This document shows positions 1 to 64,000 of a stretch of DNA of 64,000 nt, in pieces. How positions within the stretch are numbered: position 1 is the first letter of the stretch; every line of letters starts with the position of its first letter. The position numbers and the translations under genes were made by a program. This stretch comes from Deltaproteobacteria bacterium. GTDB taxonomy: Bacteria; Myxococcota_A; Polyangia; Polyangiales; Houyiibacteriaceae. The DNA lies in NCBI GenBank assembly GCA_034670305.1, contig JAXMNT010000001.1, positions 192,001 to 256,000 on the forward strand, written 5' to 3'. The notes beneath the pieces were generated by a model that did no database searches, was not told the DNA's origin, and saw only the letters and a list, made by a program, of their open reading frames with translations.

Positions 1-293
1 GGCACTCGCCGTGCATTCGCGTGGCGGCGCGGCTCCCAGACCTTGGTCCGCCGTTCGCTGCGCTTCCGACGGCCATCGTGCGATCCGCCCGGCGCTTGCC
101 ACCCATTCCACACCCGGGAGACCGATCTGTCCCACGATGGGGACCGTTTGCGTGACACCCGGTGTCAGAAGAAATCATGATCAGGTCGATCCACGACCCG
201 CGTTGGGTCGTAGAGTCCGATTGGAGGGGCCAGTTTTGACACAGGCACCCCCAAATGAAGTACGCTTCGCCCAACTCAGGAGGGACTTTTTTG

Positions 294-941
294 ATGAAAC
301 CCAGATACATGGGGATCTTGGTGGTATCGGCGCTTGTTGCTGTTGCTGGCTTGACCTCGAACCAAAACCCCGCGCAGGCGGCGGACCACGGTGACCCCGA
401 CGGTCTTGCTGCACCTGTGGACGGACAGGCGGACATCGCCGACTTCTACGCATGGCACCGGGACGGCACCACCGTCTTCGCCATCAGCCTGCTCGGCGCG
501 CAGCCCGCGACCGCCGCAGCCGACCTCGCGTACGACCGCGACGTGCTTCACGGCATCCACATCGACACGGACGGCGACAGCGTGCCGGACGAGAACATCT
601 GGGTCCGCTTCGGCCAGGACGCTGACGACGCCTGGGGCATTCAGGTCAGCGGCGTGCCCGGTACGGACGCCGCCATCGAAGGCGCCGTCGAGACCACCCT
701 CTCGAGCGGCAGCGTGCAGGTCTTCGCCGGCCTTCGCGACGATCCCTTCTTCTTCGACGTCGCCGGCTTCACGAACACCGTGTCCAGCGGCAACCTCGCG
801 TTCTCGGGTCTCACCGACGCGGGTCCGGTCGACGGCATCGCCGGCGCCAACTCCACGCTCATCGTGATCGAGGTCCCGACCGCGGACATCGGCGCGACCG
901 CTTTCCAGACCTGGGCCACCTCCGGCCGGATTGGAACATGA
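294..941 (+). CDS. DUF4331 family secreted protein
   Basis: AGGAGG RBS at ~278-283; signal peptide; motifs AADHGD, DIADFYAW, FAGLRDDPFFFD typical of DUF4331. Confidence 0.8.
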   Translation: MKPRYMGILVVSALVAVAGLTSNQNPAQAADHGDPDGLAAPVDGQADIADFYAWHRDGTTVFAISLLGAQPATAAADLAYDRDVLHGIHIDTDGDSVPDENIWVRFGQDADDAWGIQVSGVPGTDAAIEGAVETTLSSGSVQVFAGLRDDPFFFDVAGFTNTVSSGNLAFSGLTDAGPVDGIAGANSTLIVIEVPTADIGATAFQTWATSGRIGT

Positions 942-1732
942 TCATGAAGAACAAGAGCATTCTCTTCGCACTCATCCTCGGACTCACGGCCTTCGGCTGT
1001 GGCGACGACGACGCGGGTGGAACCGACTCCGGCATGGGCACGGACGCTCCGACGGGCGAAGACGCCCCGACGGGCGAAGACGCCCCGACCGGTGAAGACG
1101 CTCCGGGTGAAGACGCTCCGGTGGCCGACGGGTTCGACTTCCGCGACGACGCCCCCGAGGCCTACACGCGCCGCGACCGGATGGGCATGCCCGCCATCGC
1201 GACCGCCGTCATCACCTCGAAGGTCGACTACAACAACGACGACCCCGAGGACGACATCACGGAAGTGGACGCAGGCGAATTCGGCATGCTCCCCAAGTGG
1301 GCACCGGAGATCGCGACGAACCTCGGCAACCTTCACGAAGCCCTTCGTGAGGACTTCCTCGCGGCGGGTCTCCCGACGTGTGAAGACGCCCTGGCGGGAC
1401 CCTCCCCGGCGAACGCCATTCCCTGCGCCACGCAGGCCGTGGACGGCGCCGAAGGCCCGAGCATCCTCAGCCTCATCGTGCCGGACACCCTCTCCCTCGA
1501 CACCACGGTGGCGGCGGGCGAGCGTGGATTCCCGAACGGCCGCGCGCCGGCCGATCCGGTCGTCGACGTGACGCTTGCGATCGTCCTGCTCGACATGACG
1601 GCCGACGGTGTCAACGCGCTCTCGTTCGTCGAGTTCGACGGTCCCTCGGACGTCGACGGTGTGAACCCGACGGCCAACGACGTCGCGTTCGACACGACGT
1701 TCCCGTACTTCGCCGCGCCGCACACGCCCTGA
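938..1732 (+). CDS. DUF4331 family lipoprotein
   Basis: ATGA overlap with the upstream gene; lipobox-like AFGC; EDAPTG repeats; DRMGMPAI, GFPNGR..D.VVD, ANDVAF..TFPY motifs. Confidence 0.8.
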   Translation: MIMKNKSILFALILGLTAFGCGDDDAGGTDSGMGTDAPTGEDAPTGEDAPTGEDAPGEDAPVADGFDFRDDAPEAYTRRDRMGMPAIATAVITSKVDYNNDDPEDDITEVDAGEFGMLPKWAPEIATNLGNLHEALREDFLAAGLPTCEDALAGPSPANAIPCATQAVDGAEGPSILSLIVPDTLSLDTTVAAGERGFPNGRAPADPVVDVTLAIVLLDMTADGVNALSFVEFDGPSDVDGVNPTANDVAFDTTFPYFAAPHTP

Positions 1733-1772
1733 GTGTGATGGCCAGGCTCCTCTCCGAGGAGCCCACTTGAAC

Positions 1773-1809
1773 CGGGGTCCGCGTTTCGACGCGGGCCCTG
1801 TTCTTCTTT
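1773..1809 (+). terminator. Putative intrinsic terminator
   Basis: CGGGGTCCGCGT-TTCG-ACGCGGGCCCTG hairpin followed by TTCTTCTTT, just after the DUF4331 pair. Confidence 0.6.
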
Positions 1810-1859
1810 AAGGGCGCGTCTTCTTCAAGCATGCGGCCGCGCCTGCTACAGCCCCTCTG

Positions 1860-3191
1860 ATGTTCCGTTTGGGTTGGCCGTGGTGGGAAGCCGCCCCTGT
1901 GTCCGTGCTGCCTGTGTGCGTGCTGCCTGTGTGCGTGTTGGCGTGTGTTCTCCTGGCCTGCGGATCCACCGAGCCACCAAGCAGCGACCTCGCCCCCTCC
2001 GTCGAGCCCGTGGAGGCCGTGGAGCGGTCGTATCCCGACTCCGACTACGGCCGCGCGCTCCGCGACTCCGATGTTCGGCTCGCGGATCTTCGGACCCGGC
2101 TCGACACCCCGGGCGCGCTTCACCGCCAAGCGTACGTCGCCGCGTTGCTGGATCGGGCCCGGCTCGTTGGCGGGGTCACGGACTACGCGGCCGCCCTCGC
2201 CGCGCTCGAAGATCTCCAGGCGCAATTGCCACGCGAGCAGTGGCCGCACAGCATCGCCGCGGGCGTCTACGCGTCGGTGCACCGGCTCGACGCAGCCGAA
2301 GACGCGCTCGACGGAGCGCAGCGCCGGATCCTCGGCGCCAACCACGCCGCGATCGCCGCCGCCCGCGGCGACCTCTACCTCCACCGGGGTCTCTTCGAGG
2401 TGGCCCACGCGCTGTTCGAGGAGTCCGAGCAGCGCAGCCCGCACGGCGGCGCCGCGAGCCACGTGGCCTACTACCACTGGCAACTCGGCGACTACGCGGC
2501 CGCCGACGCCGAGCTCGATCGCCTCACGCTGTTGCGCGGCCGCCATCTGGCGTACCTCGAGTTCACCCGCGGCATGCTCGACTTCGCGCAGGGCCGACAC
2601 GGCGAAGCGCTCGCGCACTACGAAGCGGCGGACGACGCGTTCTCCGGTTGGCCGCTCGTCTGGGAACACATGGCCGAGGTGCACCAAGCCGAAGGCCGAC
2701 TCTTCCTCGCGGAGGCGCTGTACCGCCGGGTCGTCGAACTCACCGAGAGCCCAAGCGCGATGACGATGCTCGCGCTCTGCGTGGACGCCGACGAAGCCGC
2801 CTACTGGTTGCGGCGCGCGGAGCAACTGCATCGACGGGACCTCGAGCTCTTGCCCGAAGCGTCGGCCGGCCACGCGCTCGACTACTTCCTGCACCACGGC
2901 GACCCCGCCGAAGCGCTCGACCTCGCCATCCGCAACCACGGCTTGCGACCGGGCGGCGAAGCGACGGTGAAGTTCGCCCAAGCGCTGTGCAACGACGGCG
3001 CCTGGCACCTCGCCGCAGCCCGCCTCGACCGGCTGCACGCCACCACCCCCTTCCGCTCGCCAGAGAGCCTCGCCACCGCCGCCCTCGCCCACCGACAGCA
3101 GGGCGGCGAGGCCCGCGCCGCCGAGCTCGAATCCGAAGCCAACCAACTGCACCCGGACGCCATCTCCCTCGTCGCCTGGCTCACCCCCTGA
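1860..3191 (+). CDS. Tetratricopeptide-repeat lipoprotein (start uncertain)
   Basis: LLAC lipobox; repeated Ala-rich helical TPR-like units; TPR genes often neighbour DUF4331 genes. Confidence 0.7.
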   Translation: MFRLGWPWWEAAPVSVLPVCVLPVCVLACVLLACGSTEPPSSDLAPSVEPVEAVERSYPDSDYGRALRDSDVRLADLRTRLDTPGALHRQAYVAALLDRARLVGGVTDYAAALAALEDLQAQLPREQWPHSIAAGVYASVHRLDAAEDALDGAQRRILGANHAAIAAARGDLYLHRGLFEVAHALFEESEQRSPHGGAASHVAYYHWQLGDYAAADAELDRLTLLRGRHLAYLEFTRGMLDFAQGRHGEALAHYEAADDAFSGWPLVWEHMAEVHQAEGRLFLAEALYRRVVELTESPSAMTMLALCVDADEAAYWLRRAEQLHRRDLELLPEASAGHALDYFLHHGDPAEALDLAIRNHGLRPGGEATVKFAQALCNDGAWHLAAARLDRLHATTPFRSPESLATAALAHRQQGGEARAAELESEANQLHPDAISLVAWLTP

Positions 3192-3288
3192 GAACGAAGT
3201 CGCGGTCGCAGTGGAGCGGGGGTTCTGCGACGGAACTCCCCCCACTCCCCCACAACTCCCCCGAACTCTCCCCAAAACGGTTTCGGAT

Positions 3289-3448
3289 TCGGCAGCGGCA
3301 GTGGCAGCGGCAGCGGCAGTGGCAGTGGCACCAGCAGTCACAGCATCAGCGACAGCCCATGCTCTCCTTCGGAGTCGCGCGGTTTGTAGCCTCTCCTTCG
3401 GAAGTCGGCTCCTTCGTCCTTCGGACTCGGAGTGACCTGGGGGTGGGC
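3289..3448 (+). repeat. 160-bp direct repeat, copy 1 (pairs with 4080-4239)
   Basis: Manual alignment: 158/160 identical, mismatches at 3308/4099 and 3359/4150. Confidence 0.95.
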
Positions 3449-3626
3449 TTGCTGGCTCGGCGGGATCTTGATGGTGGCGGAGTGCTCGGGCGCGTCAAGG
3501 GTGCCTTCGGCCCCAGCCTTCGGAAGGCTGGCTTCGCCCTTGACCCGCCCTCCGCTCTCCACCGGGGGCGCACGGGGTGCGCCGCCGAGCAATGTCGCTC
3601 TGGTGTGTGGCGCGTTGGAGGCTGTG
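3385..3626 (+). other. Conserved structured non-coding leader, copy 1
   Basis: Homologous to 8855-9100 and 14424-14657; nested inverted repeats 3455-3463/3582-3590 and 3494-3501/3537-3544. Confidence 0.85.
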
Positions 3627-3938
3627 ATGATTGTTCTCGAATCTTGTTTCGTTCTCGTTGGTGAGTTGCGCGGGGTGCTGGCGGCTGTTTCTCGCCGGGA
3701 CCGTTCGCTGGGTGACCAGATGCGGCGGGCGGCTCAGTCCGTCGTTCTGAACTGCGCCGAAGCGAAGAACGCGCGGGGCAAGCGGAGCGTGGACCGCTTC
3801 TCCATCGCATACGGCGAAGCGAGTGAGCTGAAGGCGGCTCTTCGGTTGGTGCGGTTGTTCGGCTACGCGGAGGTTGGCGAGGAGGTGATGCGGCGGTGCG
3901 ACGAGGTCTGCGCGATGTTGTATCGGCTCAGTCGCTAG
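3627..3938 (+). CDS. Four-helix-bundle protein (23S rRNA IVP/TIGR02436-like; Avd-like fold)
   Basis: 103 aa; GGAGG RBS; L.DQMRRAA.SV.LN.AE and F.IA.GE..EL motifs; ~60% identical to 14658-14972 by manual count. Confidence 0.85.
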   Translation: MIVLESCFVLVGELRGVLAAVSRRDRSLGDQMRRAAQSVVLNCAEAKNARGKRSVDRFSIAYGEASELKAALRLVRLFGYAEVGEEVMRRCDEVCAMLYRLSR

Positions 3939-4001
3939 ACCGGCTGCGAGGCCCGCGCGAGTCGCGGGCCTCGGCGTCGGCAGCGCCAGGGGCAGCGGCT
4001 T

Positions 4002-4120
4002 TCGGCGTCGGCTTTGGCGTCGGCCTCGGCTTCGGCCTCGGCGTCGGCCTCGGCGTCGGCTTCGGCGTCGGCCTCGGCATCGGCAGCGGCAGTGGCAGTG
4101 GCAGCGGCAGTGGCAGTGGC
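4002..4120. repeat. Hexamer microsatellite (TCGGCN)n then (GGCAGY)n
   Basis: Period-6 tract visible directly. Confidence 0.9.
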
Positions 4121-4239
4121 ACCAGCAGTCACAGCATCAGCGACAGCCCGTGCTCTCCTTCGGAGTCGCGCGGTTTGTAGCCTCTCCTTCGGAAGTCGGC
4201 TCCTTCGTCCTTCGGACTCGGAGTGACCTGGGGGTGGGC
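4080..4239 (+). repeat. 160-bp direct repeat, copy 2
   Basis: See 3289-3448. Confidence 0.95.
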
Positions 4240-4340
4240 CTCCGTCGGATCAGGCGGCACGGCCTGCCCCAATCTGTCACTCCCCCGCCCTCGGTTTCGG
4301 CCGCCCTGACCGCGCCGCGTCAGGTGCTATCTTCCGGCCT

Positions 4341-7300
4341 ATGGCTTCACTCTTTCATGGGGGCGCGGCGCCTCGCTTCGCTGCTTCCCACGCCTTCGCG
4401 TCAAACTCGGGACGCTTGATCCCCGCGCTGCTCCTGTGCTCGTTGCTCCTCGCCTGCGGCGACGACGACACCACGCCCATCGATGCGGGCCCGAGCGACG
4501 CCGCCGATGTCGGCATCGACGTGCCGCTCCCCGACGGCCCGCGCGGCGACGTCCTGCGCATCCCGGAATCCGAGCGCCGCGAGCTGCCGCTGAACGACGA
4601 AGTCTACGTGCTTCGGACCGAGACCCACGTGCCGCACGTGTACGCCTCGAACGAACACGACCTCCGCGTCGTGCAGGGCTTCTTGATGGCCCGCGACCGC
4701 TACTTCCAGATCGAAGCCGGCCGCCGCCTCGGCCAAGGCACCCTCAGCGGTCTGGTCGGAGACGCAGCGCTCGCCGCTGACATCGGCGCCCGCACCCAGG
4801 GCATGACCCGGGTCGCCGACCGCTTGGCCGCGAGCCTCACCCCCGAACAACGCGAAGTCGTGCAGGCCTTCACCGACGGCGTGAACGCCTACGTTCGGCT
4901 CGCCAAAGCCCGCGGCATCGCGGCCCCGAGTGAGTTGACCATCGCCGCGCCCGTCTTTGGTGCGACCAGCGCCGGCGCGCTGATGGAAGAGCTCTCGCTC
5001 GAAGACCTCATCGCCTTCGCCGCGGTCCCCGTCTACCAGCTCGGCTGGGAAGCCAAGGACCTGCGCTACGCCGAAAGCGAAGCCTTCGTCGCGGACGTCT
5101 TCACCGGCGCGGAGACGGATGCGGAGCTCAGGCACGATGGTGCGGTCCAGGACATCTTCCAGAACGTCGACCCGATCAACGACATCGTCTCCGCCAGTGG
5201 CTTCGGGCTCGAAGAGGGCACGTCGTCGTTCCTGCCGAGCTTCGGCCCCCCCCGCGCCCCGGCCCGCTTCGTCGCGCCCCAGGCGATGCCGGTGGAGCGC
5301 ACCATGCTCGACCGCTTGCGCGCCCAGACGGACCGCTTCGAACACACCCTGCGTGGTCCGGTCGACGGAGACTTCGGGTCCAACGCCTGGGCCGTCGATG
5401 GCGCGCACTCGGAAGGCGGCGCAGCGCTCTTGGCCGGCGACGGACACCTCCCGCTCTCGATCGCGCCGCTCTTCTACCAGCTCGGTCTCGACACCAGCGT
5501 CTTCGGCGAAGGCGCCGACAACGACATCACCTTGATGGGCCTCTTCTTCGCCGGCATCCCGCACATGGCGGTCGGCACCAACGGCCGCGTCGCGTGGTCG
5601 CAGACTTACCTGCGCGGCGACGTCACCGACTGGTACGCCGAGGAGCTCGTGCTCGACGCCGAGGGCATGCCGGTGGCGACCCGTTTCGAGGGCAGCGACG
5701 AACCGCTCGTGCGCATCGAGGAGTCCTACGAGATCCGCAACGTGCCGGGCCTCGGCAGCGTCGGCCGCACCGAGACCATCGCCCGCTTCGAGACCTTCGA
5801 CGGCCGGCCGATCACCGCGATCGAAGGCCGCCCCGCCACCGCGGACACCGTGCCCGGCGACGGCGAGTCGCTCGTGAACATCGGCGGCGAATACGTCATC
5901 CCGGAGGACGTCGACGAAGACGGAACCATCAGCGCGGTCAGCTTCGACTTCGCGGGCTTCGACGTCTCCAACATCCTGCGCGCGCTCGAAGGCTTCAACG
6001 ACTCGAACACCGTCACCGACTTCCGCAACGCCACCCGCGAGCTCGTCACCTACGCGCAGAACCTGGTCGCGGCCGACATCGAAGGCGACGTCTACTACGG
6101 CAGCTACAACGCCATCCCCACCCGCGAGTACCTGGAGCGCACCGAAGCGGGCGGCCCGTGGACCCCTGGATCCGATCCGCGCAGCTTGCTCGACGGCACC
6201 CGCTACCGCGGCTTCGAGATCGTGCTCGACGAAAACGGCATGCCGGACGAGTCGATGTGCGCAGGCGATACCTACCGCTGCCTCGTGCCGTTCGATGAGT
6301 GGCCCGCCGCGCTCTCGCCCGACCGCGGCTTCGTGCTGACCGCGAACCACGACATCGCCAACATCACCACCGACGGCGACATCTTCGACGACCCGTACTA
6401 CCTCGGCGGCGCCTGGAACAACGGCTTCCGTGGCGCGTCGATCACCGCGGGCATCGTCGCGCTCGGCACCGGCGCGACCGCGGCGGCGATGAGCGAGCTG
6501 CAGAACGACCACCACTCCGTGCTCGGGCCGCTCTTCGTGCCCTACCTGCTCGAAGCGATCGACGAAGGCCAGCGGCTCGCTGCCGAAGAAGCGATCACGC
6601 CTTCCGAGATGCGGCTGCTCGCGATTTACACCGCCAACCAAGCCGCGCTCGATGAAGTCGAGACCCGGCTGGCCGCGTGGGTGGCCGGCGGCGCCGAAGC
6701 GGCGTCGGGTGTGGACACCTTCTACCACTCCGCCGATGGCGAAGCGGACGACAGCGTGGCGACCATGATCTTCAACGAGTGGTGGAAGAAGGTCATCGCC
6801 GCGACGTTCGAAGACGAAGGCATGGCGCCCGCGTTCGGGCCCGACGTCTCCACCAGCATCACCCGCGCGATGTACGACCTCTACCGCGGCCGCGGCGCCG
6901 GCAACCCCGCGGGGCTGCAGTCCTGGAACGTAGCGACGTCGGAGTCGGTCTTCTTCGACGACCTCGGCACGGTGGAAGTCGAGTCGAGCCACGAAGTCTC
7001 GCTCTCCGCGCTGACGACCGCGCTCGCCGCGCTCTCGGCCGACCCCGATCCCGAAGTGCCGGGCGTCGGCGGCTTTGGTTCCACGGACATGGACGACTGG
7101 CGCTGGGGCCTGCGTCACCTCGTCAAATTCGAGTCCCTGGTCGCGACCTTCGTCGGCACCGACCCGGCCTTTGCGCTCTTGGCCAACGGCTTCTCGATCA
7201 CCCCCGAGACCCTGCCGCTCGCCGAGGACCTCGAGGAGACCGACCCGCGCGCGACCCTTCCGTGGTTCCCGCGCCCGGGCGACCTCTTCAACGTCGACGC

Positions 7301-7559
7301 CGGCCACTACGATCCCTTCGCGGACGATTACTTCTATGCAAACGGCCCGGTCATGCGCATGGTCGTGCGCCTCGAAGAAGGCAACATCTCTGGCGTCAAC
7401 ATTCTCCCGGGCGGACAGTCCGGATTGACCGACTCCGACCAGTTCGACGACCAAGCCCAGCTCTGGCTCGCGAACGAGACGGTGCCGCTGCGTTTCCACG
7501 TGGCGGACGTCGTCGCAGGTGCGACCTCCCGCGAGACCTACGCCCCGATGGGCGACTGA
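4341..7559 (+). CDS. Penicillin acylase family (Ntn-hydrolase) lipoprotein
   Basis: VPHVYA and QGF.MARDR.FQ motifs; GSNAWAV beta-chain nucleophile; AGDGHL; TANHD; C-terminal PGGQSG. Confidence 0.9.
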   Translation: MASLFHGGAAPRFAASHAFASNSGRLIPALLLCSLLLACGDDDTTPIDAGPSDAADVGIDVPLPDGPRGDVLRIPESERRELPLNDEVYVLRTETHVPHVYASNEHDLRVVQGFLMARDRYFQIEAGRRLGQGTLSGLVGDAALAADIGARTQGMTRVADRLAASLTPEQREVVQAFTDGVNAYVRLAKARGIAAPSELTIAAPVFGATSAGALMEELSLEDLIAFAAVPVYQLGWEAKDLRYAESEAFVADVFTGAETDAELRHDGAVQDIFQNVDPINDIVSASGFGLEEGTSSFLPSFGPPRAPARFVAPQAMPVERTMLDRLRAQTDRFEHTLRGPVDGDFGSNAWAVDGAHSEGGAALLAGDGHLPLSIAPLFYQLGLDTSVFGEGADNDITLMGLFFAGIPHMAVGTNGRVAWSQTYLRGDVTDWYAEELVLDAEGMPVATRFEGSDEPLVRIEESYEIRNVPGLGSVGRTETIARFETFDGRPITAIEGRPATADTVPGDGESLVNIGGEYVIPEDVDEDGTISAVSFDFAGFDVSNILRALEGFNDSNTVTDFRNATRELVTYAQNLVAADIEGDVYYGSYNAIPTREYLERTEAGGPWTPGSDPRSLLDGTRYRGFEIVLDENGMPDESMCAGDTYRCLVPFDEWPAALSPDRGFVLTANHDIANITTDGDIFDDPYYLGGAWNNGFRGASITAGIVALGTGATAAAMSELQNDHHSVLGPLFVPYLLEAIDEGQRLAAEEAITPSEMRLLAIYTANQAALDEVETRLAAWVAGGAEAASGVDTFYHSADGEADDSVATMIFNEWWKKVIAATFEDEGMAPAFGPDVSTSITRAMYDLYRGRGAGNPAGLQSWNVATSESVFFDDLGTVEVESSHEVSLSALTTALAALSADPDPEVPGVGGFGSTDMDDWRWGLRHLVKFESLVATFVGTDPAFALLANGFSITPETLPLAEDLEETDPRATLPWFPRPGDLFNVDAGHYDPFADDYFYANGPVMRMVVRLEEGNISGVNILPGGQSGLTDSDQFDDQAQLWLANETVPLRFHVADVVAGATSRETYAPMGD

Positions 7560-7696
7560 CGCGATTGAAGTTTCACCCGCACCACCCTCGAACTGGCAAT
7601 GTGACGGCAACCCGCGTGCGGGTGCCCACCACGTTGTGTCGGGCACAGCTGTGAAGGCAAAAGTCCGCGGCGCGTAGGCGCGCGGCATTGGGGACC

Positions 7697-8707
7697 ATGA
7701 CCGAAGCCACCACCACCTCCGACCTCGAGGTCGCCGACTCCGAGCTGCTGCTCCGCCTCACCGGACCGAACAGCGCACACCTCAAAGCCCTTGGCTCCGA
7801 GTTCGACGTCGCGATGGGTTTGCGCGGCGACACGATCCGCATCCAAGGCGACGCCGCCAAAGTCGCGGTCGTCGAACGGGTGCTCGCGGAGCTGCTCGGC
7901 GTGCTCGCCCAGCGCACCCTGAGCGCCAACGAGATCGCGCGCGCCGCCCGCACCGTGGCCGACCACCCGGAGATGCACCTGCAGGAGCTCTTCGACGACG
8001 TCGTCCTGCGCACCGGCAGCAAACGCGTCATCTCCCCGAAGGGCGTCGCCCAGCAGTCCTACGTCGCGTCGATCCGTTCGCACGACGTGGTCTTCGGCGT
8101 GGGGCCGGCCGGCACCGGCAAGACCTACCTCGCGATGGCCATGGCGGTCGCGGCGCTTCAGGAGCGCTCCGTCAAACGCATCATCCTCACCCGGCCCGCG
8201 GTCGAAGCCGGCGAGAAGCTCGGCTTTCTTCCGGGAGACCTCGCGGAGAAGGTGAACCCCTACCTGCGTCCGCTCTACGACGCGCTGCACGACATGATGG
8301 ACGACTCGAAGGTCGCTGGCCTCATGGAGCGCCAGACCATCGAAGTCGCGCCGCTCGCGTTCATGCGGGGACGCACCCTGAACGACGCGTTCGTGATCTT
8401 GGACGAAGCCCAGAACACCACCCAGGAACAGATGAAGATGTTCCTGACCCGCCTCGGCTTCCGCTCGCGCGCGGTGATCACCGGCGACATCACCCAGGTC
8501 GACCTGCCCGGCGGCCGCCGCAGCGGACTCGCGGACGCGCAGTACTTGCTCGAAGGCATCGAAGGCATCGCGTTCTGCAAGTTCTCCGACGCCGACGTCG
8601 TACGTCACCCGCTCGTGCAAAAAATCATCCGCGCCTACGACGCACGAGACGCGAAGCGCTTCGCGGCCAGAGAAGCCAAACGCGCGAAGCGCGAAGAAGC
8701 CGAGTAG
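7697..8707 (+). CDS. phoH: PhoH family ATPase
   Basis: [59 protein letters not shown]. Confidence 0.95.
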
Positions 8708-8744
8708 CGCCGTAGCTAGGCCGGTAGGGGAGGAGTAGGGCTGT

Positions 8745-8856
8745 AGAAGCAGCTGCAGACGCGGTGGCACAGCAGAAGCAGCGGCAGAAGCAGCGACAGA
8801 AGCAGCGGCAGGAGCAGCGACAGCGGCAGAAGCAGCGACAGCGGCGGAAGCAGCTG
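8745..8856. repeat. Hexamer microsatellite (GCAGAA/GCAGCG/ACAGCG)n
   Basis: Period-6 tract directly upstream of leader copy 2. Confidence 0.85.
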
Positions 8857-9100
8857 TAGCCTCTTCCTTCGGAAAGTCGGCTCCTTGCAATCCTTTGGAT
8901 TTTGGGAACACCCCAATTGGTTGGGCTTGCTGGCTCGGCGGCAGATTGATGGTGGCGGAGTGCTCGCCTGCGTCAAGGGTGGCCTTCGGCCCCCAGCCGA
9001 TGCGGCTGGCTTCGCCCTGGACCCAGGCTCCGCTCTCCACCGGGGGCGCTCCGCGCCGCCGAGCAATGTCGCTCTGGTGTTTGGCGCGTTGGAGGTCCTG
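8855..9100 (+). other. Conserved structured non-coding leader, copy 2
   Basis: Strong similarity to 3385-3626, with compensatory stem changes. Confidence 0.85.
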
Positions 9101-9190
9101 ATGATTGTTCTCATCCGCTCGTACGCCGAAGGTGAGGGCGCCCGAGAGGTCTACCGGGACATCGCCGGCTTCCTGCTCGACTCGCGCTGA
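9101..9190 (+). pseudogene. Truncated four-helix-bundle gene (MIVL) fused to an unrelated tail
   Basis: ATGATTGTTCTC matches the start at 3627 exactly, then diverges; 29-aa ORF. Confidence 0.6.
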
Positions 9191-9206
9191 GGCGCCGATC
9201 GTGGAC

Positions 9207-11042
9207 TCACTCGGTGGGTGAGGGGTTCTCGATCGCGAAGTTGATCACATAGGGTGGGTCGAAGACTTCCGGCACGCCGCCGGCCACGTCCCGAACGCCG
9301 CCGGTCACGAAGAGCGAGCCGGCGATGCGGGTGTTGCTCGATTCGGCGGCCAAGACGAAGCCTTGGTTGAGCAGGAAGTTCGGCGCCCCGTCGATCTCCA
9401 CGAAGAGGTTGGCGCCGGGCCCGAGCGGGTAGACGCCGCGTGGCCAGGAGACCTCTTCGATGGGCGTGTCCATCGCGGCGACGGCGATCTGGAGCGTAAG
9501 CACCGCGGGGTACGAAGCGTCCCCGAACCCCGAAGTCCCGGAGGCGTTCATGACGAAGACCTTGGCGCCTGGGCCGGTCCCGAGGTACGCGCGCACATCG
9601 CTGACGTAGGGCGAGTCCGCGGACCCGTCGCGACGGAACGTGAAACCAACGGCCGTGCCCTCGAGGTTCACGTCGCCCACGCACTCGGCCACGTCTTCGG
9701 TGGAGATGAGACCGAGGTCGCGCGCGAAGTGCAGCTTCGTGTACAGCGCCGCGAACCGAGAGGGCACACCCATCGTGTCCATGTGGGCGCGCATCACCTG
9801 GCAGCCGATGTCCTTGCCGGTCACGCGCTCGTCTGCGTAGACGGGTCCCATGATGCCCCACGCCACCATCTCTGCGATGTCGTCGGTGAGGCGGGTGGCG
9901 CCGTACCGGGACATGGCACCCCCGAGCGCGACCGCCTGATCGGTGCCGGCCGTGAGTGCTTCCTCCTCGCTGCCGGCCAATCGGGTCGCCAGCCGATCCC
10001 AGCGCGAGGGGTGCGGTGCCGCCCAGCCGAGCTCCACGAACTCTTCGTGCAGCCGCTCCCATTCCTGTACGAGTCCCCGCTGCAGCCGCACGTGTCGGAT
10101 GGTGGTGCGCGCCGTGCTTCGCCAGGACTCGGCCCACATGCCTCCGAAGTCTCCTGGGTGCCGTCCCTCGACGCCGAGCAAGAAGGTCGCCGCGTGGGTC
10201 GCTTCATGCAGCAGCGTTTGCTGTGTGCCGAGTTGGCCGGACAGGCCCGGCAGCATGACCCGCGCGTTCAGAACGACGATGTCACCTTCGGACTGAGAGA
10301 CGAAGCCAGCCACCCCGCTGGCGCGTTCCATGAATGCGATTCGGGAAACGGAGTGACAGAGCAGGCGCGGCATCCGGTTCAGGCCGGCCTCCACCGCGGT
10401 GCGCAGAGCCGGGCTCGCGGTGACGAGCACGTCGCCGTCGTGGAGCACCCCGCGGAGCCGGTCGCCGTCCGTCTCGTCCATGATCTGGACGTGTGCGCAC
10501 GCTGCGTTCGAGCGGCTGAGTGCTTCGGTCCGGGGCGCGACGATCGCGGCGGGGGTCGCCATGGTGACGAGCGTTGTCCCGGTGTCGTCCACGAGCGCGA
10601 TCTCGGTCGCGTCGAGGTTGCCGCGCAAGTAGCCAACGGCGCTGACCACGCCTTCGATGAGGGACTCCTCGTGGTAGGGCAGGCCGCTATCGTCGTAGTG
10701 CATCGACCGGGTGTCGGCGAAGTGCAGGAGCTGCCCGTCGACCTCGACGCCAGCGCTGTCGCGCGCAACCAGGAGCACCTCGCCGGTGGCGGGACCGGGC
10801 GGGATGCCGACCTCGGACAGCACGTCTACGCTGTCGACGTCACCGAGGGTGAAGATGCCGTCGGTTTCTCGAAAGACGGTGACCCGCCAGATGGGTTCCT
10901 TCGGTCCCGAGAGATCGAAGTACGGCGACTCACCGCACCCCGGGGTGGCGGCGCAGGCTTCTTCGTAGGTCTCGAACTCAGCGGGTTCGGTATCGCCGCA
11001 GCCGATGGTGAATGCCAAGAGGACGCAGAGTGATCGGAGCAT
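9207..11042 (-). CDS. Lipoprotein with HEXXH motif, putative zinc metallopeptidase
   Basis: Signal peptide ending TIGC; LLHEATH; downstream YGAT..TDDIAE. Confidence 0.65.
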   Translation of the reverse strand: MLRSLCVLLAFTIGCGDTEPAEFETYEEACAATPGCGESPYFDLSGPKEPIWRVTVFRETDGIFTLGDVDSVDVLSEVGIPPGPATGEVLLVARDSAGVEVDGQLLHFADTRSMHYDDSGLPYHEESLIEGVVSAVGYLRGNLDATEIALVDDTGTTLVTMATPAAIVAPRTEALSRSNAACAHVQIMDETDGDRLRGVLHDGDVLVTASPALRTAVEAGLNRMPRLLCHSVSRIAFMERASGVAGFVSQSEGDIVVLNARVMLPGLSGQLGTQQTLLHEATHAATFLLGVEGRHPGDFGGMWAESWRSTARTTIRHVRLQRGLVQEWERLHEEFVELGWAAPHPSRWDRLATRLAGSEEEALTAGTDQAVALGGAMSRYGATRLTDDIAEMVAWGIMGPVYADERVTGKDIGCQVMRAHMDTMGVPSRFAALYTKLHFARDLGLISTEDVAECVGDVNLEGTAVGFTFRRDGSADSPYVSDVRAYLGTGPGAKVFVMNASGTSGFGDASYPAVLTLQIAVAAMDTPIEEVSWPRGVYPLGPGANLFVEIDGAPNFLLNQGFVLAAESSNTRIAGSLFVTGGVRDVAGGVPEVFDPPYVINFAIENPSPTE

Positions 11043-11103
11043 GCGTCGGAGTGTACGGCAGGAAGGGAATGCCCGGACCTGCCGCACGCGCTATCAAGCC
11101 CGC

Positions 11104-12843
11104 ATGGGTGCGCGTTCTCTTATCGTTGGGCTCGACGGGGCCGATGTGTCGGTCCTCGAGGAGCTTGGGCCGCGGCGGCTCCCGAACCTCTACGCGCACA
11201 TGCAAAACGGCGCTTGGGCGCGGCTGGAGAGTGTGCGGCCGCCCGCGACGTTGCCGAACTGGACCACCTTTCTGACCGGCATGGATCCGGGGCGGCACGG
11301 GGTCTTCGACTTCACCACCCGCGATGGGTACGGGGTTCGTTTCACGGCCGGCACGGTGCGGGAGACGCCGACTTGGATCGCGCGGCTCGATGCGCTCGGC
11401 AAACGCTGCGCGTGCGTTGGGTTTCCTGGGACTTGGCCGCCTGAGCCGCTGGAGCATGGGATCTTCATCAGCGGGTGGGATGCGCCCGTCGCGTTTGAAG
11501 CGGACCGTTCGTTTGTGTGGCCGGAGGTCCTGTTCGACCGGATCGTGCAGCGGTTCGGACCGATGGACTTCGACGTGGGCGAGTTCGATGCCGACGCGGA
11601 AGGCTGGCACGATGGGCTGGCGGACTTGCTGGTCTCGAAGATCGAACGCAAGACCGCGCTCGCCCAGTGGCTGATGGACCCGTCGTCGGGCGGCGCTTCC
11701 GAAGACAGTACTGCGCTTCCCACAGACAGCACGGACTGGGACGTGTTCGCGTTCTACTTCGGCGAGAGCGACACCGTCGCGCACCACCTCTGGGCCCACC
11801 ACGATCCGGGCTCGCCGCGCCATCCGAGCGGCGCTTCGGCGCGCAGCCGCGCGGGGCTCGGCAAGGTCTACGAAGCGCTCGACCGCGCGGTCGGCGCGCT
11901 GGTTCAGGCCGCGGGCAAGGATGTGGAACTCACCCTGGTGAGCGATCACGGCTCCGGTGGGTCGAGCGACAAAGTGCTCTACCTCAACCGCGCGCTCGAG
12001 CAGGCGGGGCTGTTGAAGTTTGCGCCCACTTCGATCCTGCCGTGGAGCCGCTTGGCCAAAGACGCCGCGCTCACGCTCTTGCCGCCTCGGCTCAAAGAAC
12101 GGCTCTTCCGCGCGTACGGCGCGCGCCTGCCGAGCTGGCTCGAATCGCGCGCCCGGTTTGGCGCGATCGACTTTGGCGCCACCGTCGCGTTCAGCGATGA
12201 GCTCAACTACTTCCCGGGCGTGTGGCTGCACCTCGCCGGTCGCGACCCGCTCGGTTTCGTGCCCGAAGAAGAACGCGATGCGCTCGCCCGCCGGGTGAGC
12301 GACGCGCTCTACGACTTGCGGGATCCGTGGTCCCGCGAGCCCGTCGTCGAAGCGGTGCACCGGCGCGAAGTGATCTTCGACGGCGACTTCGTGGAGCGCG
12401 CGCCGGATCTCTTGCTCGACTTCCGCCTCGACCACTCGGAGAGCCCGCGCGGCTACAGCTACAACCTGATGCCCACCGCGAGCGCGCCCCGCGGCATTGG
12501 CGCGTGGCGCCGGCTCGCGGAATCCGAGCACCTCGGCCGCAAAGGACGCAGCTTGCCCGGCAGCCACCGCAACCACGGCTTCTTCGCGGCCTCCGGACCG
12601 AGCGTCGACGCGGTCGGGGAAGTGGACGCACACATCGCCGACGCTGCCGCCACGGTGCTCGCGCGGCTCGGCGCGGAGATCGACCCCGTGATGCGCGGCC
12701 GCGTGCTCTTTGAAGTCTTGCGCGACACTGCGGGCACGACCGAAGCGCTGCCCGCTGCCCGGGTGGCCAAGGGCGGCACGGGCGGTGGGGACGGCGAAGC
12801 CCGGGTCGAAGCCCGGCTGCGTGCGCTCGGCTACATCGACTGA
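11104..12843 (+). CDS. Alkaline phosphatase superfamily / type I phosphodiesterase
   Basis: IVGLDGA, PP.T.P.WTTF.TG.DPG.HGVFDF, VSDHG, C-terminal RLRALGYID. Confidence 0.9.
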   Translation: MGARSLIVGLDGADVSVLEELGPRRLPNLYAHMQNGAWARLESVRPPATLPNWTTFLTGMDPGRHGVFDFTTRDGYGVRFTAGTVRETPTWIARLDALGKRCACVGFPGTWPPEPLEHGIFISGWDAPVAFEADRSFVWPEVLFDRIVQRFGPMDFDVGEFDADAEGWHDGLADLLVSKIERKTALAQWLMDPSSGGASEDSTALPTDSTDWDVFAFYFGESDTVAHHLWAHHDPGSPRHPSGASARSRAGLGKVYEALDRAVGALVQAAGKDVELTLVSDHGSGGSSDKVLYLNRALEQAGLLKFAPTSILPWSRLAKDAALTLLPPRLKERLFRAYGARLPSWLESRARFGAIDFGATVAFSDELNYFPGVWLHLAGRDPLGFVPEEERDALARRVSDALYDLRDPWSREPVVEAVHRREVIFDGDFVERAPDLLLDFRLDHSESPRGYSYNLMPTASAPRGIGAWRRLAESEHLGRKGRSLPGSHRNHGFFAASGPSVDAVGEVDAHIADAAATVLARLGAEIDPVMRGRVLFEVLRDTAGTTEALPAARVAKGGTGGGDGEARVEARLRALGYID

Positions 12844-12854
12844 GGTCCTTCCGC

Positions 12855-13922
12855 ATGCGCATGCTGCACATCGCCTGTCTGCCGATGCCGAGCCCGCAGG
12901 GGACGCAGGCGGTGCTGCGCACGATGACCGAAGCGCTCGCGCGGGCGGGGCACGAGACGCATCTGCTGACCTATGGGTACGGCGCGGGGGCGGCGCTCGA
13001 GGGGGTGCTGCACCATCGATGTGGAAGAAGTGGCAGGGGCTCGATGCGCTCCGGTCCCTCGTGGTCGAAGGTGCGGGACGACGTGTTCATGGTCGCGTCC
13101 ACCCGCCGGCTCGTGCGTCGCCTGCAGCCCGAGGTCGTGGTTGCGCACAACGTGGAAGCCGCGCTCGTCGTGAACACGGCGACTTCCCTCCTGGCCGTCC
13201 GTCCCCGCACTCTCTACTTCGCGCACACCCGCTTCGATCTCGAGCTGCCGACCTACGGCCGCGTCGGCCGTGCGGGCGCCGTGTTTGGTCGCGCGCTCGA
13301 CACGCTCGCTTGCCGGCTCGACCAAGTCGTCGCGATCTCGCCGGCGCTGGGAGATCATCTCGGCGCGCCGGTCGTGCTGCCACCGTGGCCAGTTGCGGCG
13401 CCGATCTCGGACGACGAACGTCGCGCGGCGCGCACAGCGCTCGGTCTCGCCGAAGACGAACCGGTGCTGCTCTACGCGGGCAACCTGGACGGCTACCAGG
13501 GCTGGGAGGTTGCGGCCGCCGCGGCACAGGCGGTGGGTGCGACGTGGCTCGTCGCAACTGAGTCGGACCCGGCGCCGCTGCGGCGCTTCCCGCATCTGCG
13601 GATGCGCTTGGCCACCGAAGCGAATCGAAGACGCGCGCACGCGGCCTGCGATCTCGCGCTCGTGCCGCGGCGCACCCCGGGCGGACTGCCGATCAAGCTG
13701 CTCGATGCACTTGCGCGGGACGTGCCGGTGGTGGCGAACCGGCGCGCGCTCGCGGGGCTGAGTGCGGCCGGCGTGGAGGTGTGCGTGGACGATGACGTGG
13801 ACGCGTTCGCGGCGGCGATTCGGCGCGCGTTGAGGGAGCCGCCGAGGGGGGGGTGGGCGTGGGTGGCGGAGACGTTCGGGGAGGACGGGTTCGTGCGGGG
13901 GTTGTGGGAGAGCGTGTCGTAG
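12855..13922 (+). CDS. Glycosyltransferase family 4 (GT-B)
   Basis: LARAGHETHLLTY, YAGNLDGYQG, GLPIKLLDALA..VPVV. Confidence 0.85.
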   Translation: MRMLHIACLPMPSPQGTQAVLRTMTEALARAGHETHLLTYGYGAGAALEGVLHHRCGRSGRGSMRSGPSWSKVRDDVFMVASTRRLVRRLQPEVVVAHNVEAALVVNTATSLLAVRPRTLYFAHTRFDLELPTYGRVGRAGAVFGRALDTLACRLDQVVAISPALGDHLGAPVVLPPWPVAAPISDDERRAARTALGLAEDEPVLLYAGNLDGYQGWEVAAAAAQAVGATWLVATESDPAPLRRFPHLRMRLATEANRRRAHAACDLALVPRRTPGGLPIKLLDALARDVPVVANRRALAGLSAAGVEVCVDDDVDAFAAAIRRALREPPRGGWAWVAETFGEDGFVRGLWESVS

Positions 13923-13934
13923 CGGCCCGCGTGT

Positions 13935-14420
13935 GGGCTGTGTTGCTGTTCGCTGTTCGCTGTTGCGGTTGCTGACTCTGACGCTGACGCTGACGCTGAC
14001 GCTGTTGCTGATTCTGATTCTGATTCTGATTCTGACTCTGATTCTGACTCTGATTCTGATTCTGACGTCGCAGCCGAAGCCGAACCCGAAGCCGAAGCCA
14101 CATCCGAATCCGAATCCAAAGCCGACGCCGAAGCCGACGCCGAAGCCGAAGCCGAAGCAGACGCCGAAGCAGACGCCGAAGCCGATTCCGCCACCACGAC
14201 CCCCACCGCTACCGCGACCCCCACCGCTACCGCGACCCCCACCGCTACCGCGACCCCCACCGCTACCGCTACGCGACCCCCACCGCTACCGCGACCCCTA
14301 CCGCTACCGCTACCGCTACCGCGACCGCCTCCGCCTCCGCTTCCGCTTCCGCTTCCGCGACCGCTTCCGCTTCCGCGACCGCTTCCGCGACCGCTCCGCT
14401 TCCGCGACCAGGACCGCACC
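13935..14420. repeat. Compound microsatellite: (GCTGTTC), (TGACGC)n, (TGATTC)n, (GCCGAA)n, 18-mer CCACCGCTACCGCGACCC, (CCGCTT)n
   Basis: Visible directly; ends at leader copy 3. Confidence 0.95.
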
Positions 14421-14423
14421 GCT

Positions 14424-14657
14424 TGTAGCCTCTCCTTCGGAGTCGGCCTCATCCTCTCCTTCGGAATCGGATTCGGGTCCGATGGGGCTGGGGTTGTGCC
14501 CGGCGGGAGGTCAAGCGTGTCGTCTGGCGTGCCAGGCCTCAAGGGGGCCTACGGCCCGGCGGGATGCCCGCCGCTTCCTTGACCCCTGACCCGCCAGACG
14601 ACGGCGGCCTGCGGCCGCCGGGCATGTCGCTCGGTCGTCGTCACACAGGGGTCTCCG
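14424..14657 (+). other. Conserved structured non-coding leader, copy 3 (divergent)
   Basis: Shares TGTAGCCTCTCCTTCGGAGTCGGC, TCAAGG/CCTTGA and ATGTCGCTC; same stem topology with different stem sequences. Confidence 0.8.
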
Positions 14658-14972
14658 ATGATCGTTCTTCAAACTTCCTTCGAACTCGTGCGTTCGCTGC
14701 GCGCTCAGGTACTGCCGCTCGTACGCAAACACGACGCTTCGCTAGCGTCACAGATGCAGCGCGCGGCGCAGTCCGTGGTTCTGAACATCGCAGAGGCTCG
14801 GCAGGCGCGAGGACTTCGTTGTCATGACAAGTTCTCGATTGCCTACGGAGAGTGCAGCGAGCTGAAGGCTGCGATTCAGCTCGCTGAGGTCTTTGGGTAC
14901 ATCGACCTGGACGCGACGCTCCTCGATCGGTGCGACTACGTCTGCGCGATGCTGTACAAGCTCAGCCGTTGA
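14658..14972 (+). CDS. Four-helix-bundle protein, paralog 2
   Basis: 104 aa; QMQRAAQSVVLNIAEA and FSIAYGECSELKAA. Confidence 0.85.
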   Translation: MIVLQTSFELVRSLRAQVLPLVRKHDASLASQMQRAAQSVVLNIAEARQARGLRCHDKFSIAYGECSELKAAIQLAEVFGYIDLDATLLDRCDYVCAMLYKLSR

Positions 14973-15053
14973 GGTTCGGCCGGCGTCCAAGGGGCGCCGG
15001 CCCCTGAGCCAAGGGCGGAGCGTCCGCCGGACGCTCCGCTTCGCGCCCGCCCA

Positions 15054-17951
15054 CTACTTCTTCTTCTTGCGGGCGAGGAGTTGTTCGGCCAGCGAGCTTG
15101 CGGGCGGGGCGGCGGGTTCCGGCTTCTCATCGGCCTCGGCCGCTGGCGGTGCCGCTGCCGCTTGTTTGTCGGTGGAGCCGAGTGGCTTGTTGCTGGGAGA
15201 CAGCACCGCGGTGTCTCCGTCCGCGGCGCCGGCGAGGGCTTCTTTGATCTCGTCCGCGGTCTCTTCGTTGCGGGCGCGCTTCTTGGCTGCGATCGCCATG
15301 GCGGCGCTCGATTGCAGCGCTTCCGCGCGCCGGGTCTTCTTGCGGCGGAAACGTTTCGGGATGAGGCGCGCGAACATGCCGGCGGGCAACACCAACCGGC
15401 GCATCGCGACGCCGAGCAGGAAGAAGCACAGCGCGCTCATCAGGAGCGGGGGCCAGAGCGGGTCGTAGGCGTAGGTGGGGGGCGGGCGGTCGCTGAAGAC
15501 TTCGCTCAGGTCCGTGCGGACTTCGCCACCGGTGAGCGCGGCGACTTGGCCGAGCAGCGCGTGGTTGGTTCCGTCGCCGCGCAGCTCGTCGCCGCTCGGG
15601 CGCACCATGCCGGCGCTGCCGACCATGCCGCGGTCGTCTTCGGTGACGGTGACGAGGTAGGGACCCGGCGCGTTCGCGTCGAACGTGCCTTCGTAACGGC
15701 CGGCTCCGGTCTGCTGCAGGTCGACGTCCACTCGGCGACCGCCCGGCGCGGCGACGGTGCCACCGAGGTCGAGGTAGTTGCGGTACTGGCCGGCGTCGCT
15801 GACCGCTTCGACCCGCACCCGGCCGATGCCGTTCTCGATGCGCAGACTGACCTGGGCGTCGCGCCGTTCGGGGGCGCGGGCGAGGTCGCGGGCGAGCTGG
15901 GAGAAGAGCTGGGAGTACCCGGCCCATCCGAGCCACGGTTGCCCGAACTCGGCGCCGACGTCGGTGGTGAAGACGCCGGAACGGCCGACGCCGTGCTGCC
16001 ACACCGCGAGCAACGCGTCTTCGTCGTCCTTGGCCCGCAGCAGCACCGTCGCGCGGTTGCGCGCGTTCACCACCGAGTAGCCGCCGAGCGCGGGTGCGCT
16101 TCCGAAGTCGATGCCGCGGGTCGCGGCGCCCGGCATGATCGGCTCGGCGCGGAACGGCTCTTCCACGATCGCGGCGCGCGAGGCTTCGATGGTCTCCTGG
16201 GTGAAGATGCGCGGCAGCTGCGTCATGTCGTCGACGATGTAGAAGCGGCCGCCGCCGAGTCGGCTCAGGTGCTCGAGTTCCGGTGTGTCCGGGCCGCGGC
16301 CCATGGAGACGATCGAGGTGGTGATGCGGTCCTGCATCGCGCGCCGGACCATCTGGCGGGTGCCGGTCATGTTCTCGGAGTCGTTGCCGTCGCTGAAGAG
16401 CAGGAAGTGTTTGAGCTGCGTCTGCTCCGCGCGGAGCGCGTCGTACGAAGCCTCCATCGTGATGTCGACGAAGATGCCGCCGCCGCCCGGTTGCGCGCGC
16501 CGGACCGTGCCGGCGATCGACGCGGGCGAGTCCACGCTCGTCATCGGCTGCGTCCACTCCACCATCGTGTCCACGTGCATGACGCCGACTCGGTCCATGG
16601 GGCTGAGCAACATCGCCGAGCGCGCAGCGGCTTCGTTCGCCATCTCGAGTTTGGTCACGCCGGGCGAGGCCTCGGCCATCATCGAGCCGCTCTTGTCGAT
16701 GGCGATGATCATCGCGAGGGAGAGCCGGTCGCGGCGCTGCCGCAGATCGAAACGCGCCGGCAGCACTTCTTCGACCGGGGTGTAGGCGTAGCCACCGAGC
16801 CCGAACGAGTCGCGGGCGCCGACCATCAAGAGGCCGCCGCCGAGGTCGCGCACGTACGAAGCGAGCGCGTCCATCTGGTCGCTCGTGAAGGCGCGCGCGT
16901 TCACGTCGCTCAAGACGACCAGATCGTAGGTGGCGAGTTCGCCGAGATCGATCGGGAAGCGGGCCGCGCGCCGGAGTTCGGCTTCGAGTCCCGAGCCCTG
17001 GATGGCGGCGGTGAGCGCCTGTGCTTCGGAGACTTCGCCTGCGGCGACGAGCACCCGGCTGCCCCCGAGCACCCGCATGAACGCGCCGCCTTCGTTGTTG
17101 CGGCGGCCGAGATCGTGGCCAGCGGTGAGCGGCTCGACCAGCACGTCGTAGCGATGCACGCCCGAGTCCGGCGCTTCGTCGCGCATCACCAAGACGTCGC
17201 TGCCCGCGTCGAGCACGGTCTCGGTCTCCGCGAGGGTGGTGCCGTCGCGCATCACCCGGACCCGCGCGGGGGTGCGGTGGGTGGCGCGGGTGACGATGCG
17301 GATCTCGATCGGTTCGCCGGGCCGCGCGGTCGGCGGCACGCGGACCCGTTCCACCGCGACCTCTGGCTCCGGCGCGCGTTCGATCGGCAGCACGTCGACG
17401 ACCACGCCACGGCCCGCTGCCAGCGACGCGGCCGCCAGCGCGTCGCCGCGGGTCTCCACTCCGTCGCTGACGACGACCACGCGGCCGGTGTGTTCCGCGG
17501 GGATGTCGGCGAGCGCGCGCCGGATCCCGGCGGCCAGATCGGTGGCGTCGCGAGGCACGCTGGCGCGCAGTGCGCCGACCGGCGGTCGCGGGGAGGGCAA
17601 GAGCTCCGTGGTCGCGCTGGCGCCGAAGACCACCACGCCGGCTTGGTCGCCGGTCCGCATCGTCTCGATCGACCGACGGATGCTGCGCATCGCATCGTCG
17701 GCGGTCTGGCTCGCGTGGTCGATCGAGCGGCTGCGGTCGACGGCGAAGACCACCGCGAGCCGGTCGATGCGGCGGCCGAACTCGAGCCCTGCGATGGCGA
17801 GCGTCGCGGCGATGCCCGCGAGCGCCATCACCACTTGGATCTTTCGTCGGCGCGATCCGAAGTCGTTCGGGAGCCGGGTGAGCCGCCATACGAGCAGCAG
17901 CAGCAGCGGGGCCGCCAGCGCGAGCAGCCACGGTTGGGAGAGACGCATCAT
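15054..17951 (-). CDS. Membrane protein with two VWA domains and a GATase-like middle domain
   Basis: MIDAS-like DRSRS and DKSGSM; VSDGVET; YVRDLGGGLLMVG..SFGLGGY; N- and C-terminal TM segments. Confidence 0.85.
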   Translation of the reverse strand: MMRLSQPWLLALAAPLLLLLVWRLTRLPNDFGSRRRKIQVVMALAGIAATLAIAGLEFGRRIDRLAVVFAVDRSRSIDHASQTADDAMRSIRRSIETMRTGDQAGVVVFGASATTELLPSPRPPVGALRASVPRDATDLAAGIRRALADIPAEHTGRVVVVSDGVETRGDALAAASLAAGRGVVVDVLPIERAPEPEVAVERVRVPPTARPGEPIEIRIVTRATHRTPARVRVMRDGTTLAETETVLDAGSDVLVMRDEAPDSGVHRYDVLVEPLTAGHDLGRRNNEGGAFMRVLGGSRVLVAAGEVSEAQALTAAIQGSGLEAELRRAARFPIDLGELATYDLVVLSDVNARAFTSDQMDALASYVRDLGGGLLMVGARDSFGLGGYAYTPVEEVLPARFDLRQRRDRLSLAMIIAIDKSGSMMAEASPGVTKLEMANEAAARSAMLLSPMDRVGVMHVDTMVEWTQPMTSVDSPASIAGTVRRAQPGGGGIFVDITMEASYDALRAEQTQLKHFLLFSDGNDSENMTGTRQMVRRAMQDRITTSIVSMGRGPDTPELEHLSRLGGGRFYIVDDMTQLPRIFTQETIEASRAAIVEEPFRAEPIMPGAATRGIDFGSAPALGGYSVVNARNRATVLLRAKDDEDALLAVWQHGVGRSGVFTTDVGAEFGQPWLGWAGYSQLFSQLARDLARAPERRDAQVSLRIENGIGRVRVEAVSDAGQYRNYLDLGGTVAAPGGRRVDVDLQQTGAGRYEGTFDANAPGPYLVTVTEDDRGMVGSAGMVRPSGDELRGDGTNHALLGQVAALTGGEVRTDLSEVFSDRPPPTYAYDPLWPPLLMSALCFFLLGVAMRRLVLPAGMFARLIPKRFRRKKTRRAEALQSSAAMAIAAKKRARNEETADEIKEALAGAADGDTAVLSPSNKPLGSTDKQAAAAPPAAEADEKPEPAAPPASSLAEQLLARKKKK

Positions 17952-19969
17952 GCGCTGGCCCCTCCGCTGCCCATGGCGGTCGGTGCGGCTTTGGCGTCGC
18001 TGTCGCCGCGCTTTGAGATCTTGGTGGGGCCGGGCGTCTTCGACGGGTCGATGCGCTTCGGGGCGCGGGTGGCCCACCAGGCTTCGAGCAGCACGAGCAA
18101 GAGCAACACCCCGGCCACCCACGGCCAGGACTCGCGGTGTTCGCGCGGCGCCGAGAGCGCGGAGCGGGTGTCGTTGCCGCCCCGCGTGAACCGTGCCCGC
18201 GCGCTCAGGTCGCTCTCGCGTTCGTCGAGCAAGCTGCGCAGCGCGTGCAGCTCGCGGTCCCCGGTGCGGATGGCGTAGACGCCCGGATCCGCGCCGACCT
18301 CGACGATGGCGACGCCGCCGCGCGAACGCGCGACGAGGGTCCGGCCACTGGGCGTCGTGACCTGCACTTCTTCTCCATCGAGCGCGGGCACCCGGAGCGG
18401 TTCTCCGAGTGGCGCGACCGGGACGCCGCCGGCGGAGCGGCGCGCGCGCGCCCGCTCGAGCAAGTTGCGGAAGAACACCACGAACGAGGTGTGCGACGAC
18501 CAGTCGGTGCGGTCGGGATCGAACGCGAGGATGGTGCTCTCCCCGTTCGGGCGGCTGACGGAGACGACCGCGGCGCCCGCGTCGGTGTCCACGAGCACTC
18601 GGCCGGCGCCGCCTTCCAGGGGCCGCATCGTGCCGATGTGCACGTCGCTGAATCCGACGAATCGAAGCCGTGCGTCGCTCTCGTCCCAGGTCACGATGCG
18701 GGGCGCTTCGACCTCGGCGCCCACGCTGAGCTCGAAGGCCTGGTCGTCGACCGGCGCGAGCACGACGGAGTCCCCGGCTGGCGGCACGACCGGCGTGTCG
18801 CCGGTGTAGAGGAACAAGCCGTCGAGTGGGGGTTCGTCGGCGTCGCGTTCGGCGAGCGCGGTGAGCGAGGTGGCGAAGAGTTCGACGTCGGCGTCGGAGC
18901 GCAGCACCCGCTGGACCGAACGCGGCGCGGTCCCGACCAGGAACACCGGCAATCGGCGGGAGCCAGGACTCGGCACGACGGCGAGGTCGTCGAGCGAGAG
19001 GTCGTCGTCCAGTGCGCCGCCGTCTCCCGGGGCGATCGACACCCGGACCACCGCCGCGCGCCCGTCGGGGCTCGGCGGCAGGTCGGCGCCCATCACGATC
19101 GACTCGGTCGCGCCTGGTTCGATCGTGACCCGGCGGGACGCCACCACGCCCTCGCGTCCATCGATGGACGCGCTGACGAACACATCGCGCGCTTCGGCGC
19201 CGTGGTGGTGCACCCGCACGAACACGTCGCAGCGGTCGGGGCCTTCTCCGGTCCGCTGCCGCACGTCGGCGTCGATGATCGCGGTGTTCACGAAGGGCGC
19301 CGGGGTGCCATCCGGAGCTTCGTCGCGGACGAGCCGGACTTCCACCGGCGCCCCGGATTGGTCGAGCGCCATCTCGCCGTCTTCGGATCCGTCGGTGAGC
19401 AGCAAGACGTGCGAGCCGCCCGGGGCGTCGCGCAGCCGTTCCGCCGCCACCGCGACCGCGCCTTCCAGGTTGGCGTGGCCGCCGCGCACTTGGAGTTGTC
19501 CGATCGCCTGCTCGAGCGATGCGCGGTCGCTGGTGAGCGGCGCGAGCACGTCGCCTTCGGCGTTGGCTTCCACGAGCATCATGCGGCCGCCGGGAGGGAG
19601 GCTGCGTGCGATGTCGAGCGCCGCATCCCGCGCGTGGGTGAAGCGGGTGGAGTTGCCCTGGCGTGCGGCCATGGACGCGGAGGTGTCGACGACCACTGCG
19701 ACCCACGCGCCGCTCGGCACGCTGCCGGCACCGGCCGGCCGGGCGAGTGCGATCGCGCCCACCACGATCGCGAGGATCTGCAGGAGCAGCGAGACCTGGG
19801 GGATCAGCTTCTTCCACGGGCGCTCTGCGCGCATGTCGCGCAGCGCCTGCTCCCAGAGCAACGTCGAACCGATCACGCGGCGCTGGCGCCGACGTTTCAA
19901 GATGTACAACGCGACGAGCGGCACCAGCAGGCCGAGCCACAACAGCTGCATGGGTGCGAGGAAGGTCAT
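17948..19969 (-). CDS. BatA N-terminal / VWA domain protein
   Basis: F..P..L..L..LVPLVALYILK; VVVDTSASM; LLTDG; ERESDL; C-terminal TM. Confidence 0.85.
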   Translation of the reverse strand: MTFLAPMQLLWLGLLVPLVALYILKRRRQRRVIGSTLLWEQALRDMRAERPWKKLIPQVSLLLQILAIVVGAIALARPAGAGSVPSGAWVAVVVDTSASMAARQGNSTRFTHARDAALDIARSLPPGGRMMLVEANAEGDVLAPLTSDRASLEQAIGQLQVRGGHANLEGAVAVAAERLRDAPGGSHVLLLTDGSEDGEMALDQSGAPVEVRLVRDEAPDGTPAPFVNTAIIDADVRQRTGEGPDRCDVFVRVHHHGAEARDVFVSASIDGREGVVASRRVTIEPGATESIVMGADLPPSPDGRAAVVRVSIAPGDGGALDDDLSLDDLAVVPSPGSRRLPVFLVGTAPRSVQRVLRSDADVELFATSLTALAERDADEPPLDGLFLYTGDTPVVPPAGDSVVLAPVDDQAFELSVGAEVEAPRIVTWDESDARLRFVGFSDVHIGTMRPLEGGAGRVLVDTDAGAAVVSVSRPNGESTILAFDPDRTDWSSHTSFVVFFRNLLERARARRSAGGVPVAPLGEPLRVPALDGEEVQVTTPSGRTLVARSRGGVAIVEVGADPGVYAIRTGDRELHALRSLLDERESDLSARARFTRGGNDTRSALSAPREHRESWPWVAGVLLLLVLLEAWWATRAPKRIDPSKTPGPTKISKRGDSDAKAAPTAMGSGGASA

Positions 19970-20835
19970 GCGGCGCCCCGCAGGTACTCGAGGAGTGCCC
20001 CTTCGAGATCCACCTCGCCGAAGGCTGGGATGTACGAGATGCCGCGCCGGCGGCAGTACGCGGCGATCGACTCCACAAAGGCGGCGACCCGTTTCTGGTA
20101 CGCCTCGATCGCGCGGTGATCGAGTGAGACGTCGACCGCGGTACCCCGCTCGGAGTCGACCAAGCTGAAGTCGCCGCCAGGGGTGGGGCGCACCTCGTCT
20201 TCGGAGAGGACGTGGAAGATCACCGGCTCGTGCCGCTGCCCCATCAACCGATCGAGTGGCCGCTGATACCCGCCGGGGTCGAGCAGATCGCTGAGCAAGA
20301 CGACGAGTCCAGGACGCGGCCGCCGCGCGAGGAAGGTCTCGACGGTGCGCGCGAGGTCCGTTTCGCCCCCGGCGCTGAGCCCATCGAGGAACCGCAGCAC
20401 GTGGCCGATGCGGCCTTTGCCGCGCGTGGGTGCGAGCGGCGCGCCCATGCCGTCGGCGAAGGGCACCACGCCCACGCGCTCACTGCCGCTCAAACCCACG
20501 TATGCGAGCGCCGCGGCCAACCGTGCGGCGGTCTCGAGTTTGGGCGGCGTGCCGTGGCCGAGCGAGGCGCTGGTGTCGAGCAGGAGGTAGACGCTCAGAT
20601 CCTCTTCGGCGATGTAGAGCCGCAGCACGAGCTCCTCGAGCCGCGCGTACGCGTTCCAGTCGATGCGCCGGATGTCGTCCCCCGGTGCGTACGGCCGGTG
20701 GTCCGCGAACTCTACCGACTGTCCCTTGCGCGTCGACCGCCGCGCGCCACCGGCCGCACCCGCAAACCGTTTGCGCGCGAGCAGGCGCAAACGCGCGAGG
20801 CGCCGGATGAACTCGGGGTCGAGCAGCGAAGACAC
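19966..20835 (-). CDS. DUF58 domain protein
   Basis: [35 protein letters not shown]. Confidence 0.92.
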
Positions 20836-20844
20836 AGACGTCGA

Positions 20845-22926
20845 TCAGTACTCAGGCGGCTCAGACGGCCGCACCCCCACCGCCCGAGGCTCACCGGAAT
20901 CAGAATCCGGCCCATCGGCATCGGAGTCGGCTCCAGAGTCGGAGTCGGAGTCGGAGTCGGAGTCGGAGTCGGATTCGGATTCGGATTCGGATTCGGCCTC
21001 GGAGTCGGCCTCGGCTTCGGCTTCGGCTTCGGCTTCGGTTTCGGATTCGGCTTCGGCTTCGGAAGCGGAAGCGGAAGCGGCTTCGGAACCGGAACCGGAA
21101 GCGGCTTCGGAAGCGGAAGCGGAAGCTCCAGGCTTCTCCCCCCCCGCCCACCGCTCGAGCCCGCCATCCATCGGCGCCGGTGGCGGGTTCGACGCCAACG
21201 CGGGCGGGATGAAACTCACCCGCGACCCGGCCGCCTCGGCCGCCGCCGCCTCGCGCTTCTCGCGTTGCACCGCCACCGCACTGGCGATCTTGCGAACGCG
21301 CGCTTCGAGCAGCACCCAGAAGAAGAGCGCGAGCAACCCGTAGACGACCACGGGCAGCAACACTTCGATCAGCCGGTGCACCTGGCCGTCATCCGCGATC
21401 TCGATCCCCAAAATGAGGTGCATGATCGGCGAGAACCGCACGAGCATGGGCGGGTCGTCGTCGAGGTTGTCGAGCGAGTCCGGGTTGATGATGACCGAGG
21501 CGAGCAGCGGCATCACGATCAGCACGAGCACCGTGGCGATGCTGAGGACCCGCGCGGCCACGCCGCTGCGCAACACCACCCGCAACCACGCGCCAAAGCT
21601 CGTGGTGAACAGGCACACCGCGGCGGTGCCGGCGGCGATGCACATGAGCCCCGCGTCGGACTGCAGGTGGTCGGGGTGCGATGGGAACATGTAGTAGCGC
21701 GCCGCCGATGCCGCGATGGCGCTGCCGAAGCTGGCCAGTACGATCATCAATCCGGCAAAGCGGGTGGTCGGCGCTGCGCCCGGGCCGAAGATGCCCAGCG
21801 CCTTGCGTGCGGTGCCCTGTTCCTGTCTGCGCAGCTCCCACAGGCGGGGCGGCAGCGGCGGCTCGTTGATGAACATCAACGCCAGGAAGAAGATCGGAAA
21901 CGACCAGAAGATGTTCATGCCCACGGCGGCTTCGGGGATGTCGTGGTGGTCCCACAGGGTCGTGGTGCCGAACATGATGCCGACCATGCCGACCGCCGCG
22001 ACGATGGCCCACCACTTGAACGGGGTGGACCGGTCTTCGGCGGTTGGACGCACTCCGGCGATGGCCGAGGCGAGGAAGAACCACACCAGCATCACCGAGA
22101 CGTAGATCGGGAGCACGCCGAGCAGCAGGAAGGTGTCGCCTTCGAAGAACCGGTTCGCGAGCGCTTCGGTGAACCAGAACGGCCCACTCATCGTCAGGTC
22201 CCAATCGCGCTCGGCGGCTTCGCCAAACGCGGCCAGGATCAGGGTGGCGATGAAGGAGCTCGGCACGAAGATGCCGAGCGAGAGCAGGATCGAAACCCGC
22301 GTCGAGGTGACCCGTGCGGAGAGCGCGATGCCGAGCGCGACCGCGGGGCCGAGCACGAGGATCAAGCCGTAGAAGCCGATGATCACGTGGAGCGGCGAGA
22401 TGCCGCCGAAGAGGAACGCGATGCCGACGATGGGCGCGAACGCGACCAGCACCAGGGAGAACATCCCGAACGAGGCGAGGAACTTGCCCCACACGATGCG
22501 GGCCGGATCCATGCCCGTGAGAATGAGGGACTCGTACGTGCCCATCTCCCGTTCGCCGGTGAGCGAGGTCGCGGCGTGCGCCGGTGCGACGAGGCAGAGC
22601 ACCATCAGCGCCATCGAGAAGAAGAACTGGAAGACGATCTGCCCGACCTGGGCCGGCGCCATCGATTGAGCTGCGATGGACGCGCCGCTGACCAGAACGA
22701 TCAGCGCGACGAGGCCAGTGCTCAAGTACAAGAAGCGGATGAAGAGCTTGGTGCGGAAGACCGTGCGCAGCTCTTTGACCAAGATCGGGTTCGGATCCCG
22801 GAACCACTCGCGGACGCTGGGCACGAGTCCGCGCTTCTTGGGCGGCGGAAGGCTGGCGCCGGCAGAGGGGTCGGCGGGTGCGCCGGGCTCAGGCACCGAA
22901 CTGGGGGTGGCGGTGGAGGTGCTCAT
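20845..22926 (-). CDS. ABC-2 type permease-like membrane protein with acidic repeat tail
   Basis: [18 protein letters not shown]....RIVWGKF; many TM segments; C-terminal EA/ES/DS repeats. Confidence 0.85.
20935..21126. repeat. In-frame hexamer microsatellite in the permease 3' end
   Basis: (TCGGAG)n (TCGGAT)n (TCGGCT)n (GGAAGC)n. Confidence 0.9.
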
Positions 22927-23852
22927 TGGAGTTCGCCTCGGGTGACTTCGAGGAAGATGTGTTCGAGGTCGTCGCGTTCGGGTTCGACCCGCGTGACCTT
23001 GAGCCCCGCGCGCACCGCCTCGGCGACGATCTGAGAGACGGCTTCGTCGCCGCCGCTGTAGAGGATCCGGAGGAACCCTTCGGGGCCACGTTCGACGGCG
23101 GTCACGCAGGGGAGGGCGTGGAACGGTGCCTGGCACCCTTCGGGGTATTCGAGCAGACGCAGCTTCACCGCGCGCTCGGGCTTGAGCTGTTGGCCGATCC
23201 GGTCGACCGGACCCGAGGCGAGCACCCGGCCCTTTTCCAGGATCGCGACCGACGAGACCATGTCGGACAGCTCGGTGAGGATGTGGCTCGAGAGCACGAT
23301 GGTCTTGCCGAGTTGCTGAAGCTGCTCGATGAGATCGCGCATCTCGATGCGGGCGCGCGGGTCGAGTCCGTTGGCCGGCTCGTCGAGAATCAGGACCTTC
23401 GGATCGTGCAAGAGGGTGCGGGCGATCGCGAGCCGCTGCTTCATGCCCTTCGACATGGCGGCGACGAGTCGGTCGCGCAGGGGCCCGAGGTCGGTCAGCT
23501 CCATCACCGCGTCGATGTTTCGTTTGCGAGCGTTCGCGGGGATGTCGTACGCAGACGAGAAGAACTCGAGGTACTCGCCCACCGTGACTCGTTCGTAGAC
23601 GCCGAATCCATCCGGCATGAAGCCGAGAACCCGTCGTACGTCGACCGGTCGCTCGACCACATCGATGCCGTCGACGAGCACCCGGCCGTCGCCGGGTTCG
23701 AGCAACGTCGCGATCATGCGCAGGGTGGTGGTCTTGCCGGCACCGTTCGGACCGATGAACCCGAACACTTCGCCCTTGGGCACGTTGAACCAGACGTCGT
23801 GCAACACCTTGAGGTTGCCGAAGCCGTGAGAGACACCTTCGACGCGAATCAT
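22923..23852 (-). CDS. ABC transporter ATP-binding protein
   Basis: GPNGAGKTT, MSKGMKQ, LILDEP, SSH. Confidence 0.95.
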   Translation of the reverse strand: MIRVEGVSHGFGNLKVLHDVWFNVPKGEVFGFIGPNGAGKTTTLRMIATLLEPGDGRVLVDGIDVVERPVDVRRVLGFMPDGFGVYERVTVGEYLEFFSSAYDIPANARKRNIDAVMELTDLGPLRDRLVAAMSKGMKQRLAIARTLLHDPKVLILDEPANGLDPRARIEMRDLIEQLQQLGKTIVLSSHILTELSDMVSSVAILEKGRVLASGPVDRIGQQLKPERAVKLRLLEYPEGCQAPFHALPCVTAVERGPEGFLRILYSGGDEAVSQIVAEAVRAGLKVTRVEPERDDLEHIFLEVTRGELQ

Positions 23853-25921
23853 TCTTCGAGCTCCATCGAGTCGCGGAACTGGTCGAACTGGTTCTGGAAC
23901 TGGGTGTCGAGCGCCTCCTGCGGAACGGCGGGGGCGCGGGCGGCGCGCGGGACGACCCGGACGAACCGGACGTCCTCTTCGGTCACGAAGTGCTCCCCTT
24001 CGACGTGCGGCTCGGATGCGATGCGCCCGTAGAGCACCGGCATCTGGGTGGAGATGCTGCCGCCCATCGTCTGCACGAGCCCGTACACCACGTCGGTGTC
24101 TTCGGCCGGGTCGAGCCCGAACGCGCGACAGAGATCACGGACTTCGTGGTCGCTCGAACCCCAGAACATCTGGCTGTCGCCGCCGAGCGTCATGCTCGCA
24201 GTTCCGGGGATGGGCGACGAACGCCCCGAGGGGACATCGCCCACGGGGTACACGTTGCCACCGATGTCGACGACGAAGGCGTCGAGCAGGTCGGTGGCCG
24301 ACCCGTTGTGCACGGCGCTCAGGTGGTTGTCGGTCCGCTCGAATCGAACGCCCGTGCCGCCGAGATCGGCGATGCGTTCCTGGCGCATGAAGAGCGTCTC
24401 CCAGAGTCCGCCTTGCATGCCTTCGAGCACCGGTCGGTCGCCGGAATGCACGATGGCCGGCGCGCGCGAGCCGCCGGCTTCGAGCAGCTCCGCAGAGCCG
24501 TGTTCGGGCATGGCCAAGTCGAAGCTGGTGGGACGGGTGAGGAAGAAGCCGACGTAGCGCCGCTCGGGTCCACTGGCGTCGTTCTCCATCAACTCGTGCA
24601 TGGACACCGCCCGATACCTCATCGTCGTGCCCTTGCCGATGTACCCCACCCCGAGCAGCACGAGCAGGCACCCGAGCGCGATGATCGGAGTGCTGACGAG
24701 CGCGAGGATCGGTCGGTTCTTCTTGCCAATGTAGTTGAAGTTGATCGGTCCGACGAAGAACACGTAGAGCAGCAGCACCACGGCGACGAGCCCGAGCGCC
24801 GGCCGGAACGATTCGTTGGGGTCGAGGGCGGGACGCATGGTCGAGAAGTCGCTCTGGTTGTCCATCCACGGTTCGCGGTTCGCTTCCCGCGCGCCGAATC
24901 GGTAGAAGGGCACCGTTTGTCCAGGCAGGTTCGTGCGCGCGCCCAGCACGGTCTCCACCGCGCGGCGGGTGGCCGGGTCGTCGACGAGTGCTTCTTCGGT
25001 CGCGCCGTCGAACGCGGCGACGAAGACCATGCCGAACCCGAGCGGCGCCGAGACGCCGAAGTGTTCGTGCGAGACCAGGCTGTCGGGCGGCACGGTCATC
25101 ATCCGGCCGCGCGCGACCTCGGGGACCAAGGTGTAGGCGTCGCCGTTCACCCATTCGACCGGCCCGAGAATGGCGCCGAGCGTCGGCGCTTGAACGTCCT
25201 CTTCGGTTCGGGGAAAGACGAGCATGGCGCCGCCGGTCCGAACCCAATCCAGCAGCGCGTCGGTCTGCTCGGGGTCGAGCCGTTCGAGCGCGGGGGCAGA
25301 CGCCACCACGAGCTCCACACCGGACCACGCGATCGCTTCGCGCGGTACGAGAGGGTCCCCGGTGTCGGGATCGAAGGAGACGGTGCCCACCGGCAGGTTC
25401 ACCATGCGGCTGCCGCCGTAGGGTTCGTGCTGTTCGTCCTGCAGGTCGAGGATTGCGCCGCGAAGTCGGGGCGGATCGGAGAGCACGACGATGCCTCGCG
25501 CGGAGGCGTTGTACCCGACGCCGACTTGGCCTGCGCCGAGTTCGGTGCCGCCGTCGACGAACTGGACCGCGACGTCGCCGCCGTCCCGCACGTGCATGGC
25601 GAGTTGTACCCGGCGGGTGGCGCGCGGCGGCAGGTCCACCGGAATGCGATGTTCTGGACCGCGGTTGCGCCAGTCCCGGATCTTCGCGTGCACCACGCCG
25701 CTGAGCTCCCGCTCGGTGCGGTTCTCCAGGGTGATGAGCATGGGGGCCCATCCTTGAGGCGGGGTCACGTCGTCGCCGAAGAGTCCGCTCACGGTGACGT
25801 TCACCGGTCCGCGGCGTTGGCCCGGCGGCTGCGCGTCGGCTGGGCTGGCGGCGACCGCCGCGGCGATCGCGAGGAACGCGACCAGGATGCTGGACGCGGT
25901 CCGCAAGAGGGCAGGTCTCAT
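23849..25921 (-). CDS. Hypothetical membrane protein of the MoxR/VWA cluster
   Basis: Signal peptide; WVRTGG GATase-like segment; LYVFFVGPINF TM pair. Confidence 0.75.
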   Translation of the reverse strand: MRPALLRTASSILVAFLAIAAAVAASPADAQPPGQRRGPVNVTVSGLFGDDVTPPQGWAPMLITLENRTERELSGVVHAKIRDWRNRGPEHRIPVDLPPRATRRVQLAMHVRDGGDVAVQFVDGGTELGAGQVGVGYNASARGIVVLSDPPRLRGAILDLQDEQHEPYGGSRMVNLPVGTVSFDPDTGDPLVPREAIAWSGVELVVASAPALERLDPEQTDALLDWVRTGGAMLVFPRTEEDVQAPTLGAILGPVEWVNGDAYTLVPEVARGRMMTVPPDSLVSHEHFGVSAPLGFGMVFVAAFDGATEEALVDDPATRRAVETVLGARTNLPGQTVPFYRFGAREANREPWMDNQSDFSTMRPALDPNESFRPALGLVAVVLLLYVFFVGPINFNYIGKKNRPILALVSTPIIALGCLLVLLGVGYIGKGTTMRYRAVSMHELMENDASGPERRYVGFFLTRPTSFDLAMPEHGSAELLEAGGSRAPAIVHSGDRPVLEGMQGGLWETLFMRQERIADLGGTGVRFERTDNHLSAVHNGSATDLLDAFVVDIGGNVYPVGDVPSGRSSPIPGTASMTLGGDSQMFWGSSDHEVRDLCRAFGLDPAEDTDVVYGLVQTMGGSISTQMPVLYGRIASEPHVEGEHFVTEEDVRFVRVVPRAARAPAVPQEALDTQFQNQFDQFRDSMELEE

Positions 25922-25925
25922 CGGT

Positions 25926-26948
25926 TCAGCTCGCAATCGCTCGGGCTCCGTCGGAGACCTTGGGCACCTCTTCGAGGAGCCGATCCAAAATGGCGTCGGT
26001 GGAGATGCCATCCGCCTCCGCCTCGAAGTTCGGAATGAGTCGGTGTCGCAGGGCGGGGTGAGCCACCCGATGCACGTCGTCGAACGAGACGTGGGAACGT
26101 CCAGCCACGAGCGCGGCGACCTTCGCGCTGAGGAGGATCGCCTGTGCACCCCGCACCCCGGCGCCGTAGCGGAGCAGTTCCCGGGCGGCGGGCGCGGGCG
26201 CCTCGGTCGTCGGATCGCTCGCTCGAACGAAGCGGGCGACGTAGCGTGTGATCGGTTCGGCGACTTTCACTTCGCGCACCAGCCCTCGCATCTCAAGGAT
26301 GCGCGGACCGTCCACCACCTTCGGGACCTCTGGGGTCTCGGTGCCGGTGGTCCGATCGAGAATGCCCACGAGGGTGTCTTCGTCGGGCGAGTGGACGAAC
26401 ACCTTGAAGAGGAACCGGTCGAGCTGAGCTTCCGGGAGTGGGTACGTGCCTTCCATCTCGATCGGGTTCTCGGTCGCGAGCACGACGAAGGGTTGGTCGA
26501 GTGCGTGGCGTTCGCCAGCGATGGTGCACGACCCTTCCGCCATGGCTTCGAGCAACGCGCTCTGGGTCTTCGGGGTGGCGCGGTTGATCTCGTCGGCAAG
26601 CACGAGCTGTCCGAAGATGGGCCCTTTCTGGAGCTCGAAGCGCTTCCGACCTTCGTCTTCGACGATCATGTTCGTTCCGACGATGTCCGCGGGCATCAGG
26701 TCGGGCGTGAACTGGATGCGGGAGAACTCGAGTTGCATCGCCCGCGCCAGCGTGCGCACGAGCAGGGTCTTGCCGAGACCGGGCGCGCCTTCGAGCAGCG
26801 CGTGCCCTCCGGCGAAGAGGCAGATCAGCACCTCTTCGACGACGCTCTCCTGTCCCACCACGACCTGGCCGACGGCCTCTCGCAGGGCTTGGGCGGTCTT
26901 CTGAAATTCTGCGATCCGCGACTGCGCGTCGCTTGTTCCGTCCGTCAT
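25926..26948 (-). CDS. MoxR family AAA+ ATPase
   Basis: LLEGAPGLGKT, RIQFTPDLMPADI, DEINRATPKTQSALLEAM, EGTYPLPEAQLDRF. Confidence 0.95.
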   Translation of the reverse strand: MTDGTSDAQSRIAEFQKTAQALREAVGQVVVGQESVVEEVLICLFAGGHALLEGAPGLGKTLLVRTLARAMQLEFSRIQFTPDLMPADIVGTNMIVEDEGRKRFELQKGPIFGQLVLADEINRATPKTQSALLEAMAEGSCTIAGERHALDQPFVVLATENPIEMEGTYPLPEAQLDRFLFKVFVHSPDEDTLVGILDRTTGTETPEVPKVVDGPRILEMRGLVREVKVAEPITRYVARFVRASDPTTEAPAPAARELLRYGAGVRGAQAILLSAKVAALVAGRSHVSFDDVHRVAHPALRHRLIPNFEAEADGISTDAILDRLLEEVPKVSDGARAIAS

Positions 26949-27075
26949 TCGATTCCTGCAGTCGTGGGGGGCGTTGGGGTCATGCTCGACGTGTCTTCGC
27001 GGCGCGAGGTCGCCAAGGAGCACAACGGGTGCGCGTCCGGGTCGGCGCGAGTGTACGTGGAGGGAGGGGGCGTCG

Positions 27076-28863
27076 TCAGCGACCTTCGCCGAAGAACGTC
27101 CGTACGTGTTCGCGGTAATCCTCGGGAATGGGCGCGCGCTCGATGCCGCCAGCTTCTCCGCTCACGGCTTCACCGGTCGCACCACCGGTTCCTTCGGCGC
27201 GCCCCGCGACGGGGGTGCCGTCGGGGTTGACCCACTCGGTCCAACTGCGCCCAGGGGCACCGGGGCCGATCATGGGGCGGACCCGGGCGAGTGGACCTTC
27301 GGGGGCGCCGTTGTGCTCGCGGGTTTGACCGCCGCGTTCGCCAGGCCCGCCGCCTTGGCCACCGGTGCCGCCCGCGCCCGCTCCGCCGCCGTTTCCGTTC
27401 CCGTTCCCGTTCCCGTTCCCGTTCCCGTTCCCGTTTCCGTTTCCGTTCCCGTTTCCGTTTCCGTTCCCGTTTCCGTTCCCGTTTCCGTTTCCGTTCCCGT
27501 TTCCGTTTCCGTTTCCGTTCCCGTTTCCGTTTCCGTTTCCGTTGCCCTGACCGGGCATCGGCATGCCGCCTTGGCCGGCTCCGCCAGTCTGCGCTTGCAG
27601 GTCGTCGAGGTGTTCGAGTGCTTCGCGGAGCATGCGTTCGTATTCGTCGGCGCTGATCGGTTGTCCGCCGCCCGCTTCGGCATTCTGTTGCGCGGCGTCG
27701 TTTTCCGCGGCTTGGGCGTTTCGGAGCGCCTCGGCGAGTCGCTCGCGTTCTTCCGCACTCAAGCGGCTCCAGGCGTCGCGCATCGCGTCGACCATCTCCT
27801 GGGTGAGCTCGCTGCCATCGCCGTCCCGTTCGAGCCGTTCGAGCTGGCGGCGCACTCCGTCGCCCTGCATCTCCGGCATCGCCTCCGAGAGTTCGCGCGC
27901 GAGCTCTGCTTGCTGGCTGCGTCGGTCGAGCAACCGCTCTCGGTTCAAGAGCGATTCCGCCAGCGCTTCGTCGCCTTCTTCGCGTGCGGCTTCGGCGGCT
28001 TGTTGAAGGGCCTGTCGCGCGGCGTCCCGGTCCGCCTGTTCGCGTTGCGCGGCGGCACGCTCCACGGCCCGATCGAGCGACTCGAGATCCCGCTCTGCGA
28101 GTGCACGCGCCATCTCGGGCTGCGACTCGAGTGCGTCCACAGCGGCGTCGCGGGCGCGCCGCTCTTCTGGGGTCACCGGGCGCCGGGTCTCCTCGACCCG
28201 CTCGCGCAGCGCGTCGAGGGCATCGAGCGCTTCCCGCTGCTCGAGTCCTTCCGCCAGTTGGTGCCGCAGCTCGGCCGCTTCCCGCGCCAACTCCTCGAGT
28301 TCGCGCTCGTGTTCCTCATCCCGAGCGAAGTCCTGCAGACGTTCGATGCGGCGAAGTGCATCGGCGTCGTCGATCTGGACTTCGGTCGGCGCGGGTCCGG
28401 TCGTCTCGGGGGGCGGCACCGGCACGAAGAGCGCAGCCACGAAGAACGTCCCGGCGAAGGGCACGCTCCAGAGGTGGTTGCCGAAGACCCGTGGTCGGAC
28501 GTCCTTGGCCTTGGCCGCCGACAGCTTGGACTCGGCCGCTGCGACCGCCATGGCGCCGAACTCGTCGGGCTGTGCGCCGAGGCCCCATGCGGTCACGATG
28601 CTGGCACCGGCATCGAGTTGTTCGTCGACGTAGAGGACCAGGTCGGACTCGCTGGGCAACTTTCGGATCGCCCAGATCAATCCGGCGATCGGTCCAAGCG
28701 CGAGCAGGGCGAGACCAGGCCAGCGAGGCCACGTGGGCAGGCCGAGCGCCACCACGAGCAGCAACGCCCCGAGCACCACGGCGACCGTCACGCTCACGGA
28801 CACGACGCGCCGAGCCAAGAGGGCCCTGCGAATGGTGGCGATCAGTGGGTGAAGTCGGTTCAT
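27076..28863 (-). CDS. Membrane-anchored coiled-coil protein with (GN)n tract (start uncertain)
   Basis: N-terminal TM segments; long E/R/A helical region; C-terminal IPEDYREHVRTFF. Confidence 0.75.
   Translation of the reverse strand: MNRLHPLIATIRRALLARRVVSVSVTVAVVLGALLLVVALGLPTWPRWPGLALLALGPIAGLIWAIRKLPSESDLVLYVDEQLDAGASIVTAWGLGAQPDEFGAMAVAAAESKLSAAKAKDVRPRVFGNHLWSVPFAGTFFVAALFVPVPPPETTGPAPTEVQIDDADALRRIERLQDFARDEEHERELEELAREAAELRHQLAEGLEQREALDALDALRERVEETRRPVTPEERRARDAAVDALESQPEMARALAERDLESLDRAVERAAAQREQADRDAARQALQQAAEAAREEGDEALAESLLNRERLLDRRSQQAELARELSEAMPEMQGDGVRRQLERLERDGDGSELTQEMVDAMRDAWSRLSAEERERLAEALRNAQAAENDAAQQNAEAGGGQPISADEYERMLREALEHLDDLQAQTGGAGQGGMPMPGQGNGNGNGNGNGNGNGNGNGNGNGNGNGNGNGNGNGNGNGNGNGNGNGNGNGNGGGAGAGGTGGQGGGPGERGGQTREHNGAPEGPLARVRPMIGPGAPGRSWTEWVNPDGTPVAGRAEGTGGATGEAVSGEAGGIERAPIPEDYREHVRTFFGEGR
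27390..27545. repeat. (CCGTTY)n hexamer tract encoding Gly-Asn repeats
   Basis: About 25 hexamer units, in frame. Confidence 0.95.
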
Positions 28864-28994
28864 GAGAAAGTAGACACGCGGCGAAGCGTGCAGCTTGGCC
28901 TGGTTCAGGGAACGGACGGGGGGAAGCATACCTTCCCTCAGCGCTCGAACGAACGCTGGAGTCCGTGCCGGCTTTGCACGGTTCTCACGGATCG

Positions 28995-29927
28995 TCAGCG
29001 CAGCCCGTCGGGCAGTGGGTCGACCGACGCCCCGCGGTCCTGCAACGCGTCGATGAGCACCCGCAGTCCGCGCGTGACCGGGACATCGGCCCGGCGGACG
29101 AGCGCGATGTGATCTCGGTAGCGGGGCAGCCCCTCGAGCACTTGGAGGCGCTTCTTCGGCACCCCGTGGGTGGCGACTCGGTAGGGGAGGATCCCGACGC
29201 CGGTCGCGTCCAGCACCAGGCTCTTCACGAGCGCCATGCTCTCGCACTCCAGCGTTCGCACGCGGTGGTCGAGCTGCGCAAGGAGCTCTTGGCTCTGCCG
29301 CAGTGCGGGGACCATGAGCACCAGCGTGCGCTTGAGCGTGCGCACGGAGTACGCCTCCGAGAAGGGTCCGCGTCCGAGCAGTTTGCCGACGGCCACGAAC
29401 GCCACCGCGTCGTCGAAGAGCGGGCGCACGATCGTGTCGGGGTGGTTCGACGGGTTCACGACCAGCCCGACGTCCACGCGACGTTCGACAATGGCGTCTT
29501 CGACCTCGCGGGAGTTCGCGTTGAAGAGCGAGAGCTGGATGGCGGGGAAGCGCTCGAGGAAGCGCGCCATGAACCCGGGCAAGAAATAGGTGCCGAGGCT
29601 CTCGTGGCAGCCGATGCGAAACGAGCCGCGCGGTTCGTTCGCGAGCGCGCCGATCTCGTCGTGCGCCGCCCGAAGCGCCGCCCGCGCTTCCCGTGCGCGT
29701 GCGACGAGCAACTCGCCCGCGCGGGTCGGACGCACCCCACGCGCGGTGCGGTGCAGCAGCTGGGCGGACAGCTTCTCTTCCAGCTTGCGCATCGCGACGC
29801 TCAGGGTGGGCTGGGTCAGCCCCATCGCTTTGGCCGCGGCGCTGAGGCTGCCGTGTTCCACGACCTCGAGCAGCTGCCGAATCGCCGGGTCGAGCAGGTC
29901 GTCGTGAGGTTCGGCCGGCTTCTTCAT
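28995..29927 (-). CDS. LysR family transcriptional regulator
   Basis: GSLSAAAKAMGLTQPTLSVAMRKLEE HTH; LHRTARGVRPTRAG. Confidence 0.93.
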   Translation of the reverse strand: MKKPAEPHDDLLDPAIRQLLEVVEHGSLSAAAKAMGLTQPTLSVAMRKLEEKLSAQLLHRTARGVRPTRAGELLVARAREARAALRAAHDEIGALANEPRGSFRIGCHESLGTYFLPGFMARFLERFPAIQLSLFNANSREVEDAIVERRVDVGLVVNPSNHPDTIVRPLFDDAVAFVAVGKLLGRGPFSEAYSVRTLKRTLVLMVPALRQSQELLAQLDHRVRTLECESMALVKSLVLDATGVGILPYRVATHGVPKKRLQVLEGLPRYRDHIALVRRADVPVTRGLRVLIDALQDRGASVDPLPDGLR

Positions 29928-29951
29928 CGCCACTTCAAGCGCTGTGCGTGC

Positions 29952-30575
29952 TCATCGGTGGGGCGGGGTGGCGAGCCGTGCGCCGGTCTCGGCGTTGCCC
30001 GTGCCTGCGAACTCGACCTGCCCAGTGGTGGGTCGGTCGTGGCCCGCCGGCCAGGGCAAGAGGGTCCGGGTGGCGAGCAGCGGTCCGGCGGTCGGCTCTC
30101 CTTCGCGCGCGGGCCAGGGCAGCAGCGCCGCGGTGCGCCGCGTCAACGGGTGCCCTTGCCAGTTGCGGAGGGTGCTGCGCTCTTCGTAGTGCGCGATCAC
30201 GGTCGCGAGGCGCTCGGCAAGCCACGCGGCATCTGCGGCGCCTTCGGTCGGCGGCGTCAGCCGAAGCTCCCAGCGTTCGAGGTTCACGGCCATGAACACC
30301 ACCGCCGCCGTGCCCGTGACCCGAACGGCGAGCCACATGTTGGCCGGCTGTCCGAGCGGCACGACGGCCCGCGAGGTCTGCGTCGCCAGCAAGGTGCGGA
30401 CTTCGGTGGCGCTCAAGGGCCCGTCCGATTCGACCGCGACCGCGATCGCGATGGAAGGCGCGGCTTCGGCTGTGGGGACGGGTTGCGCCGACGCGAGCCC
30501 TGAGAGCCCGCACACGGCGAGGACCGCGACCGCAGCGCACATCACGGATTCGCAGCTGCGTTCGAGGCCAGGCAT
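29952..30575 (-). CDS. Hypothetical secreted protein
   Basis: 3' end of a long ORF; signal-peptide-like AVAVLAVCGLSGLASA. Confidence 0.5.
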   Translation of the reverse strand: MPGLERSCESVMCAAVAVLAVCGLSGLASAQPVPTAEAAPSIAIAVAVESDGPLSATEVRTLLATQTSRAVVPLGQPANMWLAVRVTGTAAVVFMAVNLERWELRLTPPTEGAADAAWLAERLATVIAHYEERSTLRNWQGHPLTRRTAALLPWPAREGEPTAGPLLATRTLLPWPAGHDRPTTGQVEFAGTGNAETGARLATPPHR

Positions 30576-30619
30576 GGCGCGAGGGTCGCCGAGTGCCGTA
30601 CGGGGGTCAATCGCGGACC

Positions 30620-30922
30620 CGGACGGAAGCGGAACCGGAAGCGGAAGCGGAAGCGGAAGCGGAAGCGGACGCGGAAGCGGGAGCGGGAGCGGAAGCGGAA
30701 GCGGAAGCCGAAGCGGAAGCGGAAGCGGGAGCGGTAGCCGAAGCGGAAGCGGAAGCGGAAGCGGGAGCGGTAGCCGAAGCGGAAGCGGAAGCGGAAGCCG
30801 AAGCCGACGCGGAAGCCGAAGCCGAAGCCGATGCCGAATCCGAAGCCGAAGCCGACGCCGAAGCCGACGCCGAAGCCGACGCCGATGCCGAAGCCGATGC
30901 CGATGCCGAAGCCGAATCCGCC
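30620..30922. repeat. Intergenic hexamer microsatellite (GGAAGC)n / (GCCGAA,GCCGAC,GCCGAT)n
   Basis: Visible directly. Confidence 0.95.
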
Positions 30923-30925
30923 GAC

Positions 30926-32791
30926 TTAGTTCGCCCTGGGCTCGAGGGAGAGGAGCCACTGGACGAGGCGGGCGTCGGCGGACTGGGCGCCGCTGCGATC
31001 GAGGACGACGTCGACGTCGCGGAACATCCAGGCAGCGGCCAACTTCAAACCGTGCGCGGGTGGGTCGGGGGCGGCGGCCGCCGCGGGATCGAGCTGAACG
31101 AGCACGCGGCTCGGCGTGGGCGACGAGGTGTCGAGCGCGCGTGCGTAGGGGCTCCAGCCGGAGGGCTCCGCGCCATACTCTTCCCGCCAGCCGAGTCCGT
31201 CGCCGAGCAAGGGGCCGCGCGACAGATCGGCGACGGGGTCCCGGAGCACCACGGCGTGTCCACGCGAACCAGCGAGCGCAGCCAAGACGCCGCCATGGGA
31301 CCAACCGAAGAAGACGAGCGCGCTTCGGGGCGCCACGGCTTCGGCGATCCGGCGAAGTCGCTCTGCGCTGCGCAGTTTGCCCGCGGCCGTGCCTTCGAGG
31401 TGCCACTCGCTGCGACGCGGCGCACCGCCCGGCACATCCGCGAACACCCACCGGCCGCCTGCGGCAAGCCACGCCGCGACTTCGGGTCGGTACCGTGCCC
31501 GCGCCGTGCGTCCGAACGCGCCCATCGCTTCGACGACGGTCGCGCGTTCGTGGCCGCCGCCATCGGCGACGTATGCATGTTCGCCGGCGGCTTCGAACCG
31601 CACCCCGGGGACGCGCGGTCCATCTTCGAACATCACCCGCGTGGTGCCGCTCGCGGAGAGGCGGAGCAGCCTCGGCGGCGTGCTCGGATTGCTCCAGAGG
31701 ACCCACGCGCCCATCGCGTCTCCCGCCAGTGCGTCCACCACACCAGGCTCCATGCGGACTGGATGGAGTGCGCCCGAGTCGAGCGTGCGCATCGTCGAGA
31801 TGGGTCCTTCGTCGTACGCGAGCAGGATCGCGTCGCCAAGCCTGCACGCGCGGCTGGGATGACCCACTTCGGCGTTCTGCCACGCGTCGGCCAGATGGGC
31901 GCGGGCGACCGACGCGGTGCGCGCGACGCCGCCGTCGATGATGGTGACGCGCCGTTCCTGCGCGACCACGAGCGCGTCGCTGCTGACGGTCGCGACCAAC
32001 GCGTCGTTCAGCGGCGCGTCCGCGCGGGTGCTCTGACGACCATCCACCCGCCACACCTCCATGGTCCGTCCGCGGGTGACCGCAGCCACGATCCACGGAT
32101 CGGACGCCGCGTAGAGCGTGACTCGGTCGCCGATGCGCGTCTGGTCGAACACCAACTGCGAGGGGCCGCCGGCCGCCGCCACGGAGTACACGCGGGGAGG
32201 ACCGCCGTCCTCGTCGAACCCGACTTCGCGCAGGGTCGGCGCGCGCACGAAGAAGAGGGTCTCTCCCGACGTGTTCCACACGGGGTCGACGTCGTGCGCG
32301 GTGGGCAACACGCGCGGCTCGAACGCACCGCGCGCCATCTCGAGACCCTCCGCCGTCAAGAACGCGAGTTGCCCGTCCCGCGCGGCGGCGTACGCCCGCG
32401 GAAGCGGCTGGGTCTGCGAGAGGGTGCCGGCGCGGAAGAACGCGATCTGCTCCCCGTGCTCCACCCACGCCGACGCCGACTCGGCGTCGCCGTCGGTGCC
32501 CGGGTCTGCGGCCACCACGTCCGAGACACCGAGGGTGGGGCGAAACGTCCTCGGAGGTTGGTCGTCGAACCGCGCGGCGTGTCGCTCCACGGTCGCCAGC
32601 CAGCGTCGGGCAGTGGTGGAGAGTTCGGCCTGTTCCAGCGAACGAAACGGGTCGTCCGGGGTGCCCTCGGCCCGAATGGCCAACAGGTCGGGGTCGGGTT
32701 CTGGTGGCTGCACCGGACGTTCGACGACCACCGGAGGGCGTCCGCACCCGAGGGCAAGACACACGAGAAAACCGACGAGGCGGGGAGTCAC
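30926..32791 (-). CDS. Lipoprotein with divergent S9/prolyl-oligopeptidase-like architecture
   Basis: LALGC lipobox; propeller-like middle region; GWSHGG nucleophile elbow; WREEYG. Confidence 0.55.
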   Translation of the reverse strand: MTPRLVGFLVCLALGCGRPPVVVERPVQPPEPDPDLLAIRAEGTPDDPFRSLEQAELSTTARRWLATVERHAARFDDQPPRTFRPTLGVSDVVAADPGTDGDAESASAWVEHGEQIAFFRAGTLSQTQPLPRAYAAARDGQLAFLTAEGLEMARGAFEPRVLPTAHDVDPVWNTSGETLFFVRAPTLREVGFDEDGGPPRVYSVAAAGGPSQLVFDQTRIGDRVTLYAASDPWIVAAVTRGRTMEVWRVDGRQSTRADAPLNDALVATVSSDALVVAQERRVTIIDGGVARTASVARAHLADAWQNAEVGHPSRACRLGDAILLAYDEGPISTMRTLDSGALHPVRMEPGVVDALAGDAMGAWVLWSNPSTPPRLLRLSASGTTRVMFEDGPRVPGVRFEAAGEHAYVADGGGHERATVVEAMGAFGRTARARYRPEVAAWLAAGGRWVFADVPGGAPRRSEWHLEGTAAGKLRSAERLRRIAEAVAPRSALVFFGWSHGGVLAALAGSRGHAVVLRDPVADLSRGPLLGDGLGWREEYGAEPSGWSPYARALDTSSPTPSRVLVQLDPAAAAAPDPPAHGLKLAAAWMFRDVDVVLDRSGAQSADARLVQWLLSLEPRAN

Positions 32792-32948
32792 CCGCCGACC
32801 GTCCCCCGCCCCTCGACGCGGCGCAAGTCGGTGCGGCGACCCTGCGTCGACCCGTACGAATTCCTATTGATTGCAGTCGCCACAGCGCTACCTTGCGCGC
32901 GCAAGTCGGACACTCACCTGTCCGCAACGACCCGAGGAGGGTGACTAG

Positions 32949-33158
32949 ATGAAGATCGATCGTGAAGTGTTTCTTGCCGCCGCCATGGCGCTGGGCGTCG
33001 GATTTGGTTGCGGCGGCTCGGAAGAGGCTGCTGCGGAAGACACCTCGGGCGACGAGACCGTCTCCGAGCCGGTGACCCACCACACGGCGGAGCCGGTCGA
33101 AGACCCGGTTGAGGAAGAACCGATCGAGGAAGAAGCCTACGACCCGGTCACCGAGTAG
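32949..33158 (+). CDS. Small acidic lipoprotein
   Basis: GAGGAGG RBS; MKIDREVFLAAAMALGVGFGC followed by an acidic tail. Confidence 0.7.
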   Translation: MKIDREVFLAAAMALGVGFGCGGSEEAAAEDTSGDETVSEPVTHHTAEPVEDPVEEEPIEEEAYDPVTE

Positions 33159-33191
33159 AACCGGACTGCCCGCTTCGGTGGGCGAACCCTT

Positions 33192-35036
33192 GTGATCTTC
33201 GAGAACACACGACGCGAGGCGCGGGAACGATCTGTTTCCGCGCCTTCTTCGTCCGTCCAACACCCGGCGCAGCCGCGGTCGTCGACCATCCTCGCGCTGT
33301 TTGGTGCGGCGTGGCTGACCTGCGGGTGCAGCCCCTCCCCGACGCGTGCGCAAGTGATCGATGTCGAGGAGGCCGCGGAAGCTCCGTTGACCGACACTTG
33401 GTCGGTGGACGTCGGCGATGGGTGGGTGCCGCCGTTGCTCGACGACGGAGTCGATGCGTCGGGAAGGCCGCAGCCCCATCGGTTCCGCGAGACCTTCGTC
33501 GCCCTCGCCAGCGCCGACTGGCCCGACACCGATCTCGGCCGGCGCGCCCAGAGCGACGAGTTCCTCGAGACCTACGGCATCCCGCCGACCCTGACCTTGC
33601 TCCGCGACCGGCTCCGGGCCCTCGCCGCGCAGGACTGCCCGCATCCGCGCGCGATTCTCGAGCGCTTCCTCGGCAGCGGGGTCGACGAGGACGACCGGGT
33701 CGACGTCGAACGGGAAGACGACGGTGCGCTGGCCAGCCGCCGCCTCGGCCTTGGCGACATCCGCCGGGCACGTGCGCCGCGGCTGCGCGAGCGTCGAACG
33801 ATGGCGGAGCTCGCGCCCCAGATGAGCTGGCGGGCGGGTCTCGCGGCCACCCGAGCGCGCCTCGTCTGCGAAGGTCACTTGGAGGCGCCGGTGCCCAACG
33901 CGCCCGCGCTCGACGGTCGCACGCGCAGGGCGCTCGAACGGTTCGAACGACAGCACCGGATCTACCAGCGCGGTTCGCTCTCGGGCGCGACGCTTCGTGC
34001 GCTGCGCATCGACGCGCGGGAGCTGGCCCGGCGGGACGTCCTGCGGGTGATCACCGAACGGGTCTCGCTCGACCAAGCACTGCTCGGCGACGGCACGGCC
34101 GACGGCGACAACCTCGAAGCGCAACTGCAGGACCACCTCGAACGCGAGCTCGGCCTCGAGTCGTTCGAGTCGACCCTCGCGTGGCTCGAGTCGCTCGGCG
34201 ACCTCGACGGCCGCCAGCGTGTCGCGATCGCGCCCCTTCCGCTTCCGGCCTGGTGGGACGAGATCACCGACCTCGAGGTCGAGATCGACCGAGGCGACGT
34301 CTGGTTTGACTTCCCGTTCGACGAAGATGGCACCCCGCGCAGTTTCCCGGTCGAACGCCGACCCATGCTCTCCGTGTTCGCGATCGTCGGCGAGACCCGC
34401 CGCGAGATCGTGCGCTGGCCGACCACGATCGGCGGTTGGCGCCTCGAGCGCGTCCGGCAGCGGGACGTCTGGCGGTACAAGGAGTCCCCCGCGGGGACGT
34501 TTGTATGGAACCAGATCGTGTCCGCGCCCGTGTGGCTTCCGCCGTCGTCGACCCCGGCCGCCGATCTCGTGACCGAGCGGGTGATCGAGAACGACGGATC
34601 GATGCACATCGAGCTCAACACGACGTTGCTCGGGCCAGGCTATGCGTCTGCCTATGGACTGGCGGCCGCGTACCATCTTCCAGCCCGGCCTCGGCCGGAC
34701 GGAACCTGGGCCACCGGCGCGGACGAGGGCATCCGCACCCACGGCTCGGTGGACTACACCAGCGTCTGGCGCCGCGCGTCGCATGGGTGCCACCGGCTCC
34801 AGAACCACCGCGCGCTGGCGCTCTACTCGTTCGTGCTCGGACACCGCGAGAACGCTCGGGTCGGCCACGCCAGGGTCGACTTCCGCCGCACCGTGGAGGT
34901 CGATGGGGTCCAGCAGCAGCTCAACATTCAACACGGCGGTTACGTGTTCCGCCTGCAGCGTCCGCTCGTCGTGCGGGTGCTCCCCGGACGGATCCGGGGC
35001 CTCCCCCGTCCGCCCCCGCCGCCCGAAGCGCGCTGA
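33192..35036 (+). CDS. L,D-transpeptidase family protein with peptidoglycan-binding domain
   Basis: T.RAL.RFE PG-binding-like segment; IRTHGS...ASHGCHRLQN catalytic motif. Confidence 0.85.
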   Translation: MIFENTRREARERSVSAPSSSVQHPAQPRSSTILALFGAAWLTCGCSPSPTRAQVIDVEEAAEAPLTDTWSVDVGDGWVPPLLDDGVDASGRPQPHRFRETFVALASADWPDTDLGRRAQSDEFLETYGIPPTLTLLRDRLRALAAQDCPHPRAILERFLGSGVDEDDRVDVEREDDGALASRRLGLGDIRRARAPRLRERRTMAELAPQMSWRAGLAATRARLVCEGHLEAPVPNAPALDGRTRRALERFERQHRIYQRGSLSGATLRALRIDARELARRDVLRVITERVSLDQALLGDGTADGDNLEAQLQDHLERELGLESFESTLAWLESLGDLDGRQRVAIAPLPLPAWWDEITDLEVEIDRGDVWFDFPFDEDGTPRSFPVERRPMLSVFAIVGETRREIVRWPTTIGGWRLERVRQRDVWRYKESPAGTFVWNQIVSAPVWLPPSSTPAADLVTERVIENDGSMHIELNTTLLGPGYASAYGLAAAYHLPARPRPDGTWATGADEGIRTHGSVDYTSVWRRASHGCHRLQNHRALALYSFVLGHRENARVGHARVDFRRTVEVDGVQQQLNIQHGGYVFRLQRPLVVRVLPGRIRGLPRPPPPPEAR

Positions 35037-35041
35037 GACGA

Positions 35042-35150
35042 TTGTCTGGGTCGCGTGTCTGCTGCGTGTCTGGGCTGCGTGTCTGGGTCGTGTGTCTGGG
35101 TCGCGTGTCTGGGTCGCGTATCTGGGGTCGCTTGTCAGGGCGCTCGTCTG
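35042..35150. repeat. ~13-bp tandem repeat GTGTCTGGGTCGC, about 8 degenerate copies
   Basis: Visible directly after the transpeptidase stop codon. Confidence 0.85.
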
Positions 35151-35231
35151 AGTGGCTTGCCCTGAGCACCGTCTGCCCGTAGGAGTGGTCCGGTGTTTCC
35201 TCTGACCGCCCAGACCGTCCGGTGCGCTGCG

Positions 35232-35873
35232 ATGCGCGCGGCGCGGCGGCTGGCGACCGGGTGTGTCGCACTCGCCGTCGTGGCGAGTTTGGGATGCGGC
35301 GAGGATCACCCGATCCCGACCGAGACCTGGACGCCCGACGACCACGTGCAGCCGCCTCAGAACGTCATGGACCCGCGCCGTACCCCCGAGCCGACGCCCG
35401 ACCAGCGGCAACCGGCCGAAGTGCGGCGCAACGCCGCGCGCGCGCTCTTCCAGATGACCTGCGCGAGTTGCCACGGCGCCGACGGGCGCGGCCCGGCCGA
35501 GGCGGTGGAGGGTCGAGCGGCGGTGCGCGACCTGACGACTTGGGAATACCACTCGAACGTGTCCAACCAGCAGATCGCAGAGGCGATCGTCCGTGGACGC
35601 GAGGGCATGCCGGCGTTCGGGGGACAGCTCGCACCCCAAGCGATCGTGGCCCTTGTCGAACACGTGCGCATGCTCGGTGCACCGGCGGCCCGCGAACACG
35701 GCGTAGATCCCGGCCACCCCGACGCGGAACCCGGGGACGGGGATGCGGACGGGGAGGGCGCACCCGAGCCGACCGAGATGACGTCTCCAATGACCGCCGC
35801 TCCGATGACCGCTGCGCCGATGACCGCCGCGCCGATGACCGCGACTCCGACTCTGATGGGTGGCGTGGACTGA
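35232..35873 (+). CDS. Monoheme cytochrome c lipoprotein
   Basis: ASLGC lipobox; CASCHG; GMPAF axial Met; MTAAP repeats. Confidence 0.85.
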   Translation: MRAARRLATGCVALAVVASLGCGEDHPIPTETWTPDDHVQPPQNVMDPRRTPEPTPDQRQPAEVRRNAARALFQMTCASCHGADGRGPAEAVEGRAAVRDLTTWEYHSNVSNQQIAEAIVRGREGMPAFGGQLAPQAIVALVEHVRMLGAPAAREHGVDPGHPDAEPGDGDADGEGAPEPTEMTSPMTAAPMTAAPMTAAPMTATPTLMGGVD

Positions 35874-35915
35874 CGACATCCGGGGCCTGCGCGCTCCGGT
35901 TGGGGTCGTGGCTGC

Positions 35916-35960
35916 TTGACAGCGCTCTCGATCGTTTTATAGGTTGGGTGACCAACTTAT
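35916..35960 (+). promoter_or_regulatory. Sigma70-type promoter overlapped by a palindromic operator
   Basis: TTGACA at 35916, 18-bp spacer, TAGGTT at 35940; inverted repeat ATAGGTTGG-GTGA-CCAACTTAT at 35939-35960. Confidence 0.65.
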
Positions 35961-36579
35961 GGGACGACACTCCAATCGAGCGCAGCGCAGGGGCGAGATC
36001 GTCGACGGACTGATGCGCGTCTTGCCGCGCGTCGGCTACGAGCGGGCGACCATCGCCAAGATCGCCAAAGCGGCCGGCCTGTCGGCAGGGCTCGTGCACC
36101 ACCACTTCGAGAACAAACAAGCCATCCTCCTGGCGCTCGGAGAACGGCTCGATCAGATCGTGGCCGAGCGCCGACGCGAGGCACGCACGCCCCGCACGCG
36201 GCTGTTCGCGTTTCTCGACGCGCACCTCGCGCTCGATGGCGACGATGGCGACGCCCCTGCGCACCCGGTCGCGATCGCGTGCTGGGTCGCCATTGGTGCG
36301 GAAGCCGTGGTGCAGCCGGAGGTGGGCGCGCTCTACCGCCGCCTCATCGCTGCGCGCCGAGACGAACTGCGCGGGCTGCTCGAGGCGGTGCTGAAAGACG
36401 AGGGCGGCACGACCCGCGGACTGGACGCGACCACGGCGACCTTGCTCGCGACCGTGGAGGGCATCTTCCAGCTCGCCACCGCAGCGCCCGACACGATCCC
36501 GCCCGGTTCGGCGGCCGGCTCGGTCCGGCGTCTTGCCGAACACCTTCTCGATTCGCACGCACCCAGGAGTTCCACATGA
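35959..36579 (+). CDS. TetR family regulator (BetI-like)
   Basis: GYERATIAKIAKAAGLSAGLVHHHFENKQAIL HTH. Confidence 0.9.
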   Translation: MGRHSNRAQRRGEIVDGLMRVLPRVGYERATIAKIAKAAGLSAGLVHHHFENKQAILLALGERLDQIVAERRREARTPRTRLFAFLDAHLALDGDDGDAPAHPVAIACWVAIGAEAVVQPEVGALYRRLIAARRDELRGLLEAVLKDEGGTTRGLDATTATLLATVEGIFQLATAAPDTIPPGSAAGSVRRLAEHLLDSHAPRSST

Positions 36580-37343
36580 GTCTCTCGTTCATCGCACTCG
36601 GCATCGGCGACGCGTTCAGCGCCCTCCACTACGGCGCGTGTCTCGCGGTCGAACACCGCGACGACAGCGGGTCGAAGTGGCTGCTCATCGATTGCCCCCA
36701 CCCGATCCGCAAAATGCTGCGCGAAGGCGGGCTGACCGCGGAGGCGCCCAGCCTCGATGTCGGCGACTTCGAAGGCATGGTGCTCACCCACCTGCACGCG
36801 GACCACGCGAGCGGTCTCGAAGGCTGGGGCTTCTTTCATCACTTCGCGCTTCAACGCCCGGCCGTGGTGCTCACCCACCCGCAGGTCGCGCGCGATCTCT
36901 GGTCGGCGCTGGCCCCGAGCATGTCGGTGCTGCTCAGTGGTCCGGAGCGGGTCGAACAGAAGTTCTCCGAAGCCGACTTCTTCGACGTCCGCACCTTCGT
37001 GGACGAGACGACCCTCGGTCCGTTCACGGTGCGCTGCCGGACCACCTGGCACCACATCCCGACGATCGCGCTCACGGTCAGCGCCGGCGGGCGCACCCTC
37101 GGCTACAGCGCGGACACCGCATTCGACCCAGCGCTCGTCGACTGGCTCGCGGGCGCGGATCTCATCGTGCACGAGACCAACCTCGGTGGTGCGCACACCC
37201 CGTACCCGCAACTCGCCGCGCTGCCGGCGGATCTGCGCGCCAAGATGCGCCTCATCGCGTTTCCCGACGGCTTCGACCCAGAACGCCTGACCCCCGGCAC
37301 CCACATCGAACAACTCGTCCAGGGCCAGCGCTACGTTGTTTGA
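36576..37343 (+). CDS. MBL-fold metallo-hydrolase (RNase Z-like)
   Basis: LGIGDAFS, LIDCP, THLHADH, YSADT, IVHE; ATGA overlap with tetR. Confidence 0.88.
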   Translation: MSLSFIALGIGDAFSALHYGACLAVEHRDDSGSKWLLIDCPHPIRKMLREGGLTAEAPSLDVGDFEGMVLTHLHADHASGLEGWGFFHHFALQRPAVVLTHPQVARDLWSALAPSMSVLLSGPERVEQKFSEADFFDVRTFVDETTLGPFTVRCRTTWHHIPTIALTVSAGGRTLGYSADTAFDPALVDWLAGADLIVHETNLGGAHTPYPQLAALPADLRAKMRLIAFPDGFDPERLTPGTHIEQLVQGQRYVV

Positions 37344-37351
37344 TGGCACTA

Positions 37352-37613
37352 CGGGCCTGGCTCGCTTCGCGAGACTGGCGGCCCTAAGTCGCGCCCGTCG
37401 CGCCTTCACGTGCTCGCCGCTGATCCCTTCGTGCGGTGAAGAATCACTTCGAGCTCCTGCGGCTGCGCGGCGTGCAGGCGCTCCTTGAGGCGCTCGGTGT
37501 TCAAGTGGAAGTGCACCAGTTGCTCGCCCTGCGGGCTGCGCAGGTGCACTTGTCGGTGATCACCTACTCCTCTCCCATCACCAGCCTGGCTCGCTTCGCG
37601 AGACTGGCGGCCC
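37352..37613 (-). repeat. Dispersed element bounded by 30-bp direct repeats, copy A
   Basis: GCCTGGCTCGCTTCGCGAGACTGGCGGCCC at 37355-37384 and 37584-37613; interior homologous to 60030-60426. Confidence 0.9.
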
Positions 37614-37624
37614 GTCCCATCGAA

Positions 37625-38986
37625 TCAGAGCGAGTGTAGGTACGCGATCAAGGCGGTGCGGTCTTCGTCCGACAGCGCGGTGCCGAACTCGTGGCCTTGG
37701 TTGCTGTTGCCGGTGCGGGTCGTGTCGACGGTGAAGGTGCCGCGCTCGAAGGTCACCGGGCGTTCGGACGCGGGTCGGAGCAGATCGTCGAGCGTCGGCA
37801 CGCTGCCGTTGTGGAGGTAGGGCGCGGTGGCCCACACCCCAACCAGCGGTTGTGCGCGGTAGCCCTCGCTCGGTCCGACGAGCAGCCGGTTGCGGAGGAT
37901 GAACTGGATGAGGTCGGTGCGGTCGTCGGGGCCGGCTTCGCCATCGATGAGCGCGCGGTGGTCGGGGCTGGTGGCGATGGTGCCGAGCGGAAACGCCTCG
38001 TCGTCCCCCGGGATGCGCTCGATGCCTTCGTCGTCGTACGGGACGATCACGTTCAGCGCCGGGTCTTCGGGATGGTGGCAGCTGCTGCACCGCGCGCGCT
38101 CGAACACCGCGCGGCCCGCGGCCACGAGTGTGGCGTCTTCGGCGGGCGCCGCGGGCGCGTCGATCGTCTCGAGAAAGGCGACCAGGGGCGCGAGGCGCTC
38201 GCGGTGTGGGAACGGCACCACGGCCTCGGTGGGGTTGGGGTCGCCCGCGCCAAACGTGAACACCGAGAAGTACGTTTCTGCCCGGGTCTCCCGGCCGGTG
38301 CCGAGGTAGTTGAAGTGAGAGCGCCGGCCGAGCTCGAAGTACGCCGGGTAGTCCGCCGGCACGGGCGTCGGGTAGGTGCTGCTCTCCGCATGGAAACGAC
38401 CCGGTCCGAGTTCGGTGGCCTTCTCGAGCTGCAGCTCGGTGAACAGTGGCTCGTTGCCGGCTGCCACCCAGCGGGCGTTGACGGCGATTCGAAACGCGCC
38501 GTAGTCGAACTCGGCTGGCAAGCCGAGCCAGACCCGGCCGTCGGGCAACGTGCCGACGTGGCAGAGCGCGCAGGTCTCGTGCATGCGGGTGGGATCGTCG
38601 ATGCCGCGTTTGAAGCCGACCGGGAACTCGTCGTTGGGATCCGGCGTGAACCCGAAGGACGCGAACTGGTCACCGAACACGTCCGGTTCGTCGGTCATCA
38701 ACGCGCGCATGAACTCGGTGGGCGGCCAGTCGTCGAGGACCTCGGTGCCGAACGTGTCCCAGAGAAAGCGCAGGTACCCTTGGTAACGCACCTCGTCGGA
38801 GGGGTCGGGGGCGTTGGCGGCGTCGATGCCGGGCCGGTCGAGCGGCAGCACCGCTGGGCCCGCATCGAACGAGGTGTCGGCGCCGGCATCCACTTCGGTG
38901 CCCGCATCGACGTCGTCCGCCGGGTCGGCGCAGGCCAGCGCCAACGGGAGCGCGATCGAGAGTCCCAGTAGGGTTCGAGCAGTCAC
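37625..38986 (-). CDS. Di-heme c-type cytochrome lipoprotein (RoxA/CCP-like C-terminus)
   Basis: CALCH and CSSCH; YRAQPL.GVWATAPYLHNGSVPTL; GNSNQGHEFG. Confidence 0.85.
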   Translation of the reverse strand: MTARTLLGLSIALPLALACADPADDVDAGTEVDAGADTSFDAGPAVLPLDRPGIDAANAPDPSDEVRYQGYLRFLWDTFGTEVLDDWPPTEFMRALMTDEPDVFGDQFASFGFTPDPNDEFPVGFKRGIDDPTRMHETCALCHVGTLPDGRVWLGLPAEFDYGAFRIAVNARWVAAGNEPLFTELQLEKATELGPGRFHAESSTYPTPVPADYPAYFELGRRSHFNYLGTGRETRAETYFSVFTFGAGDPNPTEAVVPFPHRERLAPLVAFLETIDAPAAPAEDATLVAAGRAVFERARCSSCHHPEDPALNVIVPYDDEGIERIPGDDEAFPLGTIATSPDHRALIDGEAGPDDRTDLIQFILRNRLLVGPSEGYRAQPLVGVWATAPYLHNGSVPTLDDLLRPASERPVTFERGTFTVDTTRTGNSNQGHEFGTALSDEDRTALIAYLHSL

Positions 38987-40692
38987 AGGCTCTCCAGATA
39001 CTCCACGAGATCGGCGCGTTCGGCGAGCGTCCGCCCCGAGACATCGTGGGGGCCTGGGGTCGTGAGCACCGCGGCGAGGTCGGTGGCGCGTCCGTCGTGA
39101 AAGAAGGGCGGGCGCGCCCGGACGCCGAAGAGCACCGGCGTGCGCACTGGGTCGAGCTGGGCGTCGGGATCGGCCGAGGCCGGGATCGTGGAATGCATCC
39201 CGTGGTCGCTTCTGCCACCTGGGTGGCAAGTGTCGCAGCCCGCCTCCTCGAACACGGCCCGACCGGCGGCCGCCCGTGCACGGGGCGCCCCTGGGGGCGG
39301 TGGGGTCTCCGCCATGAACGCCCCGAGCGCGTCGAGATCCACGAGCAGTCCGTCGCCCTCCATCAACTCGCGAATCGTCGACCCACTCAGTTCTTCGACG
39401 TCTGTGAACGCTCCGTCCCAGTGCTGCGGCGCGAGGCCCGCGCCCCACGCGGGCGGGGTGCGGCGGAGTTTTCGTTCGATGCCCGGCGTGTGCAGAAACC
39501 AGGTGCGTCCATCGTCGCCCCCGGCGGGGTGACAGGTCGAACACGTGACGACGCCGCTCGGGGTCAGGTGGGTGTCGTCGGCGTCGAAGAAGATGCGTCG
39601 GCCGCGCAGCGCGCGGTCCGACAGACGCGTCCAGGCGATCGGCCGCCGCAGTTCGAGCGCGGCGTCCTGGTCGGCGTCGGACGCCCGAAACTCGAGTCGC
39701 GCCACCGCGTGTTCGAACCCGACGTCGACCCACGCGGTTCGACCGTCGGGCGAGAGTGCGATGCCCCTCCCGCCAGCGCCCACTCGGTACGAAGCGAGCA
39801 GCTCCGCTTCGCGCGTGCTCTGGCCGGTGCCTTCGTCGCAACGCAGCACCGCGACCCGGCGGGTCTCTCGATGCACCACCCAGAGCAGGCCCCCTGCCGC
39901 CGCCACCGCGCTCGGCCCTGCGAACACGCGCCGACCTCCGTCGAAGCGGGCGTAGCGACCGGCGCACTCCGCAAAGAGCCGCGGCTCGATCCGCGGTTCC
40001 CCCTCGTGTACCGATCCGTAGCCGCCGCGTTCTGGCGGGCGATCTCGGTCGCTGTCGTGATCGACGCGCTGGTATGCGCCGACCACCCCGCCGGGCCCGG
40101 CGCTGAGTGTCTGCACTTGGCTGGCCGCGAAACCCGGCTGGGATTCCAGTTCGAACGTGCGCACGACGTTCCACGCCGCGTCGAACACCTGGACCCGGCC
40201 ATGGCGAGAACTTCCCACGAACACTTCCTGGTCGCGGACCGCGAGCGCGCTGGGCCCTTCGACGGCGATGGTCCGCACCACCCGGTCTTCCTCGAGGACC
40301 AAGAGCCGATCGTCGTTCGCGCAGCCGACGAGGATCGACCCATGGTCGGTCTGAACGATCGTGTGGGTGCCACCACACTCCGTCTCGATGTTGCGGACGG
40401 CGCCGGTGGTGGAATCGATGCTGACCAACCACCGCGTCAGGGCAGAGGTCGCGACGACGCGGTCGCCCGCGACCAGCAGGTGGTGCGGCCCGGCAAGCAC
40501 ATCAAACGATCGGCGCACCTCGAGGGTGTCGACGTCGAGTTCCACCACCTGGTCGTTGTCCGGCGAAGTCAGCCAGATCGAAGTGCCTGCGAGCGCGATC
40601 GACGACGACGACGAGAGGAAGTTCGCCGGCTCCGGGCTGCAGGCGAGCCCGCAGGCGACCACGAACCCGATCGCCGCGACCACAGAACGCAC
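38983..40692 (-). CDS. YVTN-like beta-propeller fused to a di-heme cytochrome c peroxidase-like domain
   Basis: GLAC lipobox; propeller repeats; GRRIF..CSTCHP.G..DG..W; CDTCH; TP.L.G....PFFHDG. Confidence 0.85.
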   Translation of the reverse strand: MRSVVAAIGFVVACGLACSPEPANFLSSSSSIALAGTSIWLTSPDNDQVVELDVDTLEVRRSFDVLAGPHHLLVAGDRVVATSALTRWLVSIDSTTGAVRNIETECGGTHTIVQTDHGSILVGCANDDRLLVLEEDRVVRTIAVEGPSALAVRDQEVFVGSSRHGRVQVFDAAWNVVRTFELESQPGFAASQVQTLSAGPGGVVGAYQRVDHDSDRDRPPERGGYGSVHEGEPRIEPRLFAECAGRYARFDGGRRVFAGPSAVAAAGGLLWVVHRETRRVAVLRCDEGTGQSTREAELLASYRVGAGGRGIALSPDGRTAWVDVGFEHAVARLEFRASDADQDAALELRRPIAWTRLSDRALRGRRIFFDADDTHLTPSGVVTCSTCHPAGGDDGRTWFLHTPGIERKLRRTPPAWGAGLAPQHWDGAFTDVEELSGSTIRELMEGDGLLVDLDALGAFMAETPPPPGAPRARAAAGRAVFEEAGCDTCHPGGRSDHGMHSTIPASADPDAQLDPVRTPVLFGVRARPPFFHDGRATDLAAVLTTPGPHDVSGRTLAERADLVEYLESL

Positions 40693-40699
40693 GCGCAGC

Positions 40700-42265
40700 T
40701 CAGCGGCCTGCGGGCAAGAGCAACGCGAACTCGACGACCACCGGCTGCTCTGCGCATTCGAGGTGGTAGTTGCCGATCGGCAGCGTGACCGGATCGCCTT
40801 CGTCCGGATCCATCGTGTCGGCGCCGTTGCCATCGATGTCCATGAACCCGAGCAGCTGGTACCGGCCGGTCGGCAGCTCGGTGTCGATGAGGTACTCGGT
40901 GCCTTCGCCGGCGACCGTGGCATCCACGTCCTCGAAGAAGAAGTTGGCCACGGCGACCGCGCCTTCTCTCGGCCCCGCGATGGTCACGTCTTCGGCCCGA
41001 AAGACGCTGCCGTGCACGTCGCCCCGCAGTGGGTCGGTCAGCAGATCGCTCCCGCGCACCGTGTCGGAGGCATCGAACCGAACCCGCAACTTGCCGCGAA
41101 GGGAGTCGATGCTGCCGACCTCAGCGCAGCTCGTCTCGACCGGGTCGAGCATCTCCGGGATGATCACCTCGCCTTGGTACGGGAGCGGGTCGACATCGCG
41201 CAGACGATGTCGTGGCGACTCGACCGCGTAGGCGATCTGGAAGATGCCCGCCTGCCCCTGCGCGATCACGCGCACCACGCCGCCGCCGTCCGGGTCGTCG
41301 TAGTGAAACGGCACCGTCCAAGGAGACGAGGAGCCGGCGGCCACCGCTTCCTGGTCGGTCATGTTGCGGACCATGCGGAACACACTCTCGCGAAACTGCT
41401 GTCCGGCGATGAGCGAGGCCGGCGCGCGGGCGAACGCGACGCGGCGCTCGTCGAGCGCGACGATCTCGAACGCCACGTCGATGAGCCGGTCTTCGAGCTG
41501 GGGCGTGACGGTGAGCCGCAACCAGTCGTGCGGCCGAAGGTGGAAGTCGTGAAAGTTCTGCGCGGCGCCTTCGGTGACGCCGTACGCGCGCTTCGAGAAG
41601 AAGTCGAACTCGTCGCGGCTGAGTTCGAACCAGACCGTGCCGGCGAGTGTCTCGTACGGTTCGCCACTGAACGCGGGTACGTTGACGAAGGCAGGATCGA
41701 GTGAGGTGCGGGTCGCATGCGTGTTGAGCTCGAGCCAGCTCTCGCCGTTGTCGAACCGCACGACGATCGTGAGTTGGCCGCCCTGCACGCTCTGGGTCCG
41801 GTACTCGAGTTGAAACGGCGACATGCCGCCCGGCTCTTCGGCTTCGACGGCGGCGGCCCGCGTGAGCGCGGCGCGCACCGCTTCGATGTAGAGCGCCCCA
41901 TGTTGGAAGGAGGCGGGAACGCGAAGGACGGTGCGGCGTTCGTCGCTGCCGACGAGCTGCATGTCGAGCTCGAGCGTGGTCTGTTCGGCGGTTCGCAGAT
42001 CGGGAATCGAGTTCAGGAAGAGTCCGGGCTGAATCTCCTCGTCGACCAGGAGGTCGCCCGCCTGTGCTTGGGCGCCGAACAAACGCCCCAGCAGCTCTTC
42101 GGCGCGGCCGACTGAATCGAGCGGCATGGACACGCCGAGTCCGACCCACTCGACCGGTTCGGAGCGCGGTCGTTCCTCGCCCGCCGGCGCAACCGAGGCA
42201 CCGGGTTCGGAACACGCGGCCAGAGCGCACACCAACGCCCACACTGTTGTCCCCCGACGCGTCAT
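40700..42265 (-). CDS. Hypothetical lipoprotein with an internally duplicated domain
   Basis: LAAC lipobox; two DERR..PAS..SP[FW]..GG repeats; C-terminal DIDGNG Ca-binding-like loop. Confidence 0.75.
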   Translation of the reverse strand: MTRRGTTVWALVCALAACSEPGASVAPAGEERPRSEPVEWVGLGVSMPLDSVGRAEELLGRLFGAQAQAGDLLVDEEIQPGLFLNSIPDLRTAEQTTLELDMQLVGSDERRTVLRVPASFQHGALYIEAVRAALTRAAAVEAEEPGGMSPFQLEYRTQSVQGGQLTIVVRFDNGESWLELNTHATRTSLDPAFVNVPAFSGEPYETLAGTVWFELSRDEFDFFSKRAYGVTEGAAQNFHDFHLRPHDWLRLTVTPQLEDRLIDVAFEIVALDERRVAFARAPASLIAGQQFRESVFRMVRNMTDQEAVAAGSSSPWTVPFHYDDPDGGGVVRVIAQGQAGIFQIAYAVESPRHRLRDVDPLPYQGEVIIPEMLDPVETSCAEVGSIDSLRGKLRVRFDASDTVRGSDLLTDPLRGDVHGSVFRAEDVTIAGPREGAVAVANFFFEDVDATVAGEGTEYLIDTELPTGRYQLLGFMDIDGNGADTMDPDEGDPVTLPIGNYHLECAEQPVVVEFALLLPAGR

Positions 42266-42390
42266 GGGCCAAGTCTCGATCTTCTCAGGCCGTGCTGGCG
42301 TGACCACCATCACAGGGCACTGTTTTTCATGCGAGTCGCGTTCGCGGAATCGATCCTTCGCACCCGCGGCTGCCGCGGTATGGTCACTTC

Positions 42391-43098
42391 ATGAAGGAGT
42401 TTCCGCCCGCCCTCCCACACGGCCCCATCGAAGAAGTGTTTCCGAACGTCTTCGTCGTGCGTGGCTCCATCAAGATGGCGCCGCTCGTGACCGTCTGCCG
42501 CAACATGATCGTGGTCCGCGACGGCACCGAGTTGACGCTCTACAACGCGGTACGTCTGAGCGAAACTGGCGAGAAGGAACTGCTGGCACTCGGCGAGGTG
42601 ACGCATCTCGGCCGCATCGGTGCGTTTCACACCATCGACGAGCCCTACTACATGGACCGGTTCAAGCCGACCTACTGGGCGCAGGAAGGCCAGCGCAAAC
42701 TCGCTGGTGCGTGCGAGAACATCAGCGAAGGCGACGCGGCGCCCGGCGGCGGCACGTTCTTCGAGTTCCGCGACATCACGTGGCCCGAGTCCGCCGTGTT
42801 GCTCTCGAAGCATGGGGGCGTGCTCATCACCTGCGACTCGGTCCAGAACTTCGTGGACCTGACCGGCTGCTCGCCGGTTGGCAAGTTCGTCACCAAGATG
42901 ATGGGCTTTCAGCACCCGAGCCACGTCGGCAAACCGTGGCGCAAGGAGATGGGCAAGAGCCACGGCGTGGGCGCGCTGCGCGCCAACTTCGAACGGTTGC
43001 TCGAGAAGGACTTCAGCCACCTCGCCAGCGGTCACGGTCCGGTCTCGCGCGACCACGCGAAGACGAACCTCGCCAAGACGCTCGCCCGCGTGTTCTGA
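42391..43098 (+). CDS. Hypothetical protein, MBL-like/DUF4336-like
   Basis: RNMIVVR..ELTLYNAVRL, FH.ID, LI.CDS, GHG. Confidence 0.6.
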   Translation: MKEFPPALPHGPIEEVFPNVFVVRGSIKMAPLVTVCRNMIVVRDGTELTLYNAVRLSETGEKELLALGEVTHLGRIGAFHTIDEPYYMDRFKPTYWAQEGQRKLAGACENISEGDAAPGGGTFFEFRDITWPESAVLLSKHGGVLITCDSVQNFVDLTGCSPVGKFVTKMMGFQHPSHVGKPWRKEMGKSHGVGALRANFERLLEKDFSHLASGHGPVSRDHAKTNLAKTLARVF

Positions 43099-43147
43099 CG
43101 GATCGCCGCCACCGGTCTGCGCGAACTCTCGACCCCAGGTCGCGAAC

Positions 43148-44629
43148 TCAGGCTGCTTTGGCGGCTTCGGCGGTTTCCGGTTCGGGCGCCGGCGTGTGCT
43201 TCTTGGGTTTGGCGTTCCACACGCGGGTCGCGAGCAGGAAACCCACGAGGGCGACTGGGATCATCGCGCCGGGCCACATGTTCCAGTTGGCCGGATCGGC
43301 CGCGACTTCGGGCGTCACTTCGTTGTTCGGGAGCAAGTAGAAGTACGTGAGCGACATCAGGCCGGTGCCGAGGTAGACGAAGCCGTCGATGATGCCGACC
43401 GCGGTGCCGACGTTTTTCTTGCCGCCGAAGTCCATGCTCGCCGTGCCGCTCAGCATGCCGTGCACACCGATGACGCACATCGACATGGCGACCACGAGCC
43501 AGCCGACCACCGACGTGTCGTACGTGAAGTAGAGCAGCACCGCGCCGAGGAAGAGGGCGCCGTAGAGGATCGCCGCGACCGGCCCGCGCCGCGACTGAAA
43601 CACGCGGTCGCTGATGACGCCGGCCACGACGCCACCGAGGATGCCCGCCGCGCACAAGAAGACGCCCCAGCGGTTGCTCACCATGCCGTCGCGCAAGTGC
43701 AGGATCGCGTCGGTCTGCTTCGCGAAGGTCGGGTACCACTGCATGATCGCCTGGCGGAGAAAGCCGCTGCAGAACTCGATCATCGCGATGGTGAGGATGA
43801 TGGGGTTGGTCAGCATCTTCTTGAAGATCGTGACGACCGGCAGGCGCGGTCCGTCGTCGCCACTGGAAGCGTCGGCGGTGTCGAAGTCCTCGTGGCCTGC
43901 GTCGCCGGGGGTGTTCTTCACGCTGAAGATGACGACGCACACGCACAGGGCGAGAATCGCGGCGGGCACACCGAACACCCACACGAGGCCAAACGTCTCG
44001 CGGACGAACTTGCCGCCGTCGAACGCAAAAAAGACACCGAGCGAAATCAACACCCCGAAGATGGCACCGAACACGCCGCGTTCGCGGACGTGGAACCACG
44101 GCGCGTTCACCTTCACGATCGCGACCGCGCCGAAGCTCTGGAAGTACATGTTGAGCGCGTAGAGGATCGTGAAGACGAAGGTCATCTGCTGCGCGATCGG
44201 GCTGTTCGGATCCGCGGTGACCTGCATCGTCACGATGGCCATCGCGGCGTTCGCGAGGAGCGAACCGATCGCGCCGACCAGGATCGCCGCCTTGCCGCCG
44301 AAACGGTCGGTGAGCGGGCCGTTGATCACGAACGCGATCCCGTAGACGACGGTCCCGTAGCCGAAGATCTCAGAGAAATCGGCGTTGCTCATCAAGCTGT
44401 GGCCGGCTGCGTCGCGCAGCTCCTCGAAGGCGCTCTGGCTGACCTTGAGGTTGTAGCGGCCCATGTAGAGGAACGCGTAGGTCAGACCGAGCGGAAGCCA
44501 GTTCCAGATGCGCCGCCGCCGGAACGCATCGGAATGCCCCAGCTCGATGCGGGGGAGCCGACCGATGACGAACGCAATCACGAGAAGCAACCCAGCCAGG
44601 GGTGCGATTTGTTCGATCAAGTACTCCAC
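43148..44629 (-). CDS. MFS transporter, GlpT/UhpC-like
   Basis: YAFLYMGRYN, NGPLTDRFGGK, WFHVRERG.FG, GTAVGIIDGFVYLG. Confidence 0.9.
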   Translation of the reverse strand: MEYLIEQIAPLAGLLLVIAFVIGRLPRIELGHSDAFRRRRIWNWLPLGLTYAFLYMGRYNLKVSQSAFEELRDAAGHSLMSNADFSEIFGYGTVVYGIAFVINGPLTDRFGGKAAILVGAIGSLLANAAMAIVTMQVTADPNSPIAQQMTFVFTILYALNMYFQSFGAVAIVKVNAPWFHVRERGVFGAIFGVLISLGVFFAFDGGKFVRETFGLVWVFGVPAAILALCVCVVIFSVKNTPGDAGHEDFDTADASSGDDGPRLPVVTIFKKMLTNPIILTIAMIEFCSGFLRQAIMQWYPTFAKQTDAILHLRDGMVSNRWGVFLCAAGILGGVVAGVISDRVFQSRRGPVAAILYGALFLGAVLLYFTYDTSVVGWLVVAMSMCVIGVHGMLSGTASMDFGGKKNVGTAVGIIDGFVYLGTGLMSLTYFYLLPNNEVTPEVAADPANWNMWPGAMIPVALVGFLLATRVWNAKPKKHTPAPEPETAEAAKAA

Positions 44630-44799
44630 GGGGCGGCTATCGCACGCACCGTGGACAGTGTCATCCCCTCACGCGACCTCGGGTTGGGGTGGGGATGGCC
44701 GTGACACCGGGTTCCGATCGTCAAATGTGGTTCACACCGTCGTTCGGAAAACCCCGTGAATATTTGGGTGGTACGGATGGTGCTAAGGTGAACGCCGTC

Positions 44800-45402
44800 A
44801 TGCAGAAGACCCGATCGATGCGCTTTGCCCTCCTCCTTCCCGCCTTGGCCATGGGCTGCGCCCCGGCCTACGTGGCCGAGCCTGCGGGGACCACCACCAC
44901 CCGCCAGGTCGTCGTGTCGGGGCCACAGCAAGCGCAGGCGCAAACCCTGTTCACCATGACGAACCTGCGGCCCAACACCCGCGGCGTGATCTCCAGTGTG
45001 GCCTACACCCATGTGCGCGGGGGCGTGTTGCCCATGTGTACGCCGGTTCGCATCGACCGGATTCGAGGCCGAGAGATCCGCTTCACCAGCCTGAACGACA
45101 ACCGCCGTTTCCGGTACATCCTGCACCGCTCGGCGCGCTCGGGCGTCCAGGCGCACCAGCAGCGGTACTTCGGCACGAGCTGCCCCAACATGGCGCAGAT
45201 GTCGCCCGAAGATCAGAGCGGCATCCAGAACGCCGCGGTGTACCAGGGCATGACGAAACAGGGCGTGATCGCCGCGATCGGCTACCCGCCCGAACACGTC
45301 ACGCCCTCGCTGGAGGGCGACATCTGGGGCTACTGGGCCGGTCGCATGCGCCGTTTCGAAGTGCACTTCATGAACGGCCGCGTCAGCGGAATGAGCCAGT
45401 AG
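44800..45402 (+). CDS. Hypothetical lipoprotein with SmpA/BamE-like C-terminus
   Basis: LAMGC lipobox; GMTKQGVIAAIGYPP...W.YW. Confidence 0.65.
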   Translation: MQKTRSMRFALLLPALAMGCAPAYVAEPAGTTTTRQVVVSGPQQAQAQTLFTMTNLRPNTRGVISSVAYTHVRGGVLPMCTPVRIDRIRGREIRFTSLNDNRRFRYILHRSARSGVQAHQQRYFGTSCPNMAQMSPEDQSGIQNAAVYQGMTKQGVIAAIGYPPEHVTPSLEGDIWGYWAGRMRRFEVHFMNGRVSGMSQ

Positions 45403-45447
45403 AAATTCCCGCTCGCGCGGGAGGCCTTCCCCGCCTACCGTCACGGG

Positions 45448-45831
45448 GTGGGACAGGTGCTCTACCAGAGCGAGTACTACGTGCTCGAGAAGCGCCCGGA
45501 TGCGATCCACCTTGAGCGCACGTCGACGCCGTTCCCCGACCTCGGCGTGCTCGAGTCCGAGAGCCATGCGGTCTGCGCCGTGCTCGATCCGTACCGCCAC
45601 ACGGCGATGTTGATGGACCTGCGAAGGGCGGTGGGACGCAACGACCCCGAGTTCGAGACCAAGATGAAAGTCCTGCGTCCGAACCTCACGCGCGGGTTTC
45701 CACGCGTCGCGATCGTGGTGAGCAGCGTGATCGGACGCATGCACGTCCAGCGACACATGCGCGAAGACCGTGTCTCGGCGCTCGTGACGTTGGACGAAAC
45801 CGAAGCGCTTCAGTACGTGTCGAAGAGGTAG
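45448..45831 (+). CDS. Hypothetical protein (STAS/SEC14-like)
   Basis: LMDLRRAVGRNDPEFE...RVAIVVSS..GRM. Confidence 0.6.
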   Translation: MGQVLYQSEYYVLEKRPDAIHLERTSTPFPDLGVLESESHAVCAVLDPYRHTAMLMDLRRAVGRNDPEFETKMKVLRPNLTRGFPRVAIVVSSVIGRMHVQRHMREDRVSALVTLDETEALQYVSKR

Positions 45832-45835
45832 TCGG

Positions 45836-47083
45836 ATGGACGACGACCTCCCGCTGCCCGATCTCCCTCCGCTGGCAGACGTCGGTGAACTCGATCTGCC
45901 CGCTTCCCCGCCGAGCCCCCGCCGCGCGTCCACCGGGCCGGCCGCGCTTCGAACCGAGGATCTGCTCGGGCTCGATGTCGACGACCCGAATGGCGAACGG
46001 TTCGACGTGTGGCTGACCCACGTCGCCGACACCCGCGACGCCAGCACCGTGTTGTGTCGCGCACTCGGTATCGACGAACGCACCGCCGACGGCATCCTTC
46101 GGCAGCTGCCCTACGTGGTGCGGCGCAGCGTGGGTTCGGCCTCGGCGCTCGCGCTCGAGCAGTCACTTCGGGCGAGCGGTGCGGGCGTCGAAGTGCGTCC
46201 GGTCGGCGGCACCGATCCACACTCGGCCGCCAAAGCCGCCATCGCGTCTCAGAACACGCCCAGCCAACTTCCGCCCGACGCGGTCGCCAAGCTCCAGGCC
46301 ATCGGTGCACCGCGCGCGATCGTGGGTGTGGCCGCCGGCGGTCGGCGCGGACAGGTGCCCGAGATGCCGTCGCCCGAGCTCGATCGGGGGTTCTGGCCGC
46401 GGTTCGTCGCGTGTCTCCTCGTCCCAGTGCAGCAGTTCGGGTTCGTGTGGATCGGCGGCCTGGCGATGACCCTCATGATGGTCGGCATATCGCGCATGTT
46501 CTGTTTCGGGATCTTCCTCGTGCCGCTCGTTGCGTCGGCCTACCTCGGGGGGCTCGCGACCTTCTTTGGGCAGTGCGCGCAGGCGGGATTGGAGGACGAC
46601 CGGCCGCAGTTCCACTTGCCCGATCACAACGACGTGGTGCTCCGGGGACTCGTGATGGTCGTGCTCACGTTCGCCCTCAGCATCTTGCCCTTTGCGGCAC
46701 TCCACCGCGGCTTGCCGTCGGTGTTGGTGTACGTGCTCGGGTTGATTCCGTACATCTACTGGCCGATGGCGCTCGCGGCGGTGGGTCTGTCGGGACGGCT
46801 CCTCGCGCTCTTCGATGTGCGGTTCGTGGGCCAGGCCATCTTCGCAGGCGGGGTGCCCTACTTGGCGATCGTCGGGTTCGGCTGGGCGGCCTACGGCGTG
46901 GTCACGTTGGGCTTCGAGTGGTCGCAGGGACACCCGTTCTCGATGCTGGTGGCGGTGGGCCTCTTCGTGGTGTCGATCGGCTACGTCGCGGGCGCCCAGG
47001 GCGCGCTCATCGGTCGGCTGATCGCCACGAGGCGCGCGCGCTTCACGGGATTTCTTCCGGGGGAAGAGTCGGCTCTGCTTTGA
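45836..47083 (+). CDS. Hypothetical membrane protein
   Basis: Soluble N-terminus followed by ~6 TM segments. Confidence 0.7.
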   Translation: MDDDLPLPDLPPLADVGELDLPASPPSPRRASTGPAALRTEDLLGLDVDDPNGERFDVWLTHVADTRDASTVLCRALGIDERTADGILRQLPYVVRRSVGSASALALEQSLRASGAGVEVRPVGGTDPHSAAKAAIASQNTPSQLPPDAVAKLQAIGAPRAIVGVAAGGRRGQVPEMPSPELDRGFWPRFVACLLVPVQQFGFVWIGGLAMTLMMVGISRMFCFGIFLVPLVASAYLGGLATFFGQCAQAGLEDDRPQFHLPDHNDVVLRGLVMVVLTFALSILPFAALHRGLPSVLVYVLGLIPYIYWPMALAAVGLSGRLLALFDVRFVGQAIFAGGVPYLAIVGFGWAAYGVVTLGFEWSQGHPFSMLVAVGLFVVSIGYVAGAQGALIGRLIATRRARFTGFLPGEESALL

Positions 47084-47447
47084 TGGCGAGCGCGAGCGGC
47101 GCCGCGGCCAGCAGGGGTGCGGTCGCACACAGCGCACCGAGCCAAAACGGAAGCGGCGCGATGCCGGCCACCCCACACAGCACGGCTGCCCACCGGCCGC
47201 GCCGCCGCTTGGCCGCGACCGCACCGAGCCCTCCGAACAACGCGGACACGCCGAGCGCCATGGCTGCGTAGCGGCGCGTGCTCGAGCTCACTTCGAGGGT
47301 GTCCGCTTGGTGCGCCCACCGGCTGTGGCTGTCGCGCATGCGGCTGACGCCTTCGTACTCGGCGTAGGCGCCGCCCACCTGGAACAGCCCCGTCAGCCCG
47401 CTGGCGACGGCGCCCAGGGTGGCCAGAACCAATACCGCGATGCGCAC
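47043..47447 (-). CDS. Small hypothetical membrane protein
   Basis: Hydrophobic segments; follows moaA. Confidence 0.5.
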   Translation of the reverse strand: MRIAVLVLATLGAVASGLTGLFQVGGAYAEYEGVSRMRDSHSRWAHQADTLEVSSSTRRYAAMALGVSALFGGLGAVAAKRRRGRWAAVLCGVAGIAPLPFWLGALCATAPLLAAAPLALAIKAEPTLPPEEIP

Positions 47448-47503
47448 GGGATGGACCTAGCGCCAGACCGACGCGAGGCAAAGCCGAAGTTGCGGCGACG
47501 GCG

Positions 47504-48574
47504 CTAGCCGCCGATGAGACTCATGCCGACGTGTTCGTGTTCGAGCACGTGGTCGTCGAGAAAGAAGTGGCCCTCTGCTTTGCCGGTGAGGGACCACTGC
47601 GTCGCCCATGCGATGTCTTCGTCGTTGCCCCCTTCGCGAAGCACGTCGCGAAGGCTGACCGCGCGGCGCGACGCGAGGCAGGCGCGGAGCTCGCCTTGGG
47701 CGGTGACGCGCACCCGGTTGCAGGTGCCGCAGAATTCGTTGCTCAGCGGCGTGATGAACCCGACCCGCCCGCCGTCGCCCTCGAGGTAGCGTGCAGGTCC
47801 ATGGTTCGCGCGGTGGTCTTCCGGGTCTTGGGCGAGACCACGTCCGAGCTGGGCGATCACTTCGCCGGCCGGGACCCGCGCGTCGAGTCCGAGTTTGGCG
47901 CCTTCGCCGAGCGGCATCAGTTCGATGAACCGCGGGGTGAACCCATGGGCCCAGGCCCAGTCGACGATGCGTCCGGCTTCGTGGTCGGTGCGACCGCGCA
48001 CGAGCACGACGTTGATCTTCACTTCGAGCCCCGCCGCGTCCGCCGCCATGACTCCGCGGAGCACCTGCGCCAGATCGCCGCCGCGCGTCATCGAAGCGAA
48101 GGTGTCGGGGTCGAGGGAGTCGAGCGAGATGTTCACGCCCCGCAGTCCTGCATCCACGAGCGGGACCGCCAACGCTTCCAGTTGGGTGGCGTTGGTGGTC
48201 ATCACCACCTTCGCGCCGGTGGCTGCCACGTGCCGGACGAGATCCACCACGTCCTTGCGGATCAGCGGCTCTCCGCCCGTCAATCGGACGCGTTCGATCC
48301 CCATCGCCGAGAACACCCGGACGATGCGGGCGGCTTCTTCGAACGTCAGGAGCTCCTTGCGCAGCCCGTGTTCGATTTCCCCTCCCGGCGGCATGCAGTA
48401 CACGCACGCGAGGTCGCAGCGATCGGTGACGCTGAGGCGCAGGTAGGAGATCGTCCGGCCCTGGGCATCGACCAGCGGTCCGGTGCGAAACCCCTCGGGT
48501 CTCGGGGGCAACGTCTGCAGCGACGCACGACGGCTCTCGAGAACGGGCAAACGCACACCCGCTTCATACACCAT
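47504..48574 (-). CDS. moaA: GTP 3',8-cyclase (radical SAM)
   Basis: YLRLSVTDRCDLACVYCMP, RLTGGEPL, FCGTCNRVR....CL, C-terminal MSLIGG. Confidence 0.95.
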   Translation of the reverse strand: MVYEAGVRLPVLESRRASLQTLPPRPEGFRTGPLVDAQGRTISYLRLSVTDRCDLACVYCMPPGGEIEHGLRKELLTFEEAARIVRVFSAMGIERVRLTGGEPLIRKDVVDLVRHVAATGAKVVMTTNATQLEALAVPLVDAGLRGVNISLDSLDPDTFASMTRGGDLAQVLRGVMAADAAGLEVKINVVLVRGRTDHEAGRIVDWAWAHGFTPRFIELMPLGEGAKLGLDARVPAGEVIAQLGRGLAQDPEDHRANHGPARYLEGDGGRVGFITPLSNEFCGTCNRVRVTAQGELRACLASRRAVSLRDVLREGGNDEDIAWATQWSLTGKAEGHFFLDDHVLEHEHVGMSLIGG

Positions 48575-48747
48575 CGAGACCCCATGGGCCCGCGGAGCCG
48601 TCGCTGTCAGCAGTGGCTGACAGGCCTGGCAGCCACAGAACGCTTTCCCCAGTGATCACGGCCGATCCGGGATGGCACGCGGCTTGTAATGGAGGGGCTC
48701 GAACCCACGGTCGAGCGAGTCGCCGACCTCAACCCAAGAGAAACACC

Positions 48748-49194
48748 ATGAACAAAATCGGCACCATGAACCCGCACCTCGTCTGGCTCTTCGCACTCGG
48801 CGCGACCTTGCTCGGACTCGCCAGCGGCTACGTCACCCAGAACGCGGGCACCGCGATCTCCAGCGCTGTCTACTTCGGCATCTTCTCCGTCTCGGCGTTC
48901 GGTGCGATGGCCCTGACCCGCGCCAAGGCCTTGGCCGGCGTCGGCGCATTCACCGTTGCGGCGTTGCTCTCCGGCGGCGCGTACTACTTCATCGTCGCCG
49001 CCGCCACGGCGGAAGCGGCGGGCGCACTCGGCGCAGGCGGCGAAGGCGTCGGCGCGATGGGCGCGGTCATGGGCGGCTTCGTCGCCGTCGTCGTGGCGCT
49101 CGGCACCTTCATCGCCGGCATCACCGGTGTGGTCGCGGGCAAGAAGTTCCGCACGAAGGCCCTCGAAGGAGGACCGATCGGCGCGACCGCCTGA
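48748..49194 (+). CDS. Gly/Ala-rich membrane protein
   Basis: About four hydrophobic helices; GC3-rich codons. Confidence 0.7.
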   Translation: MNKIGTMNPHLVWLFALGATLLGLASGYVTQNAGTAISSAVYFGIFSVSAFGAMALTRAKALAGVGAFTVAALLSGGAYYFIVAAATAEAAGALGAGGEGVGAMGAVMGGFVAVVVALGTFIAGITGVVAGKKFRTKALEGGPIGATA

Positions 49195-49218
49195 GCGAGA
49201 CACATTCTACGACGACTG

Positions 49219-49253
49219 CGGCGCGTTCCTTCGGGGCGCGCCGTTCGTCGTTT
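49219..49253 (+). terminator. Putative terminator hairpin
   Basis: CGGCGCGTTCC-TTCG-GGGCGCGCCG followed by a T-rich tail. Confidence 0.5.
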
Positions 49254-49274
49254 GGAGGGGGCTGCTGCGACGAA

Positions 49275-49362
49275 GACAGAACACAGAAGACAGAACACAG
49301 AACGCAGAACACAGAACACAGAACACAGGGGCAAGGGCAAGGGCAAGGGCACGGGCAAGGGC
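49275..49362. repeat. (CAGAACA)n heptamer plus (GGCAAG)n hexamer tract
   Basis: Visible directly between convergent genes. Confidence 0.9.
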
Positions 49363-49376
49363 AACTGACCCTCGGG

Positions 49377-51971
49377 TCAGTTGAGGGTGTTGCAGGCGAC
49401 TTGGTGGCCGAGTTCGCAGGCGATGCGCAGGTCGGCGCGAGCGTCTTCCACCCGGCCGGCGTGTTGCCGGACCAGATACCGGTTGGTACGCATCACCGGG
49501 TCTTGCGGCCTCGCTTCGATCGCCGCGTCCATGTCCGCGAGCGCGTCGGCCGTGTGGTCCAAGTGGTAGTGCGCCAGCCCTCGGTGCATGAGGATCCACG
49601 GGTCGCCGGGCATGGCCTGCAGGGCCCGGGTACAGGCGGAGATCGCTTCGTTGCGGCGCGACCGCGCGAGGAGCGCGCAGCGCCGCTGATGGGCGCGCGG
49701 AAGGTCGGGGGCCAGTTGCAGCGCGCGGTCCACGCTGGCGATCGCTTCCTCGGGATCAGCTTGGGCGAGCGAGAGGTCGAGCCACGCTTCGGTGTGGTTC
49801 GGGTAGAGCCCCACCACCCGCTCGAGGATCGGCCGTGCGTGCATGCGGTGGCCGGTGCGCTCGTAGATCTGCGCGAGTTCCGAGAGTGCATTCAGATCGT
49901 TCGAGTCGTAGCGAAGCGAGGCCCGCAGGTCGTCGTAGGCGAGCGCGCGCCGTCCGGTGCGGTGCCGCAGGATGCCGCGGTTGCGAAGCGTGGCCGCGTC
50001 GGAAGGCTCGAGCGCGAGCGCGCGGTTGAACGCGGCCTCGGCACCTTCGAGGTCGCCCTGCCGCATGGAGACGTAACCCTTCGCGCCCCAGTAGGGCGCG
50101 GTCTCCGGGGCTTCCCGGCCAACGCGATCGAGCAACGCCAGACCCTCGGCTTCGGTCGCGTTCCGCCCAAGCAACACCAGCGCGCGTCCGACGAGCAGGT
50201 TCGGTTGGTTTGGGTGCGCCGCGATCTGCGCGTCGATGCGGGCGAGCGCGGCGTCGACCCCACCGGTCAACATGCGTTCGGGCACGAGCGGATCGCCGTC
50301 TCGGCGGACGTTGTCGGCCATCGAGATCGGGCCGCCGCCTTCCAGATCGGCGGGGGGGATCGGCGTGAGGGCGCCCAGATCGGGAAGGGCGGAGCTCGGG
50401 TTCATCAGTCCGGGGATCGGCGTCAGTTCGGTGGTCGGCGCCTCGGACGGCACCTGCTCGGTCGGTTCGAACTCCGGGTCCGGCGGCTCGACGTCCGGCG
50501 CGTCCGCGACGATGGTCTCTTCGGTGGGCCGAAGCCAGACGCTCCACACCAAGCCGAACACCAGCGCGCCGAGCACGGTGCCAGCGACCACCCAGGGGAC
50601 CACGGACCGGCGCGGCTTGGGTTGGCCCACCGAGTCGATGGCTTCTACCGACTCAGAGACCTCGGCACGCCGGGCCTGAGAGACGTAGGGGCGATCTTCC
50701 GGCGGGATGTCCAGCGGCTCGAGCGCCTCCGCCTTCGACTCTGCGCTCGCTGGGTCCGCGCTTGCGCTCGCTTCCGCGCTGGTGCTCGCTTCCGCGCTGT
50801 CCGCGCTGGGCGGGAACGCGTCGGGCGAGGTCGGGTCTGGAGCGGATGCGTCTGAGGCGTCGGCCGGGGGACGGATGGACGCCGGGCGGGAGGCTTCGGT
50901 CGCGGCGACCGGATCGATCGATGGGTCCGAGTTCGGCCGAGTGATCGACAGCTCTTCGATGCGCCGCGTGGTCTCCACATCGTCGGGCAGGTAGGCGAGC
51001 GCGCGGTCGAGTGCGGCGAGCGCGGCGAAGGTGCGACCCTCCGCGGCGGCTTCTTCCGCGTCGGTGCGCAGGCGGCGGACCCGCTCCTTGGCGCGCGCTT
51101 CTTGGTACGCCGCTGGGTCGCTCGAGAGCGCGACGACTTCGCGCCGGTGTGCGCTCGGTGGCGCCCAGTCGAGGTGTTCCCGGAGCTCGGCGGCCAGCTC
51201 GTGCGCGTCGGCCGGCCGGTCTTCCGGTTGGGGCGAGAGGCATCGGGTCACGAGCGCGTCGAGTGCGGGGGACACGCGCCGGTCGCGGTCGATCAGCGCG
51301 TCGAAGGTGCCGGCCAGAATCGCCGCGACCTCTTCGCCGGAACGCCCCCGCCGAAACGGACGCGACCCACAGAGCAGCTCGTAGAGCACCCCACCGAGCG
51401 CGAAGACATCGGTCGCGGGTGTCGGCGGATCCCCTTCGATCTGTTCCGGCGCCATGTAGGGCACCGAACCGGCCACCGTGCCGGTGCGGGTGAGCCGGGA
51501 GTGGTCCATGCCGAGGGCGAGGCCGAGGTCGACCAGGGTCACGTCGCCGCGCGGAGAGACGATGACGTTCTCCGGTTTCAGATCCCGGTGCACCAGGCCC
51601 GCGGCATGCATCGCACCGACCGCGTCGACCACCGGCGCGACCAGCCGCAGCGCCCCCTCCGGTCCGACGCCGCGGGCCGGGATCAATGCGCGAAGCGTGA
51701 CGCCAAGCAGGAGCGGCATCACCAGGTAAGGCCCGCGCAGCGGATCGATGCCGTGGTCGAGCAGCGCGACGAGGTTCGGATGGCGGACCGAGGCGAGCAC
51801 GTCGATCTCGCGGCTGAACCGCTCCAGCAGGCTGGGGGTCGCCTGTCCGTCCAGACCGGCGGCCAGCACCTTGACGGCCACGTCCTCCCCCGCCGGGCCG
51901 CGCGCGCGGAAGACCCGCGCGAAGCCTCCTTCACCGACCTGATCGGCCAGCTGGTAGGCTCCGACGGTCAT
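49377..51971 (-). CDS. Ser/Thr protein kinase with TM segment and C-terminal TPRs (start 51971 or 51998)
   Basis: GEGGFARV, VAVK, HRDLKPEN, DLG, YMAPEQ; TPR array. Confidence 0.92.
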   Translation of the reverse strand: MTVGAYQLADQVGEGGFARVFRARGPAGEDVAVKVLAAGLDGQATPSLLERFSREIDVLASVRHPNLVALLDHGIDPLRGPYLVMPLLLGVTLRALIPARGVGPEGALRLVAPVVDAVGAMHAAGLVHRDLKPENVIVSPRGDVTLVDLGLALGMDHSRLTRTGTVAGSVPYMAPEQIEGDPPTPATDVFALGGVLYELLCGSRPFRRGRSGEEVAAILAGTFDALIDRDRRVSPALDALVTRCLSPQPEDRPADAHELAAELREHLDWAPPSAHRREVVALSSDPAAYQEARAKERVRRLRTDAEEAAAEGRTFAALAALDRALAYLPDDVETTRRIEELSITRPNSDPSIDPVAATEASRPASIRPPADASDASAPDPTSPDAFPPSADSAEASTSAEASASADPASAESKAEALEPLDIPPEDRPYVSQARRAEVSESVEAIDSVGQPKPRRSVVPWVVAGTVLGALVFGLVWSVWLRPTEETIVADAPDVEPPDPEFEPTEQVPSEAPTTELTPIPGLMNPSSALPDLGALTPIPPADLEGGGPISMADNVRRDGDPLVPERMLTGGVDAALARIDAQIAAHPNQPNLLVGRALVLLGRNATEAEGLALLDRVGREAPETAPYWGAKGYVSMRQGDLEGAEAAFNRALALEPSDAATLRNRGILRHRTGRRALAYDDLRASLRYDSNDLNALSELAQIYERTGHRMHARPILERVVGLYPNHTEAWLDLSLAQADPEEAIASVDRALQLAPDLPRAHQRRCALLARSRRNEAISACTRALQAMPGDPWILMHRGLAHYHLDHTADALADMDAAIEARPQDPVMRTNRYLVRQHAGRVEDARADLRIACELGHQVACNTLN

Positions 51972-53673
51972 GCCATTGGAGAGCGCTTCAGTCGTCATCG
52001 TTGCGGGTCCGGGCGCGGTGCCCGTGCGCCATACGTTCCGGAAAGTCATCACGACCCTCGGAGCGGACGAAAGCGCGGACCTGCGCCTCGGCACGGTTTC
52101 GCGTCAGTGGGCGGTCGTCAAGCGTTCTGGCGACTCCCTGGAGCTCCGGGTGCTCGAAACCGGCGCCACCCACGCGCTGCATCCAGGCAGCAAAGTGGTC
52201 GTGGACGGGGTGCTGTTCGACCTCACCGAGCCGGTCGAGTCCTCGGTCACGGTGCAGCGCCTGCCCATCGATCGAATCGCGCTCGCGCTCGGTGACGTGG
52301 ACGCGCCGGAAGACGCACTCGAAGGGTTGCTTGCCGAGCTGCTCGCGGTCACCGGCGCGGACCGGGGCGCGCTCGTGCTCCGGGAACGGGGCAGCTACAC
52401 CGTGCCGGTCGCGCGGGACAGCAGTGGGGCACCGCTCCCGAACGGGGCGGAACTCCTCAGCGACACCCTGGTTCGCGACGTGCTGGAGCGGGGCGAGTCG
52501 GTCTGCGTCGCGGATGCGCCGAGCCACGATCGCTACGCGCAGATCCCCAGCGTCGCGGCGCTCGAGTTGCGCTCGGTGCTCTGCGTCCCGATGACGCTCG
52601 GCGGCAACGTGATGGGCGCGATCTTTCTCGGCAAGCGGCAGTCGCGCGCGGGGGTGCTGCATCCGGAGTGGGCGGACGACCTGCGGGCGATCGGCTCGAT
52701 GGTGTTGCCCTTGCTCGCGCAGCTCCGGCGGCACGCGGGCCAGCGCGGGGAGGGCGAATACCTGCTGGTCGGAGAAGACGCGTCGATGCAGGAGGTGCGG
52801 CTGCTCGTCCAGAAAGTCGGACCGAGCAACCTGAGCGTGCTGGTCCTCGGAGACACCGGCACCGGCAAGGAGATGGTGGCGCGCGCGCTCCACCACGCGA
52901 GCGACCGCGGCGCCCACGAGATGGTCGCGCTCAACTGTTCTTCGGTGCCGGAGAGTTTGCTCAGCGCGGAGCTCTTCGGCGCGAAGAAGGGCGCCTACAC
53001 CGGCGCGGTCGCCGACCGCGAAGGGGTGATCGAGCGCGCCCATCGCTCGACGTTGTTCCTCGACGAAGTGGGCGACATGCCGCCGTCGATGCAGGCTTCG
53101 CTTCTGCGGGTGCTCGAAGAACGCAAGGTCACCCGCCTCGGCGACGGGCAGGCGCGCAAGGTGGACTTCCGACTCGTCGCCGCGACCCACAAGAACCTGG
53201 AAGACGAAGTGGAGGCCGGCCGCTTTCGGGAAGACCTGCTCTTCCGACTGCAAGAGATGACCATCGTCGTGCCCGCGCTCGCGGCCCGCGGCGACGACGT
53301 CATCTTGTTGGCCACGTTGTTTCTGCGGCGCGCCGAACGAGAGCTCGGGCTGCCGCCGCTCGTCTTGTCGGCGGCGAGCGAGCGGGTGATCCGCACCCAC
53401 CGCTGGCCGGGCAACGTGCGCGAGCTCAAAGCCGCCATGCGCCGTGCTGCGCTGCTGTGCGACGGCGAGACGATCACGCCCGACGATCTCCGGCTCCGCA
53501 CGAGCCGCAGCGTGCCGCCGAGCGCAGACACCAGCCTGCCGCTCACCGAAGCGCGCGAGAAGTTCGTCCAGGAGTACGTGCAGCGCACCCTGACCAAACA
53601 CGAAGGCAACCGAGAAGCCGCCGCCGCCGCGCTCGGCATCAGCCTGCGCACCCTGTACCGCTACCTCGAGTAG
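51970..53673 (+). CDS. Sigma-54-dependent activator (FHA-like, GAF, AAA+, Fis HTH)
   Basis: GDTGTGKE, ELFG..KGAYTGA, LFLDEVGDM, FREDLLFRL, WPGNVREL, C-terminal HTH. Confidence 0.93.
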   Translation: MPLESASVVIVAGPGAVPVRHTFRKVITTLGADESADLRLGTVSRQWAVVKRSGDSLELRVLETGATHALHPGSKVVVDGVLFDLTEPVESSVTVQRLPIDRIALALGDVDAPEDALEGLLAELLAVTGADRGALVLRERGSYTVPVARDSSGAPLPNGAELLSDTLVRDVLERGESVCVADAPSHDRYAQIPSVAALELRSVLCVPMTLGGNVMGAIFLGKRQSRAGVLHPEWADDLRAIGSMVLPLLAQLRRHAGQRGEGEYLLVGEDASMQEVRLLVQKVGPSNLSVLVLGDTGTGKEMVARALHHASDRGAHEMVALNCSSVPESLLSAELFGAKKGAYTGAVADREGVIERAHRSTLFLDEVGDMPPSMQASLLRVLEERKVTRLGDGQARKVDFRLVAATHKNLEDEVEAGRFREDLLFRLQEMTIVVPALAARGDDVILLATLFLRRAERELGLPPLVLSAASERVIRTHRWPGNVRELKAAMRRAALLCDGETITPDDLRLRTSRSVPPSADTSLPLTEAREKFVQEYVQRTLTKHEGNREAAAAALGISLRTLYRYLE

Positions 53674-53683
53674 CGCGCGCGAC

Positions 53684-53905
<222 letters not shown>

Positions 53906-53907
53906 CG

Positions 53908-54438
53908 TCAACGCAGCAGGTCGAGCTCCTCGAACACGATGGCCAACATGTACGCGCGGAAGATGCCGCCCGCGTCGCCCCAGCCCATCCTCCAAGGCAT
54001 CTGATGCGGGTTCACGGTGCGGCGTCCCAAGTCGTTGCGGAGAAATCCTTGGAGCGCCTGCCGCACCGCGCGCAGGTCCCATTGCCAGTCGGGGCGCGCG
54101 GCCGCGATCTCGTCGAGCCGAGGCTTCGCGTCTCGGGCCTTCTCCAGAATGTCCATGTAGGCATGCGTCAACGGGGGCGCCTCGGGATGGCGCTGGGTGC
54201 GAATCAGCGCTTCGGCAATTCTCGAGTCCGCGCCGATCTCCGACGGGTCGGGGTAGTGGCGACCCAACGGTGGCACCAGACCATAGAGCAGCGCTCCGAC
54301 CGCCTTGGCGGTGGTGGTCGCCTGCGAGATCACGTCGTTGACGAGCGGATCCCGGAACTCGCCTGTCGTCGGGTTCAGAGCGCGCCGTACCTGCCGCTCG
54401 ATGTCGGAGAAATCGAGGGCACGAATCTCCGAGTGCAT
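53908..54438 (-). CDS. Hypothetical protein
   Basis: 176-aa ORF with plausible composition, directly after the HAD gene. Confidence 0.6.
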   Translation of the reverse strand: MHSEIRALDFSDIERQVRRALNPTTGEFRDPLVNDVISQATTTAKAVGALLYGLVPPLGRHYPDPSEIGADSRIAEALIRTQRHPEAPPLTHAYMDILEKARDAKPRLDEIAAARPDWQWDLRAVRQALQGFLRNDLGRRTVNPHQMPWRMGWGDAGGIFRAYMLAIVFEELDLLR

Positions 54439-54446
54439 CGTTCTGA

Positions 54447-55187
54447 CTAGAGGAGCCGGAAGTCGCGCAGGTGCTCGAAGCGGCCTTCGGCGCTTGCGGT
54501 CTCGAGCGCCCAGAGATCGACCAGGCCGATGTCGGCCTCGGGGAACGCCGCACGCGCGGCGTCGCAGTCGGACGCCTGGGCTTCGAACGCGCCGATCACG
54601 TCTCCGCGCGCCGCGATGCGCGGCAGGGCAGAGCGCTTGAAGGACTCGGTGCCGAGGGTCGCGTCCGGTTTCAAGACAAGTTGCACGCCCACATCGGCGA
54701 TCGGGAACCCTTGATCGCGAAGCGAAGTGATCGTGCCGAGCAACATGCCGTGCACGTCGCGCCCAGCGAGGTAGACGATGCCGCCGCCCGCGTCGTGGAT
54801 CGCCTGCACGTACTCGACCGCGCCGTGGTTCGGCACATCGAGCAGCGCGTAGTCGTCGGTGTGAAACCGCTCGCGCCAGAACGCGGTCACGTCGTGTACG
54901 AGATCCGCGTGGGTGATGCCGCACTCGCGCAGGGTCTGGCTCAGCAGGTAGTGCACGTGTTCGAGCTCGAGGCCCGACAGCGCGTCGGAGACGTCGGGAT
55001 CTTCCGGCCGCACGGCCTCGGCGTACTCGAGCAGGATCTGCAATGTGCGCGGCCGCGTGTCGTACAGCGCGCCATCGACCCCGAACACCACGAGTGGAGG
55101 TGGCCCGCCATCGGCGGCGGCCATCGCGACACGGTCCAGAACCCGTTGGAGGACCGCGACCTGATGGGGAAGCGGGGGAGGAAGCAT
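54447..55187 (-). CDS. HAD-superfamily protein with degenerate motif I
   Basis: VVFGVDGALYDTRPR; IVYLAGR; LVLKP; FK. Confidence 0.75.
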   Translation of the reverse strand: MLPPPLPHQVAVLQRVLDRVAMAAADGGPPPLVVFGVDGALYDTRPRTLQILLEYAEAVRPEDPDVSDALSGLELEHVHYLLSQTLRECGITHADLVHDVTAFWRERFHTDDYALLDVPNHGAVEYVQAIHDAGGGIVYLAGRDVHGMLLGTITSLRDQGFPIADVGVQLVLKPDATLGTESFKRSALPRIAARGDVIGAFEAQASDCDAARAAFPEADIGLVDLWALETASAEGRFEHLRDFRLL

Positions 55188-55472
55188 CGCCGGACACTAA
55201 ACCAACGGCGCCGCTCTGGAAACGTTTGTGAGCCCTCGTGTCGCGGACCCTTGGAGCCCCGTCCCATTGCCATCGGGGCCTCTCTGCCTTAGGATTGCCT
55301 TCGCTTCGGGCCGCCATCTGTGGGCTGGGGCATTGGGGACCACAGATCGTGTGAACGACATTCGCTCACCATCTGCCCGTGGAGTTTTGTCCAGAGGACG
55401 ACCTCCAAACCCCCGACATCCCTCGCGATGTCCCCACCCAGTTCTTTCTCTGACCCCACGATTCTAGCGCTG

Positions 55473-55946
55473 ATGGCAACCATGGACGACGACGGCAGCG
55501 AACGATCCACCGCAGGAGCGGTGGAAGCGCCGACGCATGGGATCCTCGTGGTCGAATCGGACCCGGACCAGCAATGGCGTTTGGCGCGCCGGCTGACCGT
55601 GGATGGCAACCGGGTGGTTGGGACCAGCTCCGCCGACGGTGCGCTCGCCCTGGTGTCTCGCTGGCCGGTGGATCTGGTGCTCGTCGCGGAAGATCTGCCG
55701 GGCATGGAAGGCCTGGAGCTGGTTCGGCGGCTGCACGAGACCTGCGAAGGTGTGCAGGTCGTCCTGATGACCCACGACGACGGCCCCGACGTCCGGGTCG
55801 CCGCGGCGCTGGCCGGCGCGACCGGGTGCCTCCGCAAGCCGGTCCGCTCTGCAGCGCTCGCCGAGATCATGGCGCGCGCGCTGGGCTCCGACATTCGGCC
55901 TTCGCTGCCGCCGCCCGCGCTGCGCGACATCTCCGCCGCCGAGTAG
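55473..55946 (+). CDS. Single-domain response regulator, atypical receiver
   Basis: ILVVESD, DLVLVAEDLPGMEG, LMT, GA.G.L.KP. Confidence 0.8.
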   Translation: MATMDDDGSERSTAGAVEAPTHGILVVESDPDQQWRLARRLTVDGNRVVGTSSADGALALVSRWPVDLVLVAEDLPGMEGLELVRRLHETCEGVQVVLMTHDDGPDVRVAAALAGATGCLRKPVRSAALAEIMARALGSDIRPSLPPPALRDISAAE

Positions 55947-56054
55947 CACCGAGTCACTTCACCGCCGCTCGATCCGAGGACAAGGGCGCGGGCAAGCGCT
56001 CCTGACGCGATCGTCCTACCCAGCATCGGGTGGTCTGGGCTAGCCTGCTCCGCG

Positions 56055-57956
56055 TTGCGACGCACCGATCCGAACCACCGCCACCGCTTCGGCGGGCTGG
56101 GCCCCCTTCTCGTTGCCTCGATCGCCTGCGCGCTGTTGCTTGCGACCGTCACCGGCGCCCAGCGCGGCGGGACCACGATCGGGGTCGATGAAATCCAGCC
56201 CGGCATGCAGGGCTACGGCCTGAGCGTGCTCCGCGGCACCCAGCCCGAACGTTTCGATGTCGAAGTCATCGACGTCCTGCACAACTTCCGACCCGATCAG
56301 GATCTGATCCTCGCCCGCACGCCGCATCCCCTGCTCAACCGCGCGATCGCGGTCGGCGGCATGAGCGGCAGTCCCATCTACCTCGATGGAAGACTCGCCG
56401 GCGCGTACGCGTACGGCTGGGGTTTTGGACTCGACCCGGTCATCGGCATCACGCCGATCTCGAGCATGCTTCACGAGATGGGACGCACCGTGCGTCCCGA
56501 TGCGTTTCCCGGTGCGCGTCCGCTCGGCAAACTGCGTCCCACCAAAGCGCGTCGCCGCGCCCGTTCGGCGCAGAACGCCGCCGCGCTTGCGCCGCATACA
56601 CCGGGCACCCGCTCGGATGCGTTCGCGCGGCTCCGAAGCCACCGCGACGTGTACGCCCGCGCGACCACCGGCCCAGCCGGCATGCAAGCCGCGATGACGC
56701 CGCTGATGCTCGGCGGCTTCACCGACGACGTCGCCGCGGCGCTCGGCGAAGAGCTCGAACCCTTCGGTCTCGTGCCGCTTCAGGGCGGCGGTGGTGCGGC
56801 ATCGCCCGGCGCGGCCCGGCCTCAGTTCGTCGACGGTGGCGCGATCGGCGTTCAGCTCGTGCGCGGCGACATCTCGGCCACCGCGATCGGCACCGTCACG
56901 CACGTCGGAAACGGCGGCCGGCTCGTCGCGTTCGGCCACCCGATGATGAACCTCGGCCAGATCGGTCTGCCCACCTCCACCGCGCGCGTGCTGCATGTGT
57001 TCCTCAGCCAGGCGCGCAGCTTCAAGATCGCCGAAGCGATCGCGCCGTACGGCACCCTGATCAACGACCGGCCGTCGGCCATCGTCATCGACACCAACTT
57101 GCAGGCCGCCACCATCCCGGTGCGCATCCGGCTCAACGGCATCGAAGGCGCCGCACGCACCGAGTGGAACGTCGAAGTCGCGTCGCATCCTTCGCTCTCG
57201 CCCGTGCTCGTGTTCAGCGCGCTCTCGAACGCGATCAAAGCGAGCGCCTCGGACCAGACCGACGTCGCGTTCACCGCGCGCTACACCACCGTGATCGAGG
57301 GCCAGCCGCCGGTGACGCTGGAAGACCGCGGGGCGATGTTCGGAGGCCCGGCCGACAACCGCGCGCTCGCGCAGTTGCGGCTCTTCGAACTCTTCGACAT
57401 CGCCTACTCGAACCCGTTCGAGGAGAGCCGCATCGAGCGGGTGGAGATCGAACTCGACGTCCGGTTCGAGCGCGACATCGCCCGCATCGTCGAGGCGCGG
57501 GTCGCAGACGACGAAGTCGACCCCGGCAGCGACGTGGACGTGACGATCGTCTACGAACGGTACGGCCGTGGACTCACGGAGCGAACGGTCCAGGTGCACG
57601 TGCCCACGTCGGCGGCCGGGCAGACCGTCGAGTTGAAAGTACAGGGCGGCGGGTCGGTCTCGATCGAACAGCCCACGCCCCGCAACACCGCGGATCTCAT
57701 CCGCTCGGTGTCGAGTGCGTATCCGACGACCTCCATCGTGACCTCGCTCGAGCTGCCGAGCCGCGGTCTGCGCTTTCGAGGGCATGTCGTGACGAGCCTG
57801 CCCCGCAGCGCGTTGAACAGTTTGGAGCGCGTCACCCGCGAGAGCGAAGGACGACCCTTCGCGACCTACCTGCGCCGACCCATCGACGTCGGACACGTCG
57901 TCGTGGGCTCGGCGGAGATCGACCTGCGCGTGCGCGAGACCCCACGAGGAAGATGA
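56055..57956 (+). CDS. SpoIVB peptidase S55 domain protein
   Basis: GMQGYGLSV..GT.PERF.VE, GGMSGSPIY.DG.L.GA, AFGHP. Confidence 0.88.
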   Translation: MRRTDPNHRHRFGGLGPLLVASIACALLLATVTGAQRGGTTIGVDEIQPGMQGYGLSVLRGTQPERFDVEVIDVLHNFRPDQDLILARTPHPLLNRAIAVGGMSGSPIYLDGRLAGAYAYGWGFGLDPVIGITPISSMLHEMGRTVRPDAFPGARPLGKLRPTKARRRARSAQNAAALAPHTPGTRSDAFARLRSHRDVYARATTGPAGMQAAMTPLMLGGFTDDVAAALGEELEPFGLVPLQGGGGAASPGAARPQFVDGGAIGVQLVRGDISATAIGTVTHVGNGGRLVAFGHPMMNLGQIGLPTSTARVLHVFLSQARSFKIAEAIAPYGTLINDRPSAIVIDTNLQAATIPVRIRLNGIEGAARTEWNVEVASHPSLSPVLVFSALSNAIKASASDQTDVAFTARYTTVIEGQPPVTLEDRGAMFGGPADNRALAQLRLFELFDIAYSNPFEESRIERVEIELDVRFERDIARIVEARVADDEVDPGSDVDVTIVYERYGRGLTERTVQVHVPTSAAGQTVELKVQGGGSVSIEQPTPRNTADLIRSVSSAYPTTSIVTSLELPSRGLRFRGHVVTSLPRSALNSLERVTRESEGRPFATYLRRPIDVGHVVVGSAEIDLRVRETPRGR

Positions 57957-60007
57957 GCATGAAGCGCGAAGAACCTCTGGCCACCGGCCGGAGAGCCCCT
58001 GCCCCGGACCCCCGCAACGACCGACGCCGCCACACGCTGCGCGTGCTGTTCGTCCTCACGGGATGCACGACCCTCCTCTCGAGCATGTTGTGGTTCACCG
58101 CGCCGGCCGACGCCGTGACGACGCGCCACTTCACCCTGGACGATGCGGCATCGCTCGCGGCTGGGGAACTCGACGGCACGATGGTGCTCTCGAGCGGCCA
58201 GGTCACCGTCGGCGTGGCGGTTCGACGCATCGAACTCGAAGGCGCCGCGCTCGCGTACAGCGTCGCCCGCTCCGGCGAGACGCTCTTCGTCGGCACCGGC
58301 GACGGCGGCAAAGTGTTCCGGGTCTCCGGTGACGAAGTGACCTTGCTGGCGGAGACCGGTCAGCTTCTGGTCGCGTCGCTCGCGTTGGCGGGGGACACCC
58401 TCTACGCGGGCACCTTGCCCGAAGGCCGCGTGTTCGCGATCACCGTCGCGGACGGTGCGATTCGCGAAGTCGCGCGCCTCGAAGGCGCCGAACACGTCTG
58501 GGACATGGTGTGGGACGCCGAGCGTCGCCGCCTCTTCGCCGCGACCGGCCCCGAGGGCAAGGTGTTCTCGATCGATCCGCAGGGCCGCGCGGAGGTCTAC
58601 TTCGACGCCGAAGAAGCGCACGTGATGTCGCTGGCGCTCGATGCGTCGGAGGGCGGCGGGCTCTACGCCGGCACGAGCGACGAAGCGATCGTCTACCGGC
58701 TGCGCGCGCCAGGCGAAGCCGAGGTCGTGTACGACTTTCCGGGCAACGAAGTCACCGCGCTCGATGCCCGCGACGGGGCGATCGCCGTCGTTGCCAACGA
58801 CATGCCGGCGCCGCGTCCCGCGAGCAAGACCAAGAGTGGATCCCGCGCGCCGCGCGCCGGCAAGGGCCGCCTCTACCGCGTCGATCCCGAAGGCCGCACC
58901 GAGTCTCTGTACCAAGACGACGACCTGCACTTCACGAGCGTGCGCATCGCCGCCGATGGTTCGATGTTCGTCGGCACCGGAAAAGAGGGGCGCGTGCTCC
59001 GCGTCTCGCCCGACCACACGAGCGCGACCTGGGCGGACGTGGACGAACGTCAGGTGCTCGACCTCGATCCGGGCGACGGCACGACGCGGCCGGTGTTCGT
59101 GACCGGCGACGGCGCGGCGCTCTACCGCGTAAGCGGCGCGACCCCAGACGAAGCGGTGTGGACGAGCAAGGTCCTGGACGCGAACTTCACCGCGCGCTTC
59201 GGTCAGCTCACCTGGCGGGGCACCGGCCGCATGGAGTTTCAGACCCGCTCGGGCAACGCCGAAGAACCGGACGGAAGTTGGAGCGACTGGTCGGCGGCGA
59301 TCCGCACGCCCGGACCCACCCGCAGCCCAGCCGCGCGGTTCGTGCAGGTGCGCGCGAAGCTCTTGCAGCCCGACGCGGTCCTGCGCGCGGTGCGGGTGTT
59401 CTACCTGCCGCAGAACCAGCGCGCGTTGGTGCACCACATCGCCACCAAGAACGGCAGCTCCCCGCGTTCGACCTACCCACTGACTTGGAAGGTCACCAAC
59501 CCCGACGACGACGAACTCCGGTACCGGCTCCGGTACCGCGCCGAAGGACAGACGCGCTGGCGACCGATGTTCCGCGAAGACCACCGCCTCACCAAGACGG
59601 CCTACAGCTGGGATACGAGCGGCTTGCCCGACGGCTACTACGAAGTCGCGATCGATGCATCCGACGAGCCGAGCAACCCGCGCACCTCGGTGTTGCGCGG
59701 AGAAGCGACCTCCGAGCCGATCCTCGTCGACAACCATCCGCCCCGCATCGAAGGGCTCGCCGCCCGCGGCACCACGATCAGTGGCCGCGCGGTGGACGCG
59801 ATGGGTCCGATCGCCGCACTCGAGATGTCGATCAACGGAGACGACTGGCAGCCGATCCATCCGGAGGATCACCTGCTCGACACCGCCAACGAACGGTTCG
59901 AGATCACGCTCACCGATCTCGAGAGCGGCGAACACATCGTCGCCATCCGCGCGAAGGACGCCGCTGGCAACGAAGCGTCCGCCGAAACCGTCCTCCGCGT
60001 CCCCTAA
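57953..60007 (+). CDS. Secreted beta-propeller protein with Fn3/Ig-like C-terminus
   Basis: Repeated LYAGT..G.V[FY] blades; WDTSGLPDG.Y; DAAGN; ATGA overlap. Confidence 0.8.
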   Translation: MSMKREEPLATGRRAPAPDPRNDRRRHTLRVLFVLTGCTTLLSSMLWFTAPADAVTTRHFTLDDAASLAAGELDGTMVLSSGQVTVGVAVRRIELEGAALAYSVARSGETLFVGTGDGGKVFRVSGDEVTLLAETGQLLVASLALAGDTLYAGTLPEGRVFAITVADGAIREVARLEGAEHVWDMVWDAERRRLFAATGPEGKVFSIDPQGRAEVYFDAEEAHVMSLALDASEGGGLYAGTSDEAIVYRLRAPGEAEVVYDFPGNEVTALDARDGAIAVVANDMPAPRPASKTKSGSRAPRAGKGRLYRVDPEGRTESLYQDDDLHFTSVRIAADGSMFVGTGKEGRVLRVSPDHTSATWADVDERQVLDLDPGDGTTRPVFVTGDGAALYRVSGATPDEAVWTSKVLDANFTARFGQLTWRGTGRMEFQTRSGNAEEPDGSWSDWSAAIRTPGPTRSPAARFVQVRAKLLQPDAVLRAVRVFYLPQNQRALVHHIATKNGSSPRSTYPLTWKVTNPDDDELRYRLRYRAEGQTRWRPMFREDHRLTKTAYSWDTSGLPDGYYEVAIDASDEPSNPRTSVLRGEATSEPILVDNHPPRIEGLAARGTTISGRAVDAMGPIAALEMSINGDDWQPIHPEDHLLDTANERFEITLTDLESGEHIVAIRAKDAAGNEASAETVLRVP

Positions 60008-60008
60008 C

Positions 60009-60426
60009 GATCGGCGGCGAGCACGTGCAGGCCGCCAGTCTCGCGAAGCGAGCCAGGCCCGCACCGAAACAAGAGTCACCGGTCGTGCACCTGCGCAGCC
60101 GCAGGCGAGCAACTGGTGCACTCCTCCATGGATCACCGAGCGCCGAACCGACGCGGTGCAGCCGAGCGAAGCGAGCCAGCCGTGTCACCGGGACGGGGTT
60201 TGGGGGCTGTGCCCCCGAGCAAGAGGAGCGCCTGGACGCCGCGCAGCCGCCACTTGTCCCAAGTGCATCTTCACTGAACCAAGGGATCGGCGGCGAGCAC
60301 GTGCAGGCAGCCCAGGTGGGGAGGAGGCCGAAGGCCGGAGGGGGAACCCTTCCCCCTCTGAAAACGACGGGCACGACTTAGGGCCGCCAGTCTCGCGAAG
60401 CGAGCCAGGCCCGCACCGAAACAAGA
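60009..60426 (+). repeat. Dispersed element, copy B, with 45-bp direct repeats and two palindromic inserts
   Basis: 60030-60074 = 60382-60426; 60009-60032 = 60285-60308; homologous to the reverse complement of 37352-37613. Confidence 0.9.
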
Positions 60427-60691
60427 ACGTGTGATCCCACACAGGCTTGGACGAATTGTCCCGCGATGAAACAGGTTCTGTCCCTCAAGCGGCAAACTGA
60501 CAGCCACGCACGCGTGCGACACCTCCGAATTCGCGTGATAGCCTGGGTCCACTTGCTTGTGGTCGCTGCCCGGAGCGTGCTAAAAGCCCGGCGATCGTCG
60601 GGTCATCCACCCACTTCATTTCCTAGGCTCCACGCAGGGGTCGGATGGAGCGGACTGAACCGGGTAACGATCCTTCGAAGGAGGCAAACGG

Positions 60692-61621
60692 ATGGATTGG
60701 AAGAAGTTGGCTTTTGGAGCGCTCCTGTCGGGATCGCTGGTCGCCACCGGATGTGGTGACGACGACTCGGGCATGATGACGCCGGACACGGGCATGGAAG
60801 TGGACGCAGGTCCGCCCACGCCGGCCGAATGTGGCGGCGACGACTGTTTCTTCGTCGTGGACGAGCTCTCGATCCCGGTCGCAGACAGCGCCATGCCGAA
60901 CGTCGTCAACGGGTTCGACCTCGACGGCCGCAACAGCGACGAGACCGACCTGGAAGGGTGCGGACAGCCGGACTTCGTCGCGCCCGATGGCCGCGAAGGC
61001 ATCGACAACCAGCTCTCGACCCTCGCCCCTCTCCTCGAGATGGCCGCGGGCAACCTGGACGAGACGATCGCCATGGCCATCGCCGAGGGCAGCATCCTCC
61101 TTCTCGCCGAGTACACGGCGGACGGTGGACCGATCAACACGAACGGCAGCGGCAGCCTGAGCCTCTACCTCGGTCAGACGACCGACGGTGGCGCGCCCAT
61201 GGTCACCGGCACGACCCTCACGCCCGGCCAGACGTTCAACCTGGACCCGGCCGGCAACCCGATCACGACGGTTCCCGTCACGGTCGTTTCCGGCACCGCG
61301 ACCGCCAGCGTCGAAGTCATCGCGCTTGCGATTCCCTTCGATGAGACGACGACCATCAACCTCAACATCCGCGACGCGCGCGTGCAGGCGACGATCACCG
61401 GAGACACCCTCGTGGGTGGCATCATCGGTGGTGGCCTCAACGTCGACGAGCTCGTGACGACCGTCATGGCCGTCGCGCCGGACTTCGATGCGATGATGCT
61501 CCGCAACATCCTCGAAGGCGTGACCGACCTCGAGCCCGACACGTCCGGCATCTGCCAGTCGCTTTCGGTGGGCCTCGAGTTCCACGCCGTCGCGGCCGTC
61601 AAGGGCACCACCGGCACCTGA
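60692..61621 (+). CDS. Hypothetical lipoprotein
   Basis: AAGGAGG RBS; VATGC lipobox; GFDLDG, GIDNQL. Confidence 0.8.
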   Translation: MDWKKLAFGALLSGSLVATGCGDDDSGMMTPDTGMEVDAGPPTPAECGGDDCFFVVDELSIPVADSAMPNVVNGFDLDGRNSDETDLEGCGQPDFVAPDGREGIDNQLSTLAPLLEMAAGNLDETIAMAIAEGSILLLAEYTADGGPINTNGSGSLSLYLGQTTDGGAPMVTGTTLTPGQTFNLDPAGNPITTVPVTVVSGTATASVEVIALAIPFDETTTINLNIRDARVQATITGDTLVGGIIGGGLNVDELVTTVMAVAPDFDAMMLRNILEGVTDLEPDTSGICQSLSVGLEFHAVAAVKGTTGT

Positions 61622-61643
61622 GCACAACGCTCTTTGATGCGAC

Positions 61644-61675
61644 ACGGTCGGCCTTCGGGTCGGCCGTTTTGCTTT
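61644..61675 (+). terminator. Intrinsic terminator
   Basis: ACGGTCGGCC-TTCG-GGTCGGCCGT-TTTGCTTT. Confidence 0.7.
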
Positions 61676-61925
61676 AACCCGTTTTGCTTTAACCGGTGTG
61701 GATGTGGCCGCAGGCTCCCGAACCTGGCTGCCGGCTGATACACTCGACCCAACCTCGCAGACCGGTCTGGGGTCCCACCGATGTGTTCGATCCGATCGGG
61801 GGAGATTGCCCCTGGTCCAGCAACCCCAAGATGTACGTGCAGCACCTAGAGTCACTTACCTTAATGCCCCAGGCACCCCCTTCGCCCTTGATCCATAAGT
61901 CCGGAACGGGCAACAATACCGGGGT

Positions 61926-64000
61926 ATGGGGATGAATCACCCCACCGGGGGCGCGAACCCACAAAGTCAGCGCCAAGGCGGTAAGCGGGTCATCCCGTTC
62001 GGAAAGTACCTTCTCCTCGATCGCATCGCGGTCGGTGGCATGGCGGAGGTGTTTATCGCCAAGTCGTTCGGTATCGAAGGATTCGAGAAGATCATCGCGA
62101 TCAAACGAATCCTCCCGACGATGGCGGAGGACGACGACTTCATCAACATGTTCATCGATGAGGCGAAGATCGCGGGCCAGCTGAGCCACGCGAACATCGC
62201 GCCCATCTACGAGCTCGGCAAGATCGGCGAGTCGCACTACATCGCGATGGAGTTCATCTGGGGCAAAGATCTGCTCCAGATCATGAACCGCTTCCGCCGG
62301 CTCCGGAAGCGCATGCCCGCGCCCATGGTCGCGTTCATCGGCGCGAAGATGTGCGAGGCGCTCGAGTACGCGCACACCAAACGCGATCGTCGCGGCGAAT
62401 CGCTGAACCTGATCCACCGGGACATCAGCCCGCAGAACATCCTCGTCAGTTACGACGGCGCGGTGAAGCTGATCGACTTTGGCATCGCCAAGGCGGCTTC
62501 GCGCACGACCAAGACCCAGGCTGGGGTGCTCAAGGGCAAGTTCGGGTACATGAGCCCCGAGCAGGTGCGCGGTCTCCCGATCGACAAGCGCTCCGACATC
62601 TTCGCGGTCGGCACGTGCATGTACGAGATGCTCACCGCCGACCGGCTGTTCGTCGGCGAGAGCGATTTCTCCACCCTTGAAAAGGTGCGCCACGCGTCGG
62701 TGCAGGCGCCCTCGGGCGTGGTGCCCGGTGTGCCCCCCGAGTTCGACGAGATCGTCATGCGCTCACTCGCACGCGAACCGGCGGATCGGTACCAGAGCGC
62801 CGGCGACCTCCAAGAGGCGCTGCAAGAGTTCCTCGCGGTTCAGCGTCCGCCCTTCACGACCTCGAAGCTCGCCGCATGGATGCGCTCGGCGTTCGAGAAG
62901 GAAGCCGACGGCGAGAAGGCCAAACTCGACGGGTACGCGCAGATCGGGCGGCCTTCCGTGCTCAGCGGCCGGCCTTCGTCCCCGCCGCCACCGCCCGAGC
63001 CCATGGGCCGCGCGACCGCCCGGCCGCCTGGGGCAGGCGGACCTCCATTGCCTCCGGCACCGCCGCCCGTGGCTGCGGCCGCCGACTTCGGCGTGCTCGA
63101 CGACGACGATCCCTTCGAAGACGACATGGTCGGCGAAGCCACCGTGGTCGGCGCGTCCCCGTTCGACGAGATGGAAGAGGGCGCGTTCCAAGACGATGAT
63201 CTCGAGGGCGAAGCCACGCAGATCTTCTTCTCGGCCGACGACATGGAGCTCATCGAGGAATCGTCGCCCGCAACGGCCCCGATGCCCCAGCACGGTCCGT
63301 CGGTACAGGTCTTCGGAGCGCCGCGCGGCGGTGCCCCGGCGCCCGCACCCACACCCGCCCCGAGCCCCGGCGCGTTCACGGCTCCGGCTCCGACGCCAGG
63401 TCGCGGCGTTCCTCGCGTTGCGCCCGCGCCCACACCCGGTGCGCCTGGATTCGGTGCACCGGCACCGGCGGTCGGCGGCATGGGCATTGGGGATGACCGG
63501 CCCACCATGATGGGCGATCCGATGCCTCCAGGACCCCAGCCCCATGCTGGACCGGCGGCCGGTTTCGCGATGCCGCCGGGTGGGCCCGGCCCGCAGCGCC
63601 ACATGCCCACGGCCGAACTCAGCCGCATCCCGACCGGGGAGATCCCCGTTCCCGCCCAAGCCGATCGCAGCAAGAAGATCGCGTTCATCGCGATCGGCGC
63701 GGTCGCGCTGGTGGCCGCCGGGGTGGGTGGTGCGTTTGTCGTCATGGGCGGCGGACCGGACACCGGCAGCGTCGAGATCCGCACCGTGCCTGAGGCCAAC
63801 GCCGAGATCCGGATCGATGGAACCGTGCGCGGCAACGCGCCGGCACGGATCAGTGAGATCCCATCCGGCACGCGCATCATCGAGGTCATCGCCGAGGGCT
63901 ACCGCGCTGTGCGCCGCGAAGTCGAAGTCGGCGCTGGCACGACCGCGATGCTCGACATCGTGCTCATCGGGGAGCAGCCGCCGGTGGCCGTCGCCAGCAA
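61926..64000 (+). CDS. Ser/Thr protein kinase with Pro-rich linker, TM and PEGA-like domain (runs off the window)
   Basis: Translated by hand (absent from the ORF track): PFGKYLLLDRIAVGGMAEVF, HRDISPQN, DFGIAK, GKFGYMSPEQ. Confidence 0.92.
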   Translation, partial: MGMNHPTGGANPQSQRQGGKRVIPFGKYLLLDRIAVGGMAEVFIAKSFGIEGFEKIIAIKRILPTMAEDDDFINMFIDEAKIAGQLSHANIAPIYELGKIGESHYIAMEFIWGKDLLQIMNRFRRLRKRMPAPMVAFIGAKMCEALEYAHTKRDRRGESLNLIHRDISPQNILVSYDGAVKLIDFGIAKAASRTTKTQAGVLKGKFGYMSPEQVRGLPIDKRSDIFAVGTCMYEMLTADRLFVGESDFSTLEKVRHASVQAPSGVVPGVPPEFDEIVMRSLAREPADRYQSAGDLQEALQEFLAVQRPPFTTSKLAAWMRSAFEKEADGEKAKLDGYAQIGRPSVLSGRPSSPPPPPEPMGRATARPPGAGGPPLPPAPPPVAAAADFGVLDDDDPFEDDMVGEATVVGASPFDEMEEGAFQDDDLEGEATQIFFSADDMELIEESSPATAPMPQHGPSVQVFGAPRGGAPAPAPTPAPSPGAFTAPAPTPGRGVPRVAPAPTPGAPGFGAPAPAVGGMGIGDDRPTMMGDPMPPGPQPHAGPAAGFAMPPGGPGPQRHMPTAELSRIPTGEIPVPAQADRSKKIAFIAIGAVALVAAGVGGAFVVMGGGPDTGSVEIRTVPEANAEIRIDGTVRGNAPARISEIPSGTRIIEVIAEGYRAVRREVEVGAGTTAMLDIVLIGEQPPVAVAS

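What the first reader, a model, noticed from the sequence alone, without database searches (positions are those of the whole stretch)
3289..15050. Recurrent cassette: microsatellite + covarying structured leader + four-helix-bundle (Avd/IVP-like) gene; candidate new mobile or nucleic-acid-protein system
Seen: three + strand copies within 12 kb (3.3-4.0, 8.75-9.2, 13.9-15.05 kb), each after an unrelated co-oriented host gene (TPR, phoH, GT4). The order is the same each time: hexamer tract, TGTAGCCTCT(T)CCTTCGGA(A)GTCGGC, short hairpins, ~130-nt nested core, ATGTCGCTC, then ATGAT[TC]GTTCT. The two intact proteins are ~60% identical. Known: TIGR02436/23S-IVP four-helix-bundle proteins have no established function and share a fold with the DGR accessory protein Avd, which binds nucleic acid and partners a reverse transcriptase. 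Inference: the unit spreads as a module, and the small protein acts on its own structured leader, with any catalytic enzyme supplied in trans. No transposase or RT is in the window.
Basis: partly seen in the sequence, partly recalled or inferred. Interest (0 to 1): 0.88.

Follow-up and report, generated by a model that had tools for sequence, protein, structure and literature searches.

The report
Repeat-flanked four-helix-bundle gene cassettes
A small gene of an enigmatic protein family travels through this myxobacterial genome as a compact package with a conserved, elaborately folded leader and flanking six-base repeat tracts, and this gives a testable lead to what the protein family does.

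Summary
The three window copies belong to a family of about 40 cassettes in this 7.9-Mb Polyangiales genome, in three subfamilies (A, B, C).

Each cassette has the same order:
- a hexamer tract
- small hairpins
- a 130-160-nt multi-helix leader
- a 103/104-aa TIGR02436/PF05635 gene
- a GC hairpin, often followed by a second tract

Main results:
- **Leader structure:** strong covariation (28 of 44 pairs with double changes) and no Rfam match.
- **Leader conservation:** as conserved as non-synonymous sites.
- **Age and selection:** copies are old (dS 0.45-0.63) and under purifying selection (dN/dS about 0.1). This is not a recent transposon burst.
- **Tracts:** tract motifs are subfamily-specific. 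In relatives with almost no such tracts elsewhere, tracts still flank these genes. Of 59 Polyangiales loci, 48 have one within 400 nt upstream.
- **Insertion:** cassettes are missing after phoH in 13 of 13 relatives and after GT4 in 9 of 9.
- **Mobility enzymes:** the cassette encodes no transposase or RT. The genome's RTs are retron-type.

Best reading: this is a Polyangiales variant of IVS-like cassettes, and the protein probably binds its own leader RNA. That binding is inferred, not shown.

This scan noted repeat-armed four-helix-bundle cassettes before on other DNA. The direct (not inverted) arms and the complex leader are new here.

The parts
3279..3356 (+). Copy 1 upstream hexamer tract (GGCAGY)n
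   Evidence: D2, D6; A-type upstream motif class CAGNNN
3357..3448 (+). Copy 1 small hairpin module (CTCCTTCGGAG; TGTAGCCTCTCCTTCGGAAGTCGGC; CGTCCTTCGGACTCGGAG)
   Evidence: also found alone elsewhere in the genome
3453..3591 (+). Copy 1 structured leader core: P1 closing helix, long P2-P3 stem, P4a/P4b hairpins, P5
   Evidence: R1 match 55.3 bits, E 6.5e-10; MFE -82.8 kcal/mol, z -3.2; pair counts
3592..3626 (+). Copy 1 tail holding GGAGG (Shine-Dalgarno-like) before the start codon
   Evidence: more variable than the core (JC 0.23 against 0.068)
3627..3938 (+). Copy 1 four-helix-bundle gene, subfamily A, 103 aa
   Evidence: PF05635 E 6.3e-14; TIGR02436 57.9 bits against cut-off 24; AF2 pLDDT 97.1; Foldseek 2rld TM 0.87, Avd 4dwl TM 0.73
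3948..3972 (+). Copy 1 GC-rich hairpin after the stop codon (GAGGCCCGCG-CGAGT-CGCGGGCCTC). Its 3' arm runs into the downstream tract.
   Evidence: present in 9 of the 10 A copies shown
3967..4130 (+). Copy 1 downstream tracts (GGCGTC/GGCCTC/GGCTTC)n, then (GGCAGY)n
   Evidence: D4, D6, D2; A-type downstream class TCGGCT/CCTCGG
4069..4239 (+). Partial duplicate of 3278-3448 (tract plus hairpins, no core or gene). A 'solo' 5' module that ends exactly where the core would begin.
   Evidence: D7 (96% over 171 nt). A ~91%-identical relative in run X6 has a contig joining 3491 to 4243.
8745..8856 (+). Copy 2 upstream hexamer tract (CAGNNN)n
   Evidence: D2
8857..8918 (+). Copy 2 hairpin module
8931..9065 (+). 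Copy 2 leader core (A-type)
   Evidence: R1 E 7.1e-10; R2 98.7 bits
9101..9190 (+). Copy 2 truncated gene (29 aa), a decayed copy
13940..14417 (+). Copy 3 upstream tracts: CTGAYK, GCCGAA, ACCGCT/TCCGCT blocks
   Evidence: (D1, D3, D5)
14419..14495 (+). Copy 3 hairpin module
14496..14624 (+). Copy 3 leader core (B-type)
   Evidence: R1 132.8 bits; MFE -88.7 kcal/mol, z -5.2
14658..14972 (+). Copy 3 four-helix-bundle gene, subfamily B, 104 aa
   Evidence: PF05635 E 1.4e-15; TIGR02436 60.3 bits
14978..15002 (+). Copy 3 GC hairpin after the stop codon (GGCCGGCG...CGCCGGCC)
   Evidence: conserved in the B copies shown

Best explanation
Shown:
- The window holds three members (two intact, one decayed) of a family of about 40 compact cassettes.
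- The order is: hexamer tract, small hairpins, a 130-160-nt multi-helix leader, a Shine-Dalgarno-like site, a 103/104-aa TIGR02436/PF05635 four-helix-bundle gene, a GC hairpin and often a second tract.
- The leader is a conserved structure absent from Rfam.
- Leader and protein are both under purifying selection in each resident copy.
- The flanking tract motif goes with the cassette subfamily.
- The tract-leader-gene layout recurs around this gene family in many Polyangiales genomes.
- Cassettes were gained at the 3' ends of host genes in this lineage.

Inferred:
- The leader is the 5' untranslated RNA of the gene.
- It is the cognate binding partner of the basic, probably pentameric protein, so the protein feeds back on its own translation or assembles on its RNA. 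The models are the way Avd holds a structured RNA element in the DGR ribonucleoprotein and the way ribosomal-protein leaders work.
- Dispersal is slow and needs no element-encoded enzyme. Host recombination or template switching through the repeat tracts is the most economical route.
- The cassette is the Polyangiales form of the ORF-bearing, IVS-like, repeat-flanked cassettes of this gene family.
For: Family size and layout:
- 37 gene loci by tblastn.
- 38 leader matches with model R2. Of these, 34 lie directly before one of those genes, 1 lies before the truncated window copy, and 3 are solo.
- 33 of 37 copies with a start motif keep a 103/104-aa ORF.

Structure:
- A, B and C fold into the same architecture.
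- On 33 sequences, 92.2% of cells pair against 74.9% in shuffles (0 of 500 shuffles reach the observed value). Slid partners give 27-45%.
- 28 of 44 pairs change on both sides.

Constraint:
- Leader core JC distance is 0.068 (A) and 0.095 (B).
- dS is 0.45 and 0.53, and the 3' flank distance is 0.35 and 0.43.
- dN/dS is 0.13, 0.09 and 0.06 for A, B and C.
- Sixteen independent nearest pairs give pooled pN/pS 0.11.

Same linkage in other genera:
- R2 matches 13 places in 5 of 40 relatives.
- In 8 of 9 loci inspected, a 105-128-aa relative starts within 50 nt after the core. The ninth runs off its contig.
- Weaker matches lie before further genes of the family in G012, G013 and G036.

Protein:
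- TIGR02436 and PF05635 score above their cut-offs.
- pI is 8.4-9.4.
- The fold matches 2rld, 2gsc, Avd 4dwl and the DGR RNP 8ub7.
- 2gsc and 2rld are each deposited with 5 chains.
- Avd is pentameric and binds a defined RNA element (passages of 10.1101/2023.10.23.563531).

Tracts:
- Same-subfamily cosine similarity is 0.46 (upstream) and 0.62 (downstream), against 0.011 between subfamilies. None of 5000 label permutations reaches this.
- 48 of 59 Polyangiales loci have a period-6 tract within 400 nt upstream. Coverage is 23-35% at -370 to -70, against 0-3% further out.

Gain by insertion:
- No IVP gene lies next to phoH in 13 of 13 relatives' loci.
- None lies next to GT4 in 9 of 9.
- penam-phoH and ppdiest-GT4 synteny is kept in several of these relatives.
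Against: - No RNA data exist, so transcription, transcript ends and strand are unproven.
- Wobble counts do not decide the strand (GU 14 against AC 21). The reverse strand folds equally well.
- No sigma-70-like promoter was found in the two intact window cassettes scanned (copies 1 and 3).
- Protein-RNA binding was not testable with these tools.
- Leader and gene are physically linked, so their matching subfamilies say nothing about recognition.
- Predicted pairing of the start codon (0.67-0.83) is not distinctive in such GC-rich RNA.
- Covariation rests on three subfamilies plus a few relatives, so there are few independent events. The alignment was also fitted to the model.
- Why about 35 copies should each be kept by selection is not explained by simple autoregulation.
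- The role of the tracts stays unexplained. They are only slightly less foldable than shuffles (z +1.1 to +1.4).
Confidence: 0.5

Rival explanations
1. The leader is a stand-alone or trans-acting RNA scaffold. With the four-helix-bundle pentamer it forms a ribonucleoprotein that recruits an enzyme encoded elsewhere (for example a reverse transcriptase or nuclease), as Avd does in DGRs. The cassette is then the accessory half of a larger system.
For: - The fold matches Avd and the DGR RNP.
- Avd binds a structured RNA segment and is needed by its RT (passages).
- The leader is more elaborate (five helices, a multi-branch loop) than most protein-binding leaders.
- The genome holds three RT genes.
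Against: - The three RTs are retron type XIII (PADLOC E 1e-155 for the one tested) and none is adjacent to a cassette.
- No TR/VR-like repeat was seen.
- Solo leaders are rare and decayed (3 of 38).
- 35 or more copies of an accessory half without a matching number of enzymes is odd.
Confidence: 0.15
2. The leader is a riboswitch-like or factor-dependent translational regulator that senses something other than the cassette's own protein. The family is an ordinary expanded paralogous gene family with a conserved 5' UTR.
For: - The leader always lies directly 5' of the Shine-Dalgarno site and start codon.
- Some unpaired stretches are conserved.
- Another Polyangiales subfamily has a simpler hairpin that buries the Shine-Dalgarno sequence, with compensatory changes.
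- Every copy is under purifying selection.
Against: - No Rfam family matches, even at E up to 1.
- Riboswitch aptamers rarely diverge as much as A, B and C do within one genome.
- The fixed association with flanking tracts and the insertion at 3' ends of unrelated genes are not explained.
Confidence: 0.15
3. The structure acts as folded single-stranded DNA. It is a recombination or replication site (attC-, REP- or HUH-like) through which a trans-encoded recombinase moves the gene cassette. The tracts are by-products of that process or of fork stalling at the very stable structure.
For: - Both strands fold equally well, and wobble counts do not favour RNA.
- Cassettes are dispersed, with empty sites in relatives.
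- The solo 5' module ends exactly at the core boundary (D7).
- Tracts abut the structured parts on both sides.
Against: - The orientation relative to the gene is fixed, and the structure sits 7-50 nt before the start codon in every genus seen. That fits an mRNA element better.
- Copies are old and selected rather than recently moved.
- No candidate recombinase was searched for or found next to cassettes.
- No terminal repeats were found.
Confidence: 0.1
4. The repeat tract is the functional partner. The protein binds its subfamily-specific hexamer array as DNA (iteron- or centromere-like) or as RNA (by analogy with type III toxin-antitoxin systems, recalled from general knowledge, not checked in any call). 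The leader only tunes expression.
For: - Tract motifs are subfamily-specific on both sides.
- They have been kept over a time in which synonymous sites diverged by about 0.5.
- Tracts accompany the genes even in tract-poor genomes.
- Earlier notes of this scan report short-repeat arms around this gene family in other phyla.
Against: - Hexamers are far shorter than the antitoxin repeats of type III systems as recalled.
- The proteins match no PADLOC model.
- Tract lengths (60-480 nt) and their internal heterogeneity look like ordinary slippage.
- This genome has 1077 tracts but only about 40 cassettes.
- 4 of 4 more distant PF05635 genes here have no tract.
Confidence: 0.1

Closest known systems
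ORF-bearing intervening sequences (IVS) of 23S rRNA (Coxiella burnetii S23p element; Leptospira by recall)
   Same: Both have a small ORF of the same protein family carried inside a compact, highly structured, insertion-like element. The Coxiella IVS is regarded as selfish and horizontally acquired (abstract of PMC4990558).
   Different: - This cassette is not in rRNA. It lies after protein-coding genes, and Rfam finds no rRNA in the window.
- The structure is a five-helix domain upstream of the ORF, not a stem enclosing it.
- The flanks are not inverted repeats.
- The ORFs here are under strong purifying selection, whereas the Coxiella ORF is reported as decaying.
Repeat-armed four-helix-bundle gene cassettes noted earlier in this scan (e1-686934, e1-1330144, e1-1088027, e1-1317922 and others)
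   Same: A TIGR02436 gene is flanked by arrays of short tandem repeats, wedged between host genes, and gained or lost between relatives (AI notes not checked by me).
   Different: - The earlier arrays have 7- or 9-nt units in inverted orientation, forming a foldback.
- Here the units are 6 nt, and the arms are direct or of different motif.
- A separate covarying multi-helix leader lies between tract and gene.
- Copy number is about 40, in three old subfamilies.
Avd, the accessory protein of diversity-generating retroelements
   Same: Both share the fold (4dwl TM 0.73; 8ub7 TM 0.74). Both are basic. Avd is a pentamer that binds a defined structured RNA element. PF05635 is described as resembling Avd (passage of PMC10053308).
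   Different: No DGR-type RT, template repeat or variable repeat lies beside the cassettes. The genome's RTs are retron type XIII. Sequence identity to Avd is 13-14%.
Autoregulatory leaders bound by their own protein product (ribosomal-protein leaders; recalled from general knowledge)
   Same: A structured element directly 5' of the Shine-Dalgarno site and start codon of a small basic nucleic-acid-binding protein, conserved together with the gene.
   Different: No binding data exist. The element occurs in about 40 dispersed copies with repeat tracts, which no such leader is known to have. There is no Rfam match.

Membership tests
TIGR02436 / PF05635 (four helix bundle protein; 23S rRNA-intervening sequence protein) | Profile score above the curated cut-off | tested here: met
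   PF05635 scores 52.5 and 57.9 bits against a cut-off of 33.8. TIGR02436 scores 57.9, 60.3 and 44.4 bits against a cut-off of 24 for A, B and C.
TIGR02436 / PF05635 | Four-helix-bundle fold like the solved members 2rld and 2gsc | tested here: met
   AF2 model pLDDT 97.1. Foldseek gives 2rld TMq 0.87 and 2gsc TMq 0.80 at probability 1.00. The profile matches 2gsc at E 1.2e-13.
TIGR02436 / PF05635 | Motif GxxRxxxSxxxNxxE (passage of PMC3936711) | tested here: inconclusive
   A and B read QxxRxxxSxxxNxxE (R34, S38, N42, E45 in A), which is 4 of 5 positions. C has A and L in place of S and N (sequences).
23S rRNA intervening sequence (IVS) element | Inserted in a helix of the 23S rRNA gene | tested here: not met
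   The cassettes lie after TPR, phoH and GT4 genes. There is no rRNA or any other Rfam match in the window.
23S rRNA intervening sequence (IVS) element | Flanking inverted repeats form a stem that encloses the ORF (an RNase III substrate) | tested here: not met
   Upstream and downstream flanks share more direct than inverted 7-mers (561 against 301 over 36 copies). The P1 helix closes the leader only.
Diversity-generating retroelement (Avd + RT + TR/VR) | Adjacent DGR-clade reverse transcriptase | tested here: not met
   Three RVT_1 genes exist in the genome, none in the window. The one tested is retron RT type XIII (E 1e-155).
Diversity-generating retroelement (Avd + RT + TR/VR) | Template and variable repeat pair | not tested
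   No dedicated search was run. The direct repeats found in 3000-15300 are tracts and cassette parts only.
Repeat-armed four-helix-bundle cassettes of this scan's earlier notes | Short tandem-repeat arrays flank the gene | tested here: met
   33 of 37 genes here have a tract within 600 nt upstream. 48 of 59 Polyangiales loci have one within 400 nt.
Repeat-armed four-helix-bundle cassettes of this scan's earlier notes | The two arrays are inverted relative to each other (foldback) | tested here: not met
   One relative's locus (L043) does have inverted arms, (GCGTCN)n and (NGACGC)n.
Any Rfam 15 RNA family | Covariance-model match | tested here: not met
   0 matches at gathering score over the whole window. 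0 matches at E up to 1 over 3000-15300.
Known anti-phage defence proteins (PADLOC models) | Match of the protein to a defence-system model | tested here: not met
   The A, B and C proteins match no PADLOC model at E up to 0.001. Repeat units here are 6 nt.
Autonomous or non-autonomous transposon (IS/MITE) | Transposase, terminal inverted repeats, target-site duplication, near-identical copies | tested here: not met
   The only ORF in the cassette is the 103/104-aa gene. No inverted ends were found. Copies differ by dS 0.45-0.63. Target duplications were not looked for systematically.

The most novel reading that the evidence does not exclude
The four-helix-bundle pentamer, its folded leader and its subfamily-specific hexamer arrays form one self-contained nucleoprotein module. 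The protein reads both its own RNA and its own repeat array, and the module makes or maintains the arrays. This would give the TIGR02436/S23p/IVP family its first function. It would also explain why short tandem-repeat arms surround these genes in many phyla.
Probability: 0.12. Interest if true: 0.9.

Novelty: new variant of a known kind. Interest (0 to 1): 0.72.

Why it matters
TIGR02436/PF05635 proteins are very widespread, and the only member with a known role is Avd of DGRs. Three points follow from this work.

- **A concrete test of function.** A conserved, covarying RNA-like structure is strictly linked to the gene, and both are under equally strong selection. Does the pentamer bind this leader? 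Cognate and non-cognate A, B and C pairs are ready-made controls.
- **Repeat arrays as part of the unit.** Tract motifs are subfamily-specific, and tracts accompany the genes even in tract-poor genomes. Short tandem-repeat arrays are therefore part of the biology of this gene family, not noise. This links an enigmatic protein to unexplained bacterial microsatellites.
- **A candidate new RNA family.** The leader does not match any family in Rfam 15.

Tried and rejected
- **Rfam:** no match.
- **RNA evidence:** no RNA holder is listed for the stretch, so expression could not be examined.
- **Read laying:**
  - Runs X1 and X3 hold the organism, with contigs broken at the tracts.
  - No contig bridges a clean empty site.
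  - The one joint (3491 to 4243, run X6, depth 3.6, a roughly 91%-identical relative) looks like a longer remnant of the solo module.
  - The other joints are mosaics of paralogous copies.
- **Coding leader, rejected:** length differences among A copies are not multiples of three (135 to 139 nt).
- **uORF at ATGTCGCTC, rejected:** the ATG is not conserved.
- **Strand from wobble pairs:** undecided.
- **Sigma-70 promoter scan:** 0 sites in the two stretches scanned (copies 1 and 3).
- **Start-codon sequestration:** predicted pairing of 0.67-0.83 is not distinctive.
- **Tracts as unstructured spacers:** only a weak effect (z +1.1 to +1.4; 56-67% of tracts above zero).
- **Inverted arms (IVS-like foldback):** not found.
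- **DGR partner:** rejected.
- **Defence-system membership:** no PADLOC hit.
- **Genome-wide tract load driven by cassette number, not supported:** G012 has 31 PF05635 matches but 0 nt of tract in 40 kb of random sample.
- **Strict rule 'after a co-oriented gene':** only 23 of 32 upstream neighbours are co-oriented. This used a rough longest-ORF method.
- **Phylum-wide search:** model R2 was not found in 150 further genomes at E up to 1e-4. Filters were strict and only 20 candidates were scored per genome.
- **First search for related loci attempt:** it failed for lack of a conserved stretch. It was repeated with a narrower alignment.

Full report
**What is in the window**

Each lies after an unrelated co-oriented gene: TPR repeats, PhoH, and a family-4 glycosyltransferase.

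The order is the same each time:
- a tract of 6-nt repeats
- two or three small CCTTCGG-type hairpins, one carrying TGTAGCCTC
- a nested core of 129-139 nt
- a short tail with GGAGG
- a small gene

The genes at 3627-3938 and 14658-14972 encode 103- and 104-aa proteins. Both score above the curated cut-offs of PF05635 and TIGR02436 and they are 60.6% identical. The gene of the middle copy is cut to 29 aa.

A 171-nt direct repeat (3278-3448 and 4069-4239, 96%) brackets the core and gene of copy 1. The second repeat is a 'solo' tract-plus-hairpin module that ends exactly where a core would begin.

**The family in the genome**

The genome holds 7.93 Mb in 105 contigs.
- tblastn finds 37 loci of this gene. 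They fall into three subfamilies: A (like copy 1), B (like copy 3) and C (about 55% identical to both).
- 33 of 37 copies that carry the start motif keep a 103/104-aa ORF.
- A covariance model of the leader (R2) finds 38 matches. Of these, 34 lie directly before one of the 37 genes, one lies before the truncated window copy, and three are solo.
- One solo leader is followed by a (CTGCTT)n tract and then only the last codons and terminator hairpin of a B-type gene.
- Three genes lack a match. In two the leader is interrupted or diverged, and one has none.
- The profile search finds 47 PF05635 matches in all. Four of four of the more distant genes that I looked at have neither a leader nor a tract within 900 nt.

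**The leader is a real conserved structure**

Representatives of A, B and C fold on their own into the same architecture:
- a closing helix P1
- a long irregular stem P2-P3
- two hairpins at its tip (three in C)
- a hairpin P5 next to the 3' strand of P1

The energies are 3.2 to 5.2 standard deviations below dinucleotide shuffles.

A model built from the eight B leaders alone, with a hand-written structure, finds all A and C leaders over its full length at E 1e-7 to 1e-11. On the resulting alignment of 33 leaders:
- 92.2% of cells form standard pairs, against 74.9% in shuffles (0 of 500 reach the observed value) and 27-45% when partners are slid by 1-3 columns.
- 28 of 44 pairs show changes on both sides.

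Three cautions apply:
- The alignment was fitted to the model.
- The sequences are three clades, not 33 independent samples.
- Wobble pairs (14 GU against 21 AC) do not decide the strand, and the reverse strand folds as well.

Rfam 15 has no match at gathering score in the whole window or at E up to 1 in 3000-15300.

The leader is not coding, because A copies differ in length by 4 nt. The ATG of 'ATGTCGCTC' is not conserved.

**Age and selection**

Within subfamilies the genes differ by dS 0.45 (A), 0.53 (B) and 0.63 (C), with dN/dS 0.13, 0.09 and 0.06.

Sixteen independent nearest-neighbour pairs give pooled pN/pS 0.11. One pair is identical. Resident copies are therefore kept by selection after duplication. 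This is not a recent burst of a decaying transposon.

The leader core differs by only 0.068 (A) and 0.095 (B) substitutions per site. That is close to non-synonymous sites. The tail and the 3' flank differ by 0.13-0.43. The core is as constrained as the protein.

Mosaics occur:
- The leader of copy 1 is 100% identical over 201 nt to one on another contig, although their proteins differ.
- Two B leaders carry the A-type P4b hairpin.

**The protein**

The model is confident (pLDDT 97.1). Its best structural matches are:
- the S23-family proteins 2rld (TM 0.87) and 2gsc (TM 0.80)
- Avd 4dwl (TM 0.73)
- Avd within the DGR ribonucleoprotein, 8ub7 (TM 0.74)

2gsc and 2rld are each deposited with five chains. 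The proteins are basic, with pI 8.4-9.4.

From passages of 10.1101/2023.10.23.563531: Avd is a positively charged pentameric barrel, 'similar to S23 ribosomal proteins', and it contacts a defined Avd-binding RNA element. From a passage of PMC10053308: PF05635 resembles Avd.

The family motif GxxRxxxSxxxNxxE (passage of PMC3936711) is present as QxxRxxxSxxxNxxE in A and B.

The proteins match no PADLOC defence model. The genome's three reverse transcriptases lie elsewhere, and the one tested is retron type XIII. There is no DGR.

**The microsatellites**

Hexamer tracts are a genome-wide feature here. There are 1077 tracts of at least 36 nt, totalling 167,855 nt. Mere co-occurrence would therefore mean little. 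Three results show that the tracts belong to the cassette.

1. The tract motif goes with the subfamily on both sides.
   - A has (CAGNNN)n upstream and (TCGGCT/CCTCGG)n downstream.
   - B has (CCGCTT/ACCGCT)n upstream and (CCGCTG/CCGCTT)n downstream.
   - C has (GCCGAA/GCCGAT)n upstream.
   - Cosine similarity of motif spectra is 0.46 and 0.62 within subfamilies, against 0.011 between them. None of 5000 label permutations reaches this.
   - The A upstream class makes up only about 3% of the genome's tracts.
2. Relatives whose random 14-40 kb samples hold 0-0.5% tract still have tracts directly beside these genes. Sample values are G012 0, G013 0, G033 0, G036 0, G004 0, G014 0, G024 0.1, G002 0.13, G008 0.24, G011 0.3 and G007 0.46.
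3. I examined 80 loci of relatives from Polyangiales/Myxococcota MAGs.
   - 59 loci had a full upstream flank.
   - 48 of those 59 have a period-6 tract within 400 nt upstream of the gene.
   - With one heavily represented genome left out, the figure is 34 of 43.
   - Tract coverage is 23-35% at -370 to -70, against 0-3% further upstream.

The arms are not inverted. Direct 7-mer sharing exceeds inverted sharing, 561 against 301 over 36 copies. One relative's locus does have inverted arms.

Cassette number does not predict a genome's overall tract load. G012 has 31 PF05635 matches and no tract in its sample.

**Other genera**

R2 finds 13 matches in 5 of 40 relatives. Four of these genomes are in the same family and one is in another family of the order.

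In 8 of 9 loci inspected, a 105-128-aa relative of the protein starts within 50 nt after the core. The ninth runs off its contig. Tracts lie upstream. P1 and other helices have quite different sequences there.

With filters off, weaker matches lie directly before further genes of the family in G012, G013 and G036.

Another Polyangiales subfamily has a (CACTGG)n tract followed by a roughly 20-bp hairpin. Its 3' arm holds the Shine-Dalgarno sequence AAGGAG, and it shows many compensatory changes.

R2 was not found in 150 further genomes of the phylum, under strict filters.

PF05635 genes occur in 27 of 40 relatives, often in many copies and often as convergent pairs.

**Gain at new sites**

- No gene of the family lies within 1.5 kb of phoH in 13 of 13 relatives' loci.
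- The closest relative (83% PhoH identity) and one other keep the penicillin-amidase-phoH pair, without a cassette and almost without tracts.
- No cassette or tract lies after the GT4 orthologue in 9 of 9 relatives' loci. Five of these keep the phosphodiesterase-GT4 pair.
- No genome of the same genus was available, so these are genus-level empty sites, not precise junctions.
- Laying public contigs gave no clean empty site. A roughly 91%-identical relative carries, before the amidase gene, a remnant like the solo module but about 43 nt longer into the core.
- Upstream neighbours are co-oriented in 23 of 32 cases, by a rough method. Co-orientation is a tendency, not a rule.

**Reading**

Shown:
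- a conserved cassette with a new structured element strictly linked to a TIGR02436 gene
- both the element and the gene under purifying selection
- subfamily-specific repeat tracts that travel with the cassette
- lineage-specific gain of cassettes

Inferred (about even odds): the structure is the gene's 5' leader RNA and the cognate partner of the basic pentamer, used for feedback on translation or for RNP assembly.

Dispersal is slow, and no enzyme for it is encoded in the cassette. Host recombination through the tracts is the most economical idea, but it is not demonstrated.

The rivals are a trans-acting RNP with an unknown enzyme, a regulator that senses something else, a single-stranded-DNA recombination site, and the tract as the true binding partner. 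They are listed with their tests. The role of the tracts remains the main unexplained point.

**Relation to what is known**

In print, I found only the rRNA-borne IVS elements with this ORF (abstract of PMC4990558) and scattered notes on the family.
- Searches for TIGR02436, PF05635, 23S_rRNA_IVP or 'S23 ribosomal protein' returned five papers.
- A search combining hexanucleotide repeats, myxobacteria, intergenic and microsatellite showed nothing on bacteria among the 15 papers listed, none of which contains the term 'myxobacteria'.
- I did not read supplements.

Earlier AI notes of this scan describe TIGR02436 genes between inverted arrays of 7- or 9-nt repeats in several phyla. I did not check those notes. 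The general theme has therefore been seen before by this scan on other DNA.

What is new here:
- the 6-nt arms, which are not inverted
- the complex covarying leader
- the expansion to about 40 selected copies in three subfamilies
- the subfamily-specific tract motifs

Noticed in passing
G000 contigs C28 (about 6990-7060), C68 (about 36225-36300), C19 (about 96400-96540) and C10 (about 57100-57200); loci L018, L027, L015, L008: Inserts interrupt four leaders. The inserts of about 67-75 nt in the two A copies (C28, C68) and the C copy on C19 share the same GC-rich sequence and look like a small MITE family. The C copy on C10 carries an insert that does not look the same.
   Followed up: no
G000:C18:54466-54700: A solo B-type leader is followed by (CTGCTT)n and then only the last codons and terminator hairpin of the gene. 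The gene body seems to have been replaced by a tract.
   Followed up: partly
L193 (G012:C1:986424-990416), compared with window 7688-13922: In one relative the GT4 and phoH orthologues are convergent neighbours about 60 nt apart, with no cassette. In this genome both carry a cassette at their 3' ends and lie 4 kb apart on the same strand, so the cassettes sit at a rearranged junction.
   Followed up: partly
G000:C23:86418-87011, C10:168437-169069, C67:18832-19467 (L046-L048): Three reverse-transcriptase genes. The one tested matches retron RT type XIII (PADLOC E 1e-155) and has SWIM and HEAT-repeat neighbours. No Rfam retron RNA was found in the loci.
   Followed up: partly
Relatives' loci L049, L050, L055-L057, L035: Many four-helix-bundle genes of relatives lie in convergent pairs 45-110 nt apart. 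Each partner has its own upstream tract, and in one genome there are two gene types with two tract motifs (CCGAAG and CAGTCT).
   Followed up: partly
Loci L122-L182 (Polyangiales MAGs), about 110 nt before the gene: A second, simpler leader type. A (CACTGG)n tract is followed by a roughly 20-bp hairpin whose 3' arm contains the Shine-Dalgarno sequence AAGGAG, with many compensatory changes between genomes.
   Followed up: partly
G000:C14:16486-16722, C15:131727-131960, C1:298705-298866, C83:18949-19137: More distant PF05635 genes of the same genome have no hexamer tract within 900 nt and no leader match. The tract and leader therefore go with the cassette clades, not with every gene of the family.
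   Followed up: partly
whole genome G000: 1077 period-6/12/18 tracts (2.1% of the genome). The unit GCCGAA/TTCGGC makes up 43% of the 922 tracts for which a dominant unit could be called. Assembly contigs of public runs break at these tracts.
   Followed up: partly

Follow-up and report, generated by a model that had tools for sequence, protein, structure and literature searches.

A conserved multi-helix element with C-TNC-G triloops upstream of PF05635 (IVS/Avd-like) genes, and a possible antisense single-stranded DNA fold

The window analysed here is a stretch of 64,000 nucleotides (positions 192,001 to 256,000 of contig JAXMNT010000001.1, assembly GCA_034670305.1) from a deltaproteobacterium of the order Polyangiales. 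It carries copies of a small, many-copied cassette that consists, in order, of a multi-helix element, a Shine-Dalgarno sequence, a gene for a PF05635 (IVS/Avd-like) four-helix-bundle protein, and a GC-rich 3' hairpin. The hairpins that a sequence-only reading of the window had listed are arms of this conserved element, which is ~135–160 nt long, forms the 5' flank of the cassette, and lies 8–58 nt upstream of the small 23S-rRNA-IVS/Avd-like ORF. All eight listed hairpins were present at their places on the + strand, and their positions are given below with the copies to which they belong.

Cassette copy A is abutted by a period-6 repeat array, (GGCAGY)n (3278..3344; repeat families D5 and D8). 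A repeat-like 5' module follows on the + strand (3345..3451), with C-TTC-G hairpins at 3364–3374 (CTCC-TTC-GGAG) and 3416–3426 (GTCC-TTC-GGAC). The core structured element of copy A (3452..3592, subtype A, annotated on the gene strand, +) scored 119.6 bits with the covariance model and contains a closing helix P1, a long P2, an invariant P3 (TCAAGG/CCTTGA), and the hairpins P4 (GCC-TTC-GGC at 3503), P5 (CGG loop), a mini-hairpin (GGC-TTC-GCC at 3530), and P6 (GGG loop). Selection may instead act on the minus strand. The IVP/Avd-like ORF of copy A (3627..3938, +) encodes 103 aa (PF05635, E 6.3e-14; PDB 2gsc), and past its stop codon lies a GC-rich hairpin (3940..3980, +) that is terminator-like, without a T run. 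Downstream, a solo unit of repeat array and 5' module (4069..4239, +), lacking both core and ORF, is 96% identical to 3278–3448 and repeats the two module hairpins at 4155 and 4207, respectively.

Copy C has a 5' module at 8850..8929 (+) and a subtype A core at 8930..9066 (+, 119 bits) with the hairpins GGCC-TTC-GGCC (at 8981, enclosing GCC-TTC-GGC at 8982), one with an ATG loop, GGC-TTC-GCC (9008), and GGCGC-TCC-GCGCC (9045). Its ORF is a remnant (9101..9190, +), of which the first four codons (MIVL) are IVP-like and the rest, up to the stop codon, is unrelated. Copy D lies downstream of several period-6 repeat arrays (13930..14419; families D1, D3, D4, and D7). Its 5' module (14420..14493, +) has the hairpin CTCC-TTC-GGAG at 14432 and is 76% complementary to a (GCCGAA)n array at 14104–14152. 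The core of copy D (14494..14625, +, subtype D, 102.8 bits) contains GGGCC-TAC-GGCCC (14545), a hairpin with an ATG loop, and CGGCGGCC-TGC-GGCCGCCG (14602). It is followed by an ORF of 104 aa (14658..14972, +; PF05635, E 1.4e-15) and by a 3' hairpin, GGCCGGCGTCC-AAGG-GGCGCCGGCC, at approximately 14976..15002 (+), which has a T.G pair on the gene strand.

At gathering scores, Rfam 15 gave no match in the whole window, rRNA included, and with E ≤ 10 the region 3200–15000 yielded two chance-level matches only, both away from the element. Around both window cassettes, a sigma-70-type promoter scan, which is blind to GC-rich promoters, gave no promoter-like site on the plus or the minus strand, and a terminator scan gave hits at chance level. 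Visual inspection suggested a sigma-54-like TGG-N8-TTGC motif ahead of helix P1, which was discarded since its spacing varied between the copies compared. Five public sequencing runs were listed as containing this DNA, all of DNA or unknown type and four of them possibly its source; no RNA run was among them. The 5' module was found in this genome only with subtypes A and D, beside IVP leaders; its assignment to a REP-like family (GTAG plus hairpin) was rejected, since ~21 of the 24 genome matches to seed plus hairpin lay at IVP leaders or remnants. IVS-like complementary arms around the ORF were sought in four loci (the two window cassettes and two others) and were found in none.

The gene after the element was always a PF05635 ORF. 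No reverse transcriptase gene lay next to a cassette, the three RVT_1 genes of this genome being on contigs C23, C10, and C67 and not on the contig of the window (C1); the ORF lists for relatives' loci showed none either. Likewise, no HUH transposase gene adjoined a cassette: the 11 Y1_Tnp genes of the genome (~235 aa) are all elsewhere, the one nearest to the window being at C1:180072, 12 kb before it. Other DNA-processing genes adjoined none of the copies seen.

Covariance-model searches of genomes were used to find further copies. They gave 38 element copies in this genome and showed the element in 26 of the 151 genomes of the order. The helices covaried strongly, with 90.7% of cells paired and 701 compensatory cells compared to 220 in shuffles; compensatory changes occurred in the long-range helices P1 and P2 across genera, and helix P3 was invariant in sequence. 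In every locus examined, the element closely preceded the ORF, shared its orientation, and was followed by a Shine-Dalgarno sequence. An automated test confirmed this leader position in nine of 11 loci of relatives; of the remaining two, one was cut by a contig end and in the other a different frame was picked. All nine aligned products of relatives' loci belonged to PF05635, and the first codons of the ORF were AT-rich. A position before an ORF is classic for an RNA leader, and a sense RNA would fold in any case, both of which speak against an antisense DNA fold. A literature search on PF05635, TIGR02436, and Avd returned no account of this element, and to that extent it is undescribed.

The four element stretches of the window contain 17 triloop hairpins with stems of at least four Watson–Crick pairs, of which ten are C-TNC-G, none is C-GNA-G, and seven are exceptions (GTG, CGG twice, GGG, TTT, and ATG twice), among them the exceptions that the sequence-only reading had named. 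Its choice of a triloop rather than a UUCG register was also correct, because, as read from the sequence, the UUCG register places a C.C clash next to the closing pair. Hairpins such as those at 3364, 3416, 4155, and 4207 sit in the repeat-like 5' module; the loop rule is based mainly on the core hairpins.

Across 136 distinct copies (32 from this genome and 104 from relatives), we counted 417 triloop hairpins with stems of at least four Watson–Crick pairs. On the gene strand, 241 of these loops were TNC, 238 of them closed by C-G, compared to four GNA loops, three of them closed by C-G. A C-TNC-G hairpin on the gene strand is a C-GNA-G hairpin on the complementary strand. The earlier claim of a strand bias of GNA loops thus held over many copies (238 vs 3), and the observation is real and stronger than first stated. 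The 238 hairpins were spread over 53 different 5' stem arms, and at least one occurred in 126 of the 136 copies, with about three per element. The stems varied and the middle loop base varied freely (TTC 113, TGC 94, TAC 18, and TCC 13), but the first and third bases of the loop and its closing C-G were constant. Because the copies are relatives, these counts are not independent events. As a genome-wide background, C-TNC-G (594) and C-GNA-G (576) together made up 1170 of 16500 triloop hairpins (7.1%) with stems of at least five pairs. Of the 31 aligned copies from this genome, 30 had a GC-TNC-GC mini-hairpin, the complement of GCGNAGC (28 TTC, one TGC, and one TAC); some lineages had GGC-UUCG-GCC in its place, a tetraloop favourable in RNA on the gene strand. 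Among the most frequent loops listed for the 136 copies, no GNRA-type tetraloop was found on either strand. GNNA tetraloops, described as being as stable in DNA as GNA triloops (PMC13037366), were absent here, which counts against an antisense DNA fold.

The mismatches within helices also differed between strands. We counted them in a strand-symmetric fold that allowed Watson–Crick pairs only, taking single mismatches flanked by at least two pairs. This count replaced alignment-based wobble counts, because the latter were dominated by two column pairs and a poorly aligned P6 and because the alignments (A3, A5, and A6) had been fitted to the gene-strand model. In this genome, the element had four G.U and 27 A.C mismatches on the gene strand, and A.C on the gene strand is G.T on the complementary strand. 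Among relatives, 62 G.U (58 of them T.G, almost all at one conserved site) and 47 A.C mismatches were found. The cassette's own 3' hairpin showed the reverse, with G.U and A.C counts of 13 vs 2 in this genome and 13 vs 5 in relatives. In 55 cluster representatives of the relatives, the element without the conserved site had 4 G.U and 27 A.C mismatches, compared to 7 and 3 in the tail (Fisher p = 0.0013, with the site excluded post hoc); with the site included, the contrast was not significant (p = 0.51). At the conserved site, a pair of helix P2, 63 of the 104 distinct copies from relatives have U.G on the gene strand, which corresponds to a C.A mismatch on the other strand; elsewhere this pair is G-C, C-G, or A-U.

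Raw minimum free energies were nearly equal between strands with both RNA and DNA parameters and did not decide the strand; the nearest-neighbour parameter sets used assign the same hairpin energy to both. Relative to shuffles, the minus strand folded better than the plus strand in both window copies, with z-scores of −4.99 vs −2.94 and −6.77 vs −5.82 for RNA parameters, and −5.14 vs −3.81 and −5.95 vs −4.37 for DNA parameters. When every third of the 136 copies was taken, the antisense z-score was lower in 33 of 46 (means −5.94 vs −4.90). Derived substitutions among the copies of this genome showed an excess of G>A over C>T (91 vs 50; 28 vs 13 within the element), as expected if the bottom strand were more often single-stranded. 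The gene strand was the G-rich strand in 32 of 37 copies of this genome, compared to a fraction of 0.519 for 778 long ORFs, but in only 29 of 54 copies of relatives; this orientation bias was not used as support because it was not reproduced.

The sequence-only reading had proposed that the strand complementary to the transcript is the one that folds. The loops, the mismatch spectrum, and the shuffle-corrected stability agree with this proposal. Against it stand the conserved U.G pair, the constant location ahead of the ORF, the UUCG variants, and the lack of reverse transcriptase, HUH, or other DNA-processing genes beside the copies seen. The more specific suggestion of an msDNA-like reverse-transcribed product or a transposition intermediate found no support in this gene content. 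On these sequence patterns, the scales tip slightly towards the antisense strand as the selected fold. The bottom strand as single-stranded DNA appears to be the likeliest selected form because the C-GNA-G triloops and the tolerance of G.T-type mismatches are found there, although we hold its selection as DNA only tentatively, with somewhat more doubt than confidence. An antisense single-stranded DNA fold is accordingly our leading reading, itself tentative and unproven.

A sense RNA leader is possible and carries real weight, if clearly on the doubtful side. The element would then be the 5' UTR of the IVP mRNA and a cis-regulatory or protein-binding RNA, to which, for example, the pentameric IVP protein might bind for autoregulation or in an RNP, with the C-UNC-G loops read by a protein or a tertiary contact. 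The constant spacing before the ORF with its Shine-Dalgarno sequence and shared orientation, in this genome and in the nine confirmed loci of relatives, is what such a leader predicts, as are the uniform PF05635 products, the covarying multi-helix junction, the conserved U.G pair, the UUCG variants, and first codons that are AT-rich as in translated genes; Avd homologues are also described as working in RNPs with structured RNA (PMC10053308; 10.1101/2023.10.23.563531). However, C-UNC-G triloops match no known RNA stability motif, yet there are three per element and GNRA loops are absent. Outside the one conserved site, A.C exceeds G.U, the opposite of the cassette's 3' hairpin, and across the 31 annotated pairs, 21 A.C cells and not one G.U occur in the 29 distinct copies of this genome. 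The gene strand also folds worse than its complement relative to shuffles, and no Rfam family matches it.

The loops, mismatches, and stability that favour the complementary strand would serve equally for a divergent or antisense transcript at the 5' end of the IVP gene, a structured non-coding RNA in which GNA triloops and G.U pairs would form; G.U tolerance suits RNA at least as well as DNA. We nevertheless consider this RNA unlikely, as RNA versions of such hairpins are reported to be much less stable (PMC13037366), RNAs normally use GNRA or UNCG loops and the GNRA type is absent on the antisense strand, 8–58 nt between element and ORF leave little room for a divergent promoter, and the scan, blind as it is to GC-rich promoters, found no promoter-like site on either strand. 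Least probable, in our view, is that no single-strand fold is selected and that the palindromes are by-products of their origin, for example from mirror-image hexamer repeats, or double-stranded or cruciform protein sites, with the loop rule reflecting repeat ancestry. The repeat-like 5' module with its 76% complementarity to the upstream array, the abundance in this genome of period-6 arrays with TCGG/CCGA cores, and the invariant P3 fit that view, but the compensatory changes in P1 and P2 across genera, a loop rule shared by 53 different stems and by genomes of many genera, and core hairpins that are not repeat units do not.

Under the antisense single-stranded DNA reading, the bottom strand would fold into a compact cloverleaf resistant to nucleases and SSB whenever it is unpaired. 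Such a state might arise, for example, when the cassette transcript is copied into cDNA, when the strand is displaced or becomes single during replication, or when it acts as a hairpin signal in the template strand ahead of the gene. The folded strand could be recognised by a protein, for which the pentameric Avd-like product is the obvious candidate. A bolder proposal, which we regard as a long shot, is that the cassettes are a new type of Avd-linked element acting via folded antisense single-stranded DNA, produced either as cDNA by a trans-acting reverse transcriptase and the Avd-like pentamer or as a peeled-off bottom strand. The GNA-capped cloverleaf would then be a stable spreading intermediate, perhaps through flanking hexamer repeats that anneal at replication forks, or a signal.

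PF05635 (IVS protein/Avd) is a very large family for which we know of no function outside DGRs. In the cassette, a gene of this family is linked to a conserved nucleic-acid structure with covarying helices, which makes model-based searches for it possible. If the DNA strand opposite the gene folds, the element would be a chromosomal, multi-copy, branched single-stranded DNA structure made of GNA mini-hairpins, and stand-alone Avd-like proteins would be connected, as in DGRs, with the handling of DNA or cDNA. If the partner is instead sense RNA, the C-UNC-G triloops would represent a recurrent loop motif new to RNA. Either outcome would be informative. The sequence signatures found are the loop rule and the mismatch asymmetry, the latter with the cassette's 3' hairpin as internal control.

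Several known systems resemble the cassette in part. ORF-bearing intervening sequences of 23S rRNA, described in Coxiella and Leptospira (PMC4990558), share the protein family (PF05635; PDB 2gsc), the small selfish-looking cassette, and the adjacent short tandem repeats. Unlike them, the cassette lies outside rRNA and lacks complementary arms around the ORF, and what is conserved is a branched element preceding the ORF. PF05635 has been likened to Avd (PMC10053308), and target sites of Avd-containing DGRs require a DNA hairpin with a variable stem and a fixed GRNA loop (PMC3240598). The neighbouring Avd-family gene and the GC-rich hairpins with free stems and constrained G..A loops are common to both (PMC3240598, PMC10053308). 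In DGRs, the loops have four nucleotides (GRNA) and lie on the target gene's sense strand, downstream of the variable repeat and near a reverse transcriptase and template repeat (PMC3240598, PMC10053308), whereas the element has 3-nt GNA loops on the antisense strand upstream of an Avd-like gene, with no reverse transcriptase nearby. Retrons (msr-msd/msDNA) share the myxobacterial setting and the concept of a single-stranded cDNA that folds and whose complement is a structured transcript, but no reverse transcriptase gene lies downstream of the element, the three RVT_1 genes being on other contigs. IS200/IS605 and REP/RAYT systems differ in that no Y1 HUH transposase is found in or beside the element.

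The closest matches to the loops themselves come from DNA. Hirao and co-workers described d(GCGNAGC) mini-hairpins with C-GNA-G triloops (PMC13037366, PMC3201870); among GCNNNGC fragments, GNA alone gives a mini-hairpin, with a Tm of 70–76 °C, and r(GCGAAAGC) melts at 39 °C vs 76.5 °C for DNA (PMC13037366). This source bears out the earlier statement that GNA triloops are exceptionally stable in DNA, the RNA counterpart being far less stable. The minus strand of the element shares the G-first, A-third loop with any middle base, the C-G closing pair, and the short GC-rich stems, and most copies of this genome contain the literal complement of GCGAAGC. The known mini-hairpins are isolated, as oligonucleotides or at phage and plasmid origins (PMC13037366, PMC3201870), whereas here about three would cap the arms of a gene-attached, covarying 140-nt element. 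Phage N4 early promoters and ssi priming signals also contain a hairpin with a 3-nt loop of the G..A type and a C-G closing pair, which serves as a signal when the DNA is unpaired, and ssiA includes CCGAAGG, the complement of the CCTTCGG found here; these hairpins are single and are recognised by the RNA polymerase of a phage or the primase of a plasmid (PMC13037366, PMC5449611), and no such enzyme is implicated here. Multi-hairpin cloverleaves ('clover leaf' or 'rabbit ears') with GNA loops are described for the telomere 3' overhangs of Streptomyces (PMC5449611). Like the element, they combine a high-GC organism with several GC-rich GNA-capped hairpins, and the telomeric single strand is bound by dedicated proteins (PMC5449611). 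The Streptomyces palindromes are terminal on linear replicons, where they prime end-patching (PMC5449611), whereas the element described here is internal, dispersed, present in many copies, and placed beside PF05635 genes.

The eight hairpins listed by the sequence-only reading were all found at their positions in the window, and their register was correct, in that the stems, as read from the sequence, pair solely with three-base loops. The exceptions to the loop rule (CGG, ATG, and GGG) were also real and were mostly P5 and P6, two of the helices P1–P6 of a multi-helix core element. The hairpins were clustered rather than dispersed, occupying four stretches of the window (3345–3626, 4140–4240, 8850–9095, and 14420–14657). 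The first and the last of these ran straight into open reading frames (3627–3938 and 14658–14972, respectively), both of which matched Pfam family PF05635 (23S-rRNA-IVS/Avd-like) and are here termed IVP genes. The window, on contig C1 of a draft genome of 7.9 Mb in 105 contigs, had a G+C content of 68%, and nearby genes in the region were ordinary (penicillin amidase, PhoH, phosphodiesterase, glycosyltransferase). Long, cassette-free period-6 arrays were found between genes or at gene ends (20908–21141, 27346–27577, 30599–30952, and 53728–53919), and over window positions 1–10000 the cumulative GC skew fell up to about position 8000 and rose thereafter.

A tblastn search identified 37 IVP genes in the genome, almost all preceded by a homologous structured stretch whose three subtypes tracked three protein subtypes. 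From 5' to 3', the unit comprised an array of period-6 repeats, in subtypes A and D alone a repeat-like 5' module, the core of 132–162 nt, 20–60 nt with a Shine-Dalgarno sequence, an ORF of ~103 aa, and a GC-rich hairpin directly past the stop codon, often with additional repeat arrays beyond it. The core was formed by the closing helix P1, the long P2, and P3, which was invariant in sequence (TCAAGG/CCTTGA), with two to four short hairpins (P4, P5, a GC-TNC-GC mini-hairpin, and P6) within or alongside these helices. The 5' module of copy D (14428–14476) was 76% complementary over 49 nt to a (GCCGAA)n array 275 nt upstream (14104–14152); it thus resembles a hexamer array in degenerate mirror image, a feature that may explain the TCC-TTC-GGA reading of its hairpins. 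The closest solved structure to the IVP product was 2gsc, a pentameric four-helix-bundle protein, and one published source (PMC10053308) likens the PF05635 family to Avd, the accessory protein of diversity-generating retroelements (DGRs).

Several copies departed from this plan. Copy C retained the element and the Shine-Dalgarno sequence, but of its IVP gene only the four opening codons (MIVL) were left; unrelated sequence took the place of the rest, giving a remnant ORF (9101–9190) that stops after 29 codons. In two ORF-less derivatives (G000:C22:10039-10260, L035; G000:C18:54465-54700, L036), the core was joined, within or just after P6, straight to the cassette 3' hairpin, an arrangement resembling a precise deletion of the gene. 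A structured insertion of ~72 nt, which had only 11 mostly partial matches genome-wide, split P2 in two subtype-A copies (L017, G000:C28:6972-7043; L027, C68:36198-36269), and two subtype-E copies (L008 and L034) carried related or different small insertions in P4 and P6.

A first covariance model of the core gave 38 matches in its own genome and matched 8 of 61 sampled relatives and, within the family, 10 of 88 genomes. The second model, built with the hits of the first added, matched 26 of 151 genomes and 17 of 77 genera of the order, with high copy numbers in some genomes (21, 16, 13, and 11 matches). Nine of 11 relatives' loci analyzed by script had an ORF of 105–132 aa beginning 8–58 nt past the core, the other two being one locus truncated by a contig end and one for which the script chose another frame; all nine aligned products belonged to PF05635. 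Convergent pairs, in which element and gene face gene and element, were frequent in relatives. At five loci (L102, L114, L124, L129, and L150), two different element-plus-IVP units stood tail to tail, ~50 nt apart, with two paralogous, pentamer-forming genes. No Rfam family matched the core, and literature searches returned no description of it.

The conserved fold of the core is real. Across 104 distinct copies from relatives, the 31 modelled pairs were standard in 90.7% of cells, compared to 64.6% in shuffles, and 701 cells were changed on both sides, compared to 220 in shuffles; these figures are biased toward structure by an alignment fitted to the model, and they come from related copies and models built on the gene strand. 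Sliding the partners by 1–3 columns reduced pairing to 32–48%. The same compensatory changes between subtypes were seen in a hand-checked alignment of the own-genome copies.

The hairpin and loop observation was confirmed and could be generalized. In 136 distinct cores, a scan for stems of at least four Watson-Crick pairs with a three-base loop returned 417 hairpins, of which, read on the gene strand, 241 had T-N-C loops (238 closed by C-G) and only 4 had G-N-A loops; genome-wide, both mirror classes combined made up 7.1% of triloop hairpins. The middle base was free (TTC 113, TGC 94, TAC 18, TCC 13), and the 238 C-TNC-G hairpins had 53 different stem arms, with at least one such hairpin present in 126 of the 136 copies. 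No basis for a U-N-C loop rule in RNA is known to us. On the opposite strand the rule reads C-GNA-G, and it counts as evidence for that strand. According to PMC13037366, only GNA among GCNNNGC fragments gives a DNA hairpin of extraordinary stability, which depends on a sheared G-A pair, and the RNA counterpart of the mini-hairpin is far less stable.

The claim that the complementary strand is the folded one was partly supported, with the loop rule, the mismatch spectrum, and shuffle-relative stability in its favor, and a conserved U.G pair, the leader position of the element, and UUCG variants against it. Mismatches were counted after every copy had been folded with G-U pairs forbidden, giving the same fold on both strands, and single mismatches bordered on both sides by two or more pairs were classified. 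On the gene strand, the own-genome cores had 4 G.U-type and 27 A.C-type mismatches. The relatives' cores had 62 and 47, respectively, 58 of the 62 being T.G and almost all at one conserved site. The cassette 3' hairpin, surely an mRNA feature, showed the reverse (13 vs 2 in the own genome, 13 vs 5 in relatives). With one representative from each of 55 clusters of relatives and the conserved site omitted, a post hoc choice, the core had 4 G.U vs 27 A.C and the tail 7 vs 3 (p = 0.0013 for the core–tail contrast); with the site kept in, the core had 36 vs 27 and the contrast was gone (p = 0.51). Rare substitutions among the own-genome copies, presumably derived, were also asymmetric (91 G>A vs 50 C>T), which could reflect a more exposed bottom strand. 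The A.C excess could thus be partly mutation bias, yet a 2:1 bias falls short of the ~7:1 excess outside the conserved site. Absolute folding energies did not separate the two strands. Relative to dinucleotide shuffles, however, both window copies were more stable as the minus strand than as the plus strand, under RNA as well as DNA parameters, and the minus strand was likewise the more stable in 33 of 46 copies sampled from the 136.

The strong rival is a sense RNA leader. The element always lay directly upstream of the ORF, in the same orientation and followed by a ribosome-binding site, and one P2 pair, close to the inner end of the helix, was U.G in 63 of 104 relatives and G-C, C-G, or A-U elsewhere; on the opposite strand, the U.G pair is a conserved C.A mismatch. 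In some lineages, moreover, GGC-UUCG-GCC replaced the GC-TNC-GC mini-hairpin. We regard the RNA leader as less likely than not, and we lean slightly towards the antisense strand as the one that would be under selection. If so, the triloop chemistry favors DNA over RNA. Overall, antisense DNA is tentatively proposed as the selected form, at somewhat less than even chances.

An msDNA-like or transposition-intermediate origin is a hypothesis with no linkage to the corresponding enzymes: none of the three RVT_1 genes in the genome adjoined a cassette, nor did any of its eleven Y1_Tnp (IS200-like HUH) paralogues of ~235 aa (contigs C20, C31, C38, and C68, C1:180072-180362, and six more). The Y1_Tnp gene at C1:180072-180362 lies 12 kb before the window. 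The two ORF-less derivatives fit a mobile or recombining cassette, as do the numerous copies found at the ends of contigs. Of 37 own-genome cassettes, 32 had their gene strand on the strand that is locally G-rich, compared to 52% of 778 long ORFs, a pattern compatible with insertion into one particular strand at replication forks; this bias was absent in relatives (29 of 54), and we therefore did not rely on it. Two known systems offer precedents. Streptomyces telomere overhangs are branched single-stranded DNA capped by GNA loops (PMC5449611), and DGR target sites, in Avd-containing systems, rely on a DNA hairpin whose G..A loop is constrained (PMC3240598).

What the first reader, a model, noticed from the sequence alone, without database searches (positions are those of the whole stretch)
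14497..14624. Leader core keeps its base-pairing while the sequence changes (compensatory substitutions)
Seen: outer stem GCTCGGCGG/CCGCCGAGC (3455-63/3582-90; 8933-42/9055-64) becomes TGCCCGGCGG/CCGCCGGGCA (14497-506/14615-24). Second stem GGTGGCGGAG/CTCCGC-TCT-CCACC becomes GTCGTCTGGCG/CGCCAGACGAC (14519-29/14592-602). Third stem varies GGGCG/CGCCC, GCCTG/CAGGC, CAGG/CCTG. A near-constant TCAAGG/CCTTGA stem (one mismatch in copy 2) closes a junction of two hairpins in all copies. Inference: selection acts on a folded single-stranded structure, not on coding or simple repetition.
Basis: seen in the sequence. Interest (0 to 1): 0.8.

Follow-up and report, generated by a model that had tools for sequence, protein, structure and literature searches.

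The report
Conserved fold beside four-helix-bundle genes
A roughly 130-base multi-hairpin element sits just before each of about 38 small four-helix-bundle genes in this myxobacterial genome and keeps its base pairs while its letters change; the pairing appears to be kept on the strand opposite the gene, so it may not be an ordinary messenger-RNA leader.

Summary
The element has 38 copies in this 7.9 Mb genome (three in the window), in four sequence types sharing helices P1-P5. On 32 intact copies, 91.7% of cells pair against about 42% when partners are slid, and 25 of 51 pairs change on both sides. Diverged copies with fully covarying P2 occur in other genera. Rfam has no match.

It is the 5' module of a cassette: hexamer array, small hairpins, core, PF05635/TIGR02436 four-helix-bundle gene (Avd / 23S-IVS-protein family), 3' hairpin, second array. 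Protein (dN/dS 0.06-0.13) and core (p-distance 0.04-0.085 against dS 0.45-0.68) are under purifying selection.

New here: transition-type mismatches inside core helices are all A.C on the gene-sense strand (8 events, no G.T), that is, G.U on the opposite strand. The 3' hairpin shows the reverse (5 G.T events, no A.C). Sixty related metagenomic hairpins give 21 A.C against 2 G.T. Opposite-strand loops read C(GNA)G or GNRA.

Best reading (0.4): a cis-antisense structured RNA controlling the gene. Rivals: a sense leader, or a bottom-strand ssDNA fold. No RNA data exist. This scan has noted four-helix-bundle cassettes of other layouts on other DNA.

The parts
13929..14411 (+). 5' hexanucleotide tandem arrays of cassette copy 3 (CTGACG, CTGATT, GCCGAA, ACCGCT and TCCGCT units)
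   Evidence: families D1, D3, D4, D7; the array type goes with the cassette type across copies
14425..14479 (+). Two small hairpins, GTAGCC-CTCC(TTC)GGAG..., a motif also found at array junctions elsewhere in the genome
   Evidence: 97 genomic matches to CTCCTTCGGA, both strands
14484..14496 (+). G-rich tract GGGGCTGGGGTTG directly before P1; a similar tract precedes P1 in all types and in genome G012
14497..14624 (.). Structured core, type A (the finding): P1 14497-14503 with 14618-14624; J1/2; P2 14519-14529 with 14592-14602; P3 CAGG/CCTG; P4 TCAAGG/CCTTGA; apical hairpins P4a and P4b; P5 hairpin. The folded strand is probably the - strand.
   Evidence: (model R2 hit at window 14497-14624, 106 bits)
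14625..14657 (+). Spacer with the conserved GTCGCTCGG and the ribosome-binding site (CAGGGG)
14658..14972 (+). Four-helix-bundle protein gene, 104 aa (PF05635 / TIGR02436)
   Evidence: E 1.8e-16; E 1.4e-15; dN/dS 0.09 within type A
14978..15002 (+). 3' hairpin GGCCGGCGTCC-AAG-GGGCGCCGGCC with a T.G wobble on the sense strand; a terminator-like end of the 4HB mRNA
3455..3590 (.). Structured core, type B (copy 1)
3627..3938 (+). Four-helix-bundle protein gene, 103 aa (copy 1)
3278..3448 (+). 5' module of copy 1: (GGCAGC)n array plus small hairpins. It recurs at 4069-4239 (96% identical) as a cassette 5' part without core or gene.
   Evidence: (D8)
3977..4156 (+). 3' hexamer array of copy 1 (GGCTTC/GGCCTC units), running into the second 5' module
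8933..9064 (.). Structured core, type B (copy 2); its gene is lost after the fourth codon (MIVL...)

Best explanation
The core is the conserved structured module at the 5' side of a multi-copy gene cassette. The cassette runs: hexamer array, small hairpins, core, ribosome-binding site, 103-104-aa four-helix-bundle (4HB) gene of the PF05635 / Avd / 23S-IVS-protein family, 3' hairpin, second hexamer array.

Shown: the fold is real and kept by selection, the cassette is multi-copy, and the protein is under purifying selection.

Shown, and new here: base pairing in the core is preserved on the strand opposite to the gene, whereas the 3' hairpin is preserved on the gene's own strand.

Inferred: the core is made as part of a cis-encoded antisense RNA. 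That RNA would start in or near the 5' end of the 4HB gene, run leftwards through the core, and by complementarity to the 4HB 5' UTR and ribosome-binding site hold down translation of the 4HB mRNA. This is the layout of IS10 RNA-OUT/RNA-IN or of type I antitoxin RNAs (layout recalled, not tested here). The sense mRNA would end at the 3' hairpin. The conserved internal loops and the invariant TTGAC/GTCAA in P4 may be a protein-binding site, possibly for the 4HB protein itself (inference only).
For: 1. Family and position.
- 38 copies by nhmmer and 39 hits with model R2, one of them weak.
- 31 of 38 copies are followed by an intact 4HB ORF.
- PF05635 and TIGR02436 hits.

2. Selection.
- dN/dS is 0.09, 0.13 and 0.06 within types A, B and C, at dS 0.45-0.68.
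- Core p-distance is only 0.04-0.085.

3. Strand.
- Inside helices flanked by Watson-Crick pairs, the 32 copies carry A.C or C.A in 8 distinct events (14 cells), G.T in none, and other mismatches in 9 events.
- The adjacent ORFs show no matching mutation bias: G>A 65 against C>T 54. Fisher p = 0.02.
- Internal control: of 18 distinct hairpins the script reported, 15 lie after the stop codon. 12 of those carry G.T (about 5 distinct events, counted by eye), none A.C, and 3 are perfect. Core against 3' hairpin gives Fisher p = 0.0008.
- Independent set: 60 distinct hairpins of the related 4HB subfamily from metagenome contigs, oriented by the gene start, give A.C 21, G.T 2, other 15 and Watson-Crick 1572. 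Binomial p = 6.6e-5.
- In G012 an A.C is fixed inside P2 while neighbouring pairs covary.

4. Loops.
- 40 of 106 predicted terminal loops in the 32 cores are C(TTC)G, C(TGC)G or C(TAC)G on the sense strand, which is C(GNA)G on the opposite strand.
- In the metagenome set the opposite-strand loops are C(GAA)G 20, C(GAAA)G 12, C(GCCA)G 9, C(GCAA)G 3, C(GGA)G 3 and C(GCA)G 2.

5. Energies.
- The z-score is lower on the opposite strand in 28 of 32 copies.
- RNAalifold energy is lower on the opposite strand in 6 of 6 alignments, by 5-11 kcal/mol.

6. Overlap with translation signals in relatives.
- In L100-L102 the P1 3' strand contains the ribosome-binding site, with the ATG about 4-7 nt after it.
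- In the g3-type subfamily a roughly 27-bp hairpin contains the site, with the ATG about 5 nt after it.
Against: - No transcript data of either strand. The only runs that hold the region well are DNA, and 0 contigs from four RNA runs could be laid on it.
- No promoter was found on either strand by a sigma-70 consensus scan (0 sites).
- The spacer, where an antisense promoter could sit, is among the less conserved parts in types B and C.
- The event counts are small and the copies are kin.
- In 7 of 11 relatives a conserved T.G appears on the sense strand when the TGCTC/TGCG internal loop is forced to pair.
- The model-fitted alignment shows 4 G.U cells on the sense strand.
- RNAalifold predicts more G.U cells on the sense strand than on the opposite strand in type B (39 against 15).
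- A ribosome-binding site inside the outer helix is equally what a sense-strand translational repressor would look like.
- Triloops of the GNA kind are better documented as DNA mini-hairpins than as RNA motifs (PMC13037366 abstract and passages; PMC3201870 abstract).
Confidence: 0.4

Rival explanations
1. Sense-strand 5' leader of the 4HB mRNA. This would be a cis-acting fold that limits translation or serves as an RNase III processing site, as in 23S rRNA intervening sequences that carry the same gene family. The 4HB protein might bind it in autoregulation.
For: - Position: the core ends 33 nt before the ATG in this window.
- In relatives the outer helix or a 27-bp hairpin contains the ribosome-binding site.
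- In type A the leader segment GACCCCTG is the exact complement of CAGGGGTC at the ribosome-binding site, seen directly.
- The upstream gene is co-oriented in 23 of 33 callable cases, so read-through could supply a transcript.
- Precedent: the Coxiella IVS carries an S23p ORF and is excised by RNase III (PMC4990558, abstract).
- The sense strand also folds far better than shuffles (mean z -4.05).
Against: - Mismatch spectrum: 8 A.C events against 0 G.T in the core. The 3' hairpin of the same cassettes shows the opposite, so no general bias explains it. The metagenome set gives 21 against 2.
- Sense-strand loops (UUC, UGC, UUUC) are of no known stable class, whereas the opposite strand gives GNA and GNRA.
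- The opposite strand wins on z-score in 28 of 32 copies and on alifold energy in 6 of 6 sets.
- 10 of 33 cassettes have a divergent upstream gene, so read-through cannot be general.
Confidence: 0.3
2. Bottom-strand single-stranded DNA fold. This would be a recombination, priming or mobilisation site of a cassette moved in trans, in the manner of integron attC bottom strands or ssi signals. It could also be a cDNA made from the cassette transcript.
For: - On the opposite strand the loops follow G-N(1-2)-A closed by C.G (GCGAAGC, GCGAAAGC, GCGCAAGC, GCGCCAGC, CCGAAGG). This is the 'mini-hairpin DNA' rule. Natural examples are the G4 ssDNA origin and RSF1010 ssiA, which contains CCGAAGG (PMC13037366, abstract and sections 4.1-4.2).
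- G.T wobble is tolerated in DNA too.
- The cassette behaves as an inserted unit. 0 of 11 orthologous loci of the upstream glycosyltransferase in other genera carry a 4HB gene or arrays within the 1.5 kb fetched either side of the match.
- Truncated and interrupted copies exist.
- The genome has 11 Y1_Tnp (HUH) genes and 3 reverse transcriptases that could act in trans.
- The folds at the two ends lie on the strands that run 5'->3' out of the cassette.
Against: - Paralogues are old (dS 0.45-0.68), and every copy keeps its core under purifying selection. That fits a function in place better than a site used once for insertion.
- The copies in complete genome G012 lie on both strands throughout the chromosome, with no visible replication-strand preference. 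This was judged by eye and not tested.
- No recombinase or reverse transcriptase lies next to any copy examined.
- The integron core sites GTTRRRY / RYYYAAC are not at the base of the fold.
Confidence: 0.2
3. No function of its own: a GC-rich palindromic repeat that hitch-hikes with a duplicated gene.
For: - The genome is full of repeats and hexamer arrays.
- Both strands of any palindrome fold, and models R1 and R2 also score the reverse strand.
Against: - The core diverges 5-10 times less than synonymous sites.
- Compensatory changes occur between types and genera.
- The mismatch spectrum is strand-asymmetric.
Confidence: 0.03

Closest known systems
23S rRNA intervening sequences (IVS) carrying an S23p / PF05635 ORF (Coxiella burnetii helix-45 IVS; PMC4990558, abstract read)
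   Same: - Same protein family: PF05635, E 1.4e-15.
- A small ORF joined to a stable stem structure.
- Behaves as an inserted, dispensable unit.
   Different: - Not in rRNA; it lies between ordinary protein genes.
- The fold lies wholly 5' of the ORF and does not bracket it.
- 38 copies per genome.
- The ORFs are under strong purifying selection, whereas the abstract says the Coxiella ORF is decaying.
- Pairing appears to be kept on the opposite strand.
Cis-antisense control RNAs at the 5' end of a gene (IS10 RNA-OUT/RNA-IN, hok/sok); recalled, no paper read
   Same: - A structured element whose fold is preserved on the strand opposite to the gene.
- It abuts or overlaps the ribosome-binding site.
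   Different: - No antisense transcript or promoter has been shown.
- The fold is much larger (five helices, 128-159 nt).
- The gene is not a transposase or a membrane toxin.
Avd, the accessory four-helix-bundle protein of diversity-generating retroelements (PMC10053308, passages read)
   Same: PF05635 proteins resemble Avd (PDB 4DWL against 2GSC, per the paper). The profile of this family hits 2gsc at E 3.8e-9.
   Different: - No reverse transcriptase, template repeat or variable repeat lies beside any copy.
- The 3 reverse transcriptase genes of the genome lie elsewhere.
Mini-hairpin DNA GCGN(N)AGC and ssDNA initiation signals (PMC13037366, abstract and sections 4.1-4.2; PMC3201870, abstract)
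   Same: Opposite-strand loops fit C(GNA)G and C(GNNA)G, including the literal GCGAAGC, GCGAAAGC and CCGAAGG.
   Different: - Those are phage or plasmid origins read as ssDNA.
- Here the element is chromosomal, multi-branched and tied to a gene.
- C(GAAA)G and C(GCAA)G are equally classic RNA tetraloops (recalled).
4HB cassettes bracketed by complementary 7-8-nt repeat arrays, noted by this scan in CPR and other phyla (e1-1224852, e1-2723762, e1-1184283; unchecked AI notes)
   Same: - Same gene family.
- Short-period tandem arrays on both sides of the gene.
- Gene-less remnants.
   Different: - Here the arrays have 6-nt units and are not complementary to each other.
- A separate multi-helix core sits between the array and the gene.

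Membership tests
Any Rfam family (release 15) | Match to a covariance model | tested here: not met
   0 matches at gathering score over the whole window. 0 matches at E <= 1 on 14380-14700, both strands.
IVS-type element with S23p ORF | ORF of the PF05635 family | tested here: met
IVS-type element with S23p ORF | Inserted in a helix of 23S or 16S rRNA | tested here: not met
   Neighbours are TPR, penicillin amidase, PhoH, phosphodiesterase and glycosyltransferase genes. No rRNA match in the window.
IVS-type element with S23p ORF | Complementary arms that enclose the ORF | tested here: not met
   No inverted repeat spans the ORF in three cassettes. All helices of the core close before the ATG.
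IVS-type element with S23p ORF | Excision by RNase III | not testable with these tools
   Needs an enzyme assay.
Cis-antisense regulatory RNA | Fold conserved on the strand opposite to the target gene | tested here: met
   Suggestive; small numbers of events.
Cis-antisense regulatory RNA | A transcript from the opposite strand with its own promoter | tested here: inconclusive
   No sigma-70-like site on either strand. No RNA contigs could be laid.
Sense-strand cis-regulatory leader | Structure lies in the 5' UTR and can occlude the ribosome-binding site | tested here: inconclusive
   The site lies inside the outer helix in some relatives but 15-25 nt outside the fold in this genome. The transcription start site is unknown.
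Integron attC site | R''/R' core sites RYYYAAC ... GTTRRRY at the base of a bottom-strand hairpin | tested here: not met
   The base of the fold is TGCCCGG/CCGGGCA or GCTCGGC/GCCGAGC. The consensus is recalled.
REP / RAYT system | Short hairpin with a 5' GTAG, in many intergenic copies, plus a Y1 transposase | tested here: inconclusive
   The small upstream hairpins start with GTAGCC and 11 Y1_Tnp genes exist. The core itself has no such layout. REP features are recalled.
Retron msr-msd or DGR template RNA | Reverse transcriptase gene adjacent | tested here: not met
   The three RVT_1 genes are at C23, C10:168 kb and C67:18.8 kb. None adjoins a core; the nearest is about 5.6 kb from the C67 copy.

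The most novel reading that the evidence does not exclude
The fold is made as single-stranded DNA of the bottom strand. One route would be cDNA copied from the cassette transcript by one of the genome's stand-alone reverse transcriptases, with the Avd-like 4HB protein as cofactor. The flanking hexamer arrays would then be by-products of that copying. This would be a gene-plus-structured-ssDNA module present in dozens of copies per genome across Myxococcota, related in principle to retrons and DGRs but lacking its own reverse transcriptase.
Probability: 0.08. Interest if true: 0.9.

Novelty: new variant of a known kind. Interest (0 to 1): 0.62.

Why it matters
PF05635 ('23S rRNA intervening-sequence protein' / Avd-like) is a very common bacterial family with no known function outside DGRs. 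Here it was found in 141 of 301 genomes of this order, usually in many copies.

This work shows that in one lineage each gene copy comes with a conserved, covarying, multi-helix element absent from Rfam. Gene and element are both under purifying selection. The fold seems to be read on the opposite strand, while the cassette's 3' hairpin is read on the gene's strand.

That gives a concrete, testable handle on what these genes do: an RNA (or ssDNA) partner or regulator that can be probed, bound and mutated. It also ties the unexplained hexamer microsatellites of these genomes to a defined cassette.

Tried and rejected
- Rfam: no match at gathering score or at E <= 1.
- RNA evidence: the best holders are DNA runs of one study. 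Five RNA runs held only 0.04 of the sampled words, and none of the four laid gave a contig on the stretch. Nothing can be said about expression.
- Promoter and terminator scans: 0 sigma-70-like sites. The few terminator-like hits lie in the arrays or ORFs.
- A sigma-54-like TGG-N8-TTGC seen by eye before type B cores is not kept in types A and C or in G012. Dropped.
- IVS-type bracketing of the ORF by complementary arms or arrays: not present.
- MAFFT with RNAalifold on all types missed P2 because the types are offset by 1-4 columns. Solved by a model-based alignment.
- The search for related loci in genome contigs gave only 4 loci in two records titled 'MAG: Myxococcales bacterium'.
- Model R2 over relatives matched 4 of 40 and 7 of 87 other genomes. 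Only 37-80 of thousands of first-look candidates per genome were scored, and R2 recovers only 1 of 21 G012 copies even with filters off. Absence elsewhere is therefore not shown.
- An automated mismatch count on 9 G012 copies was inconclusive (G.T 4 events, A.C 4 events) because uncertain pairs in the junction were included and fixed A.C pairs were filtered out.
- Pairing of J1/2 with the multiloop linker or with P4: seen in type A only. Dropped.
- Literature searches. 'TIGR02436': 0 papers. PF05635, 'intervening sequence protein', 'S23 ribosomal protein' or 'Avd-like': 20 papers, none on such an element, judged from the listing. 'intervening sequence' + 'four-helix bundle' + 'hairpin' + '23S rRNA': 0 papers. 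Supplements were not consulted.
- The search of earlier findings by sequence: no look-alike in other windows.

Full report
**What is there.** Each folds into the same architecture:
- an outer helix P1;
- a 12-16-nt single-stranded J1/2;
- a long helix P2 (11 bp in type A; 5 + 5 bp with a 4-nt bulge in type B);
- a short P3;
- a nearly invariant P4 (TCAAGG/CCTTGA) that closes a junction of two small hairpins;
- a hairpin P5 between the 3' strands of P2 and P1.

For 14490-14630 the MFE is -91.5 kcal/mol (z -4.10) on the + strand and -90.5 (z -5.68) on the - strand, with 0 of 200 shuffles as good in either case.

**How many copies, and beside what.**
- The window lies in a 7.93 Mb, 105-contig assembly. 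Contigs of two relatives are titled 'MAG: Myxococcales bacterium'.
- nhmmer finds 38 copies of the core. A covariance model finds the same 38 plus one weak hit.
- tblastn finds about 37 genes for 103-104-aa proteins directly downstream. 31 of the 38 cores are followed by an intact ORF. The other 7 are truncated, frameshifted or interrupted.
- The protein is PF05635 / TIGR02436, the '23S rRNA intervening-sequence protein' four-helix bundle. Its nearest solved structure is 2gsc. A paper whose passages I read equates this family with the DGR accessory protein Avd (PMC10053308).
- Neighbouring genes are unrelated housekeeping genes.

**Covariation.**
- The copies fall into four sequence types: A, B, C (three hairpins in the junction) and D.
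- MAFFT offsets the types in P2, so RNAalifold on that alignment recovers only part of the fold. It still finds 7 of 22 pairs with double-sided change.
- I built a model from types C and D with a hand-written structure. I used it to align all 32 intact copies and counted the pairs.
- 91.7% of 1404 cells are paired, against 39.6-44.0% for slid partners. 25 of 51 pairs and 204 cells change on both sides. 0 of 500 shuffles reach the paired percentage or the covariation score.
- One measure, further pair types, is not above the shuffles (423 of 500). The alignment is fitted to the model and the copies are kin, so these figures overstate independence.
- Independent support comes from other genera. 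With model R2, copies were found in 4 of 40 and 7 of 87 other genomes searched. Only 37-80 candidates per genome were scored, so absence is not shown.
- These copies share a type-B-like design in which P1 and P2 are rewritten yet remain complementary: P2 is CGCTCCG, GCCGGCG, GCCCTCG, GCTCGCG, ATCGTCG or ACCGTCA. GTGCTCGG and GTCAAGG...CCTTGAC stay constant.
- In the complete genome G012, about 25 copies have the same layout. P4 is either GTAAAGGGC/GCCCTTGAC or GTAAACCCC/GGGGTTGAC.

**The cassette.**
- Sequence identity among copies of one type runs from about 150 nt before the core to about 30 nt past the stop codon.
- Upstream lie one or two small hairpins (GTAGCC-CTCC(TTC)GGAG), and before them a hexamer tandem array. 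After the stop codon comes a GC-rich hairpin and then a second array.
- The array unit goes with the cassette type: GGCAGC before and GGCTTC after type B; CTTCCG-like around type A; GCCGAT or GTCTCA in G012.
Here many of them belong to these cassettes.
- At 4069-4239 the window holds a second 5' module, 96% identical to 3278-3448, without core or gene.
- 0 of 11 orthologous loci of the upstream glycosyltransferase in other genera of the family have a 4HB gene or arrays within the 1.5 kb fetched either side of the match, so the cassette was gained as a unit.
- By a crude GC3-based gene call, the upstream gene is co-oriented in 23 of 33 callable cases and divergent in 10 (5 not callable). The downstream gene is co-oriented in 18 and convergent in 18 (2 not callable).

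**Selection.** Within types, dN/dS is 0.09 (A, 8 copies), 0.13 (B, 13) and 0.06 (C, 10), at dS 0.53, 0.45 and 0.68. The core differs by only 0.085, 0.083 and 0.041 per site. The paralogues are therefore old, and both protein and core are kept by purifying selection in each copy.

**Which strand folds.** This is the unexpected result.
- In helices defined by hand on the unfitted alignment, and counting only positions flanked by Watson-Crick pairs, the 32 copies show A.C or C.A in 8 distinct events (14 cells), G.T in none, and other mismatches in 9 events. The cruder count was 31 A.C against 1 G.T cells. An A.C on the gene-sense strand is a G.U on the opposite strand.
- The adjacent ORFs show no bias that would produce this: G>A 65, C>T 54. 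Fisher p = 0.02.
- The cassette's own 3' hairpin is a mirror-image control. Of 18 distinct hairpins the script reported, 15 lie after the stop codon. 12 of those have a G.T on the sense strand, none an A.C, and 3 are perfect. By eye this is about 5 events. Core against 3' hairpin gives p = 0.0008.
- A second 4HB subfamily in smaller, lower-GC genomes of the same family has a simpler element. It is a roughly 27-bp hairpin, GATCTCCTTT...AAAGGAGATC, that contains the ribosome-binding site, with the ATG about 5 nt after it.
- A pattern scan of metagenome contigs gave 119 loci. 60 distinct hairpins could be oriented by the gene start. They show A.C 21, G.T 2, other 15 and Watson-Crick 1572. p = 6.6e-5.
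- Loops agree. In the cores, 40 of 106 predicted terminal loops are C(TNC)G on the sense strand, which is C(GNA)G on the opposite strand.
- In the metagenome set the opposite-strand loops are C(GAA)G 20, C(GAAA)G 12, C(GCCA)G 9, C(GCAA)G 3, C(GGA)G 3 and C(GCA)G 2.
- z-scores are lower on the opposite strand in 28 of 32 copies (mean -5.40 against -4.05).
- RNAalifold energies are lower there in 6 of 6 alignments.

Against this:
- A conserved T.G appears on the sense strand in 7 of 11 relatives if the TGCTC/TGCG internal loop is forced to pair.
- The fitted alignment has 4 sense-strand G.U cells.
- RNAalifold places more G.U cells on the sense strand in type B.
- The number of independent events is small.

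**What it most likely is.**
- The fold is functional, belongs to the 4HB cassette, and is probably formed by the strand opposite to the gene. The 3' hairpin is formed by the gene's own transcript.
- The simplest mechanism that fits is a cis-antisense RNA. It would contain the core and overlap the 5' UTR or ribosome-binding site of the 4HB mRNA. This layout is known from IS10 RNA-OUT and type I antitoxins (recalled).
- In some relatives the ribosome-binding site lies inside the outer helix. That fits such control but equally fits a sense-strand leader.
- The loop rule G-N(1-2)-A closed by C.G is also that of the very stable DNA mini-hairpins found at ssDNA priming sites (PMC13037366 abstract and sections 4.1-4.2; PMC3201870 abstract). 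A bottom-strand ssDNA fold therefore remains a serious rival.
- The genome has 11 Y1_Tnp and 3 RVT_1 genes that could act in trans.
- No transcript data could be obtained and no promoter was predicted.
- My odds: antisense RNA 0.4, sense leader 0.3, ssDNA 0.2, other about 0.1.

**Comparison with the known.**
- The nearest described thing is the ORF-bearing intervening sequence of 23S rRNA (PMC4990558, abstract). It has the same protein family and a stable stem. It sits in rRNA, its arms enclose the ORF, and it is excised by RNase III from the sense transcript.
- Here two of those defining features were tested and not met.
- Other agents of this scan have reported 4HB cassettes bracketed by complementary 7-8-nt arrays in CPR bacteria and other phyla (e1-1224852, e1-2723762, e1-1184283). 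The present layout (6-nt non-complementary arrays plus a separate five-helix core) is a further variant.
- Rfam has nothing like it, and three literature searches found no description.
- I therefore class it as a new variant of a known kind.

Noticed in passing
window 3291-3356, 3977-4156, 8759-8854, 13929-14411, 20908-21141, 27346-27577, 30599-30952, 53728-53919: Hexanucleotide tandem arrays. Those beside 4HB cassettes flank the cassette on both sides, and the unit goes with the cassette type. Arrays at 20908, 27346, 30599 and 53728 have no cassette next to them.
   Followed up: partly
genome-wide, e.g. window 14425-14479 and 3357-3448: The motif ...ATCCTCTCCTTCGGATTCGG often marks the junction between a (GGGCAN)n array and a (TTCGGN)n array. 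Several copies begin with GTAGCC, reminiscent of REP elements. CTCCTTCGGA has 97 genomic matches.
   Followed up: partly
G000 contigs C20, C31, C38, C68, C1:180072, C11, C59, C14, C55, C15, C63: Eleven genes with a Y1_Tnp (PF01797) domain in open frames of about 233-249 aa. Their relation to the hairpin repeats is unknown.
   Followed up: no
G000 C23:86418, C10:168437, C67:18832: Three reverse-transcriptase (RVT_1) genes, none directly beside a 4HB cassette. One has a long N-terminal extension.
   Followed up: partly
L055 (C28) and L056 (C68): A roughly 70-nt G-rich repeat (...GGAGGGGATGTCCCATCCCCTC...) is inserted in the 5' half of two type B cores. The same repeat ends the truncated copy at C19:96699.
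   Followed up: no
G012 loci L141, L142, L152, L158, L166: A roughly 95-nt element containing ...TGCCGAGCAATAA... is inserted right after the P4 TTGAC in three cores and inside two 4HB ORFs of the relative G012.
   Followed up: no
G012, G266 and g3-genus genomes (e.g. L109, L111): 4HB cassettes often occur as tail-to-tail (convergent) pairs 18-50 nt apart, each with its own upstream structured element. No such pair was seen in this genome.
   Followed up: no
window 60030-60074 and 60382-60426: A perfect 45-nt direct repeat 352 nt apart (family D13).
   Followed up: no
L038 (C18:54461): A type A core is cut off within P5 and continues directly into eight perfect CTGCTT units, as if an array had been added at a break.
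   Followed up: no
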